Below are positions 1 through 64,000 of a stretch of 64,000 nt of DNA, in pieces. Position 1 is the first letter of the stretch. Every line of letters begins with the position of its first letter. The notes beneath the pieces were generated by a model. That model made no database searches. It had not been told where the DNA came from and saw nothing but the letters and a program-made list of their open reading frames with translations. A program made the translations under genes and the position numbers. The stretch comes from Candidatus Latescibacterota bacterium (GTDB lineage Bacteria > Latescibacterota > UBA2968), in contig OZ242320.1 in assembly GCA_965208125.1 (NCBI GenBank), positions 1,472,001-1,536,000 of the forward strand, in the 5' to 3' direction.

Positions 1-687
1 AACAAACGCCTCGACAAGGTAAAAAATATTCTAATTGCGGGTGGGCTATACGACCCCTCGGTCGATGTCCAGTCCGTTTACGAAAATAAAGTCGTACCAC
101 TGCTTATTGAACTGGACACCGGGCAGATCTTGAACAGCGAAGAATATCCCGATGGCATCGACGTAGATACGTATGACTTAAAAAAAATGGCCGCCGACCC
201 CACTCTTGGGCGTTCTATTGACTCTGATAGAGACATTGCAAATATTCGCAACCGTCCCAAATATATCTTCGTTTATAAAGTGATGGAAAACGACAAATTG
301 CAGCGCATTATCTTGCCCATCTACGGCTATGGCCTCTGGTCCACGCTCTACGGTTTTGTATCTCTGAGCAATGACCTGCAAAGCATTCAGGGCATCACAT
401 TTTACGAACACGGCGAAACCCCGGGATTGGGTGGCGAGGTAGATAACGCCAGATGGAAGGGCTTGTGGCCGGGCAAACAGGCTTATGACGACGCGGGCAA
501 TGTCGCCATCTCTGTAATCAAAGGCCAGGTAAATCCCAAAAGTGAAAAAGCAAAATACCAGGTCGATGGCCTCTCGGGTGCGACCATCACCACGCGGGGA
601 TTAGACAGCATGCTCAAGTACTGGTTGGGCAACGAAGGATACGGTCGATTTTTAGACACGCTAAAACAAGGAGGTGCTCGTGGCTGA
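1..687 (+). CDS. nqrC: Na+-translocating NADH:quinone reductase subunit C (5' truncated by window)
   Basis: Frame is open from base 1 ([15 protein letters not shown]...). Contains [21 protein letters not shown] and the FMN-attachment motif DGLSGAT. Lies upstream of nqrDEF. Confidence 0.96.
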
Positions 688-1363
688 AGTAATCGAAAGG
701 GAAGAACAAGCGCCAGAAGTGCCACCATCTCCGTCTCTGACGGCGAAAGAAGCCAAAAGCCTGGTATGGACGCCCATCTTTGATGACAACCCCATCGGGC
801 GTCAGGTATTGGGAGTCTGTTCGGCACTCGCGGTGACCACAAAGCTGGAGACCTCAATCGTCATGTCTTTGGCGGTCATCTTTGTTATAACGCTTTCCAA
901 TATATCGGTAAGCCTGATCAGAAATCACATTCCATCCAGCGTGCGCATCATCGTTCAAATGACCATTATTGCCTCGCTTGTGATTATCGCCGACCAGGCT
1001 ATTCAGGCATTTGCTTACAACATATCCAAGCAATTGTCGATCTTTGTCGGACTGATCATTACCAACTGCATCATCATGGGACGCGCCGAAGGATTTGCAA
1101 TGAAAAATCCGCCCACGCACAGCTTATTAGATGGTCTGGGAAATGGATTGGGTTACAGCACCATCTTAATTGTGGTGGGATTTTTCCGCGAACTTCTGGG
1201 ATCGGGTAAACTTCTGGGCGTTGACATTTTGCCACTCGTCACCGAAGGCGGCTGGTACATGCCCAACGGCTTGATGTTATTATCGCCGAGTGCGTTTTTC
1301 TTAATCGGGTTCTTCATCTGGGTTGTGCGCGCGTGGAAACCCGAGCAAGTGGAAGAGGATTAA
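680..1363 (+). CDS. nqrD: Na+-NQR subunit D
   Basis: Motifs [17 protein letters not shown] and [16 protein letters not shown]-terminus [11 protein letters not shown] at 680 follows GGAGG. Confidence 0.95.
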
Positions 1364-1364
1364 A

Positions 1365-1976
1365 ATGGCCGAACACTATATCAGCTTATTTGTCAAAGCC
1401 GTTTTTGTCGAAAATATGGCCCTCGCTTTCTTTTTGGGCATGTGTACATACCTCGCCGTCTCCAAACAGGTGACAACCGCTGTGGGCCTGGGCATTGCGG
1501 TGATTGTGGTGCAGACGATTACAGTGCCGATCAACAACCTCATTTTTACCCATGTCCTGACCGAAGGCGCGCTCGCCTGGGCGGGTTTGCCAAATGTAGA
1601 TCTCACATTTTTGGGCCTGGTCACATATATCGGCGTCATCGCCGCAATGATTCAAATTCTGGAAATGGTACTGGACAAATACGTGCCCACTCTGTACAAC
1701 GCCCTGGGCATATTCTTGCCCCTGATCACAGTGAACTGCGCGATCTTAGGCGGTTCCCTGCTCATGGTCGAACGCGACTTTAATTTTTCAGAAAGCGTGG
1801 TCTTTGGACTCGGCAGTGGCACGGGTTGGGCACTCGCCATAGTCGGACTGGCGGGCATACGCGAAAAAATGAAATACAGCAATGTGCCACCTGCACTGCG
1901 CGGGCTGGGCATCACGTTTATGACCGTGGGATTGATGGCAATGGCATTTATGCTCTTTTCGGGGATTCAACTTTAG
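1365..1976 (+). CDS. nqrE: Na+-NQR subunit E
   Basis: Starts [25 protein letters not shown], contains [13 protein letters not shown], ends FSGIQL. Confidence 0.96.
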
Positions 1977-1999
1977 ATCCAGGCAAGCGTGGAGATAAT

Positions 2000-3250
2000 A
2001 TGGAAGACGTAAGGCTAATTTTACTCGGTGTAGGAATGTTTACTACCATGGTGCTGATGCTGGTAGCGGTCATACTCATTGCCAGATCGCGATTGGTTGC
2101 CTCAGGGCAGGCTCACATCACCATCAACGAGGACCCGGACCACAGCATTGCTGTTCCCATAGGCGGCAAATTGCTCAACACATTGGCCGACAATAGAATT
2201 TTTGTATCCTCCGCCTGTGGGGGAGGCGGCACCTGTGGACAGTGTAAAGTGACGATCAACGACGGGGGAGGCGATATCTTAGCCACCGAGCGATCGCACA
2301 TCAACCGCAAAGAAGCGCGTGAAGGGTGTCGGCTTTCGTGTCAAGTCACGGTAAAGGGCGATATGGACATCGAAGTACCCGCCGAAGTATTTAGCATCAA
2401 AAAGTGGGACTGCAAAGTAATCTCAAATTACAATGTCGCCACATTCATCAAAGAACTCGTCCTCGAACTGCCCCCAGGGGAAGACGTCGGGTTCCGAGCT
2501 GGTGGATTTATTCAAATCGAATGCCCGCCCCACACCGTTGACTACCGCAACTTCGACATCAAAGCCGACGACGGTGAAGACCGCTTCAGAAGCACCTGGG
2601 ATCACTTCAACGTATGGGACAATATCTCGGTAGTAGATGAACCCGTCTTCCGCGCGTACTCAATGGCGAATTATCCCGAAGAAAAAGGGATCATCATGCT
2701 CAACATCCGCGTGGCGTCCCCCCCTCCGGGCACAACGGGCATTCCGCCGGGCAAAATGTCGTCGTGGACTTTTGATCTAAAACCCGGCGATGATGTAACC
2801 ATCTCGGGACCCTATGGCGAATTCTTCGCCAAAGAAACAGATGCCGAAATGATCTTCATCGGTGGCGGCGCGGGCATGGCCCCGATGCGGTCGCACATCT
2901 TCGATCAATTCAAACGCATAGGAACAGACCGCAAAGTAACCTTCTGGTATGGCGCGCGCAGCCTGAATGAAATGTTTTACGTCGATGACTTTGACGGATT
3001 GCAGAGCGACTACGATAATTTCACCTGGCATGTGGCACTATCCGACCCCATGCCGGAAGACAACTGGACGGGCCTAACTGGCTTTATTCACCAGGTCCTC
3101 TACGACGAGTACTTAAAAGATCATCCAGCCCCCGAAGATTGTGAATATTATATCTGCGGTCCCCCGCTGATGTTAGTTGCATGTATGGATATGCTGGACG
3201 ATATGGGTGTGGAACCCGAAAATATCTTATTCGACGACTTTGGCGGGTAA
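2000..3250 (+). CDS. nqrF: Na+-NQR subunit F (2Fe-2S/FAD/NADH)
   Basis: [12 protein letters not shown]...RLSCQ ferredoxin motif, [21 protein letters not shown], ends DDFGG. ATG at 2000 follows GGAG. Confidence 0.97.
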
Positions 3251-3282
3251 TCGGGACCAGACCAGTTCATTAAAAGTACATA

Positions 3283-3321
3283 AAAAAAGTCTTCGGTTAC
3301 TGGTGAACCGAAGACTTTTTT
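3283..3321. terminator. Bidirectional intrinsic terminator
   Basis: AAAAAAGTCTTCGGTT / AACCGAAGACTTTTTT inverted repeat between convergent nqrF and the CBS gene. Confidence 0.85.
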
Positions 3322-3356
3322 GTCGGGTAGTTCTTCAGACACATCAACCTCCTGTA

Positions 3357-3806
3357 TTACGATGCCCGCCAATCCAGCGTGACAAAATCCTTGTATATCA
3401 TCACTTCTTCCTCAGCAGATTCCAACTTGGCTTTAACAATATCGCCAATCGACACAATGCCAGCAAGACGACCCACCTCATCAACAATCGGCATGTGCCG
3501 GAATCGCCCCTCGGTCATCTCTGCCATCACATATTCAATATCGCAATCCGGATTGCTCGTAACGAGATCGCGCGTCATCACATCCTCAACGTGCACAGCC
3601 TGCAAATCCGCACCATTATACACCACGCGCATCAAATCGCGCTCAGTGATAATACCGAGCAAATCTCCTGCTCGATTCTGCACGACAAGCGCACCCACGC
3701 TATTTTGAATCAGCGTAGCCAGTACCACATCCAATGTGTGATAAGGTCCAATCGTAATCACGCGGCGACCTTTTTGGTCGAGAATATCTTGAATGGTCAT
3801 AATCAT
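3357..3806 (-). CDS. Tandem CBS-domain protein
   Basis: VGALVV...GIITERD, then VEDVMT...RFRHMPIVD...GIVSIGDIVK. GGAGG RBS upstream. Confidence 0.9.
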   Translation of the reverse strand: MIMTIQDILDQKGRRVITIGPYHTLDVVLATLIQNSVGALVVQNRAGDLLGIITERDLMRVVYNGADLQAVHVEDVMTRDLVTSNPDCDIEYVMAEMTEGRFRHMPIVDEVGRLAGIVSIGDIVKAKLESAEEEVMIYKDFVTLDWRAS

Positions 3807-4331
3807 ACCTCCATGAGTTCGGGGAAAAGTTTCATGGGTTCAAGAAAAATAAAAAGCGGCCTCGATCAAAAGTGATTCACAGTATGACTTCCCATCGGAG
3901 CCGCATAAATTCGTTGGTGGCATGGCCCTCCTCCTTGTGTGTGCGTTAGTTGTCATGACCCGCCTAAAAGCACAGGCTGTATGCCGATAAATCTCCACCA
4001 AATATTTTATTGCACCCCAGCTACGAATCGGGTATGGGCAACACAGTCAACCTCCTTATTAGATTGTCGGATTATCCGCCATTTTGGAGAATATAAAGAG
4101 ATCAAAACGCCATGTCAAATAGTTTAATAATACTTGTATAAACCATTGAAATTATTTATATTTACAGTACGATCGAATTTTAAATTGTATTTTAGAGTGA
4201 AACGATGGGTATAGTGTGCGTATAGGGAAAATATAAGTATTGTTATACAATTCCCTATTCCCATTCAGAACCACTAATACCTGAGATAGAGACATAGCTT
4301 TCAACACGACATTTGGAGCCTGTGACGGAAC

Positions 4332-5336
4332 ATGAACAGAATTTGGCGATGGATATTTCCAATCCTGTTAATCGGATGTCAGGATCAGTTGGTGACGATT
4401 TCCGGTTCGACGATGGGAACGACGTTTCAGGTCAAAATCGTCCAAAAAGACCAAACTCTTGACGCGGATGTATTGGACCGAGAAATCAACGCGCGATTGG
4501 AAGAAGTCAATCGCCAGATGTCCACTTATCGGGACAACTCCGAAATCACCCAATTCAACCGCTCGCCTTCAGCAGACTGGTTTGCAGTCTCATCGGACTT
4601 TGCTTATGTTTTACACATCGCGCGTGAAATCAGCACCTGGTCCGATGGCGCGTTTGACGTCACCATTGGCCCCCTGGTCAACCTGTGGGGTTTTGGACCC
4701 AACGCCATCCCCGAGCGCGTACCATCGCCCGACTCAATACAAGCTGCTAAAACACTGATCGGATACGAAAAAATTCACATTGACCTATCTACCCCCGCCA
4801 TAAAAAAAGAACTACCCGAAATCTATTGCGACTTATCCGCAATAGCCAAGGGTTTTGGTGTAGATCGCATAGCGAGTTATCTGGACAGTTTGGACATCAA
4901 TCACTATTTTATCGAAATCGGCGGCGAACTGCGGGCAAAGGGACACAACCACCTCAGACAACTCTGGCGGATAGGCATTGCAAGCCCCGCGGGACAGGGC
5001 GAACTACAAAAAGCACTCGCCCTGAACAACATGTCCATGGCGACATCGGGCGATTACCACAATTATTTTGAACGCGACGGCGTGCGGTATTCCCACACCA
5101 TTGACCCGCGCACAGGACGGCCCATAACGCATGCATTGGCCTCCGTAACAGTACTACACAAAAGCTGTGCCTACGCCGATGGACTGGCCACAGCGATCAA
5201 CGTAATGGGACCGGAAAAAGGATTTGCGTTTGCAGAAAAACACAATCTCGCCGTATTTATGATTGTGCGACAAGGAAATGGATTCGTGGAAAAAATGACG
5301 TCTAATTTCAAAAAGGCGGTAAGAGGTGAGAAGTAA
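4332..5336 (+). CDS. apbE: FAD:protein FMN transferase (lipoprotein)
   Basis: Lipobox LIGC, GSTMGT, FDVTIGPLVNLWGFG, DLSAIAKG, ATSGDY, YSHTIDPRTG. Adjacent to nqr. Confidence 0.95.
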   Translation: MNRIWRWIFPILLIGCQDQLVTISGSTMGTTFQVKIVQKDQTLDADVLDREINARLEEVNRQMSTYRDNSEITQFNRSPSADWFAVSSDFAYVLHIAREISTWSDGAFDVTIGPLVNLWGFGPNAIPERVPSPDSIQAAKTLIGYEKIHIDLSTPAIKKELPEIYCDLSAIAKGFGVDRIASYLDSLDINHYFIEIGGELRAKGHNHLRQLWRIGIASPAGQGELQKALALNNMSMATSGDYHNYFERDGVRYSHTIDPRTGRPITHALASVTVLHKSCAYADGLATAINVMGPEKGFAFAEKHNLAVFMIVRQGNGFVEKMTSNFKKAVRGEK

Positions 5337-5346
5337 GAGGTGAGAA
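5319..5346 (+). repeat. Tandem 14-mer (two 7-mers) GTAAGAGGTGAGAA x2
   Basis: Direct reading; spans the apbE stop codon. Confidence 0.8.
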
Positions 5347-5358
5347 GACGTTTATTTT

Positions 5359-5727
5359 TTATACAATAGGAAGAGGCCTGATCCGTATGCTATTTTGGGT
5401 AAAAACAACAATGCTACCATCTTGAAGATCATTGGAAATCGTCGGTAGATTGGCCTGTAAGAGTTTAAATTGTTGCTCTGGATGCCTCTCCGTACCTCTT
5501 CGAAAAAGGATTACAGATGGTTTGATAGTAGTTCTCAATGCGAGTAATGTGCCAAAGTCAGTGTCAGCCGAAATGATGATCCTATCCTCTCTTTGAGCAA
5601 GTCGAAAAATATCTTCATCGGATGCAGATTGCATGTTATATTCGCGGATATGTACAGTATCGTATCCCTCTTCCACGAGTCTTTGAGCCAGCAACGGGGA
5701 AAGCGCATTATCAATGAGAAATCTCAT
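5359..5727 (-). CDS. DUF5615 / Mut7-C-like PIN toxin
   Basis: [10 protein letters not shown]...DEDIF...[15 protein letters not shown] acidic pattern. Overlaps the upstream DUF433 gene. Confidence 0.85.
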
Positions 5728-5954
5728 GGTATCATCTGGAGAGGAAGTTCTCGTTCACGCACTGCAACCGCTGCATAAGCGAGTGCTTCGCGTATGTCTT
5801 CGGGTTCGAGGTCGGGATAGAGTCTCAAAATTTCCTCATCAGATGTGTTTGCAGCGACGAGATCAACAATGACAGAAACGGGGATACGAAGACCTCTTAT
5901 ACAGGGCAATCCCCCCATTTGGTCTGCAGAAATAGTGATACGTTGAAATTTCAT
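5724..5954 (-). CDS. DUF433 antitoxin
   Basis: [22 protein letters not shown]...[22 protein letters not shown] is the DUF433 pattern. Confidence 0.9.
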
Positions 5955-6050
5955 TTTTCATTCCTTTCGAATACTTTTAGCATAGAACACACATAAGTAT
6001 AGCCATCCCACCTTCCGCTTTCAAGCGCAATTTCCATTGTGGACAACAAC

Positions 6051-6275
6051 ATGGAAACCATATTAACAGCGACGATCTTTCTCATCATAGCATTTGCGTT
6101 TATGGCAGGTGCATTGACATTTGCGCAGTACAAGAAAAAGCAGCAGAGTTGTTGTGGCGACGTCTTGGAAACCCATGAACAGGACTTGGACGAGGACTCT
6201 GCTTGCTTTACATGCCCACGTCGCAAAAAAGCGGAAAAAGATCAGAACACCGTCTCCATCGCGGAAAAGGTGTGA
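6051..6275 (+). CDS. NqrM-like (DUF539) Na+-NQR maturation protein
   Basis: N-terminal TM helix, basic patch, SCCG...CFTC (4 Cys). Lies downstream of apbE as in nqr-apbE-nqrM operons. Confidence 0.6.
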   Translation: METILTATIFLIIAFAFMAGALTFAQYKKKQQSCCGDVLETHEQDLDEDSACFTCPRRKKAEKDQNTVSIAEKV

Positions 6276-6278
6276 TAA

Positions 6279-6581
6279 TCAGCTCAATGGAGGATACCAG
6301 TCGAGTTGCCCTCCTTGAACGCGGCAGCGGGTCTCGCAGAGATTGTCATTCCGGTCTTTGTAAATAACCTTCCACTCAATGCGTTTTAATGCCAGCAGAT
6401 CCTGATGCTCATTCACCTGAATCTCCCTTACCACGCGCTCAATACTCACAACCCGCCCTTCAACTTTGTAAACAGATAGGCGAATCTGCGTCACATAGCG
6501 ATTTCGCCAAACAAAATAATAGAGAAAAAATCCAAAAACGAGTGCTGTAAACAGATATGCGATCAGAATAGTTGACACCAA
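6279..6581 (-). CDS. Hypothetical small single-pass membrane protein
   Basis: N-terminal hydrophobic helix. AGAAAGG precedes TTG/GTG; exact start is uncertain. Confidence 0.55.
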   Translation of the reverse strand: MVSTILIAYLFTALVFGFFLYYFVWRNRYVTQIRLSVYKVEGRVVSIERVVREIQVNEHQDLLALKRIEWKVIYKDRNDNLCETRCRVQGGQLDWYPPLS

Positions 6582-6708
6582 ATGTACCTTTCTATTAATT
6601 GAATGGTTGCACAATAATAAATAACCCGCCTACAAGATAAGACGCGATGAGATATTTCGCTTGATTTTTTGCGTCAAAAAATATTAAATAAGACAGTTCG
6701 CACATCCC

Positions 6709-6736
6709 CCCATTCGAGCGAACGAATGGGTTTTTT
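6709..6736 (+). terminator. Intrinsic terminator in the leader of the mrp operon
   Basis: CCCATTCG-agcgaa-CGAATGGG followed by TTTTTT. Confidence 0.7.
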
Positions 6737-6770
6737 GTGCCTTTCCTATAGGATGGGTGCTAACTGCTGA

Positions 6771-6789
6771 GGACGGAACCGTCCCCTAC
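6771..6789 (-). repeat. Short GTAG-type REP
   Basis: Reverse complement reads GTAGGGGACGGTTCCGTCC, same family as the copies at 15898, 15959 and 26358. Confidence 0.65.
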
Positions 6790-6808
6790 GATTTCATCCG
6801 AGGTTTAT

Positions 6809-7285
6809 ATGCGATACATCTTTTTTTTCGTTTTTTCATTCGCCATCTGGCTGCTCTTGTCTGGATATTACGTGATTCATCACACGCTTATTCTCGCAAT
6901 GGGTGTGTTATCCTGCGCTTTTGTCGTTTATCTGGCGGGACGTCTATCTATTGTAGATGAAGAAGGACATCCAATTCATCTGATCTGGGGCCTCGTTTTC
7001 TATATTCCCTGGCTACTCTGGGCCATTATCAAAGCGAATATCGACGTGGCAAAACGCATTTTGAACCCCAGGTTGCCCATTGCCCCGCGCATAGTGCGCG
7101 TAAGCGGAACGCAAAAAAACGATCTTTGTCGCGTTATTTTTGCCAATTCAATAACCCTGACCCCCGGCACCGTATCACTCGACCTGGACGAAGAAGATAT
7201 TGTGGTACATGCCCTGACAGAAGAAGCTGCTAATGATGTACAGAGCGGCGATATGGACCGCCGCGTGACGGCACTGGAGCAATGA
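6809..7285 (+). CDS. mnhE: Mrp/Mnh Na+/H+ antiporter subunit E
   Basis: ANIDVAKRIL...FANSITLTPGT...VHAL. Confidence 0.93.
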   Translation: MRYIFFFVFSFAIWLLLSGYYVIHHTLILAMGVLSCAFVVYLAGRLSIVDEEGHPIHLIWGLVFYIPWLLWAIIKANIDVAKRILNPRLPIAPRIVRVSGTQKNDLCRVIFANSITLTPGTVSLDLDEEDIVVHALTEEAANDVQSGDMDRRVTALEQ

Positions 7286-7286
7286 G

Positions 7287-7577
7287 ATGTTTATTGCGGC
7301 AATGATCGGCATATTGGTCACCATGGCACTGGCACTTTGCCGCGCCCTATTGGGACCAACTGTGTACGATCGCATCCTATCGGTAAATATGTTTGGCACC
7401 AAAACCGTATTATTTATTGCCGTACTCGGATTTTTAACTGGCCGGCCCGATTTTCTGGACCTCGCCCTTATTTATGTATTGATCAACTTTATCGGTACAT
7501 TGGCCGTTCTAAAATTTGTGACCTATAATGACCTGGGTGCCGATCCCGAAGAAGAAAACAGGACGCAAACACCATGA
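7287..7577 (+). CDS. mnhF: Mrp/Mnh subunit F
   Basis: RALLGPTVYDRILSVN...DLALIY...FIGT. Confidence 0.92.
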   Translation: MFIAAMIGILVTMALALCRALLGPTVYDRILSVNMFGTKTVLFIAVLGFLTGRPDFLDLALIYVLINFIGTLAVLKFVTYNDLGADPEEENRTQTP

Positions 7578-7906
7578 CGATTGTCGATATATTGAGCTGG
7601 ATTTGCCTCATCCCGGGATGTATTCTATGCATGATAGGCGGCCTGGGCCTGTTGCGCTTGCCCGATTTTTACAGCCGCATGCACGGCGGTGGTGTCACCG
7701 ACACACTGGGGGCGAGCCTCGTCTTGCTGGGATTGATGTTTCAGGGCGGTCTGACAATGGTCACAGTGAAACTGGTGATGATTCTGGTGATATTGCTCCT
7801 CACCAGTCCGACATCGACCCACGCAGTGGGCAAAGCGGCATTGACGTCGGGCCTCAAGCCATTTTTAAGAGATCCCGACAACAAAGGGAAAAATGAGCAT
7901 GACTGA
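7574..7906 (+). CDS. mnhG: Mrp/Mnh subunit G
   Basis: GLLRLPDFYSRMH...DTLG...SPTSTHA. Confidence 0.92.
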   Translation: MTIVDILSWICLIPGCILCMIGGLGLLRLPDFYSRMHGGGVTDTLGASLVLLGLMFQGGLTMVTVKLVMILVILLLTSPTSTHAVGKAALTSGLKPFLRDPDNKGKNEHD

Positions 7907-8438
7907 AATTCTGAGCATCGTCCTGCTGTCTTTTATGATAGTACTCGCGATTGCGGTTTCCCGAATGCAAAATCTGTTTATGGCCGCAATGATGCTGGGC
8001 ATATTCAGCTTCCTATCGGCTATCGTATTTACATTGCTCGACGCCGTCGATGTCGCATTTACCGAAGCGGCTGTTGGAGCCGGTGTGTCAACCGTGCTCC
8101 TGCTGGGCACCCTATCATTGACGACGCGCGAAGAAAAAATGATCAAAAAAAATAACGCATTGGCACTGCTTGTCGTGCTCGTTACGGGCAGCGCGCTCAT
8201 TTACGGCACACTGGACATGCCGATGTTCGGCGACCCCAATGCGCCCGTTCACACACACGTTGCCGATCGCTATATTGAAAAATCGGGAGAAGAAATGGGA
8301 ATCCCCAATATTGTAACATCGGTATTGGCGAGCTACCGGGGATACGATACACTGGGTGAAGTAACCGTAATTTTTACGGCTGGTATCGGCGTAATATTGC
8401 TCCTGGGACATATCTGGCGCAAGGAGGACGGGCAATGA
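7893..8438 (+). CDS. Mrp subunit: DUF4040 plus MnhB N-terminal part (MrpA C-terminal-like)
   Basis: DAVDVAFTEAAVGAG and PNIVTSVLASYRGYDTLGE. Confidence 0.88.
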   Translation: MSMTEILSIVLLSFMIVLAIAVSRMQNLFMAAMMLGIFSFLSAIVFTLLDAVDVAFTEAAVGAGVSTVLLLGTLSLTTREEKMIKKNNALALLVVLVTGSALIYGTLDMPMFGDPNAPVHTHVADRYIEKSGEEMGIPNIVTSVLASYRGYDTLGEVTVIFTAGIGVILLLGHIWRKEDGQ

Positions 8439-8860
8439 GACATCAGAGCATTCCCCGCGTAGTGGGTAAGGGATTCATTCCGCCGATACTGTTATTCGCG
8501 CTCTACGTGCAATTTCACGGCGACTTTGGACCTGGAGGAGGGTTTCAAGCCGGTGTGATTTTTGCCGCAGCAGTGGTGCTCTACACGCTAATTTTTGGCC
8601 TGCAAGCCGCAAAACAAATCGTAAAACCCCGCATCATTGAAACACTCGTCGCACTCGGCGTCTTGCTCTATGCGGGCACGGGATTGGCCTCCCTATTTCT
8701 CGGTTACAATTTCCTGGATTATACTGCTCTGGATCCGGACAGTGCTCCGCACGGACAGCATCTGGGCATCTTGCTGGTCGAACTCGGCGTGGGTATTACC
8801 GTGGCTGCAGTAATGATAGCCATCTTTTTTTCTTTTGCAGGTCGGAGGCGATTGCGATGA
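8435..8860 (+). CDS. mnhB: Mrp/Mnh subunit B
   Basis: HGDFGPGGGFQAG...ELGVGITV. Confidence 0.9.
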   Translation: MRHQSIPRVVGKGFIPPILLFALYVQFHGDFGPGGGFQAGVIFAAAVVLYTLIFGLQAAKQIVKPRIIETLVALGVLLYAGTGLASLFLGYNFLDYTALDPDSAPHGQHLGILLVELGVGITVAAVMIAIFFSFAGRRRLR

Positions 8861-9213
8861 TCTCCGTAGGATTATTCAACTACTGGGCCTGTATGGTCTT
8901 GATGATGATTGGATTGTACACCGCAATTGCGCGCCCCAATCTCATCAAAAAATTGATTGGCCTGAGTATCTTCCAGGTCTCGGTTTTCTTACTCTATATC
9001 ACCGTGGGAAAGGTCAGCGGTGGTACTGCGCCAATTTTGGCTGAAGGTATTGACACATATTCCAACCCATTACCCCATGTACTCATCCTGACGGCAATTG
9101 TCGTGGGCATTGCAACCCTCTCCCTGGGTTTGGCACTCGTCGTGCGAATTGGGGAAGCTTATGATACAATTGAGGAAGATGAAATTATAGAACGGGACAT
9201 TGTGAATGATTGA
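8857..9213 (+). CDS. mnhC: Mrp/Mnh subunit C
   Basis: NLIKKLIGL...NPLPHVLILTAIVVG. Confidence 0.92.
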   Translation: MISVGLFNYWACMVLMMIGLYTAIARPNLIKKLIGLSIFQVSVFLLYITVGKVSGGTAPILAEGIDTYSNPLPHVLILTAIVVGIATLSLGLALVVRIGEAYDTIEEDEIIERDIVND

Positions 9214-10684
9214 TATGCATCTGCCCATATTATTGATTGTTGTCCCCCTTGTATCGGCCCCCTTATGTGTATTATTGCGGCAAAAAACGCTGGTTTGGGC
9301 TTTTGCGTCTCTCGTGTGCTTGGCCTCTTTGGGCATAGCATCTATGCTGCTCATCCGCGTGCTTGAAGAAGGCGTGATCTCGTATGCAATAGGCGGATGG
9401 ATTGCGCCCTGGGGCATTGAATACCGCGTTGATACGATCAACGCTTATGTGCTGTTGCTGGTTTCGATCATCGCCGCCGTGCTGACGTTTTTCGCACTGC
9501 CGAGCGTGGTAGATGAAGTCTCCGGTAAGCAGCATTATTTGTTTTATACGGCTTATCTGCTCTGCCTCACCGGACTGATGGGCATTACAATCACGGGCGA
9601 TGCATTTAACGTCTTTGTATTCCTGGAAATCTCATCGCTATCGTCCTACACCCTGATTGCCATGGGACGCGACCGGCGCGCATTGACGGCATCTTATCAA
9701 TACCTCATCATGGGCACATTGGGAGCCACATTTATTGTCATTGGCATCGGCCTGATGTACATGATGACCGGCACCCTGAATATGTTTGATCTATCCCAGC
9801 GCTTGCCCGCGATGTTTGAAACCCGCACAGCAATGGTCGCATTCGCCTTTTTGACCGTGGGCATGTTGATCAAACTGGCGATGTTCCCGATGCACATGTG
9901 GTTGCCCAATGCCTATTGTTACGCGCCCTCTTTAGTCACGGCTTTTTTGGCTGCAACAGCGACAAAAGTATCCATCTACGTATTTCTGAGATTCACGTTT
10001 ACCGTATGGGGCACTGAGTTTGTGTTTGAAAAACTCAACCTCGATGTCTTTTTAATCCCTCTATCCCTCATCGGGATTTACGTGGCATCTCTATCCGCTA
10101 TTTACCAGACCAATATAAAGCGGTTATTGGCTTATTCCAGCGTGGCACAAATCGGGTATATGATGCTGGGCATCGGCTTTGTTTCCATAACCGGATTGAC
10201 CGGCGGGATTGTTCACCTGTTTAACCACGCCTTGATGAAAGCCGCCCTATTTTTGGCCGTAGGCTGCGCGGTATTGCGCCTCGGATCATCTGACCTCGCC
10301 GACTGGAAGGGCCTTGGGCGACGCATGCCCGTGACAATGGCGGCCTTTGTACTGGCGGGTTTGAGCTTGATCGGCGTGCCGTTAACCGTGGGCTTTATCA
10401 GCAAATGGTATTTGATCCTGGCCGCGCTGGAAGCGGGATGGTGGCCCGTAGCACTGCTCGCCTTGCTCAGTTCCCTGCTCGCCGTAGTATATGTGTGGCG
10501 CGTCGTTGAAGTGGCCTACTTTCAGAAAGCCGATGATGATTCCAATATAAAGGAAGCGCCGTTAATGATGCAGATATCCATGTGGGTTTTAACAGGAGCA
10601 ACAGTGTATTTTGGCGTACAAACGGACTTAACCGTCAACGTGGCACAACGCGCCGCCGGATTATTACTGGGGGCAACGCCGTGA
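9206..10684 (+). CDS. mnhD: Mrp/Mnh subunit D (proton-conducting membrane subunit)
   Basis: TGDAFNVFVFLEI, IKLAMFPMHMWLP, KRLLAYSS, NHALMKAALF. Confidence 0.9.
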   Translation: MIDMHLPILLIVVPLVSAPLCVLLRQKTLVWAFASLVCLASLGIASMLLIRVLEEGVISYAIGGWIAPWGIEYRVDTINAYVLLLVSIIAAVLTFFALPSVVDEVSGKQHYLFYTAYLLCLTGLMGITITGDAFNVFVFLEISSLSSYTLIAMGRDRRALTASYQYLIMGTLGATFIVIGIGLMYMMTGTLNMFDLSQRLPAMFETRTAMVAFAFLTVGMLIKLAMFPMHMWLPNAYCYAPSLVTAFLAATATKVSIYVFLRFTFTVWGTEFVFEKLNLDVFLIPLSLIGIYVASLSAIYQTNIKRLLAYSSVAQIGYMMLGIGFVSITGLTGGIVHLFNHALMKAALFLAVGCAVLRLGSSDLADWKGLGRRMPVTMAAFVLAGLSLIGVPLTVGFISKWYLILAALEAGWWPVALLALLSSLLAVVYVWRVVEVAYFQKADDDSNIKEAPLMMQISMWVLTGATVYFGVQTDLTVNVAQRAAGLLLGATP

Positions 10685-12150
10685 GTGGATCAACCGCTAT
10701 ACTCGTATCTATTGCGTTACCGCTTCTGGGCATGCCCTTTATTGCACTGACCTCGCGCAGTCCCAATATGCGCGAAGCCATCGGATTGATTGCGGCTGTA
10801 TTGACCTTTGGCACTGTAATCTCACTTTTACCTTCGGTGATGGACGGCGCACAACCCGCCGCGCATGTCATAGACGTAATGCCGGGCCTATCACTGGCAT
10901 TTCAAGTAGAGCCATTGGGCATGATATTTGCCCTCATCGCGTCGGGTTTGTGGATTGTCACCACAGTCTATGCCATCGGGTACATGCGCGGGCATCACGA
11001 AGAAAATCAGACGCGATTTTTTGTGTTCTTTGCATTTGCGATCTCGGCTGCTCTGGGCGTGGCTTTTGCCCGCAACATGTTCACCCTGTTCATATTTTAC
11101 GAAGTATTGACCCTATCGACATATCCACTTGTAACGCACCACCGCAGCGAAGAAGCCCTGCGCGCCGGGCGCATTTACATGGGCATTTTGATGAGCACAT
11201 CGGTGGGTTTTCTATTGCTGGGCATGGTGTGGACCTGGCAATTAACCGGCACGCTGGAATTTGCGCCAGGCGGTATTCTAACCGGCAAAGCGAGCGAAGG
11301 TATTGTAATCGTCCTCCTCGGTCTCTATGCCTTTGGAACGGGAAAAGCGGCGTTGATGCCCTTCCACAGATGGCTGCCCGCGGCAATGGTTGCGCCCACG
11401 CCAGTCAGTGCACTATTGCATGCAGTAGCCGTGGTAAAAGCCGGTGTATTCACAATAATGAAAGTGGTGATCTACCTCTTTGGTACAGACCTGCTTTCGG
11501 ACGCGGGTCTCAGTGAATGGCTAACCTACATCGCCGGCTTCACCATTCTGGTGGGATCGCTCGTGGCGATGACAAAAGACAACTTGAAAGCGCGACTGGC
11601 GTATTCCACAATCAGCCAATTATCCTATATCGTACTGGGGGCGTCGCTGGCAAATGATCTGGGAGTGCTGGGCGGCAGCATGCACATCGTAACGCACGCC
11701 TTTGGCAAAATCACCCTCTTCTTCTGTGCCGGAGCCATCCTGGTGGCCTTGCACAAAACAGAAATCAGCGACATGAAAGGCATTGGACGACAGATGCCCT
11801 TTACGATGTTCGCCTTTTTGATCGGCTCTCTGAGCATTATCGGAATTCCGCCTTTTGCGGGCGCGTGGAGCAAATGGTATCTGGTTCTGGCTTCTATAGA
11901 AGCCCATCGCTATGTGGCCGCGGGCGTATTGCTCATCAGTTCTCTACTCAATGTCCTCTATTTATTGCCCATTCCCATCTATGCATTTTTTGCGTCCGCA
12001 ACCAATGACCATCACACAGACGGACTGCATGAAGCGCCGCTTGCGTGCGTACTCCCCTTATCACTTACAGCCATCGGCTGCCTGGTACTCTATATCTATC
12101 CCGAACCTGTTCTGGACCTGTTGCTCATGATCGGAGGGGCCATGCCATGA
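10681..12150 (+). CDS. Second MrpD/NuoM-like proton-conducting subunit
   Basis: KAALMPFHRWLPAAMVAPTPVSALLHAVAVVKAG and KARLAYSTISQL. GTGA overlap with the previous stop. Confidence 0.9.
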   Translation: MSGSTAILVSIALPLLGMPFIALTSRSPNMREAIGLIAAVLTFGTVISLLPSVMDGAQPAAHVIDVMPGLSLAFQVEPLGMIFALIASGLWIVTTVYAIGYMRGHHEENQTRFFVFFAFAISAALGVAFARNMFTLFIFYEVLTLSTYPLVTHHRSEEALRAGRIYMGILMSTSVGFLLLGMVWTWQLTGTLEFAPGGILTGKASEGIVIVLLGLYAFGTGKAALMPFHRWLPAAMVAPTPVSALLHAVAVVKAGVFTIMKVVIYLFGTDLLSDAGLSEWLTYIAGFTILVGSLVAMTKDNLKARLAYSTISQLSYIVLGASLANDLGVLGGSMHIVTHAFGKITLFFCAGAILVALHKTEISDMKGIGRQMPFTMFAFLIGSLSIIGIPPFAGAWSKWYLVLASIEAHRYVAAGVLLISSLLNVLYLLPIPIYAFFASATNDHHTDGLHEAPLACVLPLSLTAIGCLVLYIYPEPVLDLLLMIGGAMP

Positions 12151-12425
12151 ACCATCCCGAATCCCCAAAACAGAATGAACGCTTGTTGGACCACCTCGGC
12201 GCCGTGCGCTGGTTGATCCTGGGCTTCTTCGTGTGGTGTGCGCTGTTGATCCTGACCGACCTCATCGTACATCGGCACCTGACATTTGCCGAAGGCCTGT
12301 TGCCGGTTGAAGGCCGATTTGGATTTTACGCCATTTACGGATTTGTCGCCTATTTATTAATCGTCTGGGGCTCCATACTCTTGAGAAAAGCACTCATGCG
12401 GTCGGAGGACTATTACGATGAGTGA
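12147..12425 (+). CDS. Small 2-TM membrane protein inside the mrp operon
   Basis: Translationally coupled on both sides. GFYAIYGF...LMRSEDYY motif. Confidence 0.8.
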   Translation: MNHPESPKQNERLLDHLGAVRWLILGFFVWCALLILTDLIVHRHLTFAEGLLPVEGRFGFYAIYGFVAYLLIVWGSILLRKALMRSEDYYDE

Positions 12426-14169
12426 GGTTCATCCCGCACTGATCCTGCTGGCGGGCGGCCTGCTTTTGTTTTGCCTTCCAACCACACCGCGCCGCATCGT
12501 GTCGGTATGCTTGCCCGTACTCGGATTTTTAAACCTGCTGACCATTGCCGATGGCACCTTGTGGCACATCACCTGGGGCGGCTACGAACTGACCGTACTG
12601 CGCGCGGACCGCTTGAGCATGCTATTTGGATACCTGTTCCATCTGGCGGCTTTTATCGGCGCGATTTACGCGCTACATCTCAAAGACCGGTTGCAAATCG
12701 GCACGGGATTGATCTACGCGGGATCGGCGGTTGGGGCGGTATTTGCCGGTGATCTGATCACCCTGTTTATCTTCTGGGAATTGCTGGCGATAACATCGGT
12801 ATTCCTCGTGTGGGCGCGCGGCGGTGAGCGCGCACTGCGGTCGGGAATGCGCTATCTGGTCATGCACATCTCCTCGGGCTTGCTACTCTTGCTCGGCGCG
12901 GTATTCTACTATTTGAACACAAAATCACTCACATTCGATCATATCGGATTAGACGAGAGTTATCACTACCTGATATTTTTTGCCTTTGGGATCAAATGCG
13001 CCTTTCCCCTGCTCCACAACTGGCTGATTGACGCCTATCCGGAATCCACACCCGTGGGCACGGTATTTTTGAGTGCATTCACCACCAAAGCCGCTGTATA
13101 TGCCCTCGCGCGCGGATTTGCCGGTGAAGATCTGCTCATCTACATTGGCGCCATCATGACCATCTTTCCGATATTCTACGCAGCCATCGAAAACGATATG
13201 CGCCGCGTATTGAGCTACAGCATGATCAACCAGATCGGATTTATGGTCGCGGGCATTGGCATCGGAGGCGCACTGGGTATTAACGGCGCAGTATCGCATG
13301 CATTCAATGACGTACTCTTCAAAGGGCTGCTATTCATGTCCATGGGCGCTGTTTTATTTTCCAGCGGGCGTATCAATGCCTCAGACCTGGGCGGCCTTTA
13401 CAAGTCCATGCCCTGGACCTGTGCCTGCTGTATTATAGGCGCCGCATCCATATCCGCAATACCCCTGTTTAACGCGTTTATCAGCAAATCCATGGTCATG
13501 CAAGGCGTCGCCGACAGCGGTGCTGTGACAATCTGGCTGGTGCTATTATTTGCATCGGCGGGCGTGCTTCACCACGCAGGCGTCAAAATTCCATTTTTTT
13601 CATTCTTCGCGCACGACTCTGGAATTCGCTGTTCCGAAGCACCCCTCAACATGCGGATCGCCATGACCATCTCAGCCATACTCTGTGTGGTCATAGGCTC
13701 CTATCCACCGCTGCTCTACAACTTATTGCCGCATCCCGTAGATTACGTACCCTATACCACGACCCATGTGGTGCTCCAACTTCAACTGGTTTTCTTCGCG
13801 GTACTGGCATTTGCGGTACTGATGTTGACGAGTGAAATCGACGTATATCTGGAAACGCAGAGGAAGCGAGGTATTGTCGGAATACTGATATTAATAGGCA
13901 AGCACCCTCCCGAATTGCCCGGTGTAAATCTCGACTTCGACTGGATTTATCGACGCGCTTTACCAAAAGGTATTCGCGCCATTGTCCGCACAGGTGGGCT
14001 GGTCGTGGATCGTTTTTTTGCAGGAGCAAAGGCGTTGATTCGAAAACTCATCGCGACTATTCAGGCGCAACACGATAATAGAGGATTATTTGGTCGCTCG
14101 TGGTTATCGCAAAGCAATGTGCTCATCGCAATTATTTTTCTGGCAATTTATCTGATTTATTATTTTTAA
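12418..14169 (+). CDS. Third MrpD/MrpA-like proton-conducting subunit
   Basis: FIFWELLA, AFPLLHNWLIDAYPE, RRVLSYSMINQIG, FKGLLF. Confidence 0.9.
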   Translation: MSEVHPALILLAGGLLLFCLPTTPRRIVSVCLPVLGFLNLLTIADGTLWHITWGGYELTVLRADRLSMLFGYLFHLAAFIGAIYALHLKDRLQIGTGLIYAGSAVGAVFAGDLITLFIFWELLAITSVFLVWARGGERALRSGMRYLVMHISSGLLLLLGAVFYYLNTKSLTFDHIGLDESYHYLIFFAFGIKCAFPLLHNWLIDAYPESTPVGTVFLSAFTTKAAVYALARGFAGEDLLIYIGAIMTIFPIFYAAIENDMRRVLSYSMINQIGFMVAGIGIGGALGINGAVSHAFNDVLFKGLLFMSMGAVLFSSGRINASDLGGLYKSMPWTCACCIIGAASISAIPLFNAFISKSMVMQGVADSGAVTIWLVLLFASAGVLHHAGVKIPFFSFFAHDSGIRCSEAPLNMRIAMTISAILCVVIGSYPPLLYNLLPHPVDYVPYTTTHVVLQLQLVFFAVLAFAVLMLTSEIDVYLETQRKRGIVGILILIGKHPPELPGVNLDFDWIYRRALPKGIRAIVRTGGLVVDRFFAGAKALIRKLIATIQAQHDNRGLFGRSWLSQSNVLIAIIFLAIYLIYYF

Positions 14170-14393
14170 AAGCCGTTTACACATTGGAAACATTGGACGT
14201 ATTTTTGTTTTTTATTTCATTTTTTTTTATGTTTAAGAAATCCTAATGAAACATCACTCTCATATATTTATAGAAAGGAGAAAATGAAAAACTAAAAGCG
14301 CACGCTTCAAAATTCAAAATATGGTCTGTGTGTACGCCACAAAATTTTGCTTACAGGTCATATCACTAAGTATAAACTCATCAGGAGGGACTT

Positions 14394-15137
14394 ATGAAGA
14401 AATTATGTGGCATTTTGCTTGCGGGAATTTTTCTAACCGCTCCCGCAAATGCTCAGATGTCGGTCGGTGTTACTCTGGATAGCTATACGGGATATATTTG
14501 GCGTGGTTATGTGCTCGGAGCCGATGACAAAATTGTGGCCCAGCCGGGCATTGAGGTGGGATTCGGTGAAACGGGTTTGTCTATAGGCGCGTGGGGATCG
14601 TGGTTTGTGCAGGACCGCATTGACGACAGAAATCCCGATACACAAACCCAAAATGTCGATGAACTCGACTTTTATGCCGACTATTCGAGATCCTTGAGCG
14701 AAGACATGGGCCTGGGCGTTTCTATCGGTTATATTCAATATGTATTTCCCAGTGCTGATGAAGACTCAAATCTCTCACAAGAAGCTTATATTGGACTATC
14801 TCTGGATAACGCCATATCACCGGCAGTGACATTTTATTACGATTTTGGTCTGGTCGAGGCATGGTACGTGTCTTTGTCGGGTGGCTATGACATTGCGCTC
14901 GGCTCGGAAGAAGGGCAAGTACTGAGTATCGGTGCAAGTGTTGCCATGAGCAATTACGCAGATGAAACGGGTGAAAATAAAACGGGTTTTAACGATGTCA
15001 CAGTTACGGCTTCGCTCAGTTGTAATGCGTGCGCAATTTCGATTGCGCCAACCATTGGATTTTCTTATGCCGACACAAAAATCAACCCCGACAACCGCAC
15101 GATTTGGGGGGGCGTAAGCATCGGCTTTGGGCAGTAA
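14394..15137 (+). CDS. Outer-membrane beta-barrel, TorF/Gcw_chp (TIGR02001)-like putative porin
   Basis: Signal peptide (ANA/Q), YIWRG motif, ELDFYADY, alternating beta strands, C-terminal GVSIGF. Confidence 0.7.
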   Translation: MKKLCGILLAGIFLTAPANAQMSVGVTLDSYTGYIWRGYVLGADDKIVAQPGIEVGFGETGLSIGAWGSWFVQDRIDDRNPDTQTQNVDELDFYADYSRSLSEDMGLGVSIGYIQYVFPSADEDSNLSQEAYIGLSLDNAISPAVTFYYDFGLVEAWYVSLSGGYDIALGSEEGQVLSIGASVAMSNYADETGENKTGFNDVTVTASLSCNACAISIAPTIGFSYADTKINPDNRTIWGGVSIGFGQ

Positions 15138-15215
15138 GTTATTCAATTCTCGACCCGGGTCGGCATTTCTGGTTTGCTTCGTGGCGTGGTTAATCAGATG
15201 CGACCAGGCGAGGTG

Positions 15216-15249
15216 GGGGAGATCTTTTGAGATCTCCCCTTTATTTTTT
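15216..15249 (+). terminator. Intrinsic terminator after the porin gene
   Basis: GGGGAGATCT-tttg-AGATCTCCCC followed by a T-rich run. Confidence 0.75.
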
Positions 15250-15876
15250 ATTGAGAATAGTATATAGATGTCCCAAAATCAAATCCGCGGCAATGGTAAA
15301 ATCGCGATCTCCGCAAACGATGAGATCGGCGTATTTGCGGGACGGTTCGACATAAGAATCGTGCATGGGGCGCACAGTTTCGAGATATTGAAGGGTAACG
15401 GATTCGGGCGTGCGCCCGCGTTCCTCAACATCGCGGTTGACGCGACGAATCAAGCGGATATCTGGCGGTGTATCCACAAAAATTTTCAAATTCAGGGCAT
15501 CGCGCAGTATTTGTTCGACCAATACGAGAATGCCTTCCACAATAATAATGGGACGAGGGCATAACTCAAGTGTTCTATCAGAACGGGAATGGGTAGTAAA
15601 ATCATAAGTTGGTACCAATACGGTCTCCCCGCGGGATAGTGCCTGAAGATGTTGCACCAGCAAATCTGTTTCGAGTGCATCGGGATGATCAAAATTAATT
15701 TGCGCGCGCTGGTCTGACGGGACATGGGCAAAATCGCGATAATACGCATCGTGGGAAATCCGTATAGCACGATCTTCACCGAGGTGCTCAAAAAGTATGT
15801 GGACGAGTGTGGTCTTACCCGTGCCAGTGCCCCCGGCAACACCAACTATGTAGGGCTTGCAAATCGCATTGGGCAT
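15241..15876 (-). CDS. udk: Uridine kinase
   Basis: GVAGGTGTGKTT P-loop, DAYY, NFDHPDA, IIVEGIL, RDVEERGR. Start set at MPNAICK because the longer ORF runs through REP repeats. Confidence 0.92.
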   Translation of the reverse strand: MPNAICKPYIVGVAGGTGTGKTTLVHILFEHLGEDRAIRISHDAYYRDFAHVPSDQRAQINFDHPDALETDLLVQHLQALSRGETVLVPTYDFTTHSRSDRTLELCPRPIIIVEGILVLVEQILRDALNLKIFVDTPPDIRLIRRVNRDVEERGRTPESVTLQYLETVRPMHDSYVEPSRKYADLIVCGDRDFTIAADLILGHLYTILNKK

Positions 15877-15897
15877 GTGTATTATCAAAAATGCCAT

Positions 15898-15986
15898 GTA
15901 GGGGACGGCCCCTGTGCCGTTCCGAACGACAGAAACTACATCCAATGATCGTGTCCGTGTAGGGGACGGCCCCTGTGCCGTCCCCC
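15898..15986 (+). repeat. Two direct copies of a GTAG-type REP palindrome
   Basis: GTAGGGGACGGCCCCTGTGCCGT(T/C)CC at 15898 and 15959. Confidence 0.85.
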
Positions 15987-16006
15987 TATCATAAGGATAC
16001 AAACAA

Positions 16007-17293
16007 ATGAACATTGTCGAAACAGATTTAGAAATTCAGCGCGAACCATTTGCGCGGCCATTTGCATTTAAGGGAGCGGCTTTTCACGAAAAGTGGAATC
16101 TCATCGTGCGTTTAAAAGACGCCGACGGACATGAAGCTTTTGGTATAGGTGGTTTGGCCGTACTGTGGTCAGACGCTACCGTATTTGCTGCACACACAGA
16201 AATGGGCGGCAATTTGCTTCAAGCATCTCTTCTGGAATTTGCACTACAGCAGATCAAAGGAAGAGAATTTGCCGACCCGATGGCATTATTTGACGCTATT
16301 GAAAACGATGTCTTTTCTTATGCCAAAGCGATCACAGGCCATGGGGATTTGCGCCGAACATTTGCACTGATTGCGCTGGTAGCACTGGACAACGCCGCAT
16401 GGATCCTGTATGCAAAGCGGAAGGGATTGGCGAACTTCGACGCCCTAATCCCGGAAAAATTCCGCTCATTTTTATCCCATCGCCAATCGCATGTCGCGCT
16501 CGTACCAGCAGTGAGTTATACCCTGCCCACAGATGAATTGCGGGAGATTTTGGATGATGGAGCGTACATACTAAAAATCAAAATTGGGCATCCGGGAGAT
16601 GAAACTGAAATGGTAAAAAAAGACATGGCCTGTCTGTCGAAGATTCACAGTCTGGCATCTCAGTACGAAACGGAGATGACCGATTCGGGCCATGTGCTCT
16701 ATTATCTCGATGCCAATGGTCGTTATGGCGAAAAAGACAGCATGGCTCGCTTATTGGATCACGCGGACAATGAAGGTATGATAGATCGCATTGTCCTGAT
16801 TGAAGAACCCTTTTCGCGTCCAGCAGATATCGACGTACACGGCTTACCTGCGCGTTTTGCAGGAGATGAAAGCATCGAAACCGTTGCAGATGTACACACC
16901 CGATTGGAGCAGGGATACGGTGCTATGGCGATCAAACCCGCGGGTAAAACCCTGTCTCTGGCTTTTCGCATGATCGAAGCAGTAAAAAATAATGTGCCGT
17001 GTTTTGTAGCGGATAATGCGTGTGTACCCGTGCTGGTGGAATGGAACAAAAACGTGGCTGCGCGATTGCCCGCATTTCCGGGAGTGAAAGGGGGATTAAT
17101 GGAATCCAACGGCCCGGAAAATTACGGCACCTGGAATCGCATGCTCTCGGAATATCCCATGCCCAATGCATCGTGGTTGCGACCTCGTGGTGGTGCTTAT
17201 GTATTAGGAGAGACCTACTACGATCAAAGCGGAGGGATATTTGAAGAACCAACCGTGTACACGCGATTATTTCAGAAGATAAAAAATAGATAA
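16007..17293 (+). CDS. Enolase-superfamily (mandelate racemase / dipeptide epimerase-like) enzyme
   Basis: ALDNAAW capping domain, KIKIG, YLDANG, IEEP, GDES metal-ligand pattern. Substrate unknown. Confidence 0.75.
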   Translation: MNIVETDLEIQREPFARPFAFKGAAFHEKWNLIVRLKDADGHEAFGIGGLAVLWSDATVFAAHTEMGGNLLQASLLEFALQQIKGREFADPMALFDAIENDVFSYAKAITGHGDLRRTFALIALVALDNAAWILYAKRKGLANFDALIPEKFRSFLSHRQSHVALVPAVSYTLPTDELREILDDGAYILKIKIGHPGDETEMVKKDMACLSKIHSLASQYETEMTDSGHVLYYLDANGRYGEKDSMARLLDHADNEGMIDRIVLIEEPFSRPADIDVHGLPARFAGDESIETVADVHTRLEQGYGAMAIKPAGKTLSLAFRMIEAVKNNVPCFVADNACVPVLVEWNKNVAARLPAFPGVKGGLMESNGPENYGTWNRMLSEYPMPNASWLRPRGGAYVLGETYYDQSGGIFEEPTVYTRLFQKIKNR

Positions 17294-17373
17294 AAGACTG
17301 GACCACATTGGGCTGTGGTACACGATGATTCGATACACAATATCTGGCACATAAAAAATAAAAAAAAGTAGTC

Positions 17374-17402
17374 TTGACTTAATAAAAACAATGGCTTATC
17401 TT
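17374..17402 (+). promoter_or_regulatory. Sigma70-like promoter with no downstream long ORF
   Basis: TTGACT-17 nt-TATCTT, preceded by an A-tract (UP-like). Confidence 0.6.
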
Positions 17403-17407
17403 AAGTC

Positions 17408-17680
17408 CGTTCTTGTGGTAAAGACTCGTCAATCCCCCAAGTCGTGCAAGATGGCACCGATTCCCCATCGGATTTCTCGGTCATCTAAGTGCTGAATTGC
17501 TTATCTGAACTCCCCATTCCAATTCCCACTATAGTACTCTGAATTAAGCGAACTCGCCATTGCTGACTTACCTCTTGTTTGGTTTTGACGTTAAAAACCC
17601 GGGGGCGAGTTGACTCAACGTAGCCGGATTCCCGCGGAATCATCTCTCCCAGGCTGTGTGAGTCGTTTGCCCCCGGGCTG
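17408..17680 (+). ncRNA. Candidate structured small RNA (unassigned family)
   Basis: Promoter upstream, several UCCC-loop hairpins, and a 26-bp terminal helix (17598-17677) with five G-U pairs that form only on the + strand. Ends are approximate. Confidence 0.45.
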
Positions 17681-17759
17681 TTCAGCGAATCAACGAATCA
17701 ACGAACCCTGCCCATCCTCCCAAAATCAGTAGTACTACCATTCGTCTATTCGCGCTTTT

Positions 17760-18239
17760 TCATTTGTGGTAATTTTCACCTCTGATAATCGTGAAAGCGC
17801 GATAGAGTTGCTCCAGCAAAATAACGCGCGCCAATTCGTGTGGAAAAGTCATAGGTGAAAGTGACAGGTGCCAATCTGCACGCGACAAAACTCGAGATGC
17901 AAGCCCAAAAGGGCCGCCAATAAGAAAAACGAGGCGGCTTTTTCTTTGTACGCGCAGATGGTTCAGGCGTTTGGCCAGGGCTTCAGAACGACACAATTTG
18001 CCAGAAGGCCCAAGAGCAACCACAGTGGCATCTGGATGCAGCGCGCTTAAAAGGCGATGGCCTTCTTTCTCGATAATATCAGACACACGAACATTTTTGC
18101 CCGCGCGCTCTTCGCGCACTTCAATCTCATCATAAGCGACATAGTGTTGCAGCCGCTTGATATAATTTTGTGCGGCGTCTCGATAACAGGCGTCTTTGAA
18201 CTTACCCACAGTGAGCAAAGTGATCTGCATATTTGCCAT
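17760..18239 (-). CDS. rlmH: 23S rRNA pseudouridine-1915 N3-methyltransferase
   Basis: LLTVGK...FLIGGPFGL...SLSPMTFPHELARVILLEQLYRAFTI...YHK. Confidence 0.95.
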   Translation of the reverse strand: MANMQITLLTVGKFKDACYRDAAQNYIKRLQHYVAYDEIEVREERAGKNVRVSDIIEKEGHRLLSALHPDATVVALGPSGKLCRSEALAKRLNHLRVQRKSRLVFLIGGPFGLASRVLSRADWHLSLSPMTFPHELARVILLEQLYRAFTIIRGENYHK

Positions 18240-18349
18240 TATACACAGATTGGATATGTTTTACAAGAAACTTGTTCACCGCCCCAAAAAACGGTATAAT
18301 ATCAAGATGCAAAAATTTTCTCTCACCCCTTCTACGCGGAAGTGAACGC

Positions 18350-20122
18350 ATGCTTTCTCGATTTTTGACATTTTTTACGATCTGCATGCTACATGGATTG
18401 ACCAGTGCCGAGTTGTACATGTCCGTCGATGATATCCAGCGCGGCATGAAAGGCGTGGGGCGCACGGTATTTCAAGGCACCCGCATCGATACATTTGGCG
18501 TTGAAGTATTAGGCGTCTTACGCAATGTCTTTGGTCCCAAAAGCGATATGATTCTCGCTCGTCTGTCCGGCGGTCCCATGGCGCAAACCGGCGTCATCGC
18601 TGGCATGAGTGGCAGCCCGGTATATATCGAAGGCAAACTCGTCGGGGCAGTCGGCTACAGTATTGGTGCATTCGCAGAAGAGCCTATCGCGGGGATCACG
18701 CCAATTGGCGAGATGATGACGGTACTCCAGCGCGCATCGCGGGATACCATGTCGAGCGCGACATTTGGATCCGCGCCCTGGGATGGACAAATAGCTGGTG
18801 TACACGGCGGTGTGTTAAAACCCGTGGCTGTACCTTTGATGCTTTCGGGATTTGCCCCGCAAGTAGTCGCGGAATTTCGCGAAGAGCTGTCAAAATACGG
18901 CCTGTTGCCCATGCAGGGCGGCGGCGGAACAGACCCATCTCTATCTGTCGGTCCCTTTGAACCTGGCGCACCTCTGGGTGTGCAATTGGTTCGGGGCGAT
19001 CTCAGTGTCACGGGCATTGGCACGCTGACGCATCGCGTGGGTAATAAAGTCGTGGGGTTTGGTCATCCTCTGTTATTTGGCGGTCGCACGGCCATGTCTA
19101 TGACCGCAGCATTTATTCATGAAGTAATCTCCAGCCAGATGCTTTCGTTTAAGGTGGGCACTGCATCGCAACATATCGGTGTGATATTACAAGACCGCGC
19201 ACCGGGCATTGCTGGCTTGATAGGATCTGAAGCAGAAATGATGCCGGTGCGTATCTCTATCGCATCTCCCAACCACGACGCCTCGTTTAATATGGAGGTA
19301 TTTCGCCACAGAGAATTAGGTCCGTTGCTGGTGCGGATGGCTGTAGCGACCTCGGTTATCTCCGCTGAAAAATTGACGGGTGAAACCACTGTCGCAGGGC
19401 AATTGACATTGCACATGCCCAAACGCGAACCCGTGATAGTAAAAAATAAGTACGCAGGTACTCAGGGGCTTGGACTGGCGGTGCTGGGCTTAACACAACC
19501 CCTTGCACAGGTGATTCAGAATCCTTTTGTCGAAGCCAATATTGACTCCGCTGTATTTCAATTATCCGTTGAAGAACGCGCTCAAAGTGCCCGTATTGAG
19601 GGGCTGCGATTGGATCGTTTGCAATACGAACCGGGCGATACAGTACATGTCTCTGTTGCCCTATCTCCCTTGCTGGGCAAGCGCGAAATCGTAGATGTCG
19701 CTCTGCCAATTCCCGAGTTTATAACACCAGGGCGTTTGATATTGCAGATTGTGAATGAGCGCGAACAGCAATTGCAAGATATAAAACGCACCGCATATCA
19801 ACCCAAAACACTGGGTGAACTGATTGGTCTAATCGAAAAATCGGGGCGCAATGATGTGCTCGTTGCGCGCTTTATAGCTTCCCGCTCCGCCGTGACAATG
19901 GGCGGACGCGAAATTTCGGGATTGCCCATATCGGTCATGTCAGCACTATCACTGGCGCGTGGATCAGATGTCGTACAAAAATCACAGCAATCGGTATATG
20001 CTCAAAAACACATGATGACCAACTATGTATTGATCGGCAGTCAAACGGCGATTCTGGTCGTAGGCAAAGACGGTAGTGCAACTTTTTCAAGCAGGAGAAG
20101 TTCGGGTGAAGAAAAAAGATAA
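18350..20122 (+). CDS. Secreted SpoIVB-like peptidase S55 domain protein
   Basis: Signal peptide, GMKGVGRTVFQG, GVIAGMSGSPVY (Ser nucleophile motif), FGHP. Confidence 0.85.
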   Translation: MLSRFLTFFTICMLHGLTSAELYMSVDDIQRGMKGVGRTVFQGTRIDTFGVEVLGVLRNVFGPKSDMILARLSGGPMAQTGVIAGMSGSPVYIEGKLVGAVGYSIGAFAEEPIAGITPIGEMMTVLQRASRDTMSSATFGSAPWDGQIAGVHGGVLKPVAVPLMLSGFAPQVVAEFREELSKYGLLPMQGGGGTDPSLSVGPFEPGAPLGVQLVRGDLSVTGIGTLTHRVGNKVVGFGHPLLFGGRTAMSMTAAFIHEVISSQMLSFKVGTASQHIGVILQDRAPGIAGLIGSEAEMMPVRISIASPNHDASFNMEVFRHRELGPLLVRMAVATSVISAEKLTGETTVAGQLTLHMPKREPVIVKNKYAGTQGLGLAVLGLTQPLAQVIQNPFVEANIDSAVFQLSVEERAQSARIEGLRLDRLQYEPGDTVHVSVALSPLLGKREIVDVALPIPEFITPGRLILQIVNEREQQLQDIKRTAYQPKTLGELIGLIEKSGRNDVLVARFIASRSAVTMGGREISGLPISVMSALSLARGSDVVQKSQQSVYAQKHMMTNYVLIGSQTAILVVGKDGSATFSSRRSSGEEKR

Positions 20123-22133
20123 AATATTGAGAACAGGAATCACACATGTACTGCTTCTCGTCCTACTTGGAACAATCGCAAACGCAGTGTCGCCTAAAAT
20201 TTGGCGAGAAGATTCACAGACGGCTTTCCTGAAAGGAGAACCCAATGGCGTGTCACTCACGCGGGAAGGCACGGTTACATTGGCGCCATCCTATAAACGG
20301 GTGGCAGATACAGGTGAAGACTTTGTTTGGGCACTATCTATAGATAAAAACCAAACCCTGTACATCGGAACCGGCAAAGAAGGTCGAATCTACATGCTCA
20401 AACCCGACAGCGATCGGGCAGAATTGTTATTTGATTCCCCTGAAGTTCACATATTTAGCCTCGCCATTGGTATAGATGGCGCGCTCTATGCGGGCACGTC
20501 GCCAGGTGGGCTGATTTATCGCATCGCACCGGGACGAGAACCCACGGAATTTTGTCAGACAGGTGACACCCATGTGTCTGCAATAGTCGCACGCCCGGGT
20601 GGTGGATTATATGCGGGTACAGGTGGTGACCGCGGGCGCGTTTTGAAAATTGACAAACAGGGCAAAATTGTCGCGCTGTACGCGAGCAAGGACCCCAATG
20701 TGGTATCGCTCGCGATAGGTGCTCAGGGCGAAATTTATGCCGGCACAGACAACAGTGGCCTGATTTATCGGGTGCGCGATCAGGGTGGTGCAGATGTGCT
20801 TTACGATGCCCGTGAAAAAGAGATTCACTCCCTGAGTGTAATGCCCAATGGCACAATTTACGCAACAGCGATGGCGCAAAGCGGTCGAACGGAAGGAAAT
20901 GGGAGAGAGCAAAAAGGATCAGATCAACCCGGCGCAACACTGTATGCGATCCAACCTTCGGGATTGGCAATGCGACTGTGGAATACTAATGACCCGATGT
21001 TGTTAGATTCTGTAATTAGTGCCAATGGAACAGTAACAGTGGTCACGGGAAAATACGGCCGTGTACATCGCGTTTGGCCCGATGGCAACGCCACTTTGCT
21101 CACAGTATTAAAAAATGTAAATCCCTGGGTTATGGTCGCCACGCACAAAAATGCACTGTGGATTGGATGCAGTGGATCCGGTGAAATTTATCGAATAGAA
21201 AAAGAATTTGCCAGAGAAGGACAACTCACATCTGAACCTTATGACTTTGATCGGGTATCGCATTGGGGGCGCGTATCATGGCAAAGCGAAACACCATCGG
21301 AAACATCGGTCGCTGTTCAAACGCGATCCGGCAACAGCGAAGAACCCGATGATACGTGGAGCGCGTGGTCAGAGCCAATCACCACATCTGGAAAACCCAT
21401 TACCAGTCGCCCGGGGCGTTTTTTGCAATATCGGTTGGTTTTGAAGACACAATCAGAAAATGCGACACCTCTGGTGCGTTCTATCAAACTCGCGGGCTTA
21501 CAGGACAATGTTCATCCCCGAATATTACGGGTTAAAGCCGAGGCCGGTCTATCTGGCAACGAAGGTGAAAATCCGGAATTTATAGAAAAAGGCGTGTGGA
21601 AAATTGATTGGACTGCCGGTGATGCCAACGACGATGCCTTGATTTATACCCTGTATTTTAGAAGTATTGGCGAAACGCACTGGCGGCTATTAAAAGACGA
21701 TTTGAAGACCTCGCATTATTTCTGGCACACCGAAGCTGTTCCCGATGGCACAGTCGAAGTTAAGGTCGTAGCATCAGACCGATTGGACAATCCCGTCGAA
21801 CAAGCATTAATAGCCGAGGCGATCAGTGCGCCTTTTGAAATTGATAATTCGGCACCAACAGTACAGCTACACAACATAGAGCAGATTGACAAAAAGATAA
21901 GCGTAACCGGTTCAATTCAAGATGCTACCACTGCGATTCACAGGGCAGCGTACTCGCTCAATTCCGACGATTGGAAGGTCATCTTCCCCACTGACCAGAT
22001 ATTTGATTCGCCGACAGAGACACTGAATTTTTCTCTTCAAAATTTGAAAACCGGCTCTTATACACTCGTAGTGAAAGCGGAAGATGCACTGGGCAACGTG
22101 GGGGTTGGAAAAACCGTTTTTGAAGTAAAATAA
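20106..22133 (+). CDS. Secreted beta-propeller protein with C-terminal Fn3/Ig-like domains
   Basis: Repeated LYxGT...GxIYR blades, TRSGNS..PDDTWSAWS, FLQYRL, DNSAP. GTG start follows AGGAG. Confidence 0.75.
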   Translation: MKKKDKILRTGITHVLLLVLLGTIANAVSPKIWREDSQTAFLKGEPNGVSLTREGTVTLAPSYKRVADTGEDFVWALSIDKNQTLYIGTGKEGRIYMLKPDSDRAELLFDSPEVHIFSLAIGIDGALYAGTSPGGLIYRIAPGREPTEFCQTGDTHVSAIVARPGGGLYAGTGGDRGRVLKIDKQGKIVALYASKDPNVVSLAIGAQGEIYAGTDNSGLIYRVRDQGGADVLYDAREKEIHSLSVMPNGTIYATAMAQSGRTEGNGREQKGSDQPGATLYAIQPSGLAMRLWNTNDPMLLDSVISANGTVTVVTGKYGRVHRVWPDGNATLLTVLKNVNPWVMVATHKNALWIGCSGSGEIYRIEKEFAREGQLTSEPYDFDRVSHWGRVSWQSETPSETSVAVQTRSGNSEEPDDTWSAWSEPITTSGKPITSRPGRFLQYRLVLKTQSENATPLVRSIKLAGLQDNVHPRILRVKAEAGLSGNEGENPEFIEKGVWKIDWTAGDANDDALIYTLYFRSIGETHWRLLKDDLKTSHYFWHTEAVPDGTVEVKVVASDRLDNPVEQALIAEAISAPFEIDNSAPTVQLHNIEQIDKKISVTGSIQDATTAIHRAAYSLNSDDWKVIFPTDQIFDSPTETLNFSLQNLKTGSYTLVVKAEDALGNVGVGKTVFEVK

Positions 22134-22819
22134 TGAATGAATTCGAAATCAAATATCGGTCAACCGGATTGCCTTTTGTCACCTTAAAACTGGCGCAAAC
22201 ACTGGACGGCAACATCGCCACCTGCACAGGCGACTCGAAGTGGATCACATCAAAAGCATCGCGGGTGCGCGGGCATCAACTTCGCGCAGAGGCCGACGCA
22301 ATCCTGGTCGGGCGCGGCACAGTGATGGCCGACGACCCGGAATTATCCGTGCGATATGCCGATGGATGCAGCCCGACAAAGATCGTACTGGACTCTCAGT
22401 TAAAAATCGGATCAAACGCCAAAATTTTTAGCGGGGCACCTTTGATTATAGCAACGTCTAACGAAGTGTGCAAAAAACGGATAAAAGAGCAAAAAAAAGG
22501 AGCGCAAATCTGGCAATTGCCAATACTGGATGGTCAAATAGACCTGAAGGCAGTCTTGCAAAAAGCCGCTCTATCGGGATTGCGGCACATCCTGATCGAA
22601 GGCGGCAGCCGCGTGGCTGCATCGGCATTGCGCCTGAGCCTGGTAGATCGGATAGCCGCATTTGTCGCTCCAAAAATACTGGGCGCGGGAATACCCGCAA
22701 TCGGATCTTTAAACATCACTTCAATAACCGATGCAATTGAACTTGAAAACGTAAAAGTCGAATCTATCGGCAATGATTTCTTGTTCACTGCTCGCGTAAA
22801 AAAAACGTCCAAAAATTAG
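22133..22819 (+). CDS. ribD: RibD reductase domain only (no deaminase domain)
   Basis: PFVTLKLAQTLDG, SKWIT, DAILVGRGTV..DDPEL, LIEGG. No HAE/PCxxC deaminase motif. Confidence 0.88.
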   Translation: MNEFEIKYRSTGLPFVTLKLAQTLDGNIATCTGDSKWITSKASRVRGHQLRAEADAILVGRGTVMADDPELSVRYADGCSPTKIVLDSQLKIGSNAKIFSGAPLIIATSNEVCKKRIKEQKKGAQIWQLPILDGQIDLKAVLQKAALSGLRHILIEGGSRVAASALRLSLVDRIAAFVAPKILGAGIPAIGSLNITSITDAIELENVKVESIGNDFLFTARVKKTSKN

Positions 22820-22823
22820 CGAC

Positions 22824-23468
22824 ATGTTTACTGGCATTGTAGAAGAAGTGGGAATAATTCGGCACATTGAATCGCGCGCGGGTTATCAGCGCACGACCAT
22901 AGCAGCGAAGCAGGTACTCAATAGCGTAAAAATAGGCGACAGCATTGCCATTGAAGGTGCGTGCCATACCGTCGTACATTTTGATACCGACACATTTGTG
23001 ATCGAATCCATAGCAGAAACACTGCAAAAAACGACATTGGGTGATTGCCGCGTGGGTAGCCGCGTCAATCTGGAGCGATCATTAAAACTCGGCGACCGCC
23101 TCGACGGTCATCTCGTTGCCGCACACGTAGATGGCGTGGGCCGCGTGAAAAGCCGCACGGAATCTCCCGATCAAATTGTATTTGAGTTTGAAGTACCGTC
23201 TGAGCTGGCTCCTTATATTGCCCAAAAAGGCTCTGTCACCGTCAATGGAATTAGCCTGACAGTGGTTTCAGTAACCGATCGCACCTTTTCGATCGCGGCA
23301 ATTCCGCACACGCTAAAAGTGACGACATTGTCGGAAAAATATCCGGGTGACCGGGTAAATATAGAAGTGGATATGATCGCGCGTTATCTGGAGCGTTTGG
23401 TGCAACTCGGGAATGGAAAAAATAAGCTCACAGAAAATCGCATTCGGGAGATGATGGGCGACCAATAG
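22824..23468 (+). CDS. ribE: Riboflavin synthase (alpha chain)
   Basis: MFTGIVEE N-terminus, [20 protein letters not shown]. Confidence 0.95.
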
Positions 23469-23485
23469 TTTGCAGGGAGATATAT

Positions 23486-24736
23486 ATGGGCAAAATCGCA
23501 ACAATAGAAGAAGCCCTCGAAGATATTCGAGCGGGAAAAATCGTCATTGTCGTCGATGACGAAGACCGGGAAAATGAAGGCGACTTCATCATGGCTGCGC
23601 AAAAGGTCACATCTGAGGCCATTAATTTTATGGCACGCCATGGACGCGGACTGATCTGCTTGCCCGCAACGCCCGACCGCCTCAAAGAACTCGACCTGGA
23701 CATGATGGTCAATACCAACACAGCGCTTCACGGCACGCCATTCACTGTAAGCATCGACGCGCTCTACGGTGTGACAACCGGTATCTCCGCACAGGACCGA
23801 GCGGAAACAATTCGACAATTTGTAGATCCCAAATCGCGGTCTGAAAATTTTGGCCGGCCAGGTCACATTTTCCCACTTCGCGCAATGCCCGGCGGGGTTT
23901 TGAGACGAGCGGGACACACAGAAGCAGCCGTAGATCTGGCGCGTTTGGCCGGCCTGTATCCCGCCGGTGTACTATGTGAAATCCTGAATGAAGACGGCAC
24001 CATGGCCCGCTTGCCACAGCTTTTGGAAATTGCCGATCAATTCGGCTTGAAGGTAACGACAATTCACGATCTGATTGCTTATCGCCGCCGTTCCGAAAAA
24101 CTGGTGCGCTGTGTCGAGCAAGTGGATATGCCCACGCGATTTGGCGCGTTTCAATTACACCTGTATGAAAGCGACGTGGATGAACGCGAACACGTCGCAC
24201 TGGTAAAAGGCGACCTTTCCGGCGATACACCCGTAATGGTGCGAATGCACTCCGAGTGCTTGACGGGTGACTCACTCGGTTCATTGCGATGTGATTGCGA
24301 AAAAAACTTGCACTCTGCACTCGAAATGATCGAAAAAGAGGGACGCGGCGCACTGGTGTATATGCGGCAGGAAGGGCGAGGAATTGGCCTGCGGGCAAAA
24401 TTGCACGCGTACAAACTACAAGAAGAGGGATATGATACCGTAGAAGCCAACCTGAAACTCGGGTTCAAGATGGACGAACGAGACTATGGCATTGGCGCGC
24501 AAATTTTGTCGGACTTGGGAATCAGAAAAGTCGTACTCATCACCAATAATCCATCAAAGCGCGTGGGCCTGGAAGCATATGGAATAGAAATTATAGACAG
24601 CACCCCGGTCGCCATTCAGGTCAACAAATGGAACTTGACATATATGCGAACCAAGCAAGAAAAGATGGGCCATTTATTTAAAGAGGACGAATTGCAATTA
24701 GGCGAAGAAGGAGATCGCGATGCCCAGAGTTTATGA
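23486..24736 (+). CDS. ribBA: Bifunctional DHBP synthase / GTP cyclohydrolase II
   Basis: [43 protein letters not shown]. Confidence 0.96.
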
Positions 24737-25196
24737 AGGTCAGCTATCGGCAGAAGGCAAACGGTTTGGCATTGTGGTGGGGCGATTCAATGCATTTATC
24801 AGCAAAGAACTGCTCGGTGGCGCGCTCGACTGTATTGCGCGGCACGGTGGCGATACAGATGCCATAGACGTGGTATGGGTACCGGGAAGTTTTGAAATTC
24901 CCACGATGGCACAAAAAATGGCGCAAAGCGGTCGATATGACGCACTTATCTGTCTGGGCGCAATAATCAGAGGTAGCACACCGCATTTTGACTACGTATG
25001 CAACGAAGCCGCAAAAGGTGTGGCATCTGTTGGTCGCGAAACAGGTGTACCCACCATATTTGGTATTTTGACAACCGATACCATTGAACAGGCGATTGAG
25101 AGGGCAGGTACAAAAGCCGGCAATAAGGGTTGGGAAGCTGCACTGGGCGCGATTGAAATGATTGGCGTCATCGCTGCCTGGGAGTCCGAAGAATGA
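24720..25196 (+). CDS. ribH: Lumazine synthase
   Basis: [35 protein letters not shown]. Confidence 0.96.
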
Positions 25197-25600
25197 TAAA
25201 ATCGAGACGCAAAGCGCGTCAGGCTGCGTTGCAAGCACTTTATTGGACCGCGAGCGTGGGCGATCCCGTGCAACAGACAGCGCAGACCATGTGCATCCGT
25301 GCGCGCCTTTCGGCATTGAGCTCGGATTTTGCGATAAATCTGGCCCAAACAGCCTGGGAGCACCGCGAAGAACTGGACGCATCTATTGAACCCGTGCTGG
25401 AAAACTGGTCATTAGACCGAGTTTCGCGCATCGACCGAATCGTGCTCTGGATGGCACTTGCGGAAATGCGCTATTTCGAAGATATTCCCTACAAAGTCTC
25501 TATTGACGAAGCCATAGAACTGGCCAAGCAATTTAGCGAAGCCAATGCTTCTAACTTTATCAACGGTATTCTCGACACCCTATCCAAAGAGTATCTATGA
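25193..25600 (+). CDS. nusB: Transcription antitermination factor
   Basis: [14 protein letters not shown]...[11 protein letters not shown]...FINGILD; conserved ribH-nusB synteny. Confidence 0.94.
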
Positions 25601-25615
25601 AAGCAAAAAAATCCA

Positions 25616-26350
25616 ATGGATAATATTGGACGCATTGCGATTTTCTCAGATGTACACGGAAATCTCGAAGCCTTGCAAACCGTACTGGAAAAAATTTCAG
25701 AAGCGCAGGTAGATCGAATTGTTTGTTTGGGCGATATGGTTGGGTACGGCGCAGACCCCAATATGTGTATAGAACGCGTGCGCGAAGTATCGGACCTCGT
25801 ACTTGCGGGCAATCACGACTGGGCAGCTGTGGGCCTGGAAGACCCGGGGTTTTTTAATCCCGTGGCACTGGCGGCGATTCAATGGACTGTTCAGATGCTC
25901 AGTGATGAAAACGCCTCGCTGTTGCGTTCTTACCAACCCTTTCAAAATGAATCTACTTGTTGTTATGCCCACGCTTCGCCAATTGAACCCGAGTTATGGC
26001 ACTATTTATTCGACCCCGAAGATGGCTGGCTAATGCTCGCACAAACCAACTTTGAGATGTGTTTTGTCGGTCATTCTCACCGCGCATTTGTGTGCTCGGC
26101 ATCTCAAAAAACAGTACTTATGCACGAAGGAGAAGTGCAATTGTCCGACAATGACCGTTATCTCGTAAATGTCGGCAGTGTGGGACAACCTCGCGACGGT
26201 GATGCGCGAGCGGCTTTTGTCGTGTGGGATCGAGAAAAAGGGAACCTCCAATTGCGCCGCGTGTCTTACGATGTGGCAACAGCACAGGCCAAAATTCTAT
26301 CCGCGGGACTTCCGCCTTTTTTGGCCGAACGCATCGAACTTGGGATGTGA
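25616..26350 (+). CDS. Calcineurin-like metallophosphoesterase
   Basis: SDVHGN, LGDMVGYG, GNHD, GHSH, NVGSVGQPRD. Confidence 0.9.
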   Translation: MDNIGRIAIFSDVHGNLEALQTVLEKISEAQVDRIVCLGDMVGYGADPNMCIERVREVSDLVLAGNHDWAAVGLEDPGFFNPVALAAIQWTVQMLSDENASLLRSYQPFQNESTCCYAHASPIEPELWHYLFDPEDGWLMLAQTNFEMCFVGHSHRAFVCSASQKTVLMHEGEVQLSDNDRYLVNVGSVGQPRDGDARAAFVVWDREKGNLQLRRVSYDVATAQAKILSAGLPPFLAERIELGM

Positions 26351-26357
26351 GAAGTAA

Positions 26358-26442
26358 GGGACGGCACAGGGGCCGTCCCCTACGATGATATTGTGGTTTG
26401 TAGGGGCGACCCCCTGTGGTCGCCCGCTGACTGCTGACCGCT
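26358..26442. repeat. Inverted pair of GTAG-type REPs followed by a GCTGAC(C/T) heptamer run
   Basis: GGGACGGCACAGGGGCCGTCCCCTAC (26358-26383), GTAGGGGCGACCCCCTGTGGTCGCCC (26400-26425), then gctgact gctgacc gct. Confidence 0.82.
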
Positions 26443-26464
26443 CATTATCCACAGGATAATCACA

Positions 26465-29400
26465 ATGAACTTCCTGACAAAAATTTTCGGTAGCAAACAC
26501 GATCGGGACGTAAAGAAAATGCAACCGATTGTGGATGAAATTAATCAACTCTACGAAGAATATGCCTCTTTGTCCGACGAGGAATTAAAAGGCAAAACAA
26601 CAGAATTTCGCACGCGCATTGCCGAAGCGACTGATGATGCTCAAAAACATCTCATCCAGCTCAAGGAAGAAATGGCCGCGTTGCAACGAGACGAAGACCG
26701 CACCGAACAATTGGAAGCCATTGCCGAAATCGAAGCTGAAATCAAGGATATTGAGCGCGATGTGCTCGATGAAATTCATCCAGAGGCATTTGCCGTCTTT
26801 AAGGAAACGTGTCGGCGCTTCAAAGAGCGGGAGAAGTCCTGGGACCGGGCTGGCGATCAAATCGTATGGCATGAAATACCTTATGACGTGCAATTAATCG
26901 GTGCCACCGTATTGCATCAGGGCAAGATCGCCGAAATGGCCACGGGCGAAGGCAAGACATTGGCCGCGGGCCTGGCTTTGTACCTGAATGGCTTGCTCGG
27001 GCGCGGCGTACATCTCGTCACCGTAAACTCCTACCTCGCCAAGCGCGACGCCATGTGGCTGGGACCCGTGTATTTATTCCTGGGCCTCACCGTAGGCGTG
27101 ATACAGGATCGCGCATTGGGCGTGGAAGGTTTTATTATGGAAGAAGAGGGAAAAGACGGGTATCGCATGCGCGTGTGCGACCACAAAGACGCCTGTCTTA
27201 TGGATATCGTGTACGGCACAAAAGACCAGTTTGGTTTTGATTACCTCTACGATAACATGGCGATTCGCCCCGAAGACCTGATACAGCGCGAGCACTATTT
27301 TGCAATTATTGACGAGGTAGATAGCATCCTGATCGACGAGGCGCGCACACCACTGATTATTTCGGGACCCGTGTCGGAATCCACATCGCATCGGTATGAA
27401 GAAATGCGTCCGCTGGTCGAAAAATTGGTGCGAGCGCAAACCCGAGTCGTAAACAATATTTTAAAAGAAGCAGAAGAAGAACTCGAATCCGGCGATGAAT
27501 ACGAGGCCGGCATCTTGTTATTGCAGGTTCAGCGCGGAATGCCCAAAAACGGGCGCTTTATGAAGCGACTTCAAGAAGAGGGCATTAAGCGCCTCGTACA
27601 GCGGGTTGAATCCGATTATATCCGCGACAAGCGCACCGGGGAACTGGACGAAGACCTCTATTTCAGCATCGACGAAAAAAGCCACATCATCGACCTGACA
27701 GAAAAGGGACGCGATGAAATCAGCCGCAATCCAGACGATTTTGTATTGCCAGACCTCGATGAAGTACTTCGGGATATCGAAGAAAATAAATCGCTATCCG
27801 ATTCAGAAAAAGACCACGCAAAAGAAGCCGCCTATCAGGATTATGGAGAAAAAAATGAGTCTATCCACAGCGTGCGAAAATTGTTACAAGCCTATTCTCT
27901 ATACGAAAAAGACGTGCAATACATGATCGACGACGGCAAGGTTGTCATCGTCGATGAATTTACGGGACGGCCACAGCCCGGACGCCGTTTTGCCGATGGA
28001 TTGCACCAGGCATTGGAAGCAAAAGAAAAGGTAAAAGTCGAACGCGACACGCAAACAGTGGCAACCATTACGTTGCAAAATTACTTCAGACTCTATGACC
28101 GACTGGCGGGAATGACGGGCACTGCCGAAACAGAAGCCGAAGAATTTCATCAAATCTACAAGCTCGATGTGGTGGCAATCCCAACGCATGAGCCAGTGCG
28201 CCGCATCGACTTCAACGACTGGATATACCGCACAAAACGCGAAAAATACAATGCCTTGCTCGATGAAATCGTGCATTTGCACGAACAAAAACTGCCAGTC
28301 CTGGTCGGCACAATTTCCGTTGAAACCTCCGAATTGATTTCGCGGATGCTCACGCGCAAAAAAATCAAACACCAGGTACTCAATGCCCGACAAAATGTAC
28401 AAGAAGCGCAGATCATCGCGCAGGCCGGGCAACCCGGTGCCGTGACAATAGCAACCAACATGGCCGGGCGCGGTACAGATATCAAACTGGGCCCCGGCGT
28501 CATAAAAGCACCCGAAGAACACCAGTGCGCATTGATTTCAGATCCCGATAACACCCGGCCCCTGTGTCCGTACATAGACAAATACGGATGTCGAGATGAA
28601 GTCCCGTGTGGATTGAATATTATCGGCACCGAACGACACGAATCCCGGCGCATCGACCGGCAGCTTCGCGGTCGCTCTGGGCGGCAAGGGGACCCGGGAA
28701 GTTCGCGGTTTTTCATCTCACTGGAAGACGATTTGATGCGTCTATTTGGATCCGAGCGCATCGCCCGCGTCATGGACCGCCTAGGCGCCGAAGAAGGCGA
28801 AGTGATCGAACACAGCTGGGTGACAAAATCCATTGAAACCGCGCAAAAACGGGTTGAAGCGCGCAACTTTGAATTTCGGAAACAGGTGCTGGATTACGAC
28901 GACGTCATGAATCAACAGCGCGAAGTGATTTACGACAGACGCAGACACGCGCTGGAAGAAGAAGATATATCGGCGATGATCAGCGAAATGATCGACGAAA
29001 CCGTCGATGCACTACTCGATATTCATATACCGCCCGACGCACATCCCGAAGACTGGAATTTTGATGGCTTGATGGAAGATTTGCGCAATGTGTTTTTGCA
29101 AGCACCCGTCATACCCGATGAAGACCTGTCCCAATTGCGCGAAGCGGGTTTGAGAGATCGCGTGTTGCGCGGGATTCGCGAGGCTTATGATCGCCGCGAA
29201 AGAGTCCTTGGAGAAGACCGCATGCGCCAGATAGAACGCATGATTTACCTGAGCGTCTTTGATGAAAAATGGAAAGAACACCTCCGCGAGATGGACGATC
29301 TGAAAGAGGGCATTGGCCTTCGCGGTTATGGACAAAAAAATCCATTGATCGAGTACAAGCGCGAAGGTTATGAAATGTTTGTGGCATTGCTCGAAGACAT

Positions 29401-29683
29401 CAACCGCGAAACATTGCGACTGTTATTCCGCATTTCCGTCGAAGAAACACCCGCACAACCGCGCACCCAACAGCCCGCACGTCTGTCATTGGAACACCGC
29501 GATGCCACGGGAATGGGCTTTGCCGGCATGCCCGAACCGGGTGCCGAGGAATTGACCGCCAATTCCACAGAAGGCGATACGCCCAAAAAACAGCCGGTGC
29601 GCGTTGAAAAAAAGGTAGGACGAAACGCGCCATGTCCGTGTGGAAGTGGAAAGAAGTACAAACACTGCCATGGAAGAGTTTGA
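26465..29683 (+). CDS. secA: Protein translocase ATPase SecA
   Basis: [53 protein letters not shown]-terminal [14 protein letters not shown]. Confidence 0.98.
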
Positions 29684-29705
29684 GAAGCAATAAGGAGATA
29701 AGTCT

Positions 29706-30179
29706 ATGAAGTCGCGTGAAAATTTGCTGGATGATGCGCGTCAAAATATTCCGGAAATGACCGTACAGGAAGTAAATGAATATTTGAATAAGGGCAATAA
29801 TCCCGTATTACTCGATGTGCGAGGACTGGATGAATGGGAGCGCGGGCATTTAAAAGGATCAGTACACATACCGCGTGGAGAATTGGAATACCAAGCCGAA
29901 TCGGCAATACCCGACAAATCGCGTGAAGTCATTGTAATCTGTGCAGGCGGCGTGCGATCCCTCCTCGCTGGCGAAACCCTGAAAGCTATGGGATACGAAA
30001 AAGTGATCTCAATGGACGGCGGATACGGAGACTGGGAAGACGCGCACTTGCCGGCTGAAATACCACCGCCACCGGAAGAAACGGGCGCGCCAGAAACCCC
30101 TGAACTGCTCAAAGAGCAAATTGATCACCTTGAAAAAGTATTGGCTCAGAAAAAAACAAAACTGGCTAAAGGCAAGTAA
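29706..30179 (+). CDS. Rhodanese-domain protein
   Basis: LLDVR...GHLKGS, active loop CAGGVRS, Pro-rich linker and coiled-coil-like tail. Confidence 0.88.
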   Translation: MKSRENLLDDARQNIPEMTVQEVNEYLNKGNNPVLLDVRGLDEWERGHLKGSVHIPRGELEYQAESAIPDKSREVIVICAGGVRSLLAGETLKAMGYEKVISMDGGYGDWEDAHLPAEIPPPPEETGAPETPELLKEQIDHLEKVLAQKKTKLAKGK

Positions 30180-30289
30180 GAAGGAAGAAGTGAGAAGGCC
30201 CCGCTCCACCACCCTAAAACTGGTGCCTCATCCTATTTCACACTTCACACTTCACACTTCCTACTTCACACTTCACACTTTTTACACTT
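30175..30289. repeat. Heptamer repeat element (CACTTCA)n with a complementary GA-rich left arm
   Basis: About six copies of cactt(c/t)(a/c/t) at 30241-30289, and gtaagaaggaagaagtgagaagg at about 30176-30198. Confidence 0.8.
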
Positions 30290-30324
30290 GCACAAATATT
30301 GATGCACTTGTATATTTTCCCGCC

Positions 30325-30351
30325 TTAGCACTCAACAGGATGAGTTGCTAA
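30325..30351 (+). promoter_or_regulatory. CIRCE (HrcA operator)-like inverted repeat
   Basis: TTAGCACTC-aacaggat-GAGTTGCTAA upstream of groES. Left arm matches the consensus; right arm is a variant. Confidence 0.85.
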
Positions 30352-30406
30352 TAACATATAACAAGTTAAATTTATTACATTTAACTGTTTTTCAAGGAGG
30401 GTTCTC

Positions 30407-30694
30407 ATGAATGTCCGTCCGCTTTCCGATCGCATTCTGGTGCGACGGGTGGATGCTGATGAGCAGGTAAAGGGGGGCATTATCATCCCCGATACTGCGA
30501 AGGAAACGCCTCAGGAAGCAGAAGTCATTGCCGTTGGGCCGGGCAAACGCAATAAGAACGGTGGCGTGATCGCGCCAGCGGTAAAATCTGGGGAAAAAAT
30601 TTTGATTGGCAAATACGCCGGCACAGAAATTGAAGTTGACGGCGATGAGTACGTAATCGTGAACGAAGACGACGTATTGGGCATTATTCAGTAG
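30407..30694 (+). CDS. groES: Co-chaperonin GroES
   Basis: RPLSDRILV...GGIIIPDTAKE...AVGPGK...KYAGTEI. Confidence 0.97.
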   Translation: MNVRPLSDRILVRRVDADEQVKGGIIIPDTAKETPQEAEVIAVGPGKRNKNGGVIAPAVKSGEKILIGKYAGTEIEVDGDEYVIVNEDDVLGIIQ

Positions 30695-30709
30695 AAGGAG
30701 ATTGGTGTT

Positions 30710-32329
30710 ATGGCAAAGCAGATTGCCTATGGAATAGATGCTCGCGAGCGTATTCTCGACGGTGTAACGCTCTTGAGCAAAGCCGTGAAAGCCACGTTGG
30801 GACCCGCTGGACGAAATGTGGTTGTCGCAAAATCCTGGGGATCCCCCACCGTCACAAAAGACGGCGTGACCGTAGCCAAAGAAATTGAACTCGAAGACGC
30901 TTACGAAAACATGGGTGTGCAAATGGTCAAAGAAGTCGCTTCCAAGACTTCTGACATTGCGGGCGACGGCACAACCACAGCGACAGTACTCGCCGAAGCG
31001 ATTTTCCGTGAAGGATTGCGCAATGTGACCGCCGGAGCCAACCCGATGGACCTCAAGCGCGGTATCGACGCGGCTGTTGCATCCGTAGTCAAAGCATTAG
31101 AGGACCAGAGCCAGCCGGTAAAAGACCGCAACTCAATTGCACAAGTAGGGACAATTTCCGCCAACAGTGACAGCAGCATTGGCGAGATTATAGCCGATGC
31201 AATGGACAAAGTCGGCAAAGACGGCACAATCACGGTCGAAGAGGCCAAGAGCATCGAGACAACACTGGATGTGGTCGAAGGAATGCAGTTTGACCGCGGT
31301 TATCTATCGCCTTATTTTGTGACCGATCAGGAAAACATGGAAGCCGTACTGGAAGACGCGCTGATTCTTATTCACGAGGCGAAGTTGTCAAACATGAACG
31401 ACTTATTGCCTCTCCTCGAAAAAGTTGCCGGTGCCGGCAAGCCGCTTCTGGTAATCGCCGAAGACGTAGAAGGTGAAGCCCTCGCCACTTTTGTCGTCAA
31501 CAAAGTGCGCGGTACCCTCGCTGCCTGTGCTGTAAAAGCACCGGGATATGGCGATCGTCGCAAAGAAATGCTGGGTGATATCGCCGTGCTAACAGGTGGG
31601 CGCGTGATAACGGAAGACCTCGGCATCAAGCTCGAAAACGTCGAGATTAGCGACCTCGGGCAGGCCAAGCGCGTGGTAATCGACAAAGACAATAGCACAA
31701 TCGTAGAAGGCGTGGGATCTATAGCCGATATCCAGGGCAGAACGAGTCAGATCCGTCGGCAGATTGAAGAGACCACCTCTGACTACGATCGCGAAAAACT
31801 CGAAGAGCGATTGGCAAAATTGGCCGGTGGTGTGGCCGTCATCAACGTCGGTGCGGCAACCGAAACAGAAATGAAAGAAAAGAAAGCCCGCGTCGAAGAC
31901 GCACTCCACTCCGTGCGCGCTGCAGTTGAAGAAGGCATCGTACCCGGCGGTGGAGTCGCCCTCCTGCGCAGCCTTGGCGCATTAGACGAAACGGATGTGC
32001 ATGGCGACCAGAGCACAGGCGTGGATATCGTGCGTCGCGCACTGCAAGCCCCGCTGCGTCAGATCGCCGATAATGCCGGTATAGAAGGCAGCCTTGTCGT
32101 GCAAAAAGTAAACGAAGGCGAAGGCGCTTATGGATTTAATGCACGCACCGAGCAATATGAAGACCTGGTAGATTCCGGTGTGATTGATCCCACAAAAGTG
32201 GTGCGCACTGCAATGGAAAATGCAGCGTCCATCGCGGGATTGTTATTGACAACCGAAGCCCTGGTCACAGATATGCCAGAAGAAAATCAGGGTGCTGCAC
32301 ACGTCGATGATCACGGACACATGCACTAA
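30710..32329 (+). CDS. groEL: Chaperonin GroEL (His-rich C-terminus)
   Basis: [42 protein letters not shown]; ends HVDDHGHMH. Confidence 0.98.
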
Positions 32330-32358
32330 ATCGGACTGTCGAAATATGCTCGACCTCC

Positions 32359-32391
32359 AAAAAGGGCTGACCGCTGGTCAGCCCTTTTTTT
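32359..32391 (+). terminator. Intrinsic terminator after groEL
   Basis: AAAAAGGGCTGACC-gct-GGTCAGCCCTTTTTTT. Confidence 0.9.
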
Positions 32392-32478
32392 GTGTGTTTG
32401 GTTGAATTTGTGGGCAGTTTTATCTATATTATCAAAGACTTAAACCAAATTTGAGCTAACCATTTGCGAAAGGAAATT

Positions 32479-33651
32479 ATGGCAAAAGCGAAAACACAGG
32501 CTGAAGAACCTCGGGAAACTGAAGGCGCGACATCCACAGCAAAAAAAGCAAAACGTCCGTCAAAAAAGCAGGCAACAAAAAAAACAGCCAAAAAGCCAGC
32601 TAAGAAAACGAACACCAGATCTTCTACACCGCGTGTATCGAAAAAGCGGTCGTCCAAAAAGCCTGCGAAAAAGCAACCATCCAAAAAAACAGCGAAAAAG
32701 CAATCCGCCAAAAAGCCTGTGCAAAAAGCCAAAAAGCCTGCAAAAAAGGCCAGGAAACCAGCGCAGCAAGCCAAGAAGTCTGGAAAAAAGGCTGAAATGC
32801 CTGCCGCACAGGAAGAGCGCACGGTAATTTCATCGCCGCCATCCAGACGGCGTAGAGAAAAGGAAAAGGTCGAAGCAAAAACTTCTGTTGATCAAAATCA
32901 ACAAGCTGGAGACGCCGCGCAAACACAAACGCCCCAGGATGTGCAACCAGAAGAAATGCAATGGGGGCGTCGAACAAGGCGGTCTGCACCAATTGGCTGG
33001 GAAGATCGCGCCGGTGTAAGCACACCTGCTCAACCCACGCGACGGCAGGACGCGACGGCAGAGAACCAACCCGTTGAAGCACCTGCAGAACCAGAAGCAC
33101 CACCACAAGCGCGAACCGAAACACCTCCTCAGGCCCAGCGGGAAGAACCAAAAAAAGAAGACACGCGCAAGAGGTCTCGCCCGCCTAAAGGACGCAATCA
33201 GAGCAATCAGAACAAACAGCAGCCTTCAAAACGCACAAGCGATCGCAGTCGCAGCCAGAAACCCGATCAACCATCGAACAAATTGACACAAATTCTGGCG
33301 CAATCGTGGACCGAAGACAAAACGCGGCAATTTATCAGCGAAGGCTTTCTCGGCAGTTTATCGCCCGAAATGGTCAATAATGGAAATAGCGAATCCATCC
33401 CGGACGCCGAGAGACTCAAGAAGCCCCTGGAAATGATCCGCAAAGTTCTGGCCGATGAGTGTATGGTTGCCGACGATGTCACAGATTTGATGTTGCTCGA
33501 CGTGGTGATGAATGCCCTGTCAGACCGCATTGACGTGTGCCGACTACAGGCCGAGTCCAACGCACTGGCGGATATAGACGCGATCTTAGAATTGCGCTAC
33601 AAAGCCGACCGGCGATTGATAGAAGCGGTAAATGCCTTGAAGAATGCATGA
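32479..33651 (+). CDS. Hypothetical protein with histone H1-like Lys/Ala/Pro-rich N-terminus
   Basis: KKPAKK-like repeats, long low-complexity linker, about 120-aa helical C-terminal domain. AAGGA RBS. Confidence 0.75.
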   Translation: MAKAKTQAEEPRETEGATSTAKKAKRPSKKQATKKTAKKPAKKTNTRSSTPRVSKKRSSKKPAKKQPSKKTAKKQSAKKPVQKAKKPAKKARKPAQQAKKSGKKAEMPAAQEERTVISSPPSRRRREKEKVEAKTSVDQNQQAGDAAQTQTPQDVQPEEMQWGRRTRRSAPIGWEDRAGVSTPAQPTRRQDATAENQPVEAPAEPEAPPQARTETPPQAQREEPKKEDTRKRSRPPKGRNQSNQNKQQPSKRTSDRSRSQKPDQPSNKLTQILAQSWTEDKTRQFISEGFLGSLSPEMVNNGNSESIPDAERLKKPLEMIRKVLADECMVADDVTDLMLLDVVMNALSDRIDVCRLQAESNALADIDAILELRYKADRRLIEAVNALKNA

Positions 33652-33670
33652 GATATACCCGCCAATATCG

Positions 33671-33705
33671 AAAGCCCCGTCTGACAAAGGTCAAACGGGG
33701 CTTTT
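33671..33705. terminator. Probable bidirectional terminator
   Basis: AAAGCCCCGT.TGAC / GTCA.ACGGGGCTTTT between convergent genes. Confidence 0.75.
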
Positions 33706-33716
33706 ACTTTTTTTTA

Positions 33717-35705
33717 TCACGCCCAACCGTGTACCCCGTGACCCCCACCGGGAAACCAGATCAAATCGACAACAAACGAAACGAGTACCCCCGTCGCCCT
33801 CCCCGCAATAATCCCGAAAAAGAGTGGACGGTATTTCTCGTACAGGGACACACCGCCTACCCGGATCACAATAGCTTTGAACAACCAGACAATAATAAGC
33901 GACGTAATCTCGTGGAGAATACTCGTCGTAGTAATAATAAAACCCACGGGATGGATGGGCCACCAGGGTAGGCGATACCGAAGCGCCGTGAGAATCGCAA
34001 AAATGAGACCCCCAAAGCCGAACAGCACCATCCGCTCCCATGAAGCTGGCTCAGGCGATTTGATCTTCGTGACAATCGCATCGTAAAGACGGGGCGCGTA
34101 CCGGGTAAACGGATACTCCGTAAAATTATACGCTCCGTGTGTATAGCCCAGATAGAGCACCATCGAAATATTGACCACCAGCGCACCGACCAACCCCAAA
34201 ATCAACACCCAGAAAAGCGCGCGTTTATTCCCTGGCACGCGATCAAAAACCTTGGCATTCTGTGACAGAGCCGGCATAAACAGCATCCAGCGCAGCGCAT
34301 GAGCCGTAGAACCCACGGCAATCGTCCTCGGATCAATCGTAACCGTACCGATCAATTGAAAACCCATATCCAGAGGCGTCGTGGGAATACCCAGATACAG
34401 CGTGCCCGACTCACATACAAAACGGGCAAGCGCGATATAAATAACAATCGCCGCCGGTATCGTAATCAACAAAAGTCCCGGCGCAACCCCCGCCTTCAAA
34501 AGCCACGCCACGATATAGGCAACGCCGACAATCAGACCGATCACAGCGGTGCGATAGGAAAGAAGCTCTCCCGCATCATCTACATCGGGATCGTCATTCC
34601 ACGCCTTCCGAAAAACCGCCTTCAAATGCCGCCGCGCTGTCCACAGCCCCCATGCCACAAACACAAAAAGCGCGCCCATACACTGCCACTGCACCAGGGG
34701 ATCGCCCCATCCGCCGCCCTTCTGGTGCATCCGCCCAAACTGAAAGCCCGTCTTCCGAATAAGCGCAATCTCGCCCATCAGCAAAAAGTGGAAAAACCAT
34801 ATCGAAAAAAGAATTTCCAGATTCACAAAATATCCAAAACCAATCGTATAAGTATTAATATGCGTCAACAGCGGCGGAAAAAGGCGTGCAAAATAAAAAA
34901 GCCCCGCATTCGGACTCATGCTAATGCGGGGAACCGTCGTATAAAAATAAGTAATAATATTCCACCCAATAATCCCAAACGCCAGCCCAAAACCAATCCA
35001 AAAGAGATATCCCCGAAACAGGACCGGCCAGCCACTTCGCCCCGAAGAATCGCGTGCCTCGGCAACCATCTCGAGAATCGGTGCGAGCAAAGGATAATCC
35101 AGACGCTCGCTCTCAACCCATTGCTTGCGAAGAATAACCACCAGACAAAAACACACCACAAACCCGGCCAAAATCAGCGTAACCCACCAGAAAATCGGAC
35201 CAATCCAGACCTCCCACGGAATGGACACGCCAGATGGCAGACCCTCGTACAAAAACGTCGTCTGCTGGTGATCATTAGACGGAAAAAGATACGGCGGAAG
35301 AAAGGGCTGAACATTGTCAATCCACCCGTTCTCCGGCGTAGCCAGATAATAAGGCGCGGCCATCAGCCCCAGCCAGACACCGGTCAACCCGCGCGCGGGA
35401 ATAATCGCACCAATCAGGCCCATCGCAAAAATAACAGCCAATTCTCGAGAAGCCAGACCCTGTTTGTCGAACCGAATCTTCAGAAGCGTATTGACAATAA
35501 AAACGCACAGAAAAATCGCAAAAATAGAAACGGGAAGATGGGTAATATTAACCGCAGAAGTATTTGCAGCCGTGCGAGAATACGTCACCCATGCACTGGC
35601 CAAACATGAAATCAGAAGCCCCAACGCGACACTGCGAGGCGTAATGCGCGCCGCTCTTCTTTGGGCATCTTCAGATGTGGGAGACAGGGATTCGGGAAGG
35701 GCCAT
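33717..35705 (-). CDS. DUF6785/DUF6784-type polytopic membrane protein (putative transporter)
   Basis: Many TM helices; YYLATPENGW, LRKQWVESERLDYP, SYRTAV, WWPIHPVG motifs. Paralogue at 62202. Confidence 0.75.
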   Translation of the reverse strand: MALPESLSPTSEDAQRRAARITPRSVALGLLISCLASAWVTYSRTAANTSAVNITHLPVSIFAIFLCVFIVNTLLKIRFDKQGLASRELAVIFAMGLIGAIIPARGLTGVWLGLMAAPYYLATPENGWIDNVQPFLPPYLFPSNDHQQTTFLYEGLPSGVSIPWEVWIGPIFWWVTLILAGFVVCFCLVVILRKQWVESERLDYPLLAPILEMVAEARDSSGRSGWPVLFRGYLFWIGFGLAFGIIGWNIITYFYTTVPRISMSPNAGLFYFARLFPPLLTHINTYTIGFGYFVNLEILFSIWFFHFLLMGEIALIRKTGFQFGRMHQKGGGWGDPLVQWQCMGALFVFVAWGLWTARRHLKAVFRKAWNDDPDVDDAGELLSYRTAVIGLIVGVAYIVAWLLKAGVAPGLLLITIPAAIVIYIALARFVCESGTLYLGIPTTPLDMGFQLIGTVTIDPRTIAVGSTAHALRWMLFMPALSQNAKVFDRVPGNKRALFWVLILGLVGALVVNISMVLYLGYTHGAYNFTEYPFTRYAPRLYDAIVTKIKSPEPASWERMVLFGFGGLIFAILTALRYRLPWWPIHPVGFIITTTSILHEITSLIIVWLFKAIVIRVGGVSLYEKYRPLFFGIIAGRATGVLVSFVVDLIWFPGGGHGVHGWA

Positions 35706-35854
35706 AGTGTTTTCGAGGAATGGGCTTTTGAAGCAACCCCAAATTTTCTTGTATTTAAAAATTTGTCATGTAATTTTGCGATTAAACAACGCTAATATAG
35801 TCACACAGAGCGGCGATAAGCCACAAAAATTTAATACAATAACGGGCAAACCTT

Positions 35855-35886
35855 CTGGATCGCGGCTAAAACCATGCCGCGATGAC
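35855..35886 (-). repeat. GTCAT-type REP-like palindrome
   Basis: Reverse complement reads GTCATCGCGGC-atggtttta-GCCGCGATCCAG; only one copy seen. Confidence 0.5.
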
Positions 35887-35917
35887 GGCTTTATTGATAT
35901 CGTTGGAACATCTCTAT

Positions 35918-37414
35918 ATGACTCACAAATTGAAATCTCTGATCTGCATACTACTGGTATTCATCGCGAGACCCCTGCATGCGAGTCCGCCGCCTGTACT
36001 CGCCGATTACAACGCGGAAATAAGAGGAAGCGACGGACGCGTAGATATCCCCGTACTCATACGCCGCTTGACTGAACTGCGCGTCAACGCGTACTTCTTT
36101 CTCATCTGGCACAGAGAAACCGATTGGGAAGACCTGAAACTATTTTTGCCCGCAGCGCAAAACGCGGGCATCGACACCTGGGTCTATCTCGTACCGCCTA
36201 CAGAAAGCCCGCCGATATACGGCACGCGATACTCCGAACCATTTCGTCTAAATTACATACGCTGGGCAGAAGAAATCGCGCTATTATCACTCGCCCATCC
36301 CAACTTAAAAGCATTTGTAATCGACGACTTCTGGGCCAACCGCAACCTATATACCCCTGCCTATGTATCCACCATGCGCCAAACAGCGCGGGCCATCAAC
36401 CCCGACATGGAATTCTGGCCCCTGATGTATTACCCCGAAATGGACCGGGCATTTGTCGCGGACTATAGGAACGCAATCGACGGCGTAGTCGCTGCCTATC
36501 CCAAAACCGCGCAAACCGTACAAAGGACATGGCAATTACTCAACGACCGGAGAGACACACCCGCAAGATGGCAATTCTCCTATCCCGCATACAACCGCTC
36601 GGCAATAGGCGACGCCGCAAGTCTCCAGAGGCAATTTCGCGTACTGCCCAACGCCGAGCACTATACACTTCGATTGACGCAACAAGACAGCTATGAAGGA
36701 CCAACAGCGGGCTACCATTTCAAGCAACTGCTCATAGATGACCAGATCGCGTGGGAAGAAGACGTAGCTGGCGGCGAAAAAGCCTGGCAAACAGAAGAAT
36801 TAAACCTCGCCCCATTGGTGAACCAAAAGTCACATATAACCCTGACCATCCGCGTATATGACCGCAAGCGCGTATCCAACTTTCCCGTAATCGTAGAAAT
36901 ACAGGAACCCGTTGTAGAGGGCCTCGTCGCCGAAGAAAACTGGCAACAAACAGTTAAAGGACGCTGGACCGTGAACTTTGAACCTGCCTATCAGGGTGCG
37001 GGCAGGTACCACATACCACTGATCGTCATGATAGCGGCAACCCGATACCAATTTGTAAAACGGAACGGCGAACCCGGCACAGCCGAGCGCATCCGCGACA
37101 AAGTGAAAATGGCACTGGTACAAAGGCGGCAAGGCTTCTGCGAAGGCGTCGTAACCTACGCCCTGCCCAAAGCGCCCGACGACGAAATCTTCAAAACTAT
37201 CCGACGACTTTTTCTCAAAGCCAGCACCTCCCGCAGCGCAGACTTTGACGGCAACGGAAAAATAGGTTTCGAAGACTTTCTCCTATTCGCCAACGCCTAC
37301 GGAAAAATCGTAGGCGAATACGCGACTGTATTCGCCCCCTTTGACCTGGACCTGGACGGAAAAGTGGGATTTGGCGACTTCTTGATCTTCGTGCAAGCCT
37401 TTGAAACCCCATAA
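35918..37414 (+). CDS. Secreted putative glycoside-hydrolase-like protein with C-terminal paired EF-hand/dockerin-like motif
   Basis: Signal peptide, WVYLVPPTE and FVIDDF barrel-like motifs, tail DFDGNGKIGFEDFLLF...DLDLDGKVGFGDFLIF. Confidence 0.6.
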   Translation: MTHKLKSLICILLVFIARPLHASPPPVLADYNAEIRGSDGRVDIPVLIRRLTELRVNAYFFLIWHRETDWEDLKLFLPAAQNAGIDTWVYLVPPTESPPIYGTRYSEPFRLNYIRWAEEIALLSLAHPNLKAFVIDDFWANRNLYTPAYVSTMRQTARAINPDMEFWPLMYYPEMDRAFVADYRNAIDGVVAAYPKTAQTVQRTWQLLNDRRDTPARWQFSYPAYNRSAIGDAASLQRQFRVLPNAEHYTLRLTQQDSYEGPTAGYHFKQLLIDDQIAWEEDVAGGEKAWQTEELNLAPLVNQKSHITLTIRVYDRKRVSNFPVIVEIQEPVVEGLVAEENWQQTVKGRWTVNFEPAYQGAGRYHIPLIVMIAATRYQFVKRNGEPGTAERIRDKVKMALVQRRQGFCEGVVTYALPKAPDDEIFKTIRRLFLKASTSRSADFDGNGKIGFEDFLLFANAYGKIVGEYATVFAPFDLDLDGKVGFGDFLIFVQAFETP

Positions 37415-37425
37415 GGAGCATCGCG

Positions 37426-40422
37426 ATGGGACTGTACACACCCGAAGAAATGGACAATGCCCGGCGAAACATCGCACGCTACGCCTGGGCAAAAGCCGAG
37501 CGAGATACCGCAATTGAAACATGCGCGCCCTATATGGCGCGAAGCGACGAAGAAATCTGGGACCTGATCACCGGACAATCCATTCCCCGCGGCATCCACG
37601 TCAACCCCGACCTCGGCTGTCCCGAATGCGGTCGAGACGTCTATGCATTCGGCAACTACCCCTGGAAAGTATCGCTACACCGCCCCTATAAACTCGAATG
37701 TCCGTCGTGCGGAGAAATCTGGCCCAAAAACGACTTCGAGGCATTTTACAAAAGCGGTCTGGGACCCGGTGGAATCTTCGATCGCAGCCTCGCCGATGAA
37801 TCCCTGCTATACAACGCCGAAAACGCCCATGCTCCACACTATGCAATAGATGACGGCATGGGCTGGATTGACGAGTTGGGAAACCGCTGGTGGTTCATCG
37901 CCTACTACAGCCATTATTGCACCTGGACCGAATTGCCAGCAGCGGCACTCGCCCTGGGCAAAGCGTATCTCTACACCGGAAACACCGCCTATGCCCATAA
38001 AGGCGCCGTCATCCTCGACCGCATTGCAGACGTATATCCCGACATGGACTTAACCCCCTATTCAGATCTGGGCCTCTACAACTCCCACGGCGGCACGGGC
38101 ATGGGCCGCATCAAAGGCTGTATATGGGAAAACGGCATGGCAGAAACCCTATCCCTGTCCTGCGACATGATTTCCGAAGGCATAGAAAACGACCAAGACC
38201 TGGTCCAATTTCTATCCGCACAAGCGGAAAAATGGCAGATCACACAACCCAAAACGAGCATTGCCCACATCCGCGAAAACATCGAACGCGGACTTCTCCG
38301 AGAATTTATACACTCATGTCGAGACCGGCGTATCCGCGGCAACGAAGGCATGACCCAAACTGCCATGGCCACTGCCGCAGCAGTACTGGACGACCCACGA
38401 GAAACGCCCGAAGCACTCGACTGGCTCTTTGAACCCGGAGAATCCCGCGGCACTGGTGGGGGACACATCCCGGCAACCCTGATTGGAAAAGTGGATCGAG
38501 ACGGCGTCGGAAACGAAGCAGCACCCGGCTATTGCTTCGGCTGGATGAACGCATTTGCCCGCTGTGCCTGGGTACTGGACCGATGTCGCAAATACCGGGA
38601 CTTCGATCTATACCGCGACTATCCCCGCCTCAAGCGCATGTACAGCGCACCCTATCGCCTCACCGCACTGGACCGCTACACCCCCCACATCGGCGACACC
38701 GGCAACACCGGAGGCGAGGGGATGACAAGCGTAGATCTCGAAACAGTCATCAACGCCTTCGCCCGGCTCGGTGACCCCGACCTCGCGCGCCTCGCGTACA
38801 AACTCAACGGAAACAGCGCAGAAGGCCTGCACACCTCCATCTTCGACGCCGATCCCGAAGCAATCCAGAAAACCGTCCTCGACATCGTAAAACAACACGG
38901 CGAATTAGAACTCAAAAGCGAAAACCTGAACGGATACGGACTGACCGTATTTCGGCATGGCGAAGGAACCGACCAGCGGGCGGCCTGGCTGTATTATGGA
39001 CGCAACGGTGGACACGGTCACAAAGACCGGTTGAACTTTGGAATGTACTACCGCGGAATGGACGTATTGCCCGACCTGGGATACCCCGAATATGCCGACA
39101 GCAAATGGCCCAAGCGAGCGGGCTGGACAACAAACACCATCTCGCACAACACCGTAATGGTGAACCAGCAACAGCAAGAAGTGAACTGGATAGGACACTG
39201 CCAATATTTTGCCACCTCGCGGGGCATAGGCGTCGTCGAAATCGCATCCCCCGAAATCTATCCCAACACACGCGACTATCGGCGCACCCTCGCAATGATC
39301 GACATATCGCCCACCGAATCCTATCTCGTCGATTTCTTCCGCGTGGATGGCGGAAACGACCACGTCATGAGCTTCCACGCCGGAGAAGGCGACGTAAACA
39401 CGCATGGAATCGACCTCACCCCACAAGAAAAAGGAACTTATGCTGGCGAAACCATCCCCTTTGGCACGCACTACGACGGACCACCCGATGGACGCTACCG
39501 CGGCAGTGGCTTTGCCTACCTCTACGGCGTTCACTGCGCCGCAAAACCCACAGCCGGATGGTGGGCAGACTGGCAACTCGTAGATACCTGGAAAACCCAA
39601 CGCGGCGACACCCCCTTGCACCTCCGCTACCGCGTATTATCCGACGTAGAAACCGCGGCTCTGGCCTGGGGCGATCCGCCACAAAACAAACCCGGCAACC
39701 CCCGGCGCATCCGCTACGTACTGCTGCACAACACCGGCTCAGAGCAAAGCCTTTTCGCCTCCATCATAGAACCTTACCGCGAGAACCAACCTCATATAAC
39801 AGACGCCACCCGCATTGATCTCGGACTGGAAGAACGCGACCTGACAGCGGCAGCTATAAGAATAACAACCCATACAGGCCGGACAGATTGGATACTATCA
39901 TCAGACGATCCAAACCGCGTATTTAACCTGAGCGAAAACATCGCAGCCGCGGCACGGTTTGCAATCATATCCCGGGACAACGGACAAACATCCATCTTTT
40001 TAGTCGGCGGAACCCGGGTGAACACCAACTCTGGAACCCTGCGAATCAGCACCCCAACTCACCGCGGCACCGTAACGGACTTTCACCGCGAAGAAACCGG
40101 CCCCGCCTGGATTGAAATAGAAGGCGACCTCCCCCCGGACAAACGCCTCATCGGCACACAATTTCGCATCTTAAACGACGGAATCCGGGACGCCTGTTAC
40201 ACCATCTCCGACATATCGCCCATAGAAACAAATAAAGTCCGCGTAGAAGTGGGTGACACCTCCTTCATCCGCGGCCTTGTATCCCGCGAGGATTACGCAA
40301 AAGGCTTTATTTATGATATTTCCACAGGCGACCCGTGCGAAATACAAAACGCCGTACACCTTCACATTGCCAATGGCAAAGTTGAAACCGTGCGTGCAAC
40401 CGTCGATTATGAATGGACTTGA
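37426..40422 (+). CDS. Heparinase II/III-like polysaccharide lyase
   Basis: AYLYTG helical toroid, GHGHKDRL, PDLGYP, TISHNTVMVN, VDFFRV. CPECG...CPSCG near the N-terminus. No signal peptide. Confidence 0.78.
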   Translation: MGLYTPEEMDNARRNIARYAWAKAERDTAIETCAPYMARSDEEIWDLITGQSIPRGIHVNPDLGCPECGRDVYAFGNYPWKVSLHRPYKLECPSCGEIWPKNDFEAFYKSGLGPGGIFDRSLADESLLYNAENAHAPHYAIDDGMGWIDELGNRWWFIAYYSHYCTWTELPAAALALGKAYLYTGNTAYAHKGAVILDRIADVYPDMDLTPYSDLGLYNSHGGTGMGRIKGCIWENGMAETLSLSCDMISEGIENDQDLVQFLSAQAEKWQITQPKTSIAHIRENIERGLLREFIHSCRDRRIRGNEGMTQTAMATAAAVLDDPRETPEALDWLFEPGESRGTGGGHIPATLIGKVDRDGVGNEAAPGYCFGWMNAFARCAWVLDRCRKYRDFDLYRDYPRLKRMYSAPYRLTALDRYTPHIGDTGNTGGEGMTSVDLETVINAFARLGDPDLARLAYKLNGNSAEGLHTSIFDADPEAIQKTVLDIVKQHGELELKSENLNGYGLTVFRHGEGTDQRAAWLYYGRNGGHGHKDRLNFGMYYRGMDVLPDLGYPEYADSKWPKRAGWTTNTISHNTVMVNQQQQEVNWIGHCQYFATSRGIGVVEIASPEIYPNTRDYRRTLAMIDISPTESYLVDFFRVDGGNDHVMSFHAGEGDVNTHGIDLTPQEKGTYAGETIPFGTHYDGPPDGRYRGSGFAYLYGVHCAAKPTAGWWADWQLVDTWKTQRGDTPLHLRYRVLSDVETAALAWGDPPQNKPGNPRRIRYVLLHNTGSEQSLFASIIEPYRENQPHITDATRIDLGLEERDLTAAAIRITTHTGRTDWILSSDDPNRVFNLSENIAAAARFAIISRDNGQTSIFLVGGTRVNTNSGTLRISTPTHRGTVTDFHREETGPAWIEIEGDLPPDKRLIGTQFRILNDGIRDACYTISDISPIETNKVRVEVGDTSFIRGLVSREDYAKGFIYDISTGDPCEIQNAVHLHIANGKVETVRATVDYEWT

Positions 40423-40440
40423 AGCTAAAAGGAGAACAAA

Positions 40441-42858
40441 ATGGTACGCATGACCGATACCACAGACCTGCAGCATCCACACCTTCCCAACACGGAAAAC
40501 GAAATGAGTCGCCGTTATCTGCGGATGATCGAACAGTGGATTCCAACCGGCATCGCGTACTTTGCCGACTGGCCCGACCGCCCCAACTGTGGGCATTTCT
40601 TCGGCGGATGCCACTGGTACGGAATCGAAACCATCAGCTGTGCCGAAACCTTTGCCTACGCCAGTACGTCTCCAGAATACGACGAGACATCCACGGGCGT
40701 ATCCCGCGACGCCCTGCGGGAAATGGCGATCAAAAGCGTGCGCTACCTCTGTTTCACACACGACTCTGGTCCCGAAGACTGCGTACGTCCACAAGAAGGA
40801 CTGGGCCGCTCGGAAAACTGCGGCACCAAATGGGGCGAGCGGGGCAAAGGCTTCTTCCGCGAAAGCCAATGCGGCAGCACCGTCGCTGGCCTGGCGCGCA
40901 TCTGTTTGCTACTGCGAGAATGGATCGATCGAGAAACCTATATGATGGTCGCCCGCGTACACGAAGACTACGCCGCACGGTTCGGAAACATGGCACCCAA
41001 AAGCGGCGTCTATACAGACACACAAATGGAAGAAAACGCCTGGACCTCTCACGGGCTCACCTCTTGTTTCCTCTTCCTATCCGAACACGCGGACGCCGCA
41101 GCCTGGGAAGCAACCGCCCGCAGATGGATGTTCTCCACATGCGCCGCGCCGCAAGACACCAAAGACCTCGGCCTCGTAGGCGGCGAAACCGCGCGAACCC
41201 TAACCGAAAAAATCTTCACAGCACTCCCCGATTACCTCGCGGAAAACCACGGCATGGTCCACCCCAGCTACACGGCATCCGGCCTCTCCCCCCTGATGAG
41301 CGCAGGCTGTCTGCATCAACTCTGGGGACGCGAACTACCCCCAGAACTCTTCTGGAACAAACGGCGCGTGTACGAAAACCTGAAAGCTCTCACCGACGGA
41401 GGCGGATATGCCCAGGCTGTTCAGGGAATGGACTGGCATTATCTGAACATATTCGCAACCATTTCCGCGCACGCGATTGCCGCCGTATTCTTCGACGACG
41501 CGGACGCCGCAGCCCTGGAACACCTGGGACTGGAACATGCCGAACTACGTCAGCGCGGAAATGGGGGCCGGATGTACGACCAGGACCTCGCCCAGAAAGC
41601 ACACGACCAGCAGGACCCCATGATCATGCGCGAAGTCACCATCTCGGGCGCCGCTGGCCTGTACCTCCTCCATCGCCTCTTTGGACCAGGCCCATCGCCC
41701 TCACCCACCGCAGAAATGGAATCGCGTCTCTCGGGCGTACGCCACTTCCCCCACGCGGGATTTGTACACCACAGACACCCGCACGGACAAACCTCATTTG
41801 CCTGGCGCAACTCAATCATGGCCCTGCCCCTCACGCGGGAAGGTATCTACACCATCGCCCCCTGTTCAGACACCTGGCTCGGCACACCCATCGTACAAAA
41901 CCGCCCCGACAGCCACCGCCTCAAAACCGTGCGCGTAGCTGAACACGACGACAGCTTTGCCGCCGCCCTGGTAATAGACCGCTGCCAGGAATCCCTGCGG
42001 CAACACGTACTCTTTGCCAGCCTGCCAGACGGCCGCATCCTATCTTTTGAAAAATTCACCGCCCAGGAAGACCTCGTACTGGAAGAACTCAACCAGGGAT
42101 TTTTGCGCATCACCAACGAACACTTCTCACACCTGGCCCCCAACTGCCGCGGCGAACGCGTACTATATCACCCCAACGGCGAAACCCGGTACGCGGGCTG
42201 GCACGGCGAATCAGAATCCGATGACATAATCGACAACCTGAGCCATCCCACCTATCTCAACATAGACAACCGCCTGGGCATACACTTTACCGGAAATGGC
42301 GACACAATCTATCACAACCGGCACTACTTCAACCCCTACCGCGCCATAGCCGACGACCTCACACTATCCCGACTATCGGGCGAAAAACCCCTTCGTGCGG
42401 GCGAAGAAGCGGGGCGCTTAACAGCCCTGTTAATCCCCGAACAAACCGCCGCCGACACACCCGATACCCCCTTCGAAATTCTGACCGCACCAGAAGACGG
42501 TGTTGGCCTCATAGCCGAAGGATATCTCGCCGCCGCAAACTTCGGCACCGCGCAACAAATATGCACTTTCACCGCAAACAGAACCGAACAGTTGTCAGTC
42601 TTTCCCGGCGCCATCCTCGAAACGCATGGAAACCGCGCACGCTACCGCATCCCCATCGGCGGCGAATCTGCCTGCCTTCTCCGCGCGACCCGAATACTGA
42701 ACATAGAAGGCGATGCGCGGATAGACGCCATCCCCGACGGCGCACTATACGTCTCCAATTCCGAACATGCAGAAGTGAAAATCGCAGGGGAAGACGGAAC
42801 GCACACCATTGGCCGCGGAGAAACCAGACGAATAGACGAACCCCGCCCTACCACCTGA
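40441..42858 (+). CDS. Hypothetical cytoplasmic protein, possibly alpha-toroid plus beta-sandwich lyase-like
   Basis: 805-aa ORF with local codon bias; DTQMEENAW and ENHGMVHPSY motifs. The function is inference only. Confidence 0.6.
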   Translation: MVRMTDTTDLQHPHLPNTENEMSRRYLRMIEQWIPTGIAYFADWPDRPNCGHFFGGCHWYGIETISCAETFAYASTSPEYDETSTGVSRDALREMAIKSVRYLCFTHDSGPEDCVRPQEGLGRSENCGTKWGERGKGFFRESQCGSTVAGLARICLLLREWIDRETYMMVARVHEDYAARFGNMAPKSGVYTDTQMEENAWTSHGLTSCFLFLSEHADAAAWEATARRWMFSTCAAPQDTKDLGLVGGETARTLTEKIFTALPDYLAENHGMVHPSYTASGLSPLMSAGCLHQLWGRELPPELFWNKRRVYENLKALTDGGGYAQAVQGMDWHYLNIFATISAHAIAAVFFDDADAAALEHLGLEHAELRQRGNGGRMYDQDLAQKAHDQQDPMIMREVTISGAAGLYLLHRLFGPGPSPSPTAEMESRLSGVRHFPHAGFVHHRHPHGQTSFAWRNSIMALPLTREGIYTIAPCSDTWLGTPIVQNRPDSHRLKTVRVAEHDDSFAAALVIDRCQESLRQHVLFASLPDGRILSFEKFTAQEDLVLEELNQGFLRITNEHFSHLAPNCRGERVLYHPNGETRYAGWHGESESDDIIDNLSHPTYLNIDNRLGIHFTGNGDTIYHNRHYFNPYRAIADDLTLSRLSGEKPLRAGEEAGRLTALLIPEQTAADTPDTPFEILTAPEDGVGLIAEGYLAAANFGTAQQICTFTANRTEQLSVFPGAILETHGNRARYRIPIGGESACLLRATRILNIEGDARIDAIPDGALYVSNSEHAEVKIAGEDGTHTIGRGETRRIDEPRPTT

Positions 42859-42859
42859 C

Positions 42860-42914
42860 GGGCGGGCACAGGGGCACCGCCCCTACATCGATCCGCTGAC
42901 CGCTGACCACTAAC
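42860..42914 (-). repeat. GTAG-type REP variant plus heptamer run
   Basis: GGGCGGGCACAGGGGCACCGCCCCTAC followed by ccgctga ccgctga ccactaa. Confidence 0.75.
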
Positions 42915-42930
42915 TACGGAGACTTGAAGG

Positions 42931-43701
42931 ATGAACAAAATAACCATCTCCCCCCGCTACTACCGCTGGCACGTTGACAAAGGCGTAGTCTGGGTCGAAA
43001 AGAACACGAGCTATGCCTACCTCAACTGGAAAATCCCACTCGCGCAAACCGCACTCGTACTCGTCGATATCTGGTCGCATCACTACCTGAAAGACACCGC
43101 AACTCGATCCGAGGAAATCGTACGCAACAACATCGTCCCCCTCCTGAACGCCTGTCGAAAAGCTGAAATGCCCATCGTTCACGCGCCAGCGCCGCGTCTG
43201 GCTGAAGCGCATCCATCCTGGGTGAACCTGATCGAAAAGGGAGAAACATCCACCGAATCCAAAAACAACTGGCCCCCAGCCGAATTTCGCAGCAAAACGG
43301 GAATTTATGAACACTATGCGCGGCCCATAGAACCGCGCGAAGAAGAACTCACTGAAATCCGCGCCAGACTCGAAATGCATCCCCAGGTACAGGTAGAAGG
43401 CAAAGAAGCCGTCATCTCCACAGGCGAAGAACTCCACCGCTGGTGCAAACAACGCGGCATACTCTTCCTCTTCTATCTCGGCTTCAACACCAACGCCTGC
43501 ATCTTGATGAGAGACTACGGAACCCTCGCAATGGGTCGCCGCGGGTATGAAATCATCCTCCTGCGGGACTGCACCACGGGAATGGAATCTTTTGAAACGC
43601 ACGAAAGCCTCGGACAGACGCGGGGAGCCGTACTCTTCCTGGAAATGTTCGGACACTATTCTCTGACATCAAAGGAACTAATCGCGGGATTGCCGGAGTA
43701 A
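42931..43701 (+). CDS. Isochorismatase-family cysteine hydrolase
   Basis: TALVLVDIW, MPIVHAP, GFNTNACIL, LLRDCT. Confidence 0.82.
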   Translation: MNKITISPRYYRWHVDKGVVWVEKNTSYAYLNWKIPLAQTALVLVDIWSHHYLKDTATRSEEIVRNNIVPLLNACRKAEMPIVHAPAPRLAEAHPSWVNLIEKGETSTESKNNWPPAEFRSKTGIYEHYARPIEPREEELTEIRARLEMHPQVQVEGKEAVISTGEELHRWCKQRGILFLFYLGFNTNACILMRDYGTLAMGRRGYEIILLRDCTTGMESFETHESLGQTRGAVLFLEMFGHYSLTSKELIAGLPE

Positions 43702-43704
43702 AAC

Positions 43705-45201
43705 ATGCTATCACTCGCAGACTTCATCGTCATCCTCCTCTACGCCCTGATCATGGCCTGGATCGGCGGGATTGCCAAACGAAAATCTCAGGACATAGAC
43801 GCGTACTTCGCCGCCGGACACAACCTGCCCTGGTGGATGGCAGCCATATCCCATCACGTCTCCGGATACAGCGCCGTCGTCTTCGTGGGCTTTGCAGGAC
43901 GAGCAGCAACCGCCGGATTCAGCATGTGGACCCTATTCTCCCTATCGTGTTTTATCGCCATGATGATCGGCTCCCTCGTCTGGGCACCGCGCTGGTCTCG
44001 CCTCAAAGTACTCACACCCGTAGAATATCTCGAAACGCGATACGGAAACTCCGTGCGTTTTCTGGTCGCACTCTCCGGCATCGGCGTCAAATTCATAGAC
44101 CTCGGCATCAAACTCTACGCAATCTCCGTCGTCGTACAAACCGTCACGGGCTGGGCCGTATTACCCGTCGTACTGGTCGCAGGCATAATCACCGTGGCTT
44201 ACGTCCTCATAGGCGGACTGTGGGCCGCGGTATTAACCGACCTGATCCAATTTGTCGTCCAGCTCGTCATCAGCTCAATCGTACTCTATCTCGTACTCGA
44301 CAACATCGGCGGATGGAACCCTCTGTGGGAACAATTGCCCGCCGAACGCGGCGCATTCTTCAACGCAGAAGCCGGCATTGGAACCGACTTCTGGTTTGTC
44401 TATCTAATCGTCGTCATCTTCAGTTATAACGGTGCCACCTGGGGATTGGCGCAGCGATTCATATCCGTATCCGACCCGCGAGACACCCAAAAAGCCGCGC
44501 TCCTCTCGGGATTCCTCTACCTGCTATACCCCATCGTAATCTTCCTGCCCGCCTGGGCTGCGCCCTTATTACTCACCGAATATTTCGATCCCATAACGCT
44601 CGCGCCCCTGCCCGGCTTTGATCCCCAGCAAACCTACGTATTAATGGCCCAACACATGCTCTCCGGACTAATGCCCGGATTGATCGGCCTATTGATCTGT
44701 TCCATGTTCGCCGCCACCATGTCCATGATCGACAGCGACCTCAACGCGCTTGCCGCCGTATTCACAAAAGATATTTATCAGCGCAACATCAAGCGCGAAT
44801 GGACACAGCAGACACTCTTCCGCATCGGAAAAATCGTCACATTGATCTTTGGAATAGCCATCATCATCACAGGCATTATCATCACTGAAAGCAAAGGAGC
44901 GGAAAAAGTATTCACCGCAACTGTTCAGGTATTTGGGGCACTCCTATCCCCCATCGCAATACCGCTCATGTTCGGCATGCTCTTTCGAAAACCCACAGCG
45001 CGGGGTGCGATATTGGCTCTCGCAGGCGGACTGTTGACCTACGCCATCCTCGTACAAATAACGGACAACTTCGCCATTTATACCGGAGGCGAAATCCTCG
45101 TCGGTTTGTGCTTGTATTTCGGCGAAGGATGGATCGGAACGCGCACCCCGGAAAAAGAACGGGAAGTAAAAAATCTGTTTGACAAATTGACATCCCAATA
45201 G
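43705..45201 (+). CDS. Sodium:solute symporter (SSS family)
   Basis: YFAAGHNLPWW, EYLETRY, GGLWAAVLTDLIQ, AQRF, FAATMS..DSDLNA. Confidence 0.92.
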   Translation: MLSLADFIVILLYALIMAWIGGIAKRKSQDIDAYFAAGHNLPWWMAAISHHVSGYSAVVFVGFAGRAATAGFSMWTLFSLSCFIAMMIGSLVWAPRWSRLKVLTPVEYLETRYGNSVRFLVALSGIGVKFIDLGIKLYAISVVVQTVTGWAVLPVVLVAGIITVAYVLIGGLWAAVLTDLIQFVVQLVISSIVLYLVLDNIGGWNPLWEQLPAERGAFFNAEAGIGTDFWFVYLIVVIFSYNGATWGLAQRFISVSDPRDTQKAALLSGFLYLLYPIVIFLPAWAAPLLLTEYFDPITLAPLPGFDPQQTYVLMAQHMLSGLMPGLIGLLICSMFAATMSMIDSDLNALAAVFTKDIYQRNIKREWTQQTLFRIGKIVTLIFGIAIIITGIIITESKGAEKVFTATVQVFGALLSPIAIPLMFGMLFRKPTARGAILALAGGLLTYAILVQITDNFAIYTGGEILVGLCLYFGEGWIGTRTPEKEREVKNLFDKLTSQ

Positions 45202-45258
45202 CGCGAAACGGGATTTGAGATTTTTTTTACAAAAATTTACAATGGCATCAAAAAAGGC

Positions 45259-45288
45259 TTGACATGTCTATATCAATGGGGCTATCAT
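45259..45288 (+). promoter_or_regulatory. Sigma70-like promoter of the outer-membrane module
   Basis: TTGACA-18 nt-TATCAT in an AT-rich gap. Confidence 0.6.
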
Positions 45289-45475
45289 GGCATATAACTT
45301 GTTGTTTTTTTAAGTATTGTTAAGTTTTATTTTATCCTACTATTAAAACCTCTAAACAAAGAAATGAGGTGAGGCCAATGCACTGAATAATCCAGGTTCA
45401 CATATTTAGTATCTCGTCAAACGTTTAACAGAAGAATTGCATCACCGCAGTTTTAAGCTGTAGAAAGGAGAGTTT

Positions 45476-46189
45476 ATGACACGCACCTTAGCTACTTTCC
45501 TGGTGAGTGTATTACTGGTACTTGCATCGGGTGATTTGTTTGCCCAGCAGAATGGATGGGGTCTTGGTGGATTTGCCAATTACCACGTACCCCTGTCCAA
45601 TTTGCGGGACCGCTACGATCAGGCGGGGAAATACGGCATAAACGTGAACTATGTGGCCAGCGACCTCGTGACCGTTGAAGTGGAATATCACTATTCCAAA
45701 TTCGACAGCGGAAAACTCGCGTCCAAACCGTTTGTATATCCGATTGACGGCCTTGAATACACCAGCCCCAACGCTTCATCGACAATGACCTTCAACAGCG
45801 TGGCCGTAAACGCGCTCGTCTTTGTAGGCGAAGAAAATCGGCAACACGGATTTCGGGCAAAAGACTATCGCCATTACATAGCCCTCGGCGGTGGTTTTTT
45901 CCGTTATAACGCCGAAAATAGCAATCTGGTATGGCCGGCTCAAACCAGCGATCCAATTGACTTAAATACCGTAATGGATCCGCAAATCGACAAACGCACC
46001 ACCATAGCACTCACCACGGGTGCGGGCATGGAGGCATTTGTCACCGACAATATCAGCCTGGATGTACGCGGGCGCTTAAACTTCGTAGTGGGCGAATTGA
46101 GACCCATGCTCTTTTACGACCTGGAACGCGCTCGTCCGTTAATGTTTTTCGATATAGGTGCCGGGGTTAAGTTTTATTTCTGGCGTTAA
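45476..46189 (+). CDS. Small outer-membrane beta-barrel (OmpA/OmpW-like transmembrane domain)
   Basis: Signal peptide (LFA/Q), about 8 amphipathic strands, ends GVKFYFWR. AAAGGAG RBS. Confidence 0.75.
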   Translation: MTRTLATFLVSVLLVLASGDLFAQQNGWGLGGFANYHVPLSNLRDRYDQAGKYGINVNYVASDLVTVEVEYHYSKFDSGKLASKPFVYPIDGLEYTSPNASSTMTFNSVAVNALVFVGEENRQHGFRAKDYRHYIALGGGFFRYNAENSNLVWPAQTSDPIDLNTVMDPQIDKRTTIALTTGAGMEAFVTDNISLDVRGRLNFVVGELRPMLFYDLERARPLMFFDIGAGVKFYFWR

Positions 46190-46217
46190 ACCATTCACCC
46201 TTTAAGGAGGTCGTGCT

Positions 46218-49200
46218 ATGAAGCACAGACTGTTGTTTTTCAGTTTGATAGCCGTCGGTTTCCTATTTGCAGGAACCGGCGACCTGTGGGCGGGCAGCAC
46301 GGGTAAGATCAACGGAGTCGTTAAAGATGCCAACGGGCAGCCACTGCCGGGTGCCAACGTAGTCATCAGAGGCACTCAGCGCGGCGCTGTCACCGATGCC
46401 GATGGATACTACGCAATTATCCAGGCAGACCCGGGGCGCGTCACCCTCACCGGCTCTCTCGTCGGTTATGAGACCGTTCTGGTACAAGACGTCCTGATCA
46501 TCGCCGATCAGACCGTCACTGTGAATTTCTCGCTCAAAGAAGCCGCTGTAGAACTCGGCGAACTGATCGTCGTTGCCGATCGTCCACTCGTGGAACCGGA
46601 CAAAACCACGAGTAAATACACCGTAACCGTCGAAGAAACCGAACGCCTTTTGAGCATCGTGCGCAACACATCCGAGCTTTTGCAATTGCAGCCCGGCGTG
46701 GCAGTAGATGGTAGCAACCGCTTGCGCGGCAGCCGAGTCGGCGGCCCCGGATCCGGTTACAGCGATGTTGTATGGGGCAGCGACGTGGCTTATATGGTCG
46801 ATGGCATACGGATAAACTACAACGATGGCCGCGGTGCTGGCGGACAATTCCGAACCGTGAACCGCGGAGCGATCCAGGAATTGTCAGTGCTCACCGGTGT
46901 AACACCCGCCGAGTTTGGCAATGCACAGGCCGGTGTGGTACAAATCGTGACAAAAGACGGTGGCAATCAGTACAATGGCTGGGGCGAATTTCGCTATGAG
47001 CCTGCCGGGCAAAAGCACTGGGGCATGAATGTCTATGACGCTCCCCAACATCAGGACAAAATGCAGTGGGACAATCCCAACTGGCTGACGGAACGGCGTC
47101 CCGATCTGGGTTTGGACAACCAGACACTGACAGAATTGGCTGGCGAACCCCTGCATATTCGAGAGGACTACACAGAGGTCAGCGGTTGGGATGTAGAGGC
47201 AAATCTCTCGGGTCCCATTGGCACCAATGTCTCCTTTGTCGCCACGGCAAAACACGGCCGTTTAGCCAATCGCTATCCGGGATCCAAGCAGACGGGATTT
47301 TACAACGACCTCAACAGATTTATCCCCACGGGTCCAGACAACCTGACGCTTTCCGGTAGTTTCACCTTCAGGCCAAGCCCAAATCTGAAACTCAAACTGG
47401 GCGGGCTTTACCAGGGATATGAATACTGGTCAGACGGCGTGGCCGATCCCTATATCCGCACGGCAGATTCGCTTCCGGGCTTGCATCGGGGGCTGGGCAA
47501 CGGCGGTAGAGATCTGTTTTTGCCGCCAGATTGGTCGGGGGCTGGAAAACGCATGGAACGCGAAGAGATGCAATATCTGGTCGTGACCCACACACTCTCG
47601 CCCAAAACATTTTACGAAGTGCGCGTGTCGCGCAGCCGCTCATTAACAGATACCAGCGGCGTATATCACGCAACATCGGTCAACAACAGGGGCGAAGCCA
47701 ACTGGTTTAACACCGGGCGAACAGCCGCCCGCTGGAAAGTGGCCGACCGCAACCGCCTGGGCCTGAAGGTCGATTTGACTTCTCAGGTAACAAAGGGCCA
47801 CCTGCTCAAGGGCGGTATCGAATTTATGCGCCGGGACATCATGATGATGATCATCGCCAATGCCACCCCTGCGGATCGACATCTGATGTTTGTGGCAAAT
47901 GAGGGTCGGTTCGGAGACGACGGCGTCAAGCCGTATTCCATCAATACCTATGTGCAGGACAAGATGGAATTTGAGGGCATGATCGTGAACCTGGGATTGC
48001 GCATGGATGCTTTCAATCCCAATGCTCGCAGAATAACGCACGGTAGTGCCCGCGGTTCCGAAATGTTCCGCAGACCCAATCTGGCGCGAGATTACGCCTA
48101 TAATGAAGGATCGATCTGGTCAACACAAGCCCCCTGGCACGTGGTATTTAGCCCCCGAATCGGGATTTCGCATCCCATCACCGAACGGGCGCAGTTCCGG
48201 TTCTCGTCGGGTGTTTACCTGCAATGGGCCGACCTGTGGTTCTACTTTGGCGAAGACTTCTGGGTAGCGGGCAAAGCCGAAGACAGAGATGTCAACGGCA
48301 ACGGCCGCATCGACGACACAGAGCGCTACAACAACCTCGAAACCACTTATAGCGGTCGAAATGGCACGCACCTGTTGCGCCCCGCCAAAACCACCGCATT
48401 TGAAGTGGGTGCAGACTGGAACTTTGTCTCGGACTATACCATCGCACTAACGGCTTATTATCGCTCTGAGGTCGAGCAATTCACCCACTATCCCAACGAA
48501 ACCTGGCAGGGACCGTTCATCAGTCGCGTTCGCTATTCCCGCACCCTGGACAACGGTGCTTATGGGGATACGCGGGGCGTGGAACTCGCATTGCGCAAGC
48601 GGTTCAGCCACAACTTCTCGTTCAATTTGTCCTACAACTACCAGTGGGCGTCATTTACCACGGGCAAGCGCGGCAACGTGATACGCAACATCTACATGGA
48701 TGAGGAAGGTGTCAGAAAAGCTGCCGTCAACATCGCCTATACGCATCCCGAATTCGGCGTACCGGTTCCCGATTTGTGGGTAGAATGGGATCCCCACTCC
48801 TCGGGCAGCGAAGTGCCCAGACTGATGTCGCAGGAAGACATCGACCTGATTGCTGGGCAGGCCAACAATCGATACGAGGCCGCTACTGTGAATCAGGCTT
48901 ATGGCAAGACCCTGGGCACGGGCGAATGGGATGGCCTGCGCCCCCTCGAGGGACCGACCAAAGGCAAGGGCATTTACCTGCTCACCGGCGGTTATACCCA
49001 GCTATTCCTGAAACCGCGCGGGGGAGATCGAAGGCAATTTGGAACCGCCTCAATGCTGGCTTCCTTCCCGGCCGATTACGAACGGGGCGGAGCCATCGTC
49101 AGCAGAGTATTGCGCAACATGCGCATCAACCTGGTCACGCGGGTTGAAACGGGAGGATTGTTCCGCTATGCCCCGCCAGAAGGTGGCGTGCGGCCCTACC

Positions 49201-49472
49201 GCGAACTGGCTATGGACTCTCGCACAGACCTGGCATTGGAAAGGACCTTTGCCATGACGTCCAGAGTTCAAGCTTCGCTCTTCCTGGATATACGCAATAT
49301 GTTCAACCAGAAAGACCGAACAAGCCCGACCAACAGGAATGACTATACCTACTACGGGGTTGACGGACCCCGACCAACCGACAGCACCTACCTGCAATAC
49401 GGAGACGTGCGCGATCGCACTTACGCGCACACACCCAGGTTGACCCAGGTAGGCGTGCGATTTAACTGGTAG
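46218..49472 (+). CDS. TonB-dependent receptor with N-terminal carboxypeptidase-regulatory-like domain
   Basis: TGKINGVVKD..GQPLPGANV, LQPGV, YMVDG, AEFGNAQAGVVQIVTKDG plug motif, YVQDKME, SPRIGISHPIT, ends GVRFNW. Confidence 0.9.
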   Translation: MKHRLLFFSLIAVGFLFAGTGDLWAGSTGKINGVVKDANGQPLPGANVVIRGTQRGAVTDADGYYAIIQADPGRVTLTGSLVGYETVLVQDVLIIADQTVTVNFSLKEAAVELGELIVVADRPLVEPDKTTSKYTVTVEETERLLSIVRNTSELLQLQPGVAVDGSNRLRGSRVGGPGSGYSDVVWGSDVAYMVDGIRINYNDGRGAGGQFRTVNRGAIQELSVLTGVTPAEFGNAQAGVVQIVTKDGGNQYNGWGEFRYEPAGQKHWGMNVYDAPQHQDKMQWDNPNWLTERRPDLGLDNQTLTELAGEPLHIREDYTEVSGWDVEANLSGPIGTNVSFVATAKHGRLANRYPGSKQTGFYNDLNRFIPTGPDNLTLSGSFTFRPSPNLKLKLGGLYQGYEYWSDGVADPYIRTADSLPGLHRGLGNGGRDLFLPPDWSGAGKRMEREEMQYLVVTHTLSPKTFYEVRVSRSRSLTDTSGVYHATSVNNRGEANWFNTGRTAARWKVADRNRLGLKVDLTSQVTKGHLLKGGIEFMRRDIMMMIIANATPADRHLMFVANEGRFGDDGVKPYSINTYVQDKMEFEGMIVNLGLRMDAFNPNARRITHGSARGSEMFRRPNLARDYAYNEGSIWSTQAPWHVVFSPRIGISHPITERAQFRFSSGVYLQWADLWFYFGEDFWVAGKAEDRDVNGNGRIDDTERYNNLETTYSGRNGTHLLRPAKTTAFEVGADWNFVSDYTIALTAYYRSEVEQFTHYPNETWQGPFISRVRYSRTLDNGAYGDTRGVELALRKRFSHNFSFNLSYNYQWASFTTGKRGNVIRNIYMDEEGVRKAAVNIAYTHPEFGVPVPDLWVEWDPHSSGSEVPRLMSQEDIDLIAGQANNRYEAATVNQAYGKTLGTGEWDGLRPLEGPTKGKGIYLLTGGYTQLFLKPRGGDRRQFGTASMLASFPADYERGGAIVSRVLRNMRINLVTRVETGGLFRYAPPEGGVRPYRELAMDSRTDLALERTFAMTSRVQASLFLDIRNMFNQKDRTSPTNRNDYTYYGVDGPRPTDSTYLQYGDVRDRTYAHTPRLTQVGVRFNW

Positions 49473-49473
49473 C

Positions 49474-49515
49474 GGGTTGTGCGAGTGGGCTACAAGACCC
49501 ACTCGCATACCCTTT
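49474..49515 (+). terminator. Strong intercistronic hairpin (weak terminator or mRNA stabiliser)
   Basis: GGGT.GTGCGAGTGGG / CCCACTCGCATACCC followed by only three T. Confidence 0.6.
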
Positions 49516-49547
49516 CCGAAACCCATTGAAGGAGGGCGAGGAACAAT

Positions 49548-51980
49548 ATGACGCGATTTAAAATTTTTACAGGATGGGTCGCAATATGCGCCGCGGTGGG
49601 AGCTATTATAGCTACCGATGCCACAGCGCAATTCGACCCGAACATAATCCCTTTCAGGGAAAACACCAGGGCATTGATCTCCAATTCCTGGAACAACATG
49701 GGCATCCAGGGAGGCAGCCCCGAAATTAACCGCGGCGGCGACCGAAATGCCTATCCCCACAATGGCGTGGGACCGGGTTCCTTCGGACAGGTGTTGTCCC
49801 AATTCACAAGCGGACCAAAATCCCAAGTCTATAACGACTACAAAACCTCAATGGGCGATGGTTTGTGGATTTTGACATCCGACGGACAAATCAGTTTGAC
49901 CGGGCCACGACCTTCGCCGTGGATCAGGGATTTTATTCGTCCATTGCCCTATGATCCCAAAGGCAACGAAGAAGAACACTGGGGCGTCCCCAACCCACTG
50001 CGGACACTCGGAGATGCCTCAAACGTACTTGCCACTTCGGGCGGCTGGAGCGGCGGTGGATCAGAACCGTGGCTGTCCAATTACTGGCCCGGTGTAACAC
50101 AGGCAGATTTCGGAAGCTATTACGGGACCGAGTTAGATCCCTCCAAAACCAGTCCCCTGGTCATTGGAAACTACAATCTGAGTGGCTATATCGTCGATCT
50201 GTCGCTCCCCGAAGAAACCATCATCACCCGCTGGGTACACATCAAACAGGGTATTCAGGTAACGCGGCGGGTCTATAATTGGAGCCACCCGGACTTTGAC
50301 GATTTTTATCTCGTAGATTTGACATTCACCAACACGGGTGATTTCGACGGGGATGGGCAGGAAGACAATCCCGGCGGCACAGCCACGCAGTACGATATCT
50401 ATTTTTCGTTTGTAAACTCTTGGGTGTCCGCAGCAATGGGCGTTATGCAAGCATTTGGCTGGGATGGTTATGTGACGTCGGGTGGTCGCGGTGTGGATGA
50501 TATTTATTTTTATTCCGATGCGAGCAACTACGCGGGTGCGTTTGACCCCGGGTATAAAGCCAGCATTTTCCGCGATTCCGACAACCCATTGTCGCCATAC
50601 GACGACACGGGCGACCCGTATTTCAAACGACTGGGCCATACCGATTCGGATGCGGTTGATGCAACCGAAGGCCAGCTTCGCGCACCGCAACACATCGTGA
50701 TGGCACCCATCGCGTTTACCGATGCACCGGGGCTACACGCCTTTAACACCCGGGACATGGGCAAATACGTCCAGCCACAGGGCGACCAGCCCTTCTCGGC
50801 GCAGTGGTGGCAGGCGCGGTCCAAAGACGACTTTGACGATCCCTATACGGAAAAAGACACCGAATCCCAGATGTATGGTGAGATGCTAAAAGGGGGAACC
50901 AAAGACAACCCGAACGAGAACAATGTAGATGACCGAAAATTTTACATTTTCTCGCAAGTCTATGGTCCGTACACGCTTCAGGCAGGCGAAAGTGCCAAGA
51001 TCGTGATGGCTTATGTCGCCGGTCACCCGGCTCAGATAAAGAACCAGGATATACTGACCTGGGACCGTTCGGATGTGCCGGTAGAAACAAAGATCCAGGA
51101 ATTCAAAACCCTGGGCGAGCAAGCGGCATTTGAGAATTTGCAACTCGCGCACTTTATTTACGATTCCAATTTCCACCATCCACCGGCACCGACGAACGCA
51201 TTTATCGCCGCCGATGACCTGACTTCCAGCGGATTTGCCCGCCAACAGATTTCGTGGATCGACGATGCCGACCGCGCGGTCAATCCCTACACCGGACAAC
51301 AGGACATCGCGGGCTACCGCGTCTATCGCTCCACCTGGTTCGGATGGGGTCCCTGGAAATTGCACGACACCGTACTAAAAGGGCAAAGCGGTTCCAGCCT
51401 CAACGGCCAGTGGTCGCTCGCTGGCGGCAAGTACACCTATGAAGATCTGGATACGGCCGCCGGGTTTGCATATCACTACTCGGTGCGACCCTACAACAGC
51501 GGATATAGCGACTGGATGGGCAGCGGAATGACAATCGCGGATTTGCCGACAGGCAGGGCGCGCGCCAATGCTACGGGTGGGTACGAGAGCGGTTGGGGAC
51601 CTGCCACTGCGCGCACCTACGACGCCGATGACAGACGGCCCTTCCAGCCGACCACTACCGAAACCGATCAGCTCGACCGAAAAGTAACGGTGGTGCCAAA
51701 TCCCTATTTCGTGGATGGCAAGCACCAATATCCCAGAAGCCGAAATCTGCGCTTTGTGGGGATTCCCCAAAAGTGCAAAATCCACATCTTTTCGGCTTCT
51801 GGCGACAGGGTCTATACCGTCACGCACGATAATCCAGACCGGGGCGAAGCCTCGTTTCGGCAGGTGACGTACAATCTGGCTGGCGAAATCCAGACCGGAC
51901 TGTACTACTTCGTCGTCGTATCCGAAACCCCGGGCAGCGAAAACAAGATCCAGCGCGGTACTTTTGTGGTGATTAAGTAG
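49548..51980 (+). CDS. Secreted protein with T9SS-like C-terminal sorting domain
   Basis: Signal peptide, Fn3-like IAGYRVYRS, and CTD KVTVVPNPY...KIHIFSASGDRV...TGLYYFVV...GTFVVIK. Confidence 0.78.
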   Translation: MTRFKIFTGWVAICAAVGAIIATDATAQFDPNIIPFRENTRALISNSWNNMGIQGGSPEINRGGDRNAYPHNGVGPGSFGQVLSQFTSGPKSQVYNDYKTSMGDGLWILTSDGQISLTGPRPSPWIRDFIRPLPYDPKGNEEEHWGVPNPLRTLGDASNVLATSGGWSGGGSEPWLSNYWPGVTQADFGSYYGTELDPSKTSPLVIGNYNLSGYIVDLSLPEETIITRWVHIKQGIQVTRRVYNWSHPDFDDFYLVDLTFTNTGDFDGDGQEDNPGGTATQYDIYFSFVNSWVSAAMGVMQAFGWDGYVTSGGRGVDDIYFYSDASNYAGAFDPGYKASIFRDSDNPLSPYDDTGDPYFKRLGHTDSDAVDATEGQLRAPQHIVMAPIAFTDAPGLHAFNTRDMGKYVQPQGDQPFSAQWWQARSKDDFDDPYTEKDTESQMYGEMLKGGTKDNPNENNVDDRKFYIFSQVYGPYTLQAGESAKIVMAYVAGHPAQIKNQDILTWDRSDVPVETKIQEFKTLGEQAAFENLQLAHFIYDSNFHHPPAPTNAFIAADDLTSSGFARQQISWIDDADRAVNPYTGQQDIAGYRVYRSTWFGWGPWKLHDTVLKGQSGSSLNGQWSLAGGKYTYEDLDTAAGFAYHYSVRPYNSGYSDWMGSGMTIADLPTGRARANATGGYESGWGPATARTYDADDRRPFQPTTTETDQLDRKVTVVPNPYFVDGKHQYPRSRNLRFVGIPQKCKIHIFSASGDRVYTVTHDNPDRGEASFRQVTYNLAGEIQTGLYYFVVVSETPGSENKIQRGTFVVIK

Positions 51981-51998
51981 CCGAAGGAGGTATTCATT

Positions 51999-52997
51999 GT
52001 GAAACAGAAAAATCTCATACTTACAGCGTTCCTGAGCCTGCTGCTGATCGCCAGTCCCGCTCTGGGGCTTGAATATGAAGGCGTAACCGCGATCGAAGGG
52101 GTCAAGAAAGTCAACATCGCAGGCATGCAGTTTTTGAAAATTGGACAGGGTGCTCGTGCCGTGGGGATGGGTGATTCATACACGGCAATTGCCGATGATA
52201 TCAACGCCATCTTCTGGAACGGCGCCGGGCTGACCCATGTGGAAAGGTTCGCCTATCAGGCCAATTACACCAAATGGCTGGCAGGCACAGAACTGTATTC
52301 GGCGGCAGCCGTCTTCAACACCCACTCGTCTCGGGGTGAAGTTCTGGGTATCAGCCTGATTACACAGCAGGTCGAACCCATCGAAGAAACCACCATCTTC
52401 CAGCCGAGTGGAACGGGTCAATTTGTCGATGTGAACTACATGGCGGTGGGCTTGCTCTACGCCATAAAATTCACAGATAAATTCTCGTTCAGCGCCAAAG
52501 CCAACTATGTGCAGGAAAAGCTCTACACGCAAAGGACCAGTACATTTACCATAGACCTGGGCAGCCATTTCTATACCGGGTTTAGAAGCCTGCGCGTGGC
52601 CATGTCGTTCAAGAACTTCGGCCCAGACCAGAAATCCAGGGAAGAGGCATTCTCCTACCTGATGCCCCTGACTTACAACATGGGCCTGGCCGCCGAAGTC
52701 TATGGCGAAAAAGGCGATCCGACCTATTTGACGCTGGCAGCCGAGAGCGTATTCCCCGTAGATTTCGAGCAACGCTATCACTTTGGAGCCGAACTCTGGG
52801 TCCAGAACATGGTAGCTGTGCGCGCGGGCTATAAGTGGAATTACGACCTCGAGTCCTTTGCCTTTGGCGCTGGCGTCAAGCAGACAGTGGGTGGGCGTAC
52901 CTTCGTGGTAGATGTGTCCTATTCGCTGCTGAAGGATATTGACGGCGTGGCACTATTCGACTCGCCGCTACGCATATCAATAGGTGGCACGTTCTAA
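51999..52997 (+). CDS. PorV/PorQ-family (UPF0164) outer-membrane protein
   Basis: FLKIGQGARAVGMG...AIADDINAIFWNGAGL, VRAGY, ends ISIGGTF. Confidence 0.88.
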   Translation: MKQKNLILTAFLSLLLIASPALGLEYEGVTAIEGVKKVNIAGMQFLKIGQGARAVGMGDSYTAIADDINAIFWNGAGLTHVERFAYQANYTKWLAGTELYSAAAVFNTHSSRGEVLGISLITQQVEPIEETTIFQPSGTGQFVDVNYMAVGLLYAIKFTDKFSFSAKANYVQEKLYTQRTSTFTIDLGSHFYTGFRSLRVAMSFKNFGPDQKSREEAFSYLMPLTYNMGLAAEVYGEKGDPTYLTLAAESVFPVDFEQRYHFGAELWVQNMVAVRAGYKWNYDLESFAFGAGVKQTVGGRTFVVDVSYSLLKDIDGVALFDSPLRISIGGTF

Positions 52998-53044
52998 TGA
53001 ACGGCTATCGCAGTTTCTGCGATTTCTACAGTTTGTACATCTTT

Positions 53045-53083
53045 AGGGCGACTGCCGGGGTTGCACCCTGGCAATCGCCCTTT
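53045..53083 (+). terminator. Hairpin downstream of the porV-like gene
   Basis: AGGGCGA.TGCCGGG / CCCTGGCA.TCGCCCT followed by TT. Confidence 0.55.
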
Positions 53084-53099
53084 GTATTCTGTGCAAAAA

Positions 53100-54944
53100 A
53101 TGCCTACAAATCAACGCGAGAAAACCTGGCCTCTCGTCGCGGTGGGATTGGCTGCCTTTCTGGTATTCGCAAACAGTCTCGGCAACGGATTGGTCTATGA
53201 CGATCACTTTCTGATCGAACGCAACCGATTGCTTCGCGAAGCCGATGTGTGGGGCATTTTAACCACGCATTACTGGGCCGGATACGAGGGTGAAGCCAAC
53301 GTCAACGGGCAATATCGCCCCCTCACAGTCCTGTCTTTTATGCTGGATGGTCTGGGAGGGATTTGGCCCTTTCGATTTCACCTGACCAATACAATCCTGC
53401 ATGGGGTCAACAGCCTCCTCGCCTATCTCCTCTGCCTGAGTCTGGGACTAAAACGGGGCGCAATCCTATCCGCATTGTTATTTGCCGTACATCCCATCCA
53501 TGCCGAAGTCGTCGCTGGCATAACATTTGGGCGCGCAGATCTATTGACAGGCCTGTTTTCTCTATCAGCCCTGCTCCTGTACATCCTCTGGCACAACCGG
53601 AGCGCGGAAAAGTACTACGGATTGGCCCTCGTGGGATTCTTTCTCGCCTTGCTCTCCAAAGAAAGCGCGATAACCGTACTTGGCCTGATCATCGCCGTCG
53701 ATTTGACCCTGTCCCGCGGGAATGGGATACGCAATCTCCTGTGGCAACGCAGCGCGCGCTGGGCTGGCTTCATCGGGATTTTTGTCCTCTATCTAACCAT
53801 GCGAAAAGTCGCTGCGGGCCTGGGATTCTCAGCCGAAAATATACTCGCTCTCAACAACCCACTCATAGACCAGCCCCTCGACCACAGACTCCTGACAGCC
53901 GCCGGACTCTTTTGGAAATACTGCATTCTCATTTTGTTTCCCATCAAATTATCCGTAGATTACTCTTATAATGCCATACCCGTCATCACCTCTATACTCA
54001 CACCCGAAGCAATAGCGGGCATACTCCTCGGCATCGCGGGACTATTATTGTGGGCAGGTGCTTTTTACAAGCACTGGCCCTGCGTATTTTTTGCTCTATC
54101 ATTATTCTTTGTACCCTATTCAGCCGTATCACAAACACTCGTCCTCATCAACGCCATTTTTCAGGAGCGATTTTTATACATCCCAGTTCTCGGTTTATTC
54201 ACGCTGTGTGGCCTGGGATTTGAACACCTTGAAAAACACCGCAAAACAGTCGCCATTGCCCTCGCCGCCCTCATCCTCATGGCCTATAGTGCCCGAACAA
54301 TTGTCCGAAACGCGGACTGGCGAGACGACTTAACACTTTATCAGAGTGCAGCAACAGCATACCCCAAAAGCGCGAAAATGCAACACGCTCTGGGCGACGC
54401 CCTATCCGAACGCGGCAGAATGTCCGAAGCGGAAACAGCTTACAGAAATGCCCTATCAGTGCGAGAAAATGCCCTCACCTATAACAACCTGGGAAATCTC
54501 TATGCCGCAACAGCCCGTTTTAAAAACGCAACAGCCGCGTATCAAAAAGCAGTGGAAATAGAACCGCATTACGTCGAAGCCTATATGAACAAAGGACTCG
54601 CAGCAATGCAGGCCGGGCAAATAACCGACGCGCATTCGGCCTTTGAACGAGCCGCGGTTCTCAACCCAACCAGCGCAGAAATCTTCTACAACCTGGGCGT
54701 GGTCCGCGAAAAATTGGCCCAGCCCGCACAGGCAACAACAGCTTATGCCCGCGCCATCGCATTGCGCCCAGATTGGGCTGAAGCGTATTTCAACCTGGGA
54801 AAAGCCCATCGGGACAACGGCGAAAAAATCGCAGCCATACAGGCGTACACGCGCTTTATAGAACTCTGGCGGGGAGACCCGCAAGTCGCGCAACTGGCAC
54901 GCCGTGAATTGGAAATGCTCAATGAAAAACCCCTTGCCCGATAG
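53100..54944 (+). CDS. TMTC-like GT-C membrane glycosyltransferase with TPR repeats
   Basis: YDD, YRPLT, FHLTN, LFAVHPIHAEVV..GRADL, LLSKE, LSVDYS, ERFLY, RNADW, then TPRs. Confidence 0.85.
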   Translation: MPTNQREKTWPLVAVGLAAFLVFANSLGNGLVYDDHFLIERNRLLREADVWGILTTHYWAGYEGEANVNGQYRPLTVLSFMLDGLGGIWPFRFHLTNTILHGVNSLLAYLLCLSLGLKRGAILSALLFAVHPIHAEVVAGITFGRADLLTGLFSLSALLLYILWHNRSAEKYYGLALVGFFLALLSKESAITVLGLIIAVDLTLSRGNGIRNLLWQRSARWAGFIGIFVLYLTMRKVAAGLGFSAENILALNNPLIDQPLDHRLLTAAGLFWKYCILILFPIKLSVDYSYNAIPVITSILTPEAIAGILLGIAGLLLWAGAFYKHWPCVFFALSLFFVPYSAVSQTLVLINAIFQERFLYIPVLGLFTLCGLGFEHLEKHRKTVAIALAALILMAYSARTIVRNADWRDDLTLYQSAATAYPKSAKMQHALGDALSERGRMSEAETAYRNALSVRENALTYNNLGNLYAATARFKNATAAYQKAVEIEPHYVEAYMNKGLAAMQAGQITDAHSAFERAAVLNPTSAEIFYNLGVVREKLAQPAQATTAYARAIALRPDWAEAYFNLGKAHRDNGEKIAAIQAYTRFIELWRGDPQVAQLARRELEMLNEKPLAR

Positions 54945-56340
54945 TCGTGCCATACGGAAGTTCTTCGACGAAGCTGCCGAAAACCGGGATCGTTGGCGCA
55001 GGCGCAATCGCACCTATCACGAAGAAGTCTTGCGATTTTGCCGCTGCGCTGTGCCCGAAGGATCGTCTGTCCTGGTCATAGGATGCGGCACCGGCGACCT
55101 GCTCGCGGGCCTGAAACCGGGACGGGGACTCGGCATTGACTTCAGCGAAGCAATGATAAAACGCGCGCGCAAAAAATACCCCGACCTGAGATTTCGCGCA
55201 GGACGCGCCGAAAACTTGCCCGAAGGGGAGCGATTCGAATGGATCATCTTATCGGACCTGCTGGGTTTTCTGCCGGACATCCAGCGCGTATTCAGCGAAC
55301 TGTGGAAAGTCGTACTGCCCGGCTCCCGCGTCCTGATCACGCACTACAATCCCCTGTGGAAACCCGTGCTAAAAACCGGAGAAATATTTCGCCTAAAAAT
55401 GCCCGAACCCGTGCAAAACTGGTTGACACACCGGGACATTCAGAATTTACTTTATCTATCGGGCTTTGAAGAAATTCGACGGGAAACCCGTCTGTTTTTG
55501 CCCCGCCGCGTACCCCTTCTCGCGTGGCTTGCCAATCGCCTTTTGGCAAGAGTACCGGGATTGAGACGCCTGTGTCTCATACAAACACTCGTCGCCCGCC
55601 CCGTCTTTCCCGCACGGGAAGCATCCGCAGTCACTTGCTCGGTCATAATACCCTGCAAAAACGAGCGCGGCACAGTGGAAGCGGCAATTGCGCGCACACC
55701 TGCGATGGGAGCGCATACAGAACTAATCTTTGTCGTGGGACATTCAACAGACGGCACTGCCGAAGAAGTCGAGCGATGCATGGCGGCATATAGCGGAACA
55801 GACATCCGCCTGATCCGGCAAACCGGAACGGGCAAAGGGGACGCCGTACGACAGGGATTTGACGCAGCCAGAGGCGATATATTGATAATCCTGGACGGCG
55901 ACCTGACCGTCGCCCCAGAGGAACTGCCCAAATTCTTCGACGCCCTCGTATCCGGCCGCGCCGACCTCGCAGTGGGATCCCGCCTCGTATATCCCATGGA
56001 ACAACAGGCCATGCGATTTCTGAACCTTCTGGGCAACCGATTTTTCGGCTGGGTATTGAGTTGCCTCCTGGGGCAACGCATTCTGGACACCCTGTGCGGC
56101 ACCAAAGTCCTGTTTGCCTCGGACTACAAAAAATTGACCAGAGCGCGTCGAGACGTATGTGACTTCGATCCCTTTGGCGACTTTGATCTCCTCCTCGGCG
56201 CGTCCAAACTCGTTCGCAAAATAGTAGAAGTACCCGTGCGCTATCGGGATCGGGTGTACGGAAAAACGCAGATCCACCGCTTTCGGCACGGCTTTTTGCT
56301 ATTGCGCGTTTGCTGGACTGCTTTTCGCAAGCTGCATTGA
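54922..56340 (+). CDS. SAM methyltransferase-GT2 glycosyltransferase fusion
   Basis: VIGCGTG..GIDFS SAM motif, then SVIIPCKNE, STDGT, GKGDAV, LDGD, DTLCGTK (DPM-synthase-like). Confidence 0.88.
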   Translation: MKNPLPDSRAIRKFFDEAAENRDRWRRRNRTYHEEVLRFCRCAVPEGSSVLVIGCGTGDLLAGLKPGRGLGIDFSEAMIKRARKKYPDLRFRAGRAENLPEGERFEWIILSDLLGFLPDIQRVFSELWKVVLPGSRVLITHYNPLWKPVLKTGEIFRLKMPEPVQNWLTHRDIQNLLYLSGFEEIRRETRLFLPRRVPLLAWLANRLLARVPGLRRLCLIQTLVARPVFPAREASAVTCSVIIPCKNERGTVEAAIARTPAMGAHTELIFVVGHSTDGTAEEVERCMAAYSGTDIRLIRQTGTGKGDAVRQGFDAARGDILIILDGDLTVAPEELPKFFDALVSGRADLAVGSRLVYPMEQQAMRFLNLLGNRFFGWVLSCLLGQRILDTLCGTKVLFASDYKKLTRARRDVCDFDPFGDFDLLLGASKLVRKIVEVPVRYRDRVYGKTQIHRFRHGFLLLRVCWTAFRKLH

Positions 56341-56367
56341 ACGGTGTATCCTTTCAGGAGACATACC

Positions 56368-59300
56368 GTGTTCACTTCACCAATAGCCAGATACGCATTG
56401 CTCATAGCTATCGCGCTCTGGAACACCGCAGACGCTCAGGAGGGTTTAATCCTCCGCACCGGAGAGACCAGTCATGTGTGGACCTACTCTCGAGAAATGG
56501 GCGGCATCACACTGACGGAACTGTGGACAAATGGTGCGGAACGGGAACAGTGTCTCGGCATTTTTCCCGGGCGACCTGGTCAATTGGGCAGAACAGAAAC
56601 CGGAACCATTATCTACCAATCCATCCCCCTATTATTGCCCGCACCCGGCGACATCTTGCACAGGGGACACACCATCTCTCTTGCCCCATCCCGATACTGG
56701 GAACTGAAATCGCCGGCACGCGATATCCTCCTGATAGATAATCCGGACCTGGAATCCATCATCTGGACCACTGAAAAAGCGATAAAAGGATTAAAACCTG
56801 ACGCGCCAGCTTTCGGTGAAAAAGCCCTGCCCGACCTCATATCGGGCTTCAACGCCGTGCGCCTGGCGCAACTGAGCCTCTCGCACTGGGACTTCAAACA
56901 AGCTGCAGCTTATTACACACAGGCGGCACGCCATTTTGAATCATTGGCCAGACAATCCGCTAAAAACGGTCTATCCGAATCACCAATGCGGGATTACGTC
57001 CAGACATTTCAAACCGCCGCCCAGGAAATTCGGAAAAACGGATCGCGCTGGGTTTGCCGCGACCACCTCACCGCAATCGCCAGACTATTGACCGCATACC
57101 GCCGCGATCACCGCGGAGAAATGCCCGATCAGCTGTCCGCGCTTCAAAAATGGGCTATTGCGGAATCCCGGGCAGATCCCGGGACCATCGCCCGCCTGTT
57201 CCGCGCCCCCGTAGATCGGGACCAAACCCGGCCCGTCAGCTATTTTTACAGACCCAATGCCGCTACAGGTGAAGCCATTGTCGTGAGCTATTTCTACCCC
57301 GGTCGCCTCGTAGAACTGGTTCGACACACCGAAAATTACCGCGTACAGGACCGTCCCATTGCACAAACACAGATAGATTCACTCCTGATAATGGGCAAAA
57401 CCCTCCTATCGCAAAACGACACCCTCGCCGTGCCCATACTAACCGCACTCACCCATGTCGCACCCGAGATGGAACTGGGCCATTGCCTCCTCGGCTATGC
57501 CTATTTAGAAATAGAGGATTACGACCGCGCGCGAAACGCTTTTGAGCGCGCCATTGACCTCGACCACCGCCTGTCCGAGGCGTACAACGGACTGGGACTC
57601 GTCTTCCAAAATCGCCCCAAAGGCATGTACAATGCTATCCGCTACTTCAGAAAAGCCTTGCAGTGGTCTCCAGATGAACGGCTATCGCAGCTATACAATA
57701 CCCACCGCGATGCCCGCTTTAACATGGCGCTGACGCGATATAAACTCAAAGAATACGACACCAAACGCGACCTCGACCACGTCATCGCAATGGACCCAAC
57801 CTACGCGCCGACCTACAAACTGCTGGGCAAATGGTGGGAAGAACAGGAAGAAGACCATGAACAGGCGGCCATGGCCTATGCCCGCTACATAACACTCGCG
57901 CCCGAGGACCCGGAAGGCAGAGAACTGCTTTCGAAAGCCTATTTGCGAAGTAAAAACTTCGGCCGCATCGTACAGTTACTGGAAGATCACATCCGCGAGT
58001 ACCCCGAAGAAATCGCATCTCTGCCCATCCTGGCGCAGGCGTGTCTTGAACAGAAACGCCCGAACTGGGCACAAACCTATTTTTCCCGCTATGTGACGCA
58101 CCTGGACCAGCAACACCGCGCACTATACGAAGACATCCAATTCCTCGCATCCACCGAAGAACTCGAAGAATACAACAGCCTTGACACAGACGTGGCGCGT
58201 TCCTCATTTTTGCGGCAGTTCTGGGCACTAAAAGATCCAAATCTGATCACGGCACCCAACGAACGCAAACTCGAACACTACAGACGGGTGTGGTATGCCC
58301 TGACAAATTTCTCAGAGAAAAAAAAGCCCTTTGACCGGCGCGGCGAGGTCTATATCCGCTTCGGAGAGCCTGACTATCGGTCGCGATCCAACATGTTAAA
58401 CCTGCAACAAAGCCTATCCGTACAGCGGGTAAAAGAGCGCGTGGCCCAAACGCTATTTGGTGGCGAAGCCGCGCAACAAACCTACTTTGGGCCGGTATAT
58501 CCCGTGCGAGGACTTCAAACCAGACTAAGTGGCGCAACCCCACTCAGGGTGCAACGCGAGGACGCATCCATGCAGCAGGCTATCGAACAGTCACAGGAAC
58601 GGGAGCGACAGGGACTCGAGTCAGGAGGCGAAGAACAGCGCACCGTGCGTTCGGCACAGGCAACAGGCGATGACCAGACCGGAGAGGACATCAGCACTTA
58701 CGAACGGCTGGCGAATACAGTCGTCAACGCCGGTAACATGGGGAGTGGATTTTTTGATCTCCAGCCGGATTTCAACGCGGTCTCCGTTCCAGAAGACGCC
58801 TCTATGGTGCGGTGGGAAACCTGGATTTATACCGATGTGAACGGGGGCATCGAAATAACCTTCACCGACGAAGCAATGAACGGCAATTTCGACTATGCGC
58901 CCGCGCCCCTGGATCCCAACATCCCCATCCGCACACTTGCCCTGCTGAACCGATACAATCCCCGCAGGGTCACCGAATTTGCCGCTCGGGTAACCCCGGA
59001 TTATTACGCAACCCCGGAAAACACCCGCCCCCTGGAATTTTATTACGACCTCGCGGATTTTCAGAGTCTCCAAAATGACGCGAGCGCGCTGGAAGTCTAT
59101 ACCGGGATCCCGCGGACACTGGGGCGGTATTTTGCCGAAAACAATACCACCGAACTGGTCGTGGAGCGAACCGTATCCCTCTTGAACGAACAAACCGGAG
59201 ACGTATATCGGCGCACAGGCGATGTGCGCTTTCGCAATGAAGGCGATCAAACCGGCATACAGGGTGCGTTTGTACCCGACGTCGTGCGCCTGGACGCCCC

Positions 59301-59841
59301 GCCGGGATATTACAAGCTGGAAGTACATCTGATGGACCGCCTGTCCGGACGGCAGGGGCGTTATCGCCAAATAATCGAACTGGAGAAATATCAGACCCGC
59401 TCAATGAAAGTAAGCGACCTGGAACTCGCATGGCGCATTGCAGAAGGCGGACCTCAGGACAAATTTCGCAAAGGCGAATTACACGTAATCCCCATGCCCA
59501 CGCGAACCTACCCGAAGGGACAGAGCATTTTTGTCTATTACGAAATCTACAATCTAAAACGCGATGAATTTGGTCAGACAAAATACCAGGTGGAATACAC
59601 AATCGCGCCAAAAGGCAAAGGCGTGGGCGGTGTCGTATCTCGCATGGTGAGAACGCTTGGCGGCAAACGAGAAAAAGTGTTAATGGGATATGAACAGGTC
59701 GGAACAATGGACCTGGAAACCGTCTATACCGAATTGGAATTGGGCGACCGAGAACCGGGACGCTACGCGCTGGAAGTCGTGATAATCGATTTGAACGGCG
59801 AACAAACCGCCTCCAAAAATGCCCTTTTTGTCGTACAGTGA
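56368..59841 (+). CDS. Secreted TPR plus GWxTD-like domain protein
   Basis: Signal peptide, TPRs, FWALKDP..NERKLEHYRRVWYA...PFDRRGEVYIRFGEPD, WETWIY, VYYEIYNL. GTG start follows AGGAG. Confidence 0.82.
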   Translation: MFTSPIARYALLIAIALWNTADAQEGLILRTGETSHVWTYSREMGGITLTELWTNGAEREQCLGIFPGRPGQLGRTETGTIIYQSIPLLLPAPGDILHRGHTISLAPSRYWELKSPARDILLIDNPDLESIIWTTEKAIKGLKPDAPAFGEKALPDLISGFNAVRLAQLSLSHWDFKQAAAYYTQAARHFESLARQSAKNGLSESPMRDYVQTFQTAAQEIRKNGSRWVCRDHLTAIARLLTAYRRDHRGEMPDQLSALQKWAIAESRADPGTIARLFRAPVDRDQTRPVSYFYRPNAATGEAIVVSYFYPGRLVELVRHTENYRVQDRPIAQTQIDSLLIMGKTLLSQNDTLAVPILTALTHVAPEMELGHCLLGYAYLEIEDYDRARNAFERAIDLDHRLSEAYNGLGLVFQNRPKGMYNAIRYFRKALQWSPDERLSQLYNTHRDARFNMALTRYKLKEYDTKRDLDHVIAMDPTYAPTYKLLGKWWEEQEEDHEQAAMAYARYITLAPEDPEGRELLSKAYLRSKNFGRIVQLLEDHIREYPEEIASLPILAQACLEQKRPNWAQTYFSRYVTHLDQQHRALYEDIQFLASTEELEEYNSLDTDVARSSFLRQFWALKDPNLITAPNERKLEHYRRVWYALTNFSEKKKPFDRRGEVYIRFGEPDYRSRSNMLNLQQSLSVQRVKERVAQTLFGGEAAQQTYFGPVYPVRGLQTRLSGATPLRVQREDASMQQAIEQSQERERQGLESGGEEQRTVRSAQATGDDQTGEDISTYERLANTVVNAGNMGSGFFDLQPDFNAVSVPEDASMVRWETWIYTDVNGGIEITFTDEAMNGNFDYAPAPLDPNIPIRTLALLNRYNPRRVTEFAARVTPDYYATPENTRPLEFYYDLADFQSLQNDASALEVYTGIPRTLGRYFAENNTTELVVERTVSLLNEQTGDVYRRTGDVRFRNEGDQTGIQGAFVPDVVRLDAPPGYYKLEVHLMDRLSGRQGRYRQIIELEKYQTRSMKVSDLELAWRIAEGGPQDKFRKGELHVIPMPTRTYPKGQSIFVYYEIYNLKRDEFGQTKYQVEYTIAPKGKGVGGVVSRMVRTLGGKREKVLMGYEQVGTMDLETVYTELELGDREPGRYALEVVIIDLNGEQTASKNALFVVQ

Positions 59842-59848
59842 GACAATT

Positions 59849-62191
59849 ATGAATATTCGCTATTGGGTACACTTCATTCTGCTTTTCTGCTTTCTCGGTC
59901 ATGCCTCCGCCGAAGACACAGACCTGGACGCCATTTATCTCAAAGCCCAGGCGCTCGGGCGAAAAACCCTGATCAGAGAAGCACTCACAACACTAAAAGA
60001 AGCAGTACCCAGTTCTGCGGACTCCACACTGTTACTCGCCCGTATCGGCCACCTCTATCTCCGGCTACAACTGCCCGACAGCGCCGAAGCCGCATTTGAG
60101 CGATCGCTGAAAAACGACCCGTATCAGGCAGACACCCACCTCGGATTGGGACGCGTTTTACTGGAATATCGCAACAAACTCAAACGCGCGACCTCCCACC
60201 TCAAACAGGCGATACAGGCCGACTCCAACCGCGCTGAAAGCCACGAAGTCCTCGGCAGAACCCATCTGGCGCGAGGAAAAGAAAAAGACGCCCTGCAAGC
60301 GGCCAACAAAGCACTGCAAATCAACCCCCGCTATGGTCCCGCCCACCTGCTGCTGGCGCGTCTTTATCGCAAAAAAGGCGATATCCCCCAGGCACTATCC
60401 CACTACAACACCTACCTGTCCCACGGCGCACAGGATGAAACGCCCGCACTTGAATTTGCCCTTGAATTTTTGACCGAAAAACGCTACAACGTCGTAACCG
60501 AGATCGCTTCGCGCATGGCCGATGCGCGAAGACTCCCGCTCTTGGCGCAAGTACTTCTGGCCTCGCGGCGCTATGAAGACGCCCTATCCGTATTTCAAAA
60601 ATACCTCGAAACCCTATCGGCACGGGAAAGAGCAATCTATGAAGACATTTCCCTGATCGCCACGCCAGAAGAAATCGCATCATATCGCGCGATTTCGGAC
60701 GAAGATATAGACGCCTTTCTGAACGCCTTCTGGATCCGCAAAGACCCCTTCGGCACAACCGGAGGAAGCCAGAGACGCGCGGAACACTACCGCCGCGTCT
60801 GGCATGCGCGAACCTTCTTCGGGCGCTACAAATATCCCTTTGACCAGCGGGGCGAAATCTATATCCGATACGGAGAGCCGGATTACCGCTCAACCTGGCG
60901 AGAACCCAATGCCAGCGTACCGATCCCCGCGCAACGCATTCAGGAAAAACTGGCATTTCAACTCTACGGCCGTCCCGGCACAACCGTAACCTACACCGGA
61001 CCTGTATTTCCCATCCGCATTGCGCTTCGAAATGTCGAAAGCAACCTCCCCCTCGAAGAAGACGACGGCACCCTCGGCTTGCGCGGATGGAAACCCGTAA
61101 CAGCCGGGAACGATTTCTCCAGCGTACCCTGGGAAGTGTGGATCTATCCCGACATCAACCACGGCATAGAAGTCGTATTCACCGACGAAATGCACTCGAA
61201 TATCTTCGGCTATGCCCCCGTACCGACCATCGACAGAGAAGATGTTTATGACGTCGCTTCTCGCGGGTCGCCACTCAGATTCCTCCGAATGATGAACGAC
61301 TTCTCGCCTGCATCGCAAGTCGCAGCAGCAGCGGCAAAAAAACCCGAACGCTACGACACATCCGACCTCGATCCCCTCAACTTCTACTACGAGGCCCTGT
61401 CATTCCGCGGAAAAAATGGCAAAACAGACCTGCAAATCAACATCGGCCTCCCAATAGATGAAGTGGCAATGTCCAGCGACCCGGATACCACAGTCGTAAT
61501 CGAGCGGCGCATCGCCCTCGTAGATGACCAGAACCGCGAAGCAAAACGCCTGCGGGAAGACGTAGGCATTCCCATACCCCCTGGACTCCGGGGAAAAAGC
61601 CTGATCGCCAGAGACCGCATCGACATCCCTCTATCTCCCGGTGAATACGACCTCGCCGTACAAATGTGGCGCGTCAACACCAATCGCCTGGGCAATTATC
61701 GGGAAAAAGTGCGCCTGCACGATTTTTCAGGTGACAGTTTAATGCTCAGCGATCTACAGATCGCACAGCATATTGAACAACCGGCTTCCTCAAACGAAAG
61801 CCAAAGCGACACCACGACTGCGCGCAACAAATGGCGCATCACAACATCGCCATCTCGCACCTTTTTTCTCGGTACCCCCATCTTCGTCTATTTTGAAATT
61901 TACAACCTGACGCAAGACACCTTCGGGCAAACGCACTACCAGGTCGCCTTTGCCGTAGCACCGGAAAAAGGACGCGAACTCGCCTCGCAACCCAGAATAC
62001 GGCGAAGAGATGGGGAACTGATCACCGTACAATACGAACAAACGGGGCGCGACCTCTGGACTGCCGACTACGTCGAACTGGACATCGGCCGCATTGAAAC
62101 CGGACGGTATCGGTTAATCATGACCGTAAAAGACCTCAACACCGCCCAGACCGCTGTTCGGGAAGGGATATTCAGAATCGGCAAGAGGTAA
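59849..62191 (+). CDS. Second secreted TPR plus GWxTD-like domain protein
   Basis: Signal peptide (ASA/E), TPRs, FWIRKDP..EHYRRVWHA...PFDQRGEIYIRYGEPD, VYFEIYNL. Confidence 0.82.
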   Translation: MNIRYWVHFILLFCFLGHASAEDTDLDAIYLKAQALGRKTLIREALTTLKEAVPSSADSTLLLARIGHLYLRLQLPDSAEAAFERSLKNDPYQADTHLGLGRVLLEYRNKLKRATSHLKQAIQADSNRAESHEVLGRTHLARGKEKDALQAANKALQINPRYGPAHLLLARLYRKKGDIPQALSHYNTYLSHGAQDETPALEFALEFLTEKRYNVVTEIASRMADARRLPLLAQVLLASRRYEDALSVFQKYLETLSARERAIYEDISLIATPEEIASYRAISDEDIDAFLNAFWIRKDPFGTTGGSQRRAEHYRRVWHARTFFGRYKYPFDQRGEIYIRYGEPDYRSTWREPNASVPIPAQRIQEKLAFQLYGRPGTTVTYTGPVFPIRIALRNVESNLPLEEDDGTLGLRGWKPVTAGNDFSSVPWEVWIYPDINHGIEVVFTDEMHSNIFGYAPVPTIDREDVYDVASRGSPLRFLRMMNDFSPASQVAAAAAKKPERYDTSDLDPLNFYYEALSFRGKNGKTDLQINIGLPIDEVAMSSDPDTTVVIERRIALVDDQNREAKRLREDVGIPIPPGLRGKSLIARDRIDIPLSPGEYDLAVQMWRVNTNRLGNYREKVRLHDFSGDSLMLSDLQIAQHIEQPASSNESQSDTTTARNKWRITTSPSRTFFLGTPIFVYFEIYNLTQDTFGQTHYQVAFAVAPEKGRELASQPRIRRRDGELITVQYEQTGRDLWTADYVELDIGRIETGRYRLIMTVKDLNTAQTAVREGIFRIGKR

Positions 62192-62201
62192 GAATTAAAA
62201 A

Positions 62202-64000
62202 TTGAGCGCAGAACGAACATATCCAATCGCAGATTCGCCAGATCCTGCGAACAAAGGGGTCACAGTCCGTTCGCTGATCTTTGGGTTTGTGCTGGTCATT
62301 GCAATCAACGCACTGGCAACAGTCGCGCGATACATCATGCACAGCTCCTTCATGGCCTACAGCCACATGCCCATGGGCAACCTGATGCTCACACTATTGT
62401 GTCTGATTGTGTGCAGTGTGCTCGCGCGGTACTTTGGCAAACCCTTTGCCTTTTCCCCGAGCGAATGGCTCGCGATCTTTTCAATGGGCTTTATCTGTTC
62501 GCTCGGTCCCACCTATGGCGTAAGCGGATATCTCGTCGGCGTCATCGTAACCCCCTACTATTTTTCCTCGCCCGAAAACCGGTGGGCAGAGTTTTTGCAC
62601 CCGCACCTGCCCGAATGGATTATTCCATCCAATCGCGACGGCGCAATGAACTGGTTCTACGACGGCTTGCCCGCCGGTGCGCCCGTGCCCTGGTCCGTCT
62701 GGATCGGTCCCCTCTTCTGGTGGTTCACCTTTGTATGTGCCGTAGCACTGGCCTGTTTTTGTGCCTCGGTCATCATGCGCAAACAATGGGCGGAGCACGA
62801 AAAACTGGTCTATCCCGCCATGGAGCCCATCGTCGAACTGACCACACAGCCCGGCGGGGGTCGCACCTATTTGCCCGAGTTTATGCAGGGACGGATGTTC
62901 TGGACCGGATTTGGCGTGGTAGGCGTAATATTCGTCTGGAACATCATCGCGTGGTTTCATCCCGCGCTACCAAAATTTCCAACCGCCGCTGGCACCTGGG
63001 TGCCCATTGGCAGGAACTTTCCGCCGCAATGGGTATTCGTAAGCACCGTGGGAATATGCTTTTCGTATTTTGCGAGCCTGGAATTATTGTTCAGCATGTG
63101 GCTCTTTGATCTCATATTCATCGTAGAATCCGGCATCCTCGACCAACTGGGCATACCGGCCTTTAACCGCTACTACGCCTCAAAACGCTATCTCTGGCAA
63201 ACAACGGGCGCATTTATCGCCCTATCTCTGTGGTGGGTGTGGATAGCGCGGGCGCATCTGAAAGAGGCATTTCAAAAAGCGCTCCATCCAAAAAGCGAGC
63301 ATATAGACGACAGCCGAGAACTCATATCCTATCGCGCAGCCTTCTGCTGTCTCGCCGCCTCAACCGCCTACGCACTGGTCTGGTTGTCCGCAGCGGGCAT
63401 GGCGTGGAAAGTCCTCGCCATCTTGTTGCCATTCATGTTCTTGACCTATGGTGCCTTATCGAAAATCCTGGCCGATTCCGGACTTATTTACGTCATGGCA
63501 CCATCCAGGGCCTGGACACTGACAACCGCGCTCATGGGCGGCGCCCGCGCCATCCCGGCGGCGTCTCATGCCCTGATCTATCCGGCATCTGTCGCCATCG
63601 ATCACTTCCGCGGATTTACCTTTTCCGTGGGCACGCACATCAACCGCCTGTCCGACTTCATCACCGGCAACAAACGCCCCCTCTTCGGCGGCCTCTGCGT
63701 GGCTTTTGTGGTCGGCATTGTCTCATCCACCCTCTTTACAATCTGGCTGGGCTATCGCATTGGCGGGTACAATTTCTCGCCAAACTGGCTCATCATTCGC
63801 GCAGGCATAGGCGGATATCAAAATTCCGTCAACGCGATCGTATCGCCGCAACCCATGGAAGTAATCGACTACTATTTTTTCCTCATCGGGGCACTCGCCA
63901 TGTACGCCCTGTTATTCCTGAGATACCAATTCACCTGGTGGCCCCTGCACCCCATTGGCCTCGCCCTATCGGGCACCGGACTCGCCCGCCTCACCAGCTT
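62202..64000 (+). CDS. DUF6785-type polytopic membrane protein (3' truncated; absent from the ORF track)
   Basis: Translated by hand from TTG 62202: MSAERTY...GVTVRSLIFG...YYFSSPENRW...MRKQWAEHEKLVYP...WWPLHPIG at the window end. Paralogue of 33717-35705. Confidence 0.82.
   Translation, partial: MSAERTYPIADSPDPANKGVTVRSLIFGFVLVIAINALATVARYIMHSSFMAYSHMPMGNLMLTLLCLIVCSVLARYFGKPFAFSPSEWLAIFSMGFICSLGPTYGVSGYLVGVIVTPYYFSSPENRWAEFLHPHLPEWIIPSNRDGAMNWFYDGLPAGAPVPWSVWIGPLFWWFTFVCAVALACFCASVIMRKQWAEHEKLVYPAMEPIVELTTQPGGGRTYLPEFMQGRMFWTGFGVVGVIFVWNIIAWFHPALPKFPTAAGTWVPIGRNFPPQWVFVSTVGICFSYFASLELLFSMWLFDLIFIVESGILDQLGIPAFNRYYASKRYLWQTTGAFIALSLWWVWIARAHLKEAFQKALHPKSEHIDDSRELISYRAAFCCLAASTAYALVWLSAAGMAWKVLAILLPFMFLTYGALSKILADSGLIYVMAPSRAWTLTTALMGGARAIPAASHALIYPASVAIDHFRGFTFSVGTHINRLSDFITGNKRPLFGGLCVAFVVGIVSSTLFTIWLGYRIGGYNFSPNWLIIRAGIGGYQNSVNAIVSPQPMEVIDYYFFLIGALAMYALLFLRYQFTWWPLHPIGLALSGTGLARLTS

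Follow-up and report, generated by a model that had tools for sequence, protein, structure and literature searches.

Results

A four-gene outer-membrane cassette

The window, a 64,000-nt stretch of DNA from an uncultured Latescibacterota bacterium, carries four co-oriented ORFs on the + strand between 45476 and 52997. Their products are, in order, a small outer-membrane protein (OMP) beta-barrel, a TonB-dependent transporter (TBDT), an 810-aa protein and a PorV/PorQ-family barrel, and the intergenic spacings are 28, 75 and 18 nt (5' to 3'). The host belongs to Latescibacterota and not to Bacteroidota. The features discussed below are:

45259..45288, +, promoter-like site TTGACA-18 nt-TATCAT (11/12 consensus matches)
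45368..45382, +, conserved motif GGTGAGNCCNATGCA, within a 5' leader of ~185 nt
45476..46189, +, small OMP beta-barrel P0001, 237 aa (weak PF13505 OMP_b-brl match)
46218..49472, +, TBDT P0002, 1084 aa (CarboxypepD_reg-like and Plug domains, divergent barrel)
46308-46571, +, CarboxypepD_reg-like N-terminal domain of P0002, aa 31-118 (profile match)
46605-46937, +, Plug domain of P0002, aa 130-240 (profile match)
49548..51980, +, secreted protein P0003, 810 aa, new family (no curated family matched)
49626-51182, +, beta-rich N-terminal region of P0003, aa 27-545 (AF2 model)
51210-51527, +, FN3-like domain of P0003, about aa 555-660 (Foldseek)
51678..51977, +, divergent T9SS-type C-terminal domain (CTD) of P0003, a predicted beta-sandwich, aa 711-810 (motifs, family matches, fold)
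51999..52997, +, PorV/PorQ-family outer-membrane barrel P0004, 332 aa, GTG start (NF033709)

The promoter-like site, whose -35 hexamer starts at 45259, sits in a 274-nt AT-rich gap 5' of the first gene. The region holds 7 such sites against 6.7 +/- 2.7 in shuffles, which is no excess, yet across the aligned upstream regions of orthologues (11 of 11) TTGACA never varies and the -10 hexamer hardly does. An earlier reading of this DNA from sequence alone (the sequence-only reading) had placed four co-oriented genes behind one promoter; the ORFs bear out the co-orientation, and a single putative promoter is plausible from the conserved hexamers, with such sites no commoner here than in shuffles. 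Within the leader, GGTGAGNCCNATGCA recurs exactly in 12/12 orthologous loci (L001-L012) and in 0/68 other loci. No Rfam family matched the leader at E <= 1, and no riboswitch was found 5' of the operon.

Scored alone, P0001 reaches 21.7 bits against PF13505 OMP_b-brl, below the cut-off of 28.7. The same model is matched by 16 of 20 members of its family at E <= 0.1, and the Atlas neighbours of P0001 are clusters of OMP beta-barrels. Of the 71 loci with room for it (among the best 80 of 225 relatives), 62 have a small OMP upstream of the receptor, and the small barrel may be an optional accessory of the cassette.

A TonB-dependent receptor with no SusD partner

The Plug domain of P0002 scores 33.4 bits (cut-off 23.9), and the CarboxypepD_reg and Plug domains occur together in 23/23 members of the family. 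The barrel is divergent: Pfam TonB_dep_Rec_b-barrel (PF00593) is matched by just 1 of 23 relatives, and the barrel region of P0002 itself matched no Pfam or PDB sequence model. In the AF2 model (pLDDT 79.4, pTM 0.75), the top Foldseek matches shown are all TBDTs, with E values down to 7.9e-25, and include Cir, PirA, PqqU, FusA and SusC BT2261-64 (target-normalised TM 0.45-0.73). Plug score and modelled fold together identify P0002 as a TonB-dependent transporter. Membership of the SusC/RagA family was rejected; the score against TIGR04056 is 84.8 bits (cut-off 368.25), the match covers only the N-terminal part (profile positions 2-207 of 981), and no SusD/RagB gene is adjacent. Neither the 41 window ORFs nor the 68 ORFs scanned around seven paralogous loci include a SusD-family gene, in keeping with the earlier remark that the module lacks a SusD lipoprotein.

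The 810-aa protein is a new beta-rich family

The signal peptide of P0003 ends, read by eye, at ATAQ|F. No Pfam or NCBIfam family matched the protein at E <= 0.01, and 580 representatives are related to it at E <= 1e-3. The AF2 model (pLDDT 84.4, pTM 0.87) is mostly beta. Foldseek recovers FN3 domains and, for the N-terminal part, only weak partial matches; with TM ~0.2 to any solved structure, no carbohydrate-binding fold was recognisable in this region. Five acidic residues (E222, D317, D343, D353 and D403) are invariant across 35 sequences of the family. A conserved lipobox cysteine was not found in the family's signal peptides, so another anchor would be needed if the protein is to stay at the membrane. 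SusD/RagB identity was rejected for P0003 on three grounds, namely the lack of a family match, the mostly beta model and the missing signal-peptide cysteine.

A divergent T9SS-type domain at the C-terminus

The sequence-only reading had described a VVPNPY...GLYY...FVVIK C-terminus on the 810-aa protein, and P0003 indeed ends in ...KVTVVPNPYFV...TGLYYFVVV...RGTFVVIK, with the motifs VVPNPY, SGD, GLYYFVV and GTFVVIK. Whether this end is CTD-like, as had also been proposed, depends on the level at which the question is asked. Scored alone, the window CTD stays below every curated cut-off: its best Pfam match is CHU_C (17.6 bits), followed by FlgD_ig (17.1 bits), each against a cut-off of 27, and it matches neither TIGR04183 at E <= 0.1 nor Por_Secre_tail. 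A type A CTD (TIGR04183/PF18962) was thus rejected by curated cut-off for the window protein, although the domain does occupy the extreme C-terminus.

At the family level, by contrast, the assignment stands. Among 41 family CTDs, the Pfam matches at E <= 0.1 are CHU_C (PF13585; 32), Por_Secre_tail (PF18962; 16) and FlgD_ig (11), and the NCBIfam matches at the same threshold are TIGR04183 (27), T9SS_PorZ (19) and PorU (6); the best E values are 2.9e-4 for TIGR04183, 6.6e-3 for PF18962 and 1.3e-7 for PorZ. The same CTD closes unrelated proteins of 586-1497 aa, again at the extreme C-terminus. The modelled fold points the same way. DSSP assigns seven strands to aa 714-809 of the AF2 model, in which the CTD forms a compact Ig-like beta-sandwich like those of solved T9SS CTDs, and the best Foldseek match of the whole P0003 model is PorZ (5m11, E 7.8e-7, 121 columns), a match that probably belongs to the CTD part. 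A type B CTD with a PorP/SprF barrel was considered and rejected, given that TIGR04131 (type B) is matched by 1/41 family CTDs and that the adjacent barrel is of the PorV/PorQ family.

A PorV/PorQ-family barrel predicted to dock the CTD

As previously noted, the CTD gene is followed directly by a PorV/PorQ-family gene, which lies 18 nt downstream. P0004 scores 159.8 bits against NF033709 (cut-off 90), and in the PDB the profile of its family finds F. johnsoniae PorV (6h3i_F, E 6.5e-17) and no other entry at E <= 1; profile score and homology to a solved PorV together place it in the family. It was rejected as PorV proper, PorQ or PorV2, with equivalog scores far below the cut-offs (NF033710, 61.2 of 250 bits; NF033711, 61.3 of 220; NF052325, 53.2 of 325). 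No PorP/SprF match is listed for P0004 at E <= 0.01.

Complex models of CTD aa 700-810 with P0004 gave ipSAE values of 0.91, 0.92 and 0.92 in three runs, whereas the best of three controls gave 0.00; for comparison, 116 of 157 solved complexes attain the mark used for docking scores, as do 2 of 215 mismatched pairs. Contacts agree by >= 83% between runs, pLDDT of the partners is at least 81, and the conserved CTD motifs at 714-719, 748-755, 779-791 and 799-810 contribute to the modelled interface. Docking of the CTD on the neighbouring PorV-like barrel is thus predicted, although the score may in part reflect likeness to PorV-cargo complexes already solved (6h3i, 8gl6 and others) and not this pair. 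These predictions support the proposed tethering of the 810-aa protein by its own PorV-like barrel, the role that had been suggested for a private PorV paralogue.

The cassette is conserved and duplicated as a unit

The middle protein served to find the loci; of its 225 relatives the best 80 were examined, with synteny counted only where the contig leaves room. Within this set, a TBDT lies directly upstream of the 810-aa family gene in 72/72 loci and a PorV-like gene directly downstream in 78/78, mostly with gaps of < 110 nt. A Handelsmanbacteria record likewise has two cassette genes at neighbouring locus tags (A3F84_25275 and A3F84_25280). On these synteny counts, the arrangement is far above chance.

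The middle protein falls into eight paralogue groups at a 45% identity cut. The TBDTs partition identically (adjusted Rand index 1.0), and every middle-protein group corresponds to just one PorV-like group, which in one case serves two of them; none of 71 cassettes combines its three core genes from different groups. Up to 5 loci (on one complete chromosome) or 7 occur per genome. Pairwise distances between cassette genes correlate with Pearson coefficients of 0.95-0.98 and Spearman coefficients of only 0.51-0.71, and such concordance is no proof of contact because it is expected for any tightly linked genes. The cassette is conserved and has been duplicated as a unit. Absence of the TBDT-CTD-PorV triad from other genomes, which the sequence-only reading had named as a refuting outcome, is not borne out by these multi-copy groups.

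Glycan-related neighbours and the T9SS core

Paralogous cassettes are flanked by sulfatases, a formylglycine-generating enzyme, a PcRGLX-like lyase, GH4, GHL10, DUF4838 and SSS transporters, and in the window itself the genes 5' of the cassette include those for a heparinase II/III-like lyase and an SSS transporter. The neighbourhoods, with their sulfatases, lyases and glycosidases, resemble polysaccharide utilisation loci (PULs), which fits uptake of glycans for nearby catabolism and agrees with the earlier suggestion that the module may feed the adjacent lyase/SSS cluster. SprA/Sov, PorU and GldKLMN were not found among the 41 window ORFs and 68 flanking ORFs, and the 80 loci hold no ORF as long as SprA (1400 aa or more) apart from one spurious antisense ORF. 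One review restricts CTD proteins to Bacteroidota (PMC10202324, in the part consulted), and the excerpt consulted of another allows that T9SS may occur in other FCB phyla and does not name Latescibacterota (PMC11285876).

Discussion

Our results support, at a probability of roughly 0.55, a model in which the cassette is a nutrient-uptake unit whose 810-aa protein is held on the PorV-like barrel and acts as the receptor's extracellular substrate-capturing partner. In this model, the ~800-aa beta-rich protein would be exported by way of an ordinary signal peptide rather than a lipoprotein one, and its divergent T9SS-type CTD would bring it to the cell surface. There the CTD would be retained, docked non-covalently on the neighbouring PorV/PorQ-family barrel in the manner of PorZ on PorQ or of type B cargo on PorP/SprF. 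From this position, the protein could associate with the receptor and present substrate to it, and the TBDT would import an oligomer whose source is most likely an acidic or sulfated polysaccharide. The cassette would thereby take the role of the SusC/SusD pairs in Bacteroidota PULs, differently built. Several results weigh against the model: the window protein's CTD is sub-threshold, no T9SS core gene turned up among the 41 window and 68 flanking ORFs, one review confines CTD proteins to Bacteroidota, and the N-terminal region resembles no known carbohydrate-binding fold.

The strongest competing explanation, which we consider doubtful, keeps the same cassette and tether and makes the 810-aa protein no lid, but a surface glycan-binding protein or enzyme (SGBP-like or GH/PL-like) acting upstream of the receptor. 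A large N-terminal region rich in beta-sandwich would suit such a function, its weak partial matches (TM ~0.2) are only to beta-sandwich parts of glycoside phosphorylases and hydrolases (GH94, GH116 and GH149), and several of its acidic residues are invariant; extra surface proteins of this kind also accompany SusD in Bacteroidota utilisomes, as described in the sections consulted of PMC11658791. However, the same residues are invariant across paralogues that adjoin very different enzymes, which a structural or partner-binding role fits better than substrate-specific catalysis. The family, moreover, is found only beside a TBDT at all 72 loci with room among the best 80 of 225, and P0003 matched no catalytic family.

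The model of a retained, receptor-associated protein also has to be weighed against a transient interaction, in which the PorV-like barrel is a shuttle, the CTD is cleaved, the 810-aa protein is released or otherwise attached, and the linkage of the genes reflects co-regulation only. The type A sorting domain matched by 27 of the 41 family CTDs at E <= 0.1 speaks for this possibility, as PorU usually cleaves off CTDs of type A (PMC10202324, PMC11285876, from the parts consulted). Yet a general shuttle need not be duplicated for each cargo, whereas here each cassette has its own barrel that is never cross-paired; the strongest CTD matches are to PorZ, in profile and in fold; and the known cognate PorV-like barrels, PorQ with PorZ and PorP/SprF with type B cargo, keep the CTD according to the portion of PMC10202324 consulted. 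We consider this explanation improbable. Least probable is a reading of P0004 as a FadL-type channel that passes some small hydrophobic or amphipathic solute, next to an ordinary Ig-like domain in an unrelated outer-membrane cluster: relatives of the barrel carry precomputed Pfam labels PF03349 (Toluene_X/FadL) and PF03687 beside PF19572 and the window protein's own CTD matches are sub-threshold, but the barrel profile finds only solved PorV in the PDB at E <= 1, P0004 exceeds the NF033709 cut-off, the predicted docking (0.92 against 0.00) favours a CTD partner, and T9SS-specific matches recur across the 41 CTDs.

Among the closest known systems are the utilisomes and SusC/SusD (RagA/RagB) pairs found in Bacteroidota PULs (described in PMC11658791, consulted in part). 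In these as in the cassette, a large TBDT that carries a Plug after a CarboxypepD_reg-like domain is encoded beside its known or candidate extracellular partner, and both occur in multiple copies per genome among glycan-degrading enzymes and inner-membrane transporters. In contrast, the Latescibacterota cassette has no SusD gene, its receptor falls below the SusC/RagA cut-off, and it adds a PorV-like barrel and, usually, a small OMP. SusD is an alpha-helical TPR-like lipoprotein, whereas P0003 is beta-rich and has no lipobox.

The anchoring part has its closest parallels within the T9SS. In the T9SS attachment complex of Porphyromonas gingivalis, an uncleaved CTD holds a surface protein on its PorV-family barrel, and type B cargo gene clusters such as SprB-SprF include their own PorV-like barrel gene, whose PorP/SprF product has been suggested to fix the cargo on the cell surface with its CTD retained (all from the part consulted of PMC10202324). 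The cassette resembles PorZ-PorQ and PorU-PorV in its PorV/PorQ-family barrel and in CTDs that match the PorZ and PorU models, and docking is predicted for it. However, those pairs are parts of the secretion machinery, one per genome, whereas the cassette pair is multiply duplicated, always accompanied by a TBDT and set in nutrient-uptake contexts, and its barrel stays below the equivalog cut-offs of both PorV and PorQ. With type B cargo it shares CHU_C (type B), the commonest Pfam match of its CTDs at E <= 0.1, but it differs in its PorV/PorQ-family barrel and in CTDs that match TIGR04183 far more often than TIGR04131. Known type B cargoes, moreover, are adhesins and not receptor partners.

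TBDTs capped by surface lipoproteins other than SusD exist, for example BtuB-BtuG in Bacteroides, and such pairs illustrate that extracellular partners of TBDTs can have non-SusD folds. BtuG-type partners are lipoproteins, whereas the cassette protein would be anchored through a CTD that docks on its dedicated barrel. The cassette may represent an alternative design of the sugar-uptake machine to the SusC/SusD pair.

Results

Organization and conservation of the cassette

The sequence-only reading had described four co-oriented genes for a small outer-membrane protein (OMP), a TonB-dependent receptor (TBDT), a protein with a type IX secretion system (T9SS)-like C-terminal domain (CTD) and a PorV-family barrel, and this observation was confirmed. 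The four ORFs run from 45476 to 52997 on the + strand with intergenic gaps of 28, 75 and 18 nt.

Features of the cassette and its upstream region
45259–45288, +, TTGACA-18-TATCAT site, in the 274-nt AT-rich gap 5' of P0001
45289–45475, +, 5' leader
45368–45382, +, conserved block within the leader, GGTGAGNCCNATGCA
45476–46189, +, P0001, small OMP, 237 aa
46218–49472, +, P0002, TBDT, 1084 aa
49548–51980, +, P0003, middle protein, 810 aa, CTD at aa 711–810
51999–52997, +, P0004, PorV-like barrel, 332 aa

A scan of one genome per species gave 225 encoded relatives of P0003, and the loci of the best 80 were fetched. The synteny sample is thus made up of loci reached via P0003, with the 145 weaker relatives left out, and genes were counted only where the contig leaves room. 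Among these best 80 of 225, 64 are labelled Latescibacterota and 15 Gemmatimonadota; 12 are orthologous loci, with a middle protein 84–99% identical to P0003, which places the window in a Latescibacterota genome. Again among the best 80 of 225, the gene immediately 5' of the P0003 relative encodes a P0002 relative in 72 of 72 loci, and the gene immediately 3' of it a P0004 relative in 78 of 78, so the proposed TBDT-CTD-PorV triad proved to be conserved. The small OMP is less constant: a P0001 relative occurs 5' of the receptor in 61 of 71 of the same loci, or 62 when L059 is counted, and the family HMM found none in the remaining nine at E ≤ 1e-3. The four-gene cassette is a real, conserved functional unit.

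At a 45% identity cut, the middle proteins of the window and of 70 loci with full-length genes fall into eight groups. Grouping of the receptors is identical to this partition (adjusted Rand index 1.0), and every middle-protein group is paired with just one PorV-like group, one of which serves two of them, so that there is no cross-pairing. Pairwise distances of the cassette genes have a Pearson correlation of 0.95–0.98, but a Spearman correlation of only 0.51–0.71. Because linked genes share a history anyway, this concordance shows duplication of the cassette as a unit and not contact between its products.

Of the 80 loci, five are on one complete chromosome and seven in a single fragmented MAG. 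At L058:5316-12588, a second, more distant cassette lies in tandem, encoding a 982-aa receptor, a 1067-aa middle protein that has the CTD and part of the N-terminal region in common with the P0003 family, and a 349-aa PorV-like barrel. The small OMP and receptor of another cassette occupy the opposite strand at L039:1-3825 (−). Some cassettes look decayed: the L059 receptor (5645-9905) is broken by a DDE transposase gene (7764-8888, −), and the middle gene at L042:9887-12294 and the PorV-like gene at L072:12195-13180 are each split into two ORFs. Further transposase genes lie beside the cassettes in L038, L044, L053 and L061.

It is plausible, as proposed, that a single promoter serves the cassette. 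Across 11 of 11 aligned upstream regions of orthologues, the TTGACA hexamer is invariant and the −10 hexamer almost so, although promoter-like sites in the region are no more frequent than in shuffled sequence (7 vs 6.7). The leader block GGTGAGNCCNATGCA is present in 12 of 12 orthologous loci and 0 of 68 others, which rules it out as a regulatory element common to all cassettes; near-matches to it within the window are at chance level. In the orthologues, further conserved stretches of the leader reach to an AGGAG ribosome-binding site. Possible roles of the block are those of a protein-binding site or of a cis-regulatory RNA specific to the cassette. A riboswitch or other known RNA 5' of the operon, which could have named the substrate, was rejected, since Rfam gave no match in the whole window at gathering scores or in 45000–45700, including the leader, at E ≤ 1.

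The small OMP and the receptor

P0001 carries a signal peptide and matches OMP_b-brl weakly (21.7 bits; cut-off 28.7); 16 of 20 family members match this model at E ≤ 0.1 (best 1.1e-7), and the Atlas clusters nearest to P0001 are outer-membrane beta-barrel proteins. Its family profile matched the PDB only at chance level (E 0.0049, an unrelated designed protein).

P0002 begins with a CarboxypepD_reg-like domain (72.5 bits) followed by a Plug domain (33.4 bits; cut-off 23.9), and no Pfam or PDB sequence model matched its C-terminal ~820 residues. Against the PDB, the single sequence matched just an 85-residue SusC N-terminal domain, and matches of the family profile were confined to the Plug and N-terminal parts. 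Because sequence comparison reached only these parts, the fold was judged from an AlphaFold2 model built with 23 relatives (pLDDT 79.4, pTM 0.75). Its top Foldseek matches are all TonB-dependent transporters (Cir, PirA, PqqU, FusA, YddB, SusC BT2261-64 and FhuA), with E-values as low as 7.9e-25 and TM-scores normalised to the target of 0.45–0.73, which identifies P0002, as modelled, as a TBDT with a divergent barrel. Assignment to SusC/RagA was rejected: TIGR04056 scores 84.8 bits (cut-off 368.25), and the match is limited to the N-terminal 207 profile positions. The absence of SusD from the cassette was likewise upheld, with no match to the SusD family among the 41 window ORFs or the 68 flanking ORFs of seven paralogous loci.

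The middle protein and its C-terminal domain

At E ≤ 0.01, P0003 has no match in Pfam or NCBIfam. Its 56 word-sharing relatives are all unnamed or 'hypothetical', with no precomputed Pfam domains, and an exhaustive search returned 580 representatives at E ≤ 1e-3, 163 at 1e-10 and 45 at 1e-30. A confident AlphaFold2 model from 35 sequences (pLDDT 84.4, pTM 0.87) gives the order signal peptide, N-terminal region (~aa 27–545; large, mainly beta, with a long helix at 512–539 at its end), FN3-like domain (~aa 555–660), linker and seven-stranded C-terminal sandwich (aa 714–809). In the PDB, Foldseek matches the model best to PorZ from the T9SS of P. gingivalis (5m11, E 7.8e-7, 121 columns), then to FN3 domains and, weakly and in part (TM ~0.2), to beta-sandwich regions of GH94, GH116 and GH149 enzymes. 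With matches this weak and partial, the modelled N-terminal region is not assignable to a solved fold. In the Atlas, the N-terminal part lies close to unnamed clusters of Rhodothermota, Bacteroidota and Calditrichota (0.95–0.96), which serves as a lead only. Distant relatives of 600–700 aa occur in these three phyla. Conservation between paralogue groups is somewhat higher in the CTD (39%) and the FN3-like domain (38%) than in the N-terminal region (32%).

A lipoprotein was considered and rejected: the family has no conserved lipobox, and the aligned sequences have a cleavage site of the A-x-A-Q type. Lipobox-like matches occur in 10 of 78 family N-termini, where they fall within the hydrophobic core or in ORF starts that are over-extended.

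The claim that P0003 ends in a T9SS-like CTD stood at the level of the family and of the fold, but not for P0003 alone, whose last 110 residues remain below curated cut-offs (CHU_C 17.6 bits and FlgD_ig 17.1 bits; cut-offs 27) and match nothing in NCBIfam at E ≤ 0.1. At the same threshold, 41 family CTDs matched CHU_C (32; best 2.3e-6), Por_Secre_tail (16) and FlgD_ig (11) in Pfam, and TIGR04183, the type A sorting domain (27), the PorZ model (19; best 1.3e-7), a T9SS-dependent M6-like protease model (14), PorU (6) and the type B model (1) in NCBIfam. The same CTD ends unrelated proteins of 586–1497 aa, for example with RCC1 repeats or HYDIN-like Ig domains, and 10 of 19 such proteins scanned gave sub-threshold CHU_C, Por_Secre_tail or FlgD_ig matches. 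We take the P0003 C-terminus to belong, as a divergent member, to the T9SS CTD superfamily and to be used as a modular C-terminal tag, certified as neither type A nor type B. When the CTD alone was used in a word-based search, all 35 proteins retrieved were of the P0003 family, which makes the search uninformative on other cargo.

Three tandem 640–660-aa proteins directly after the L066 cassette (13239-19421) and one 293-aa protein at L050:3769-4647 have FlgD_ig-type C-terminal domains above the Pfam cut-off, so those genomes also use a more canonical CTD-like tag. No SprA-sized ORFs were found in the fetched loci.

Predicted docking of the CTD to the PorV-like barrel

The gene directly 3' of P0003 belongs, as proposed, to the PorV/PorQ family: P0004 scores 159.8 bits against NF033709 (cut-off 90), whereas its scores with the models of PorV, PorQ and PorV2 proper are far under their cut-offs. 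A profile of 28 relatives gave a single PDB match at E ≤ 1, to F. johnsoniae PorV (6h3i_F, E 6.5e-17).

P0004 (aa 24–332, 28-row alignment) was modelled in complex with the P0003 CTD (aa 700–810, 35-row alignment). Three runs gave ipSAE values of 0.91, 0.92 and 0.92, compared with 0.00 at best in three controls; between runs, contacts agree by at least 83%, with a partner pLDDT of 81 or more. In calibration, 116 of 157 solved complexes reach the docking mark, as do 2 of 215 mismatched pairs; these counts are only approximate here because custom alignments were used. On the CTD side, the predicted interface consists of the conserved motifs 714–719, 748–755, 779–791 and 799–810, and on the P0004 side of periodically spaced segments and the N-terminal segment 39–48. 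Because PorV-cargo complexes have already been solved, and the pass amounts to a likeness to them, the model supports, without demonstrating, CTD binding to P0004.

Gene settings

In the window, the cassette comes after genes for a heparinase II/III-like protein, an isochorismatase-like protein and an SSS transporter. A scan of 68 flanking ORFs from seven paralogous loci gave the following families.

Families encoded near the cassettes
L035, L038, L044: sulfatases
L044: PcRGLX-like lyase and DUF4838 protein
L050: formylglycine-generating enzyme
L053: GHL10 and arylsulfotransferase-like protein
L061: GH4, xylose-isomerase-like TIM barrel and SSS transporter
Among the 68 flanking ORFs: DUF3604 proteins, GFO/IDH/MocA oxidoreductases and, repeatedly, large DUF6785/DUF6784 membrane proteins (~660 aa)
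DUF6785/DUF6784 in the window: 33717–35705, −; 62202–63998, +, running off the window end
DUF6785/DUF6784 in paralogous loci: L035:21316-22295; L044:2435-4417 (−); L061:13473-15446

These settings are PUL-like and point to acidic or sulfated glycans. DUF6785/DUF6784 proteins, found near cassettes twice in the window and in 3 of the 7 paralogous loci scanned, could be an inner-membrane partner of the cassette.

The upstream lyase cluster (35882–42858) encodes a 998-aa heparinase II/III-like protein, an 805-aa protein without any family and a 510-aa protein whose sole match is a C-terminal EF-hand pair below cut-off, possibly dockerin-like; an overlapping 509-aa ORF in another frame (40413–41942) is probably spurious. 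Across the SecA-GroEL-lyase region (28000–44000), + strand AT skew is strongly positive (0.19–0.34) and GC skew goes negative, a much stronger skew than in the first 20 kb of the window. Directly 3' of the cassette (53061–62191) are a TPR protein with a PMT/TMTC-like region, a methyltransferase-GT2 fusion and two large TPR and GWxTD-domain proteins, with another TPR and GWxTD protein near the L053 cassette; GWxTD was not mentioned in the literature searched.

Discussion

In the most likely mechanism, the TonB-dependent transporter would take up glycan fragments, and P0003 would be its extracellular partner, tethered through the CTD to a private PorV-like barrel. This tethering, put forward in the sequence-only reading, is supported by structure prediction and comparative genomics. 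Type IX export of P0003, retention of its CTD and its contact with the receptor as a lid are further steps that we infer, as is the substrate of the cassette.

The cassette consists of known parts in an arrangement that we did not find described, in a phylum outside that in which the parts are studied. Judged by title and abstract, the open literature held no description of a TBDT, CTD-protein and PorV-like cassette. In the literature searched, we found no paper joining Latescibacter with type IX secretion, none linking PorV-like proteins to receptors, and none combining type IX secretion with a TonB-dependent transporter, SusD-like protein and lid; SusC, SusD, T9SS and PorV go unmentioned in the Caldithrix genome paper. 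One review describes PorQ as holding PorZ via an uncleaved CTD, notes that PorP/SprF genes adjoin type B cargo genes, with anchoring of the cargo proposed, and states that CTD proteins are restricted to Bacteroidota (PMC10202324). Another paper allows that T9SS may exist in other FCB phyla and names several, Latescibacterota not among them (PMC11285876). In a Latescibacteria genome study, non-specific porins were assumed for sugar uptake and Plug-domain proteins were assigned to B12 and iron (PMC4454575).

One possible, still tentative generalization, to which we give a probability of roughly 0.3, is that Latescibacterota, and perhaps other FCB phyla, possess a hitherto undescribed class of TonB-dependent 'utilisome' in which receptor, cap, PorV-like barrel and small OMP form one outer-membrane complex. 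The cap, which would capture substrate outside the cell, would be a type-IX-style CTD protein, not a lipoprotein, plugged non-covalently into a dedicated PorV-family barrel, and the system would either be related to an evolutionary precursor of SusCD or be a convergent alternative to it. If so, PorV-family barrels would serve as permanent anchors in nutrient uptake outside Bacteroidota.

The Latescibacterota, uncultured bacteria that break down algal and sulfated polysaccharides, are widespread. Glycan foraging has SusC/SusD pairs as its accepted signature, and the prediction of PULs relies on finding them. A conserved SusD-less cassette, present in several copies per genome beside sulfatases and lyases, would mark PUL-like loci in this phylum, and the large P0003 family, its fold and function unassigned, would become a candidate glycan-binding partner. 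The cassette would also carry the principle of a cognate PorV-like barrel holding a CTD protein over from secretion machinery and adhesins to nutrient import, in a phylum other than the one to which CTD proteins are said to be limited. In utilisomes, SusC is capped by SusD (PMC11658791). In contrast to SusC/SusD, the cassette contains no SusD, its receptor falls below the SusC/RagA cut-off, and the partner proposed for that receptor is not a lipoprotein.
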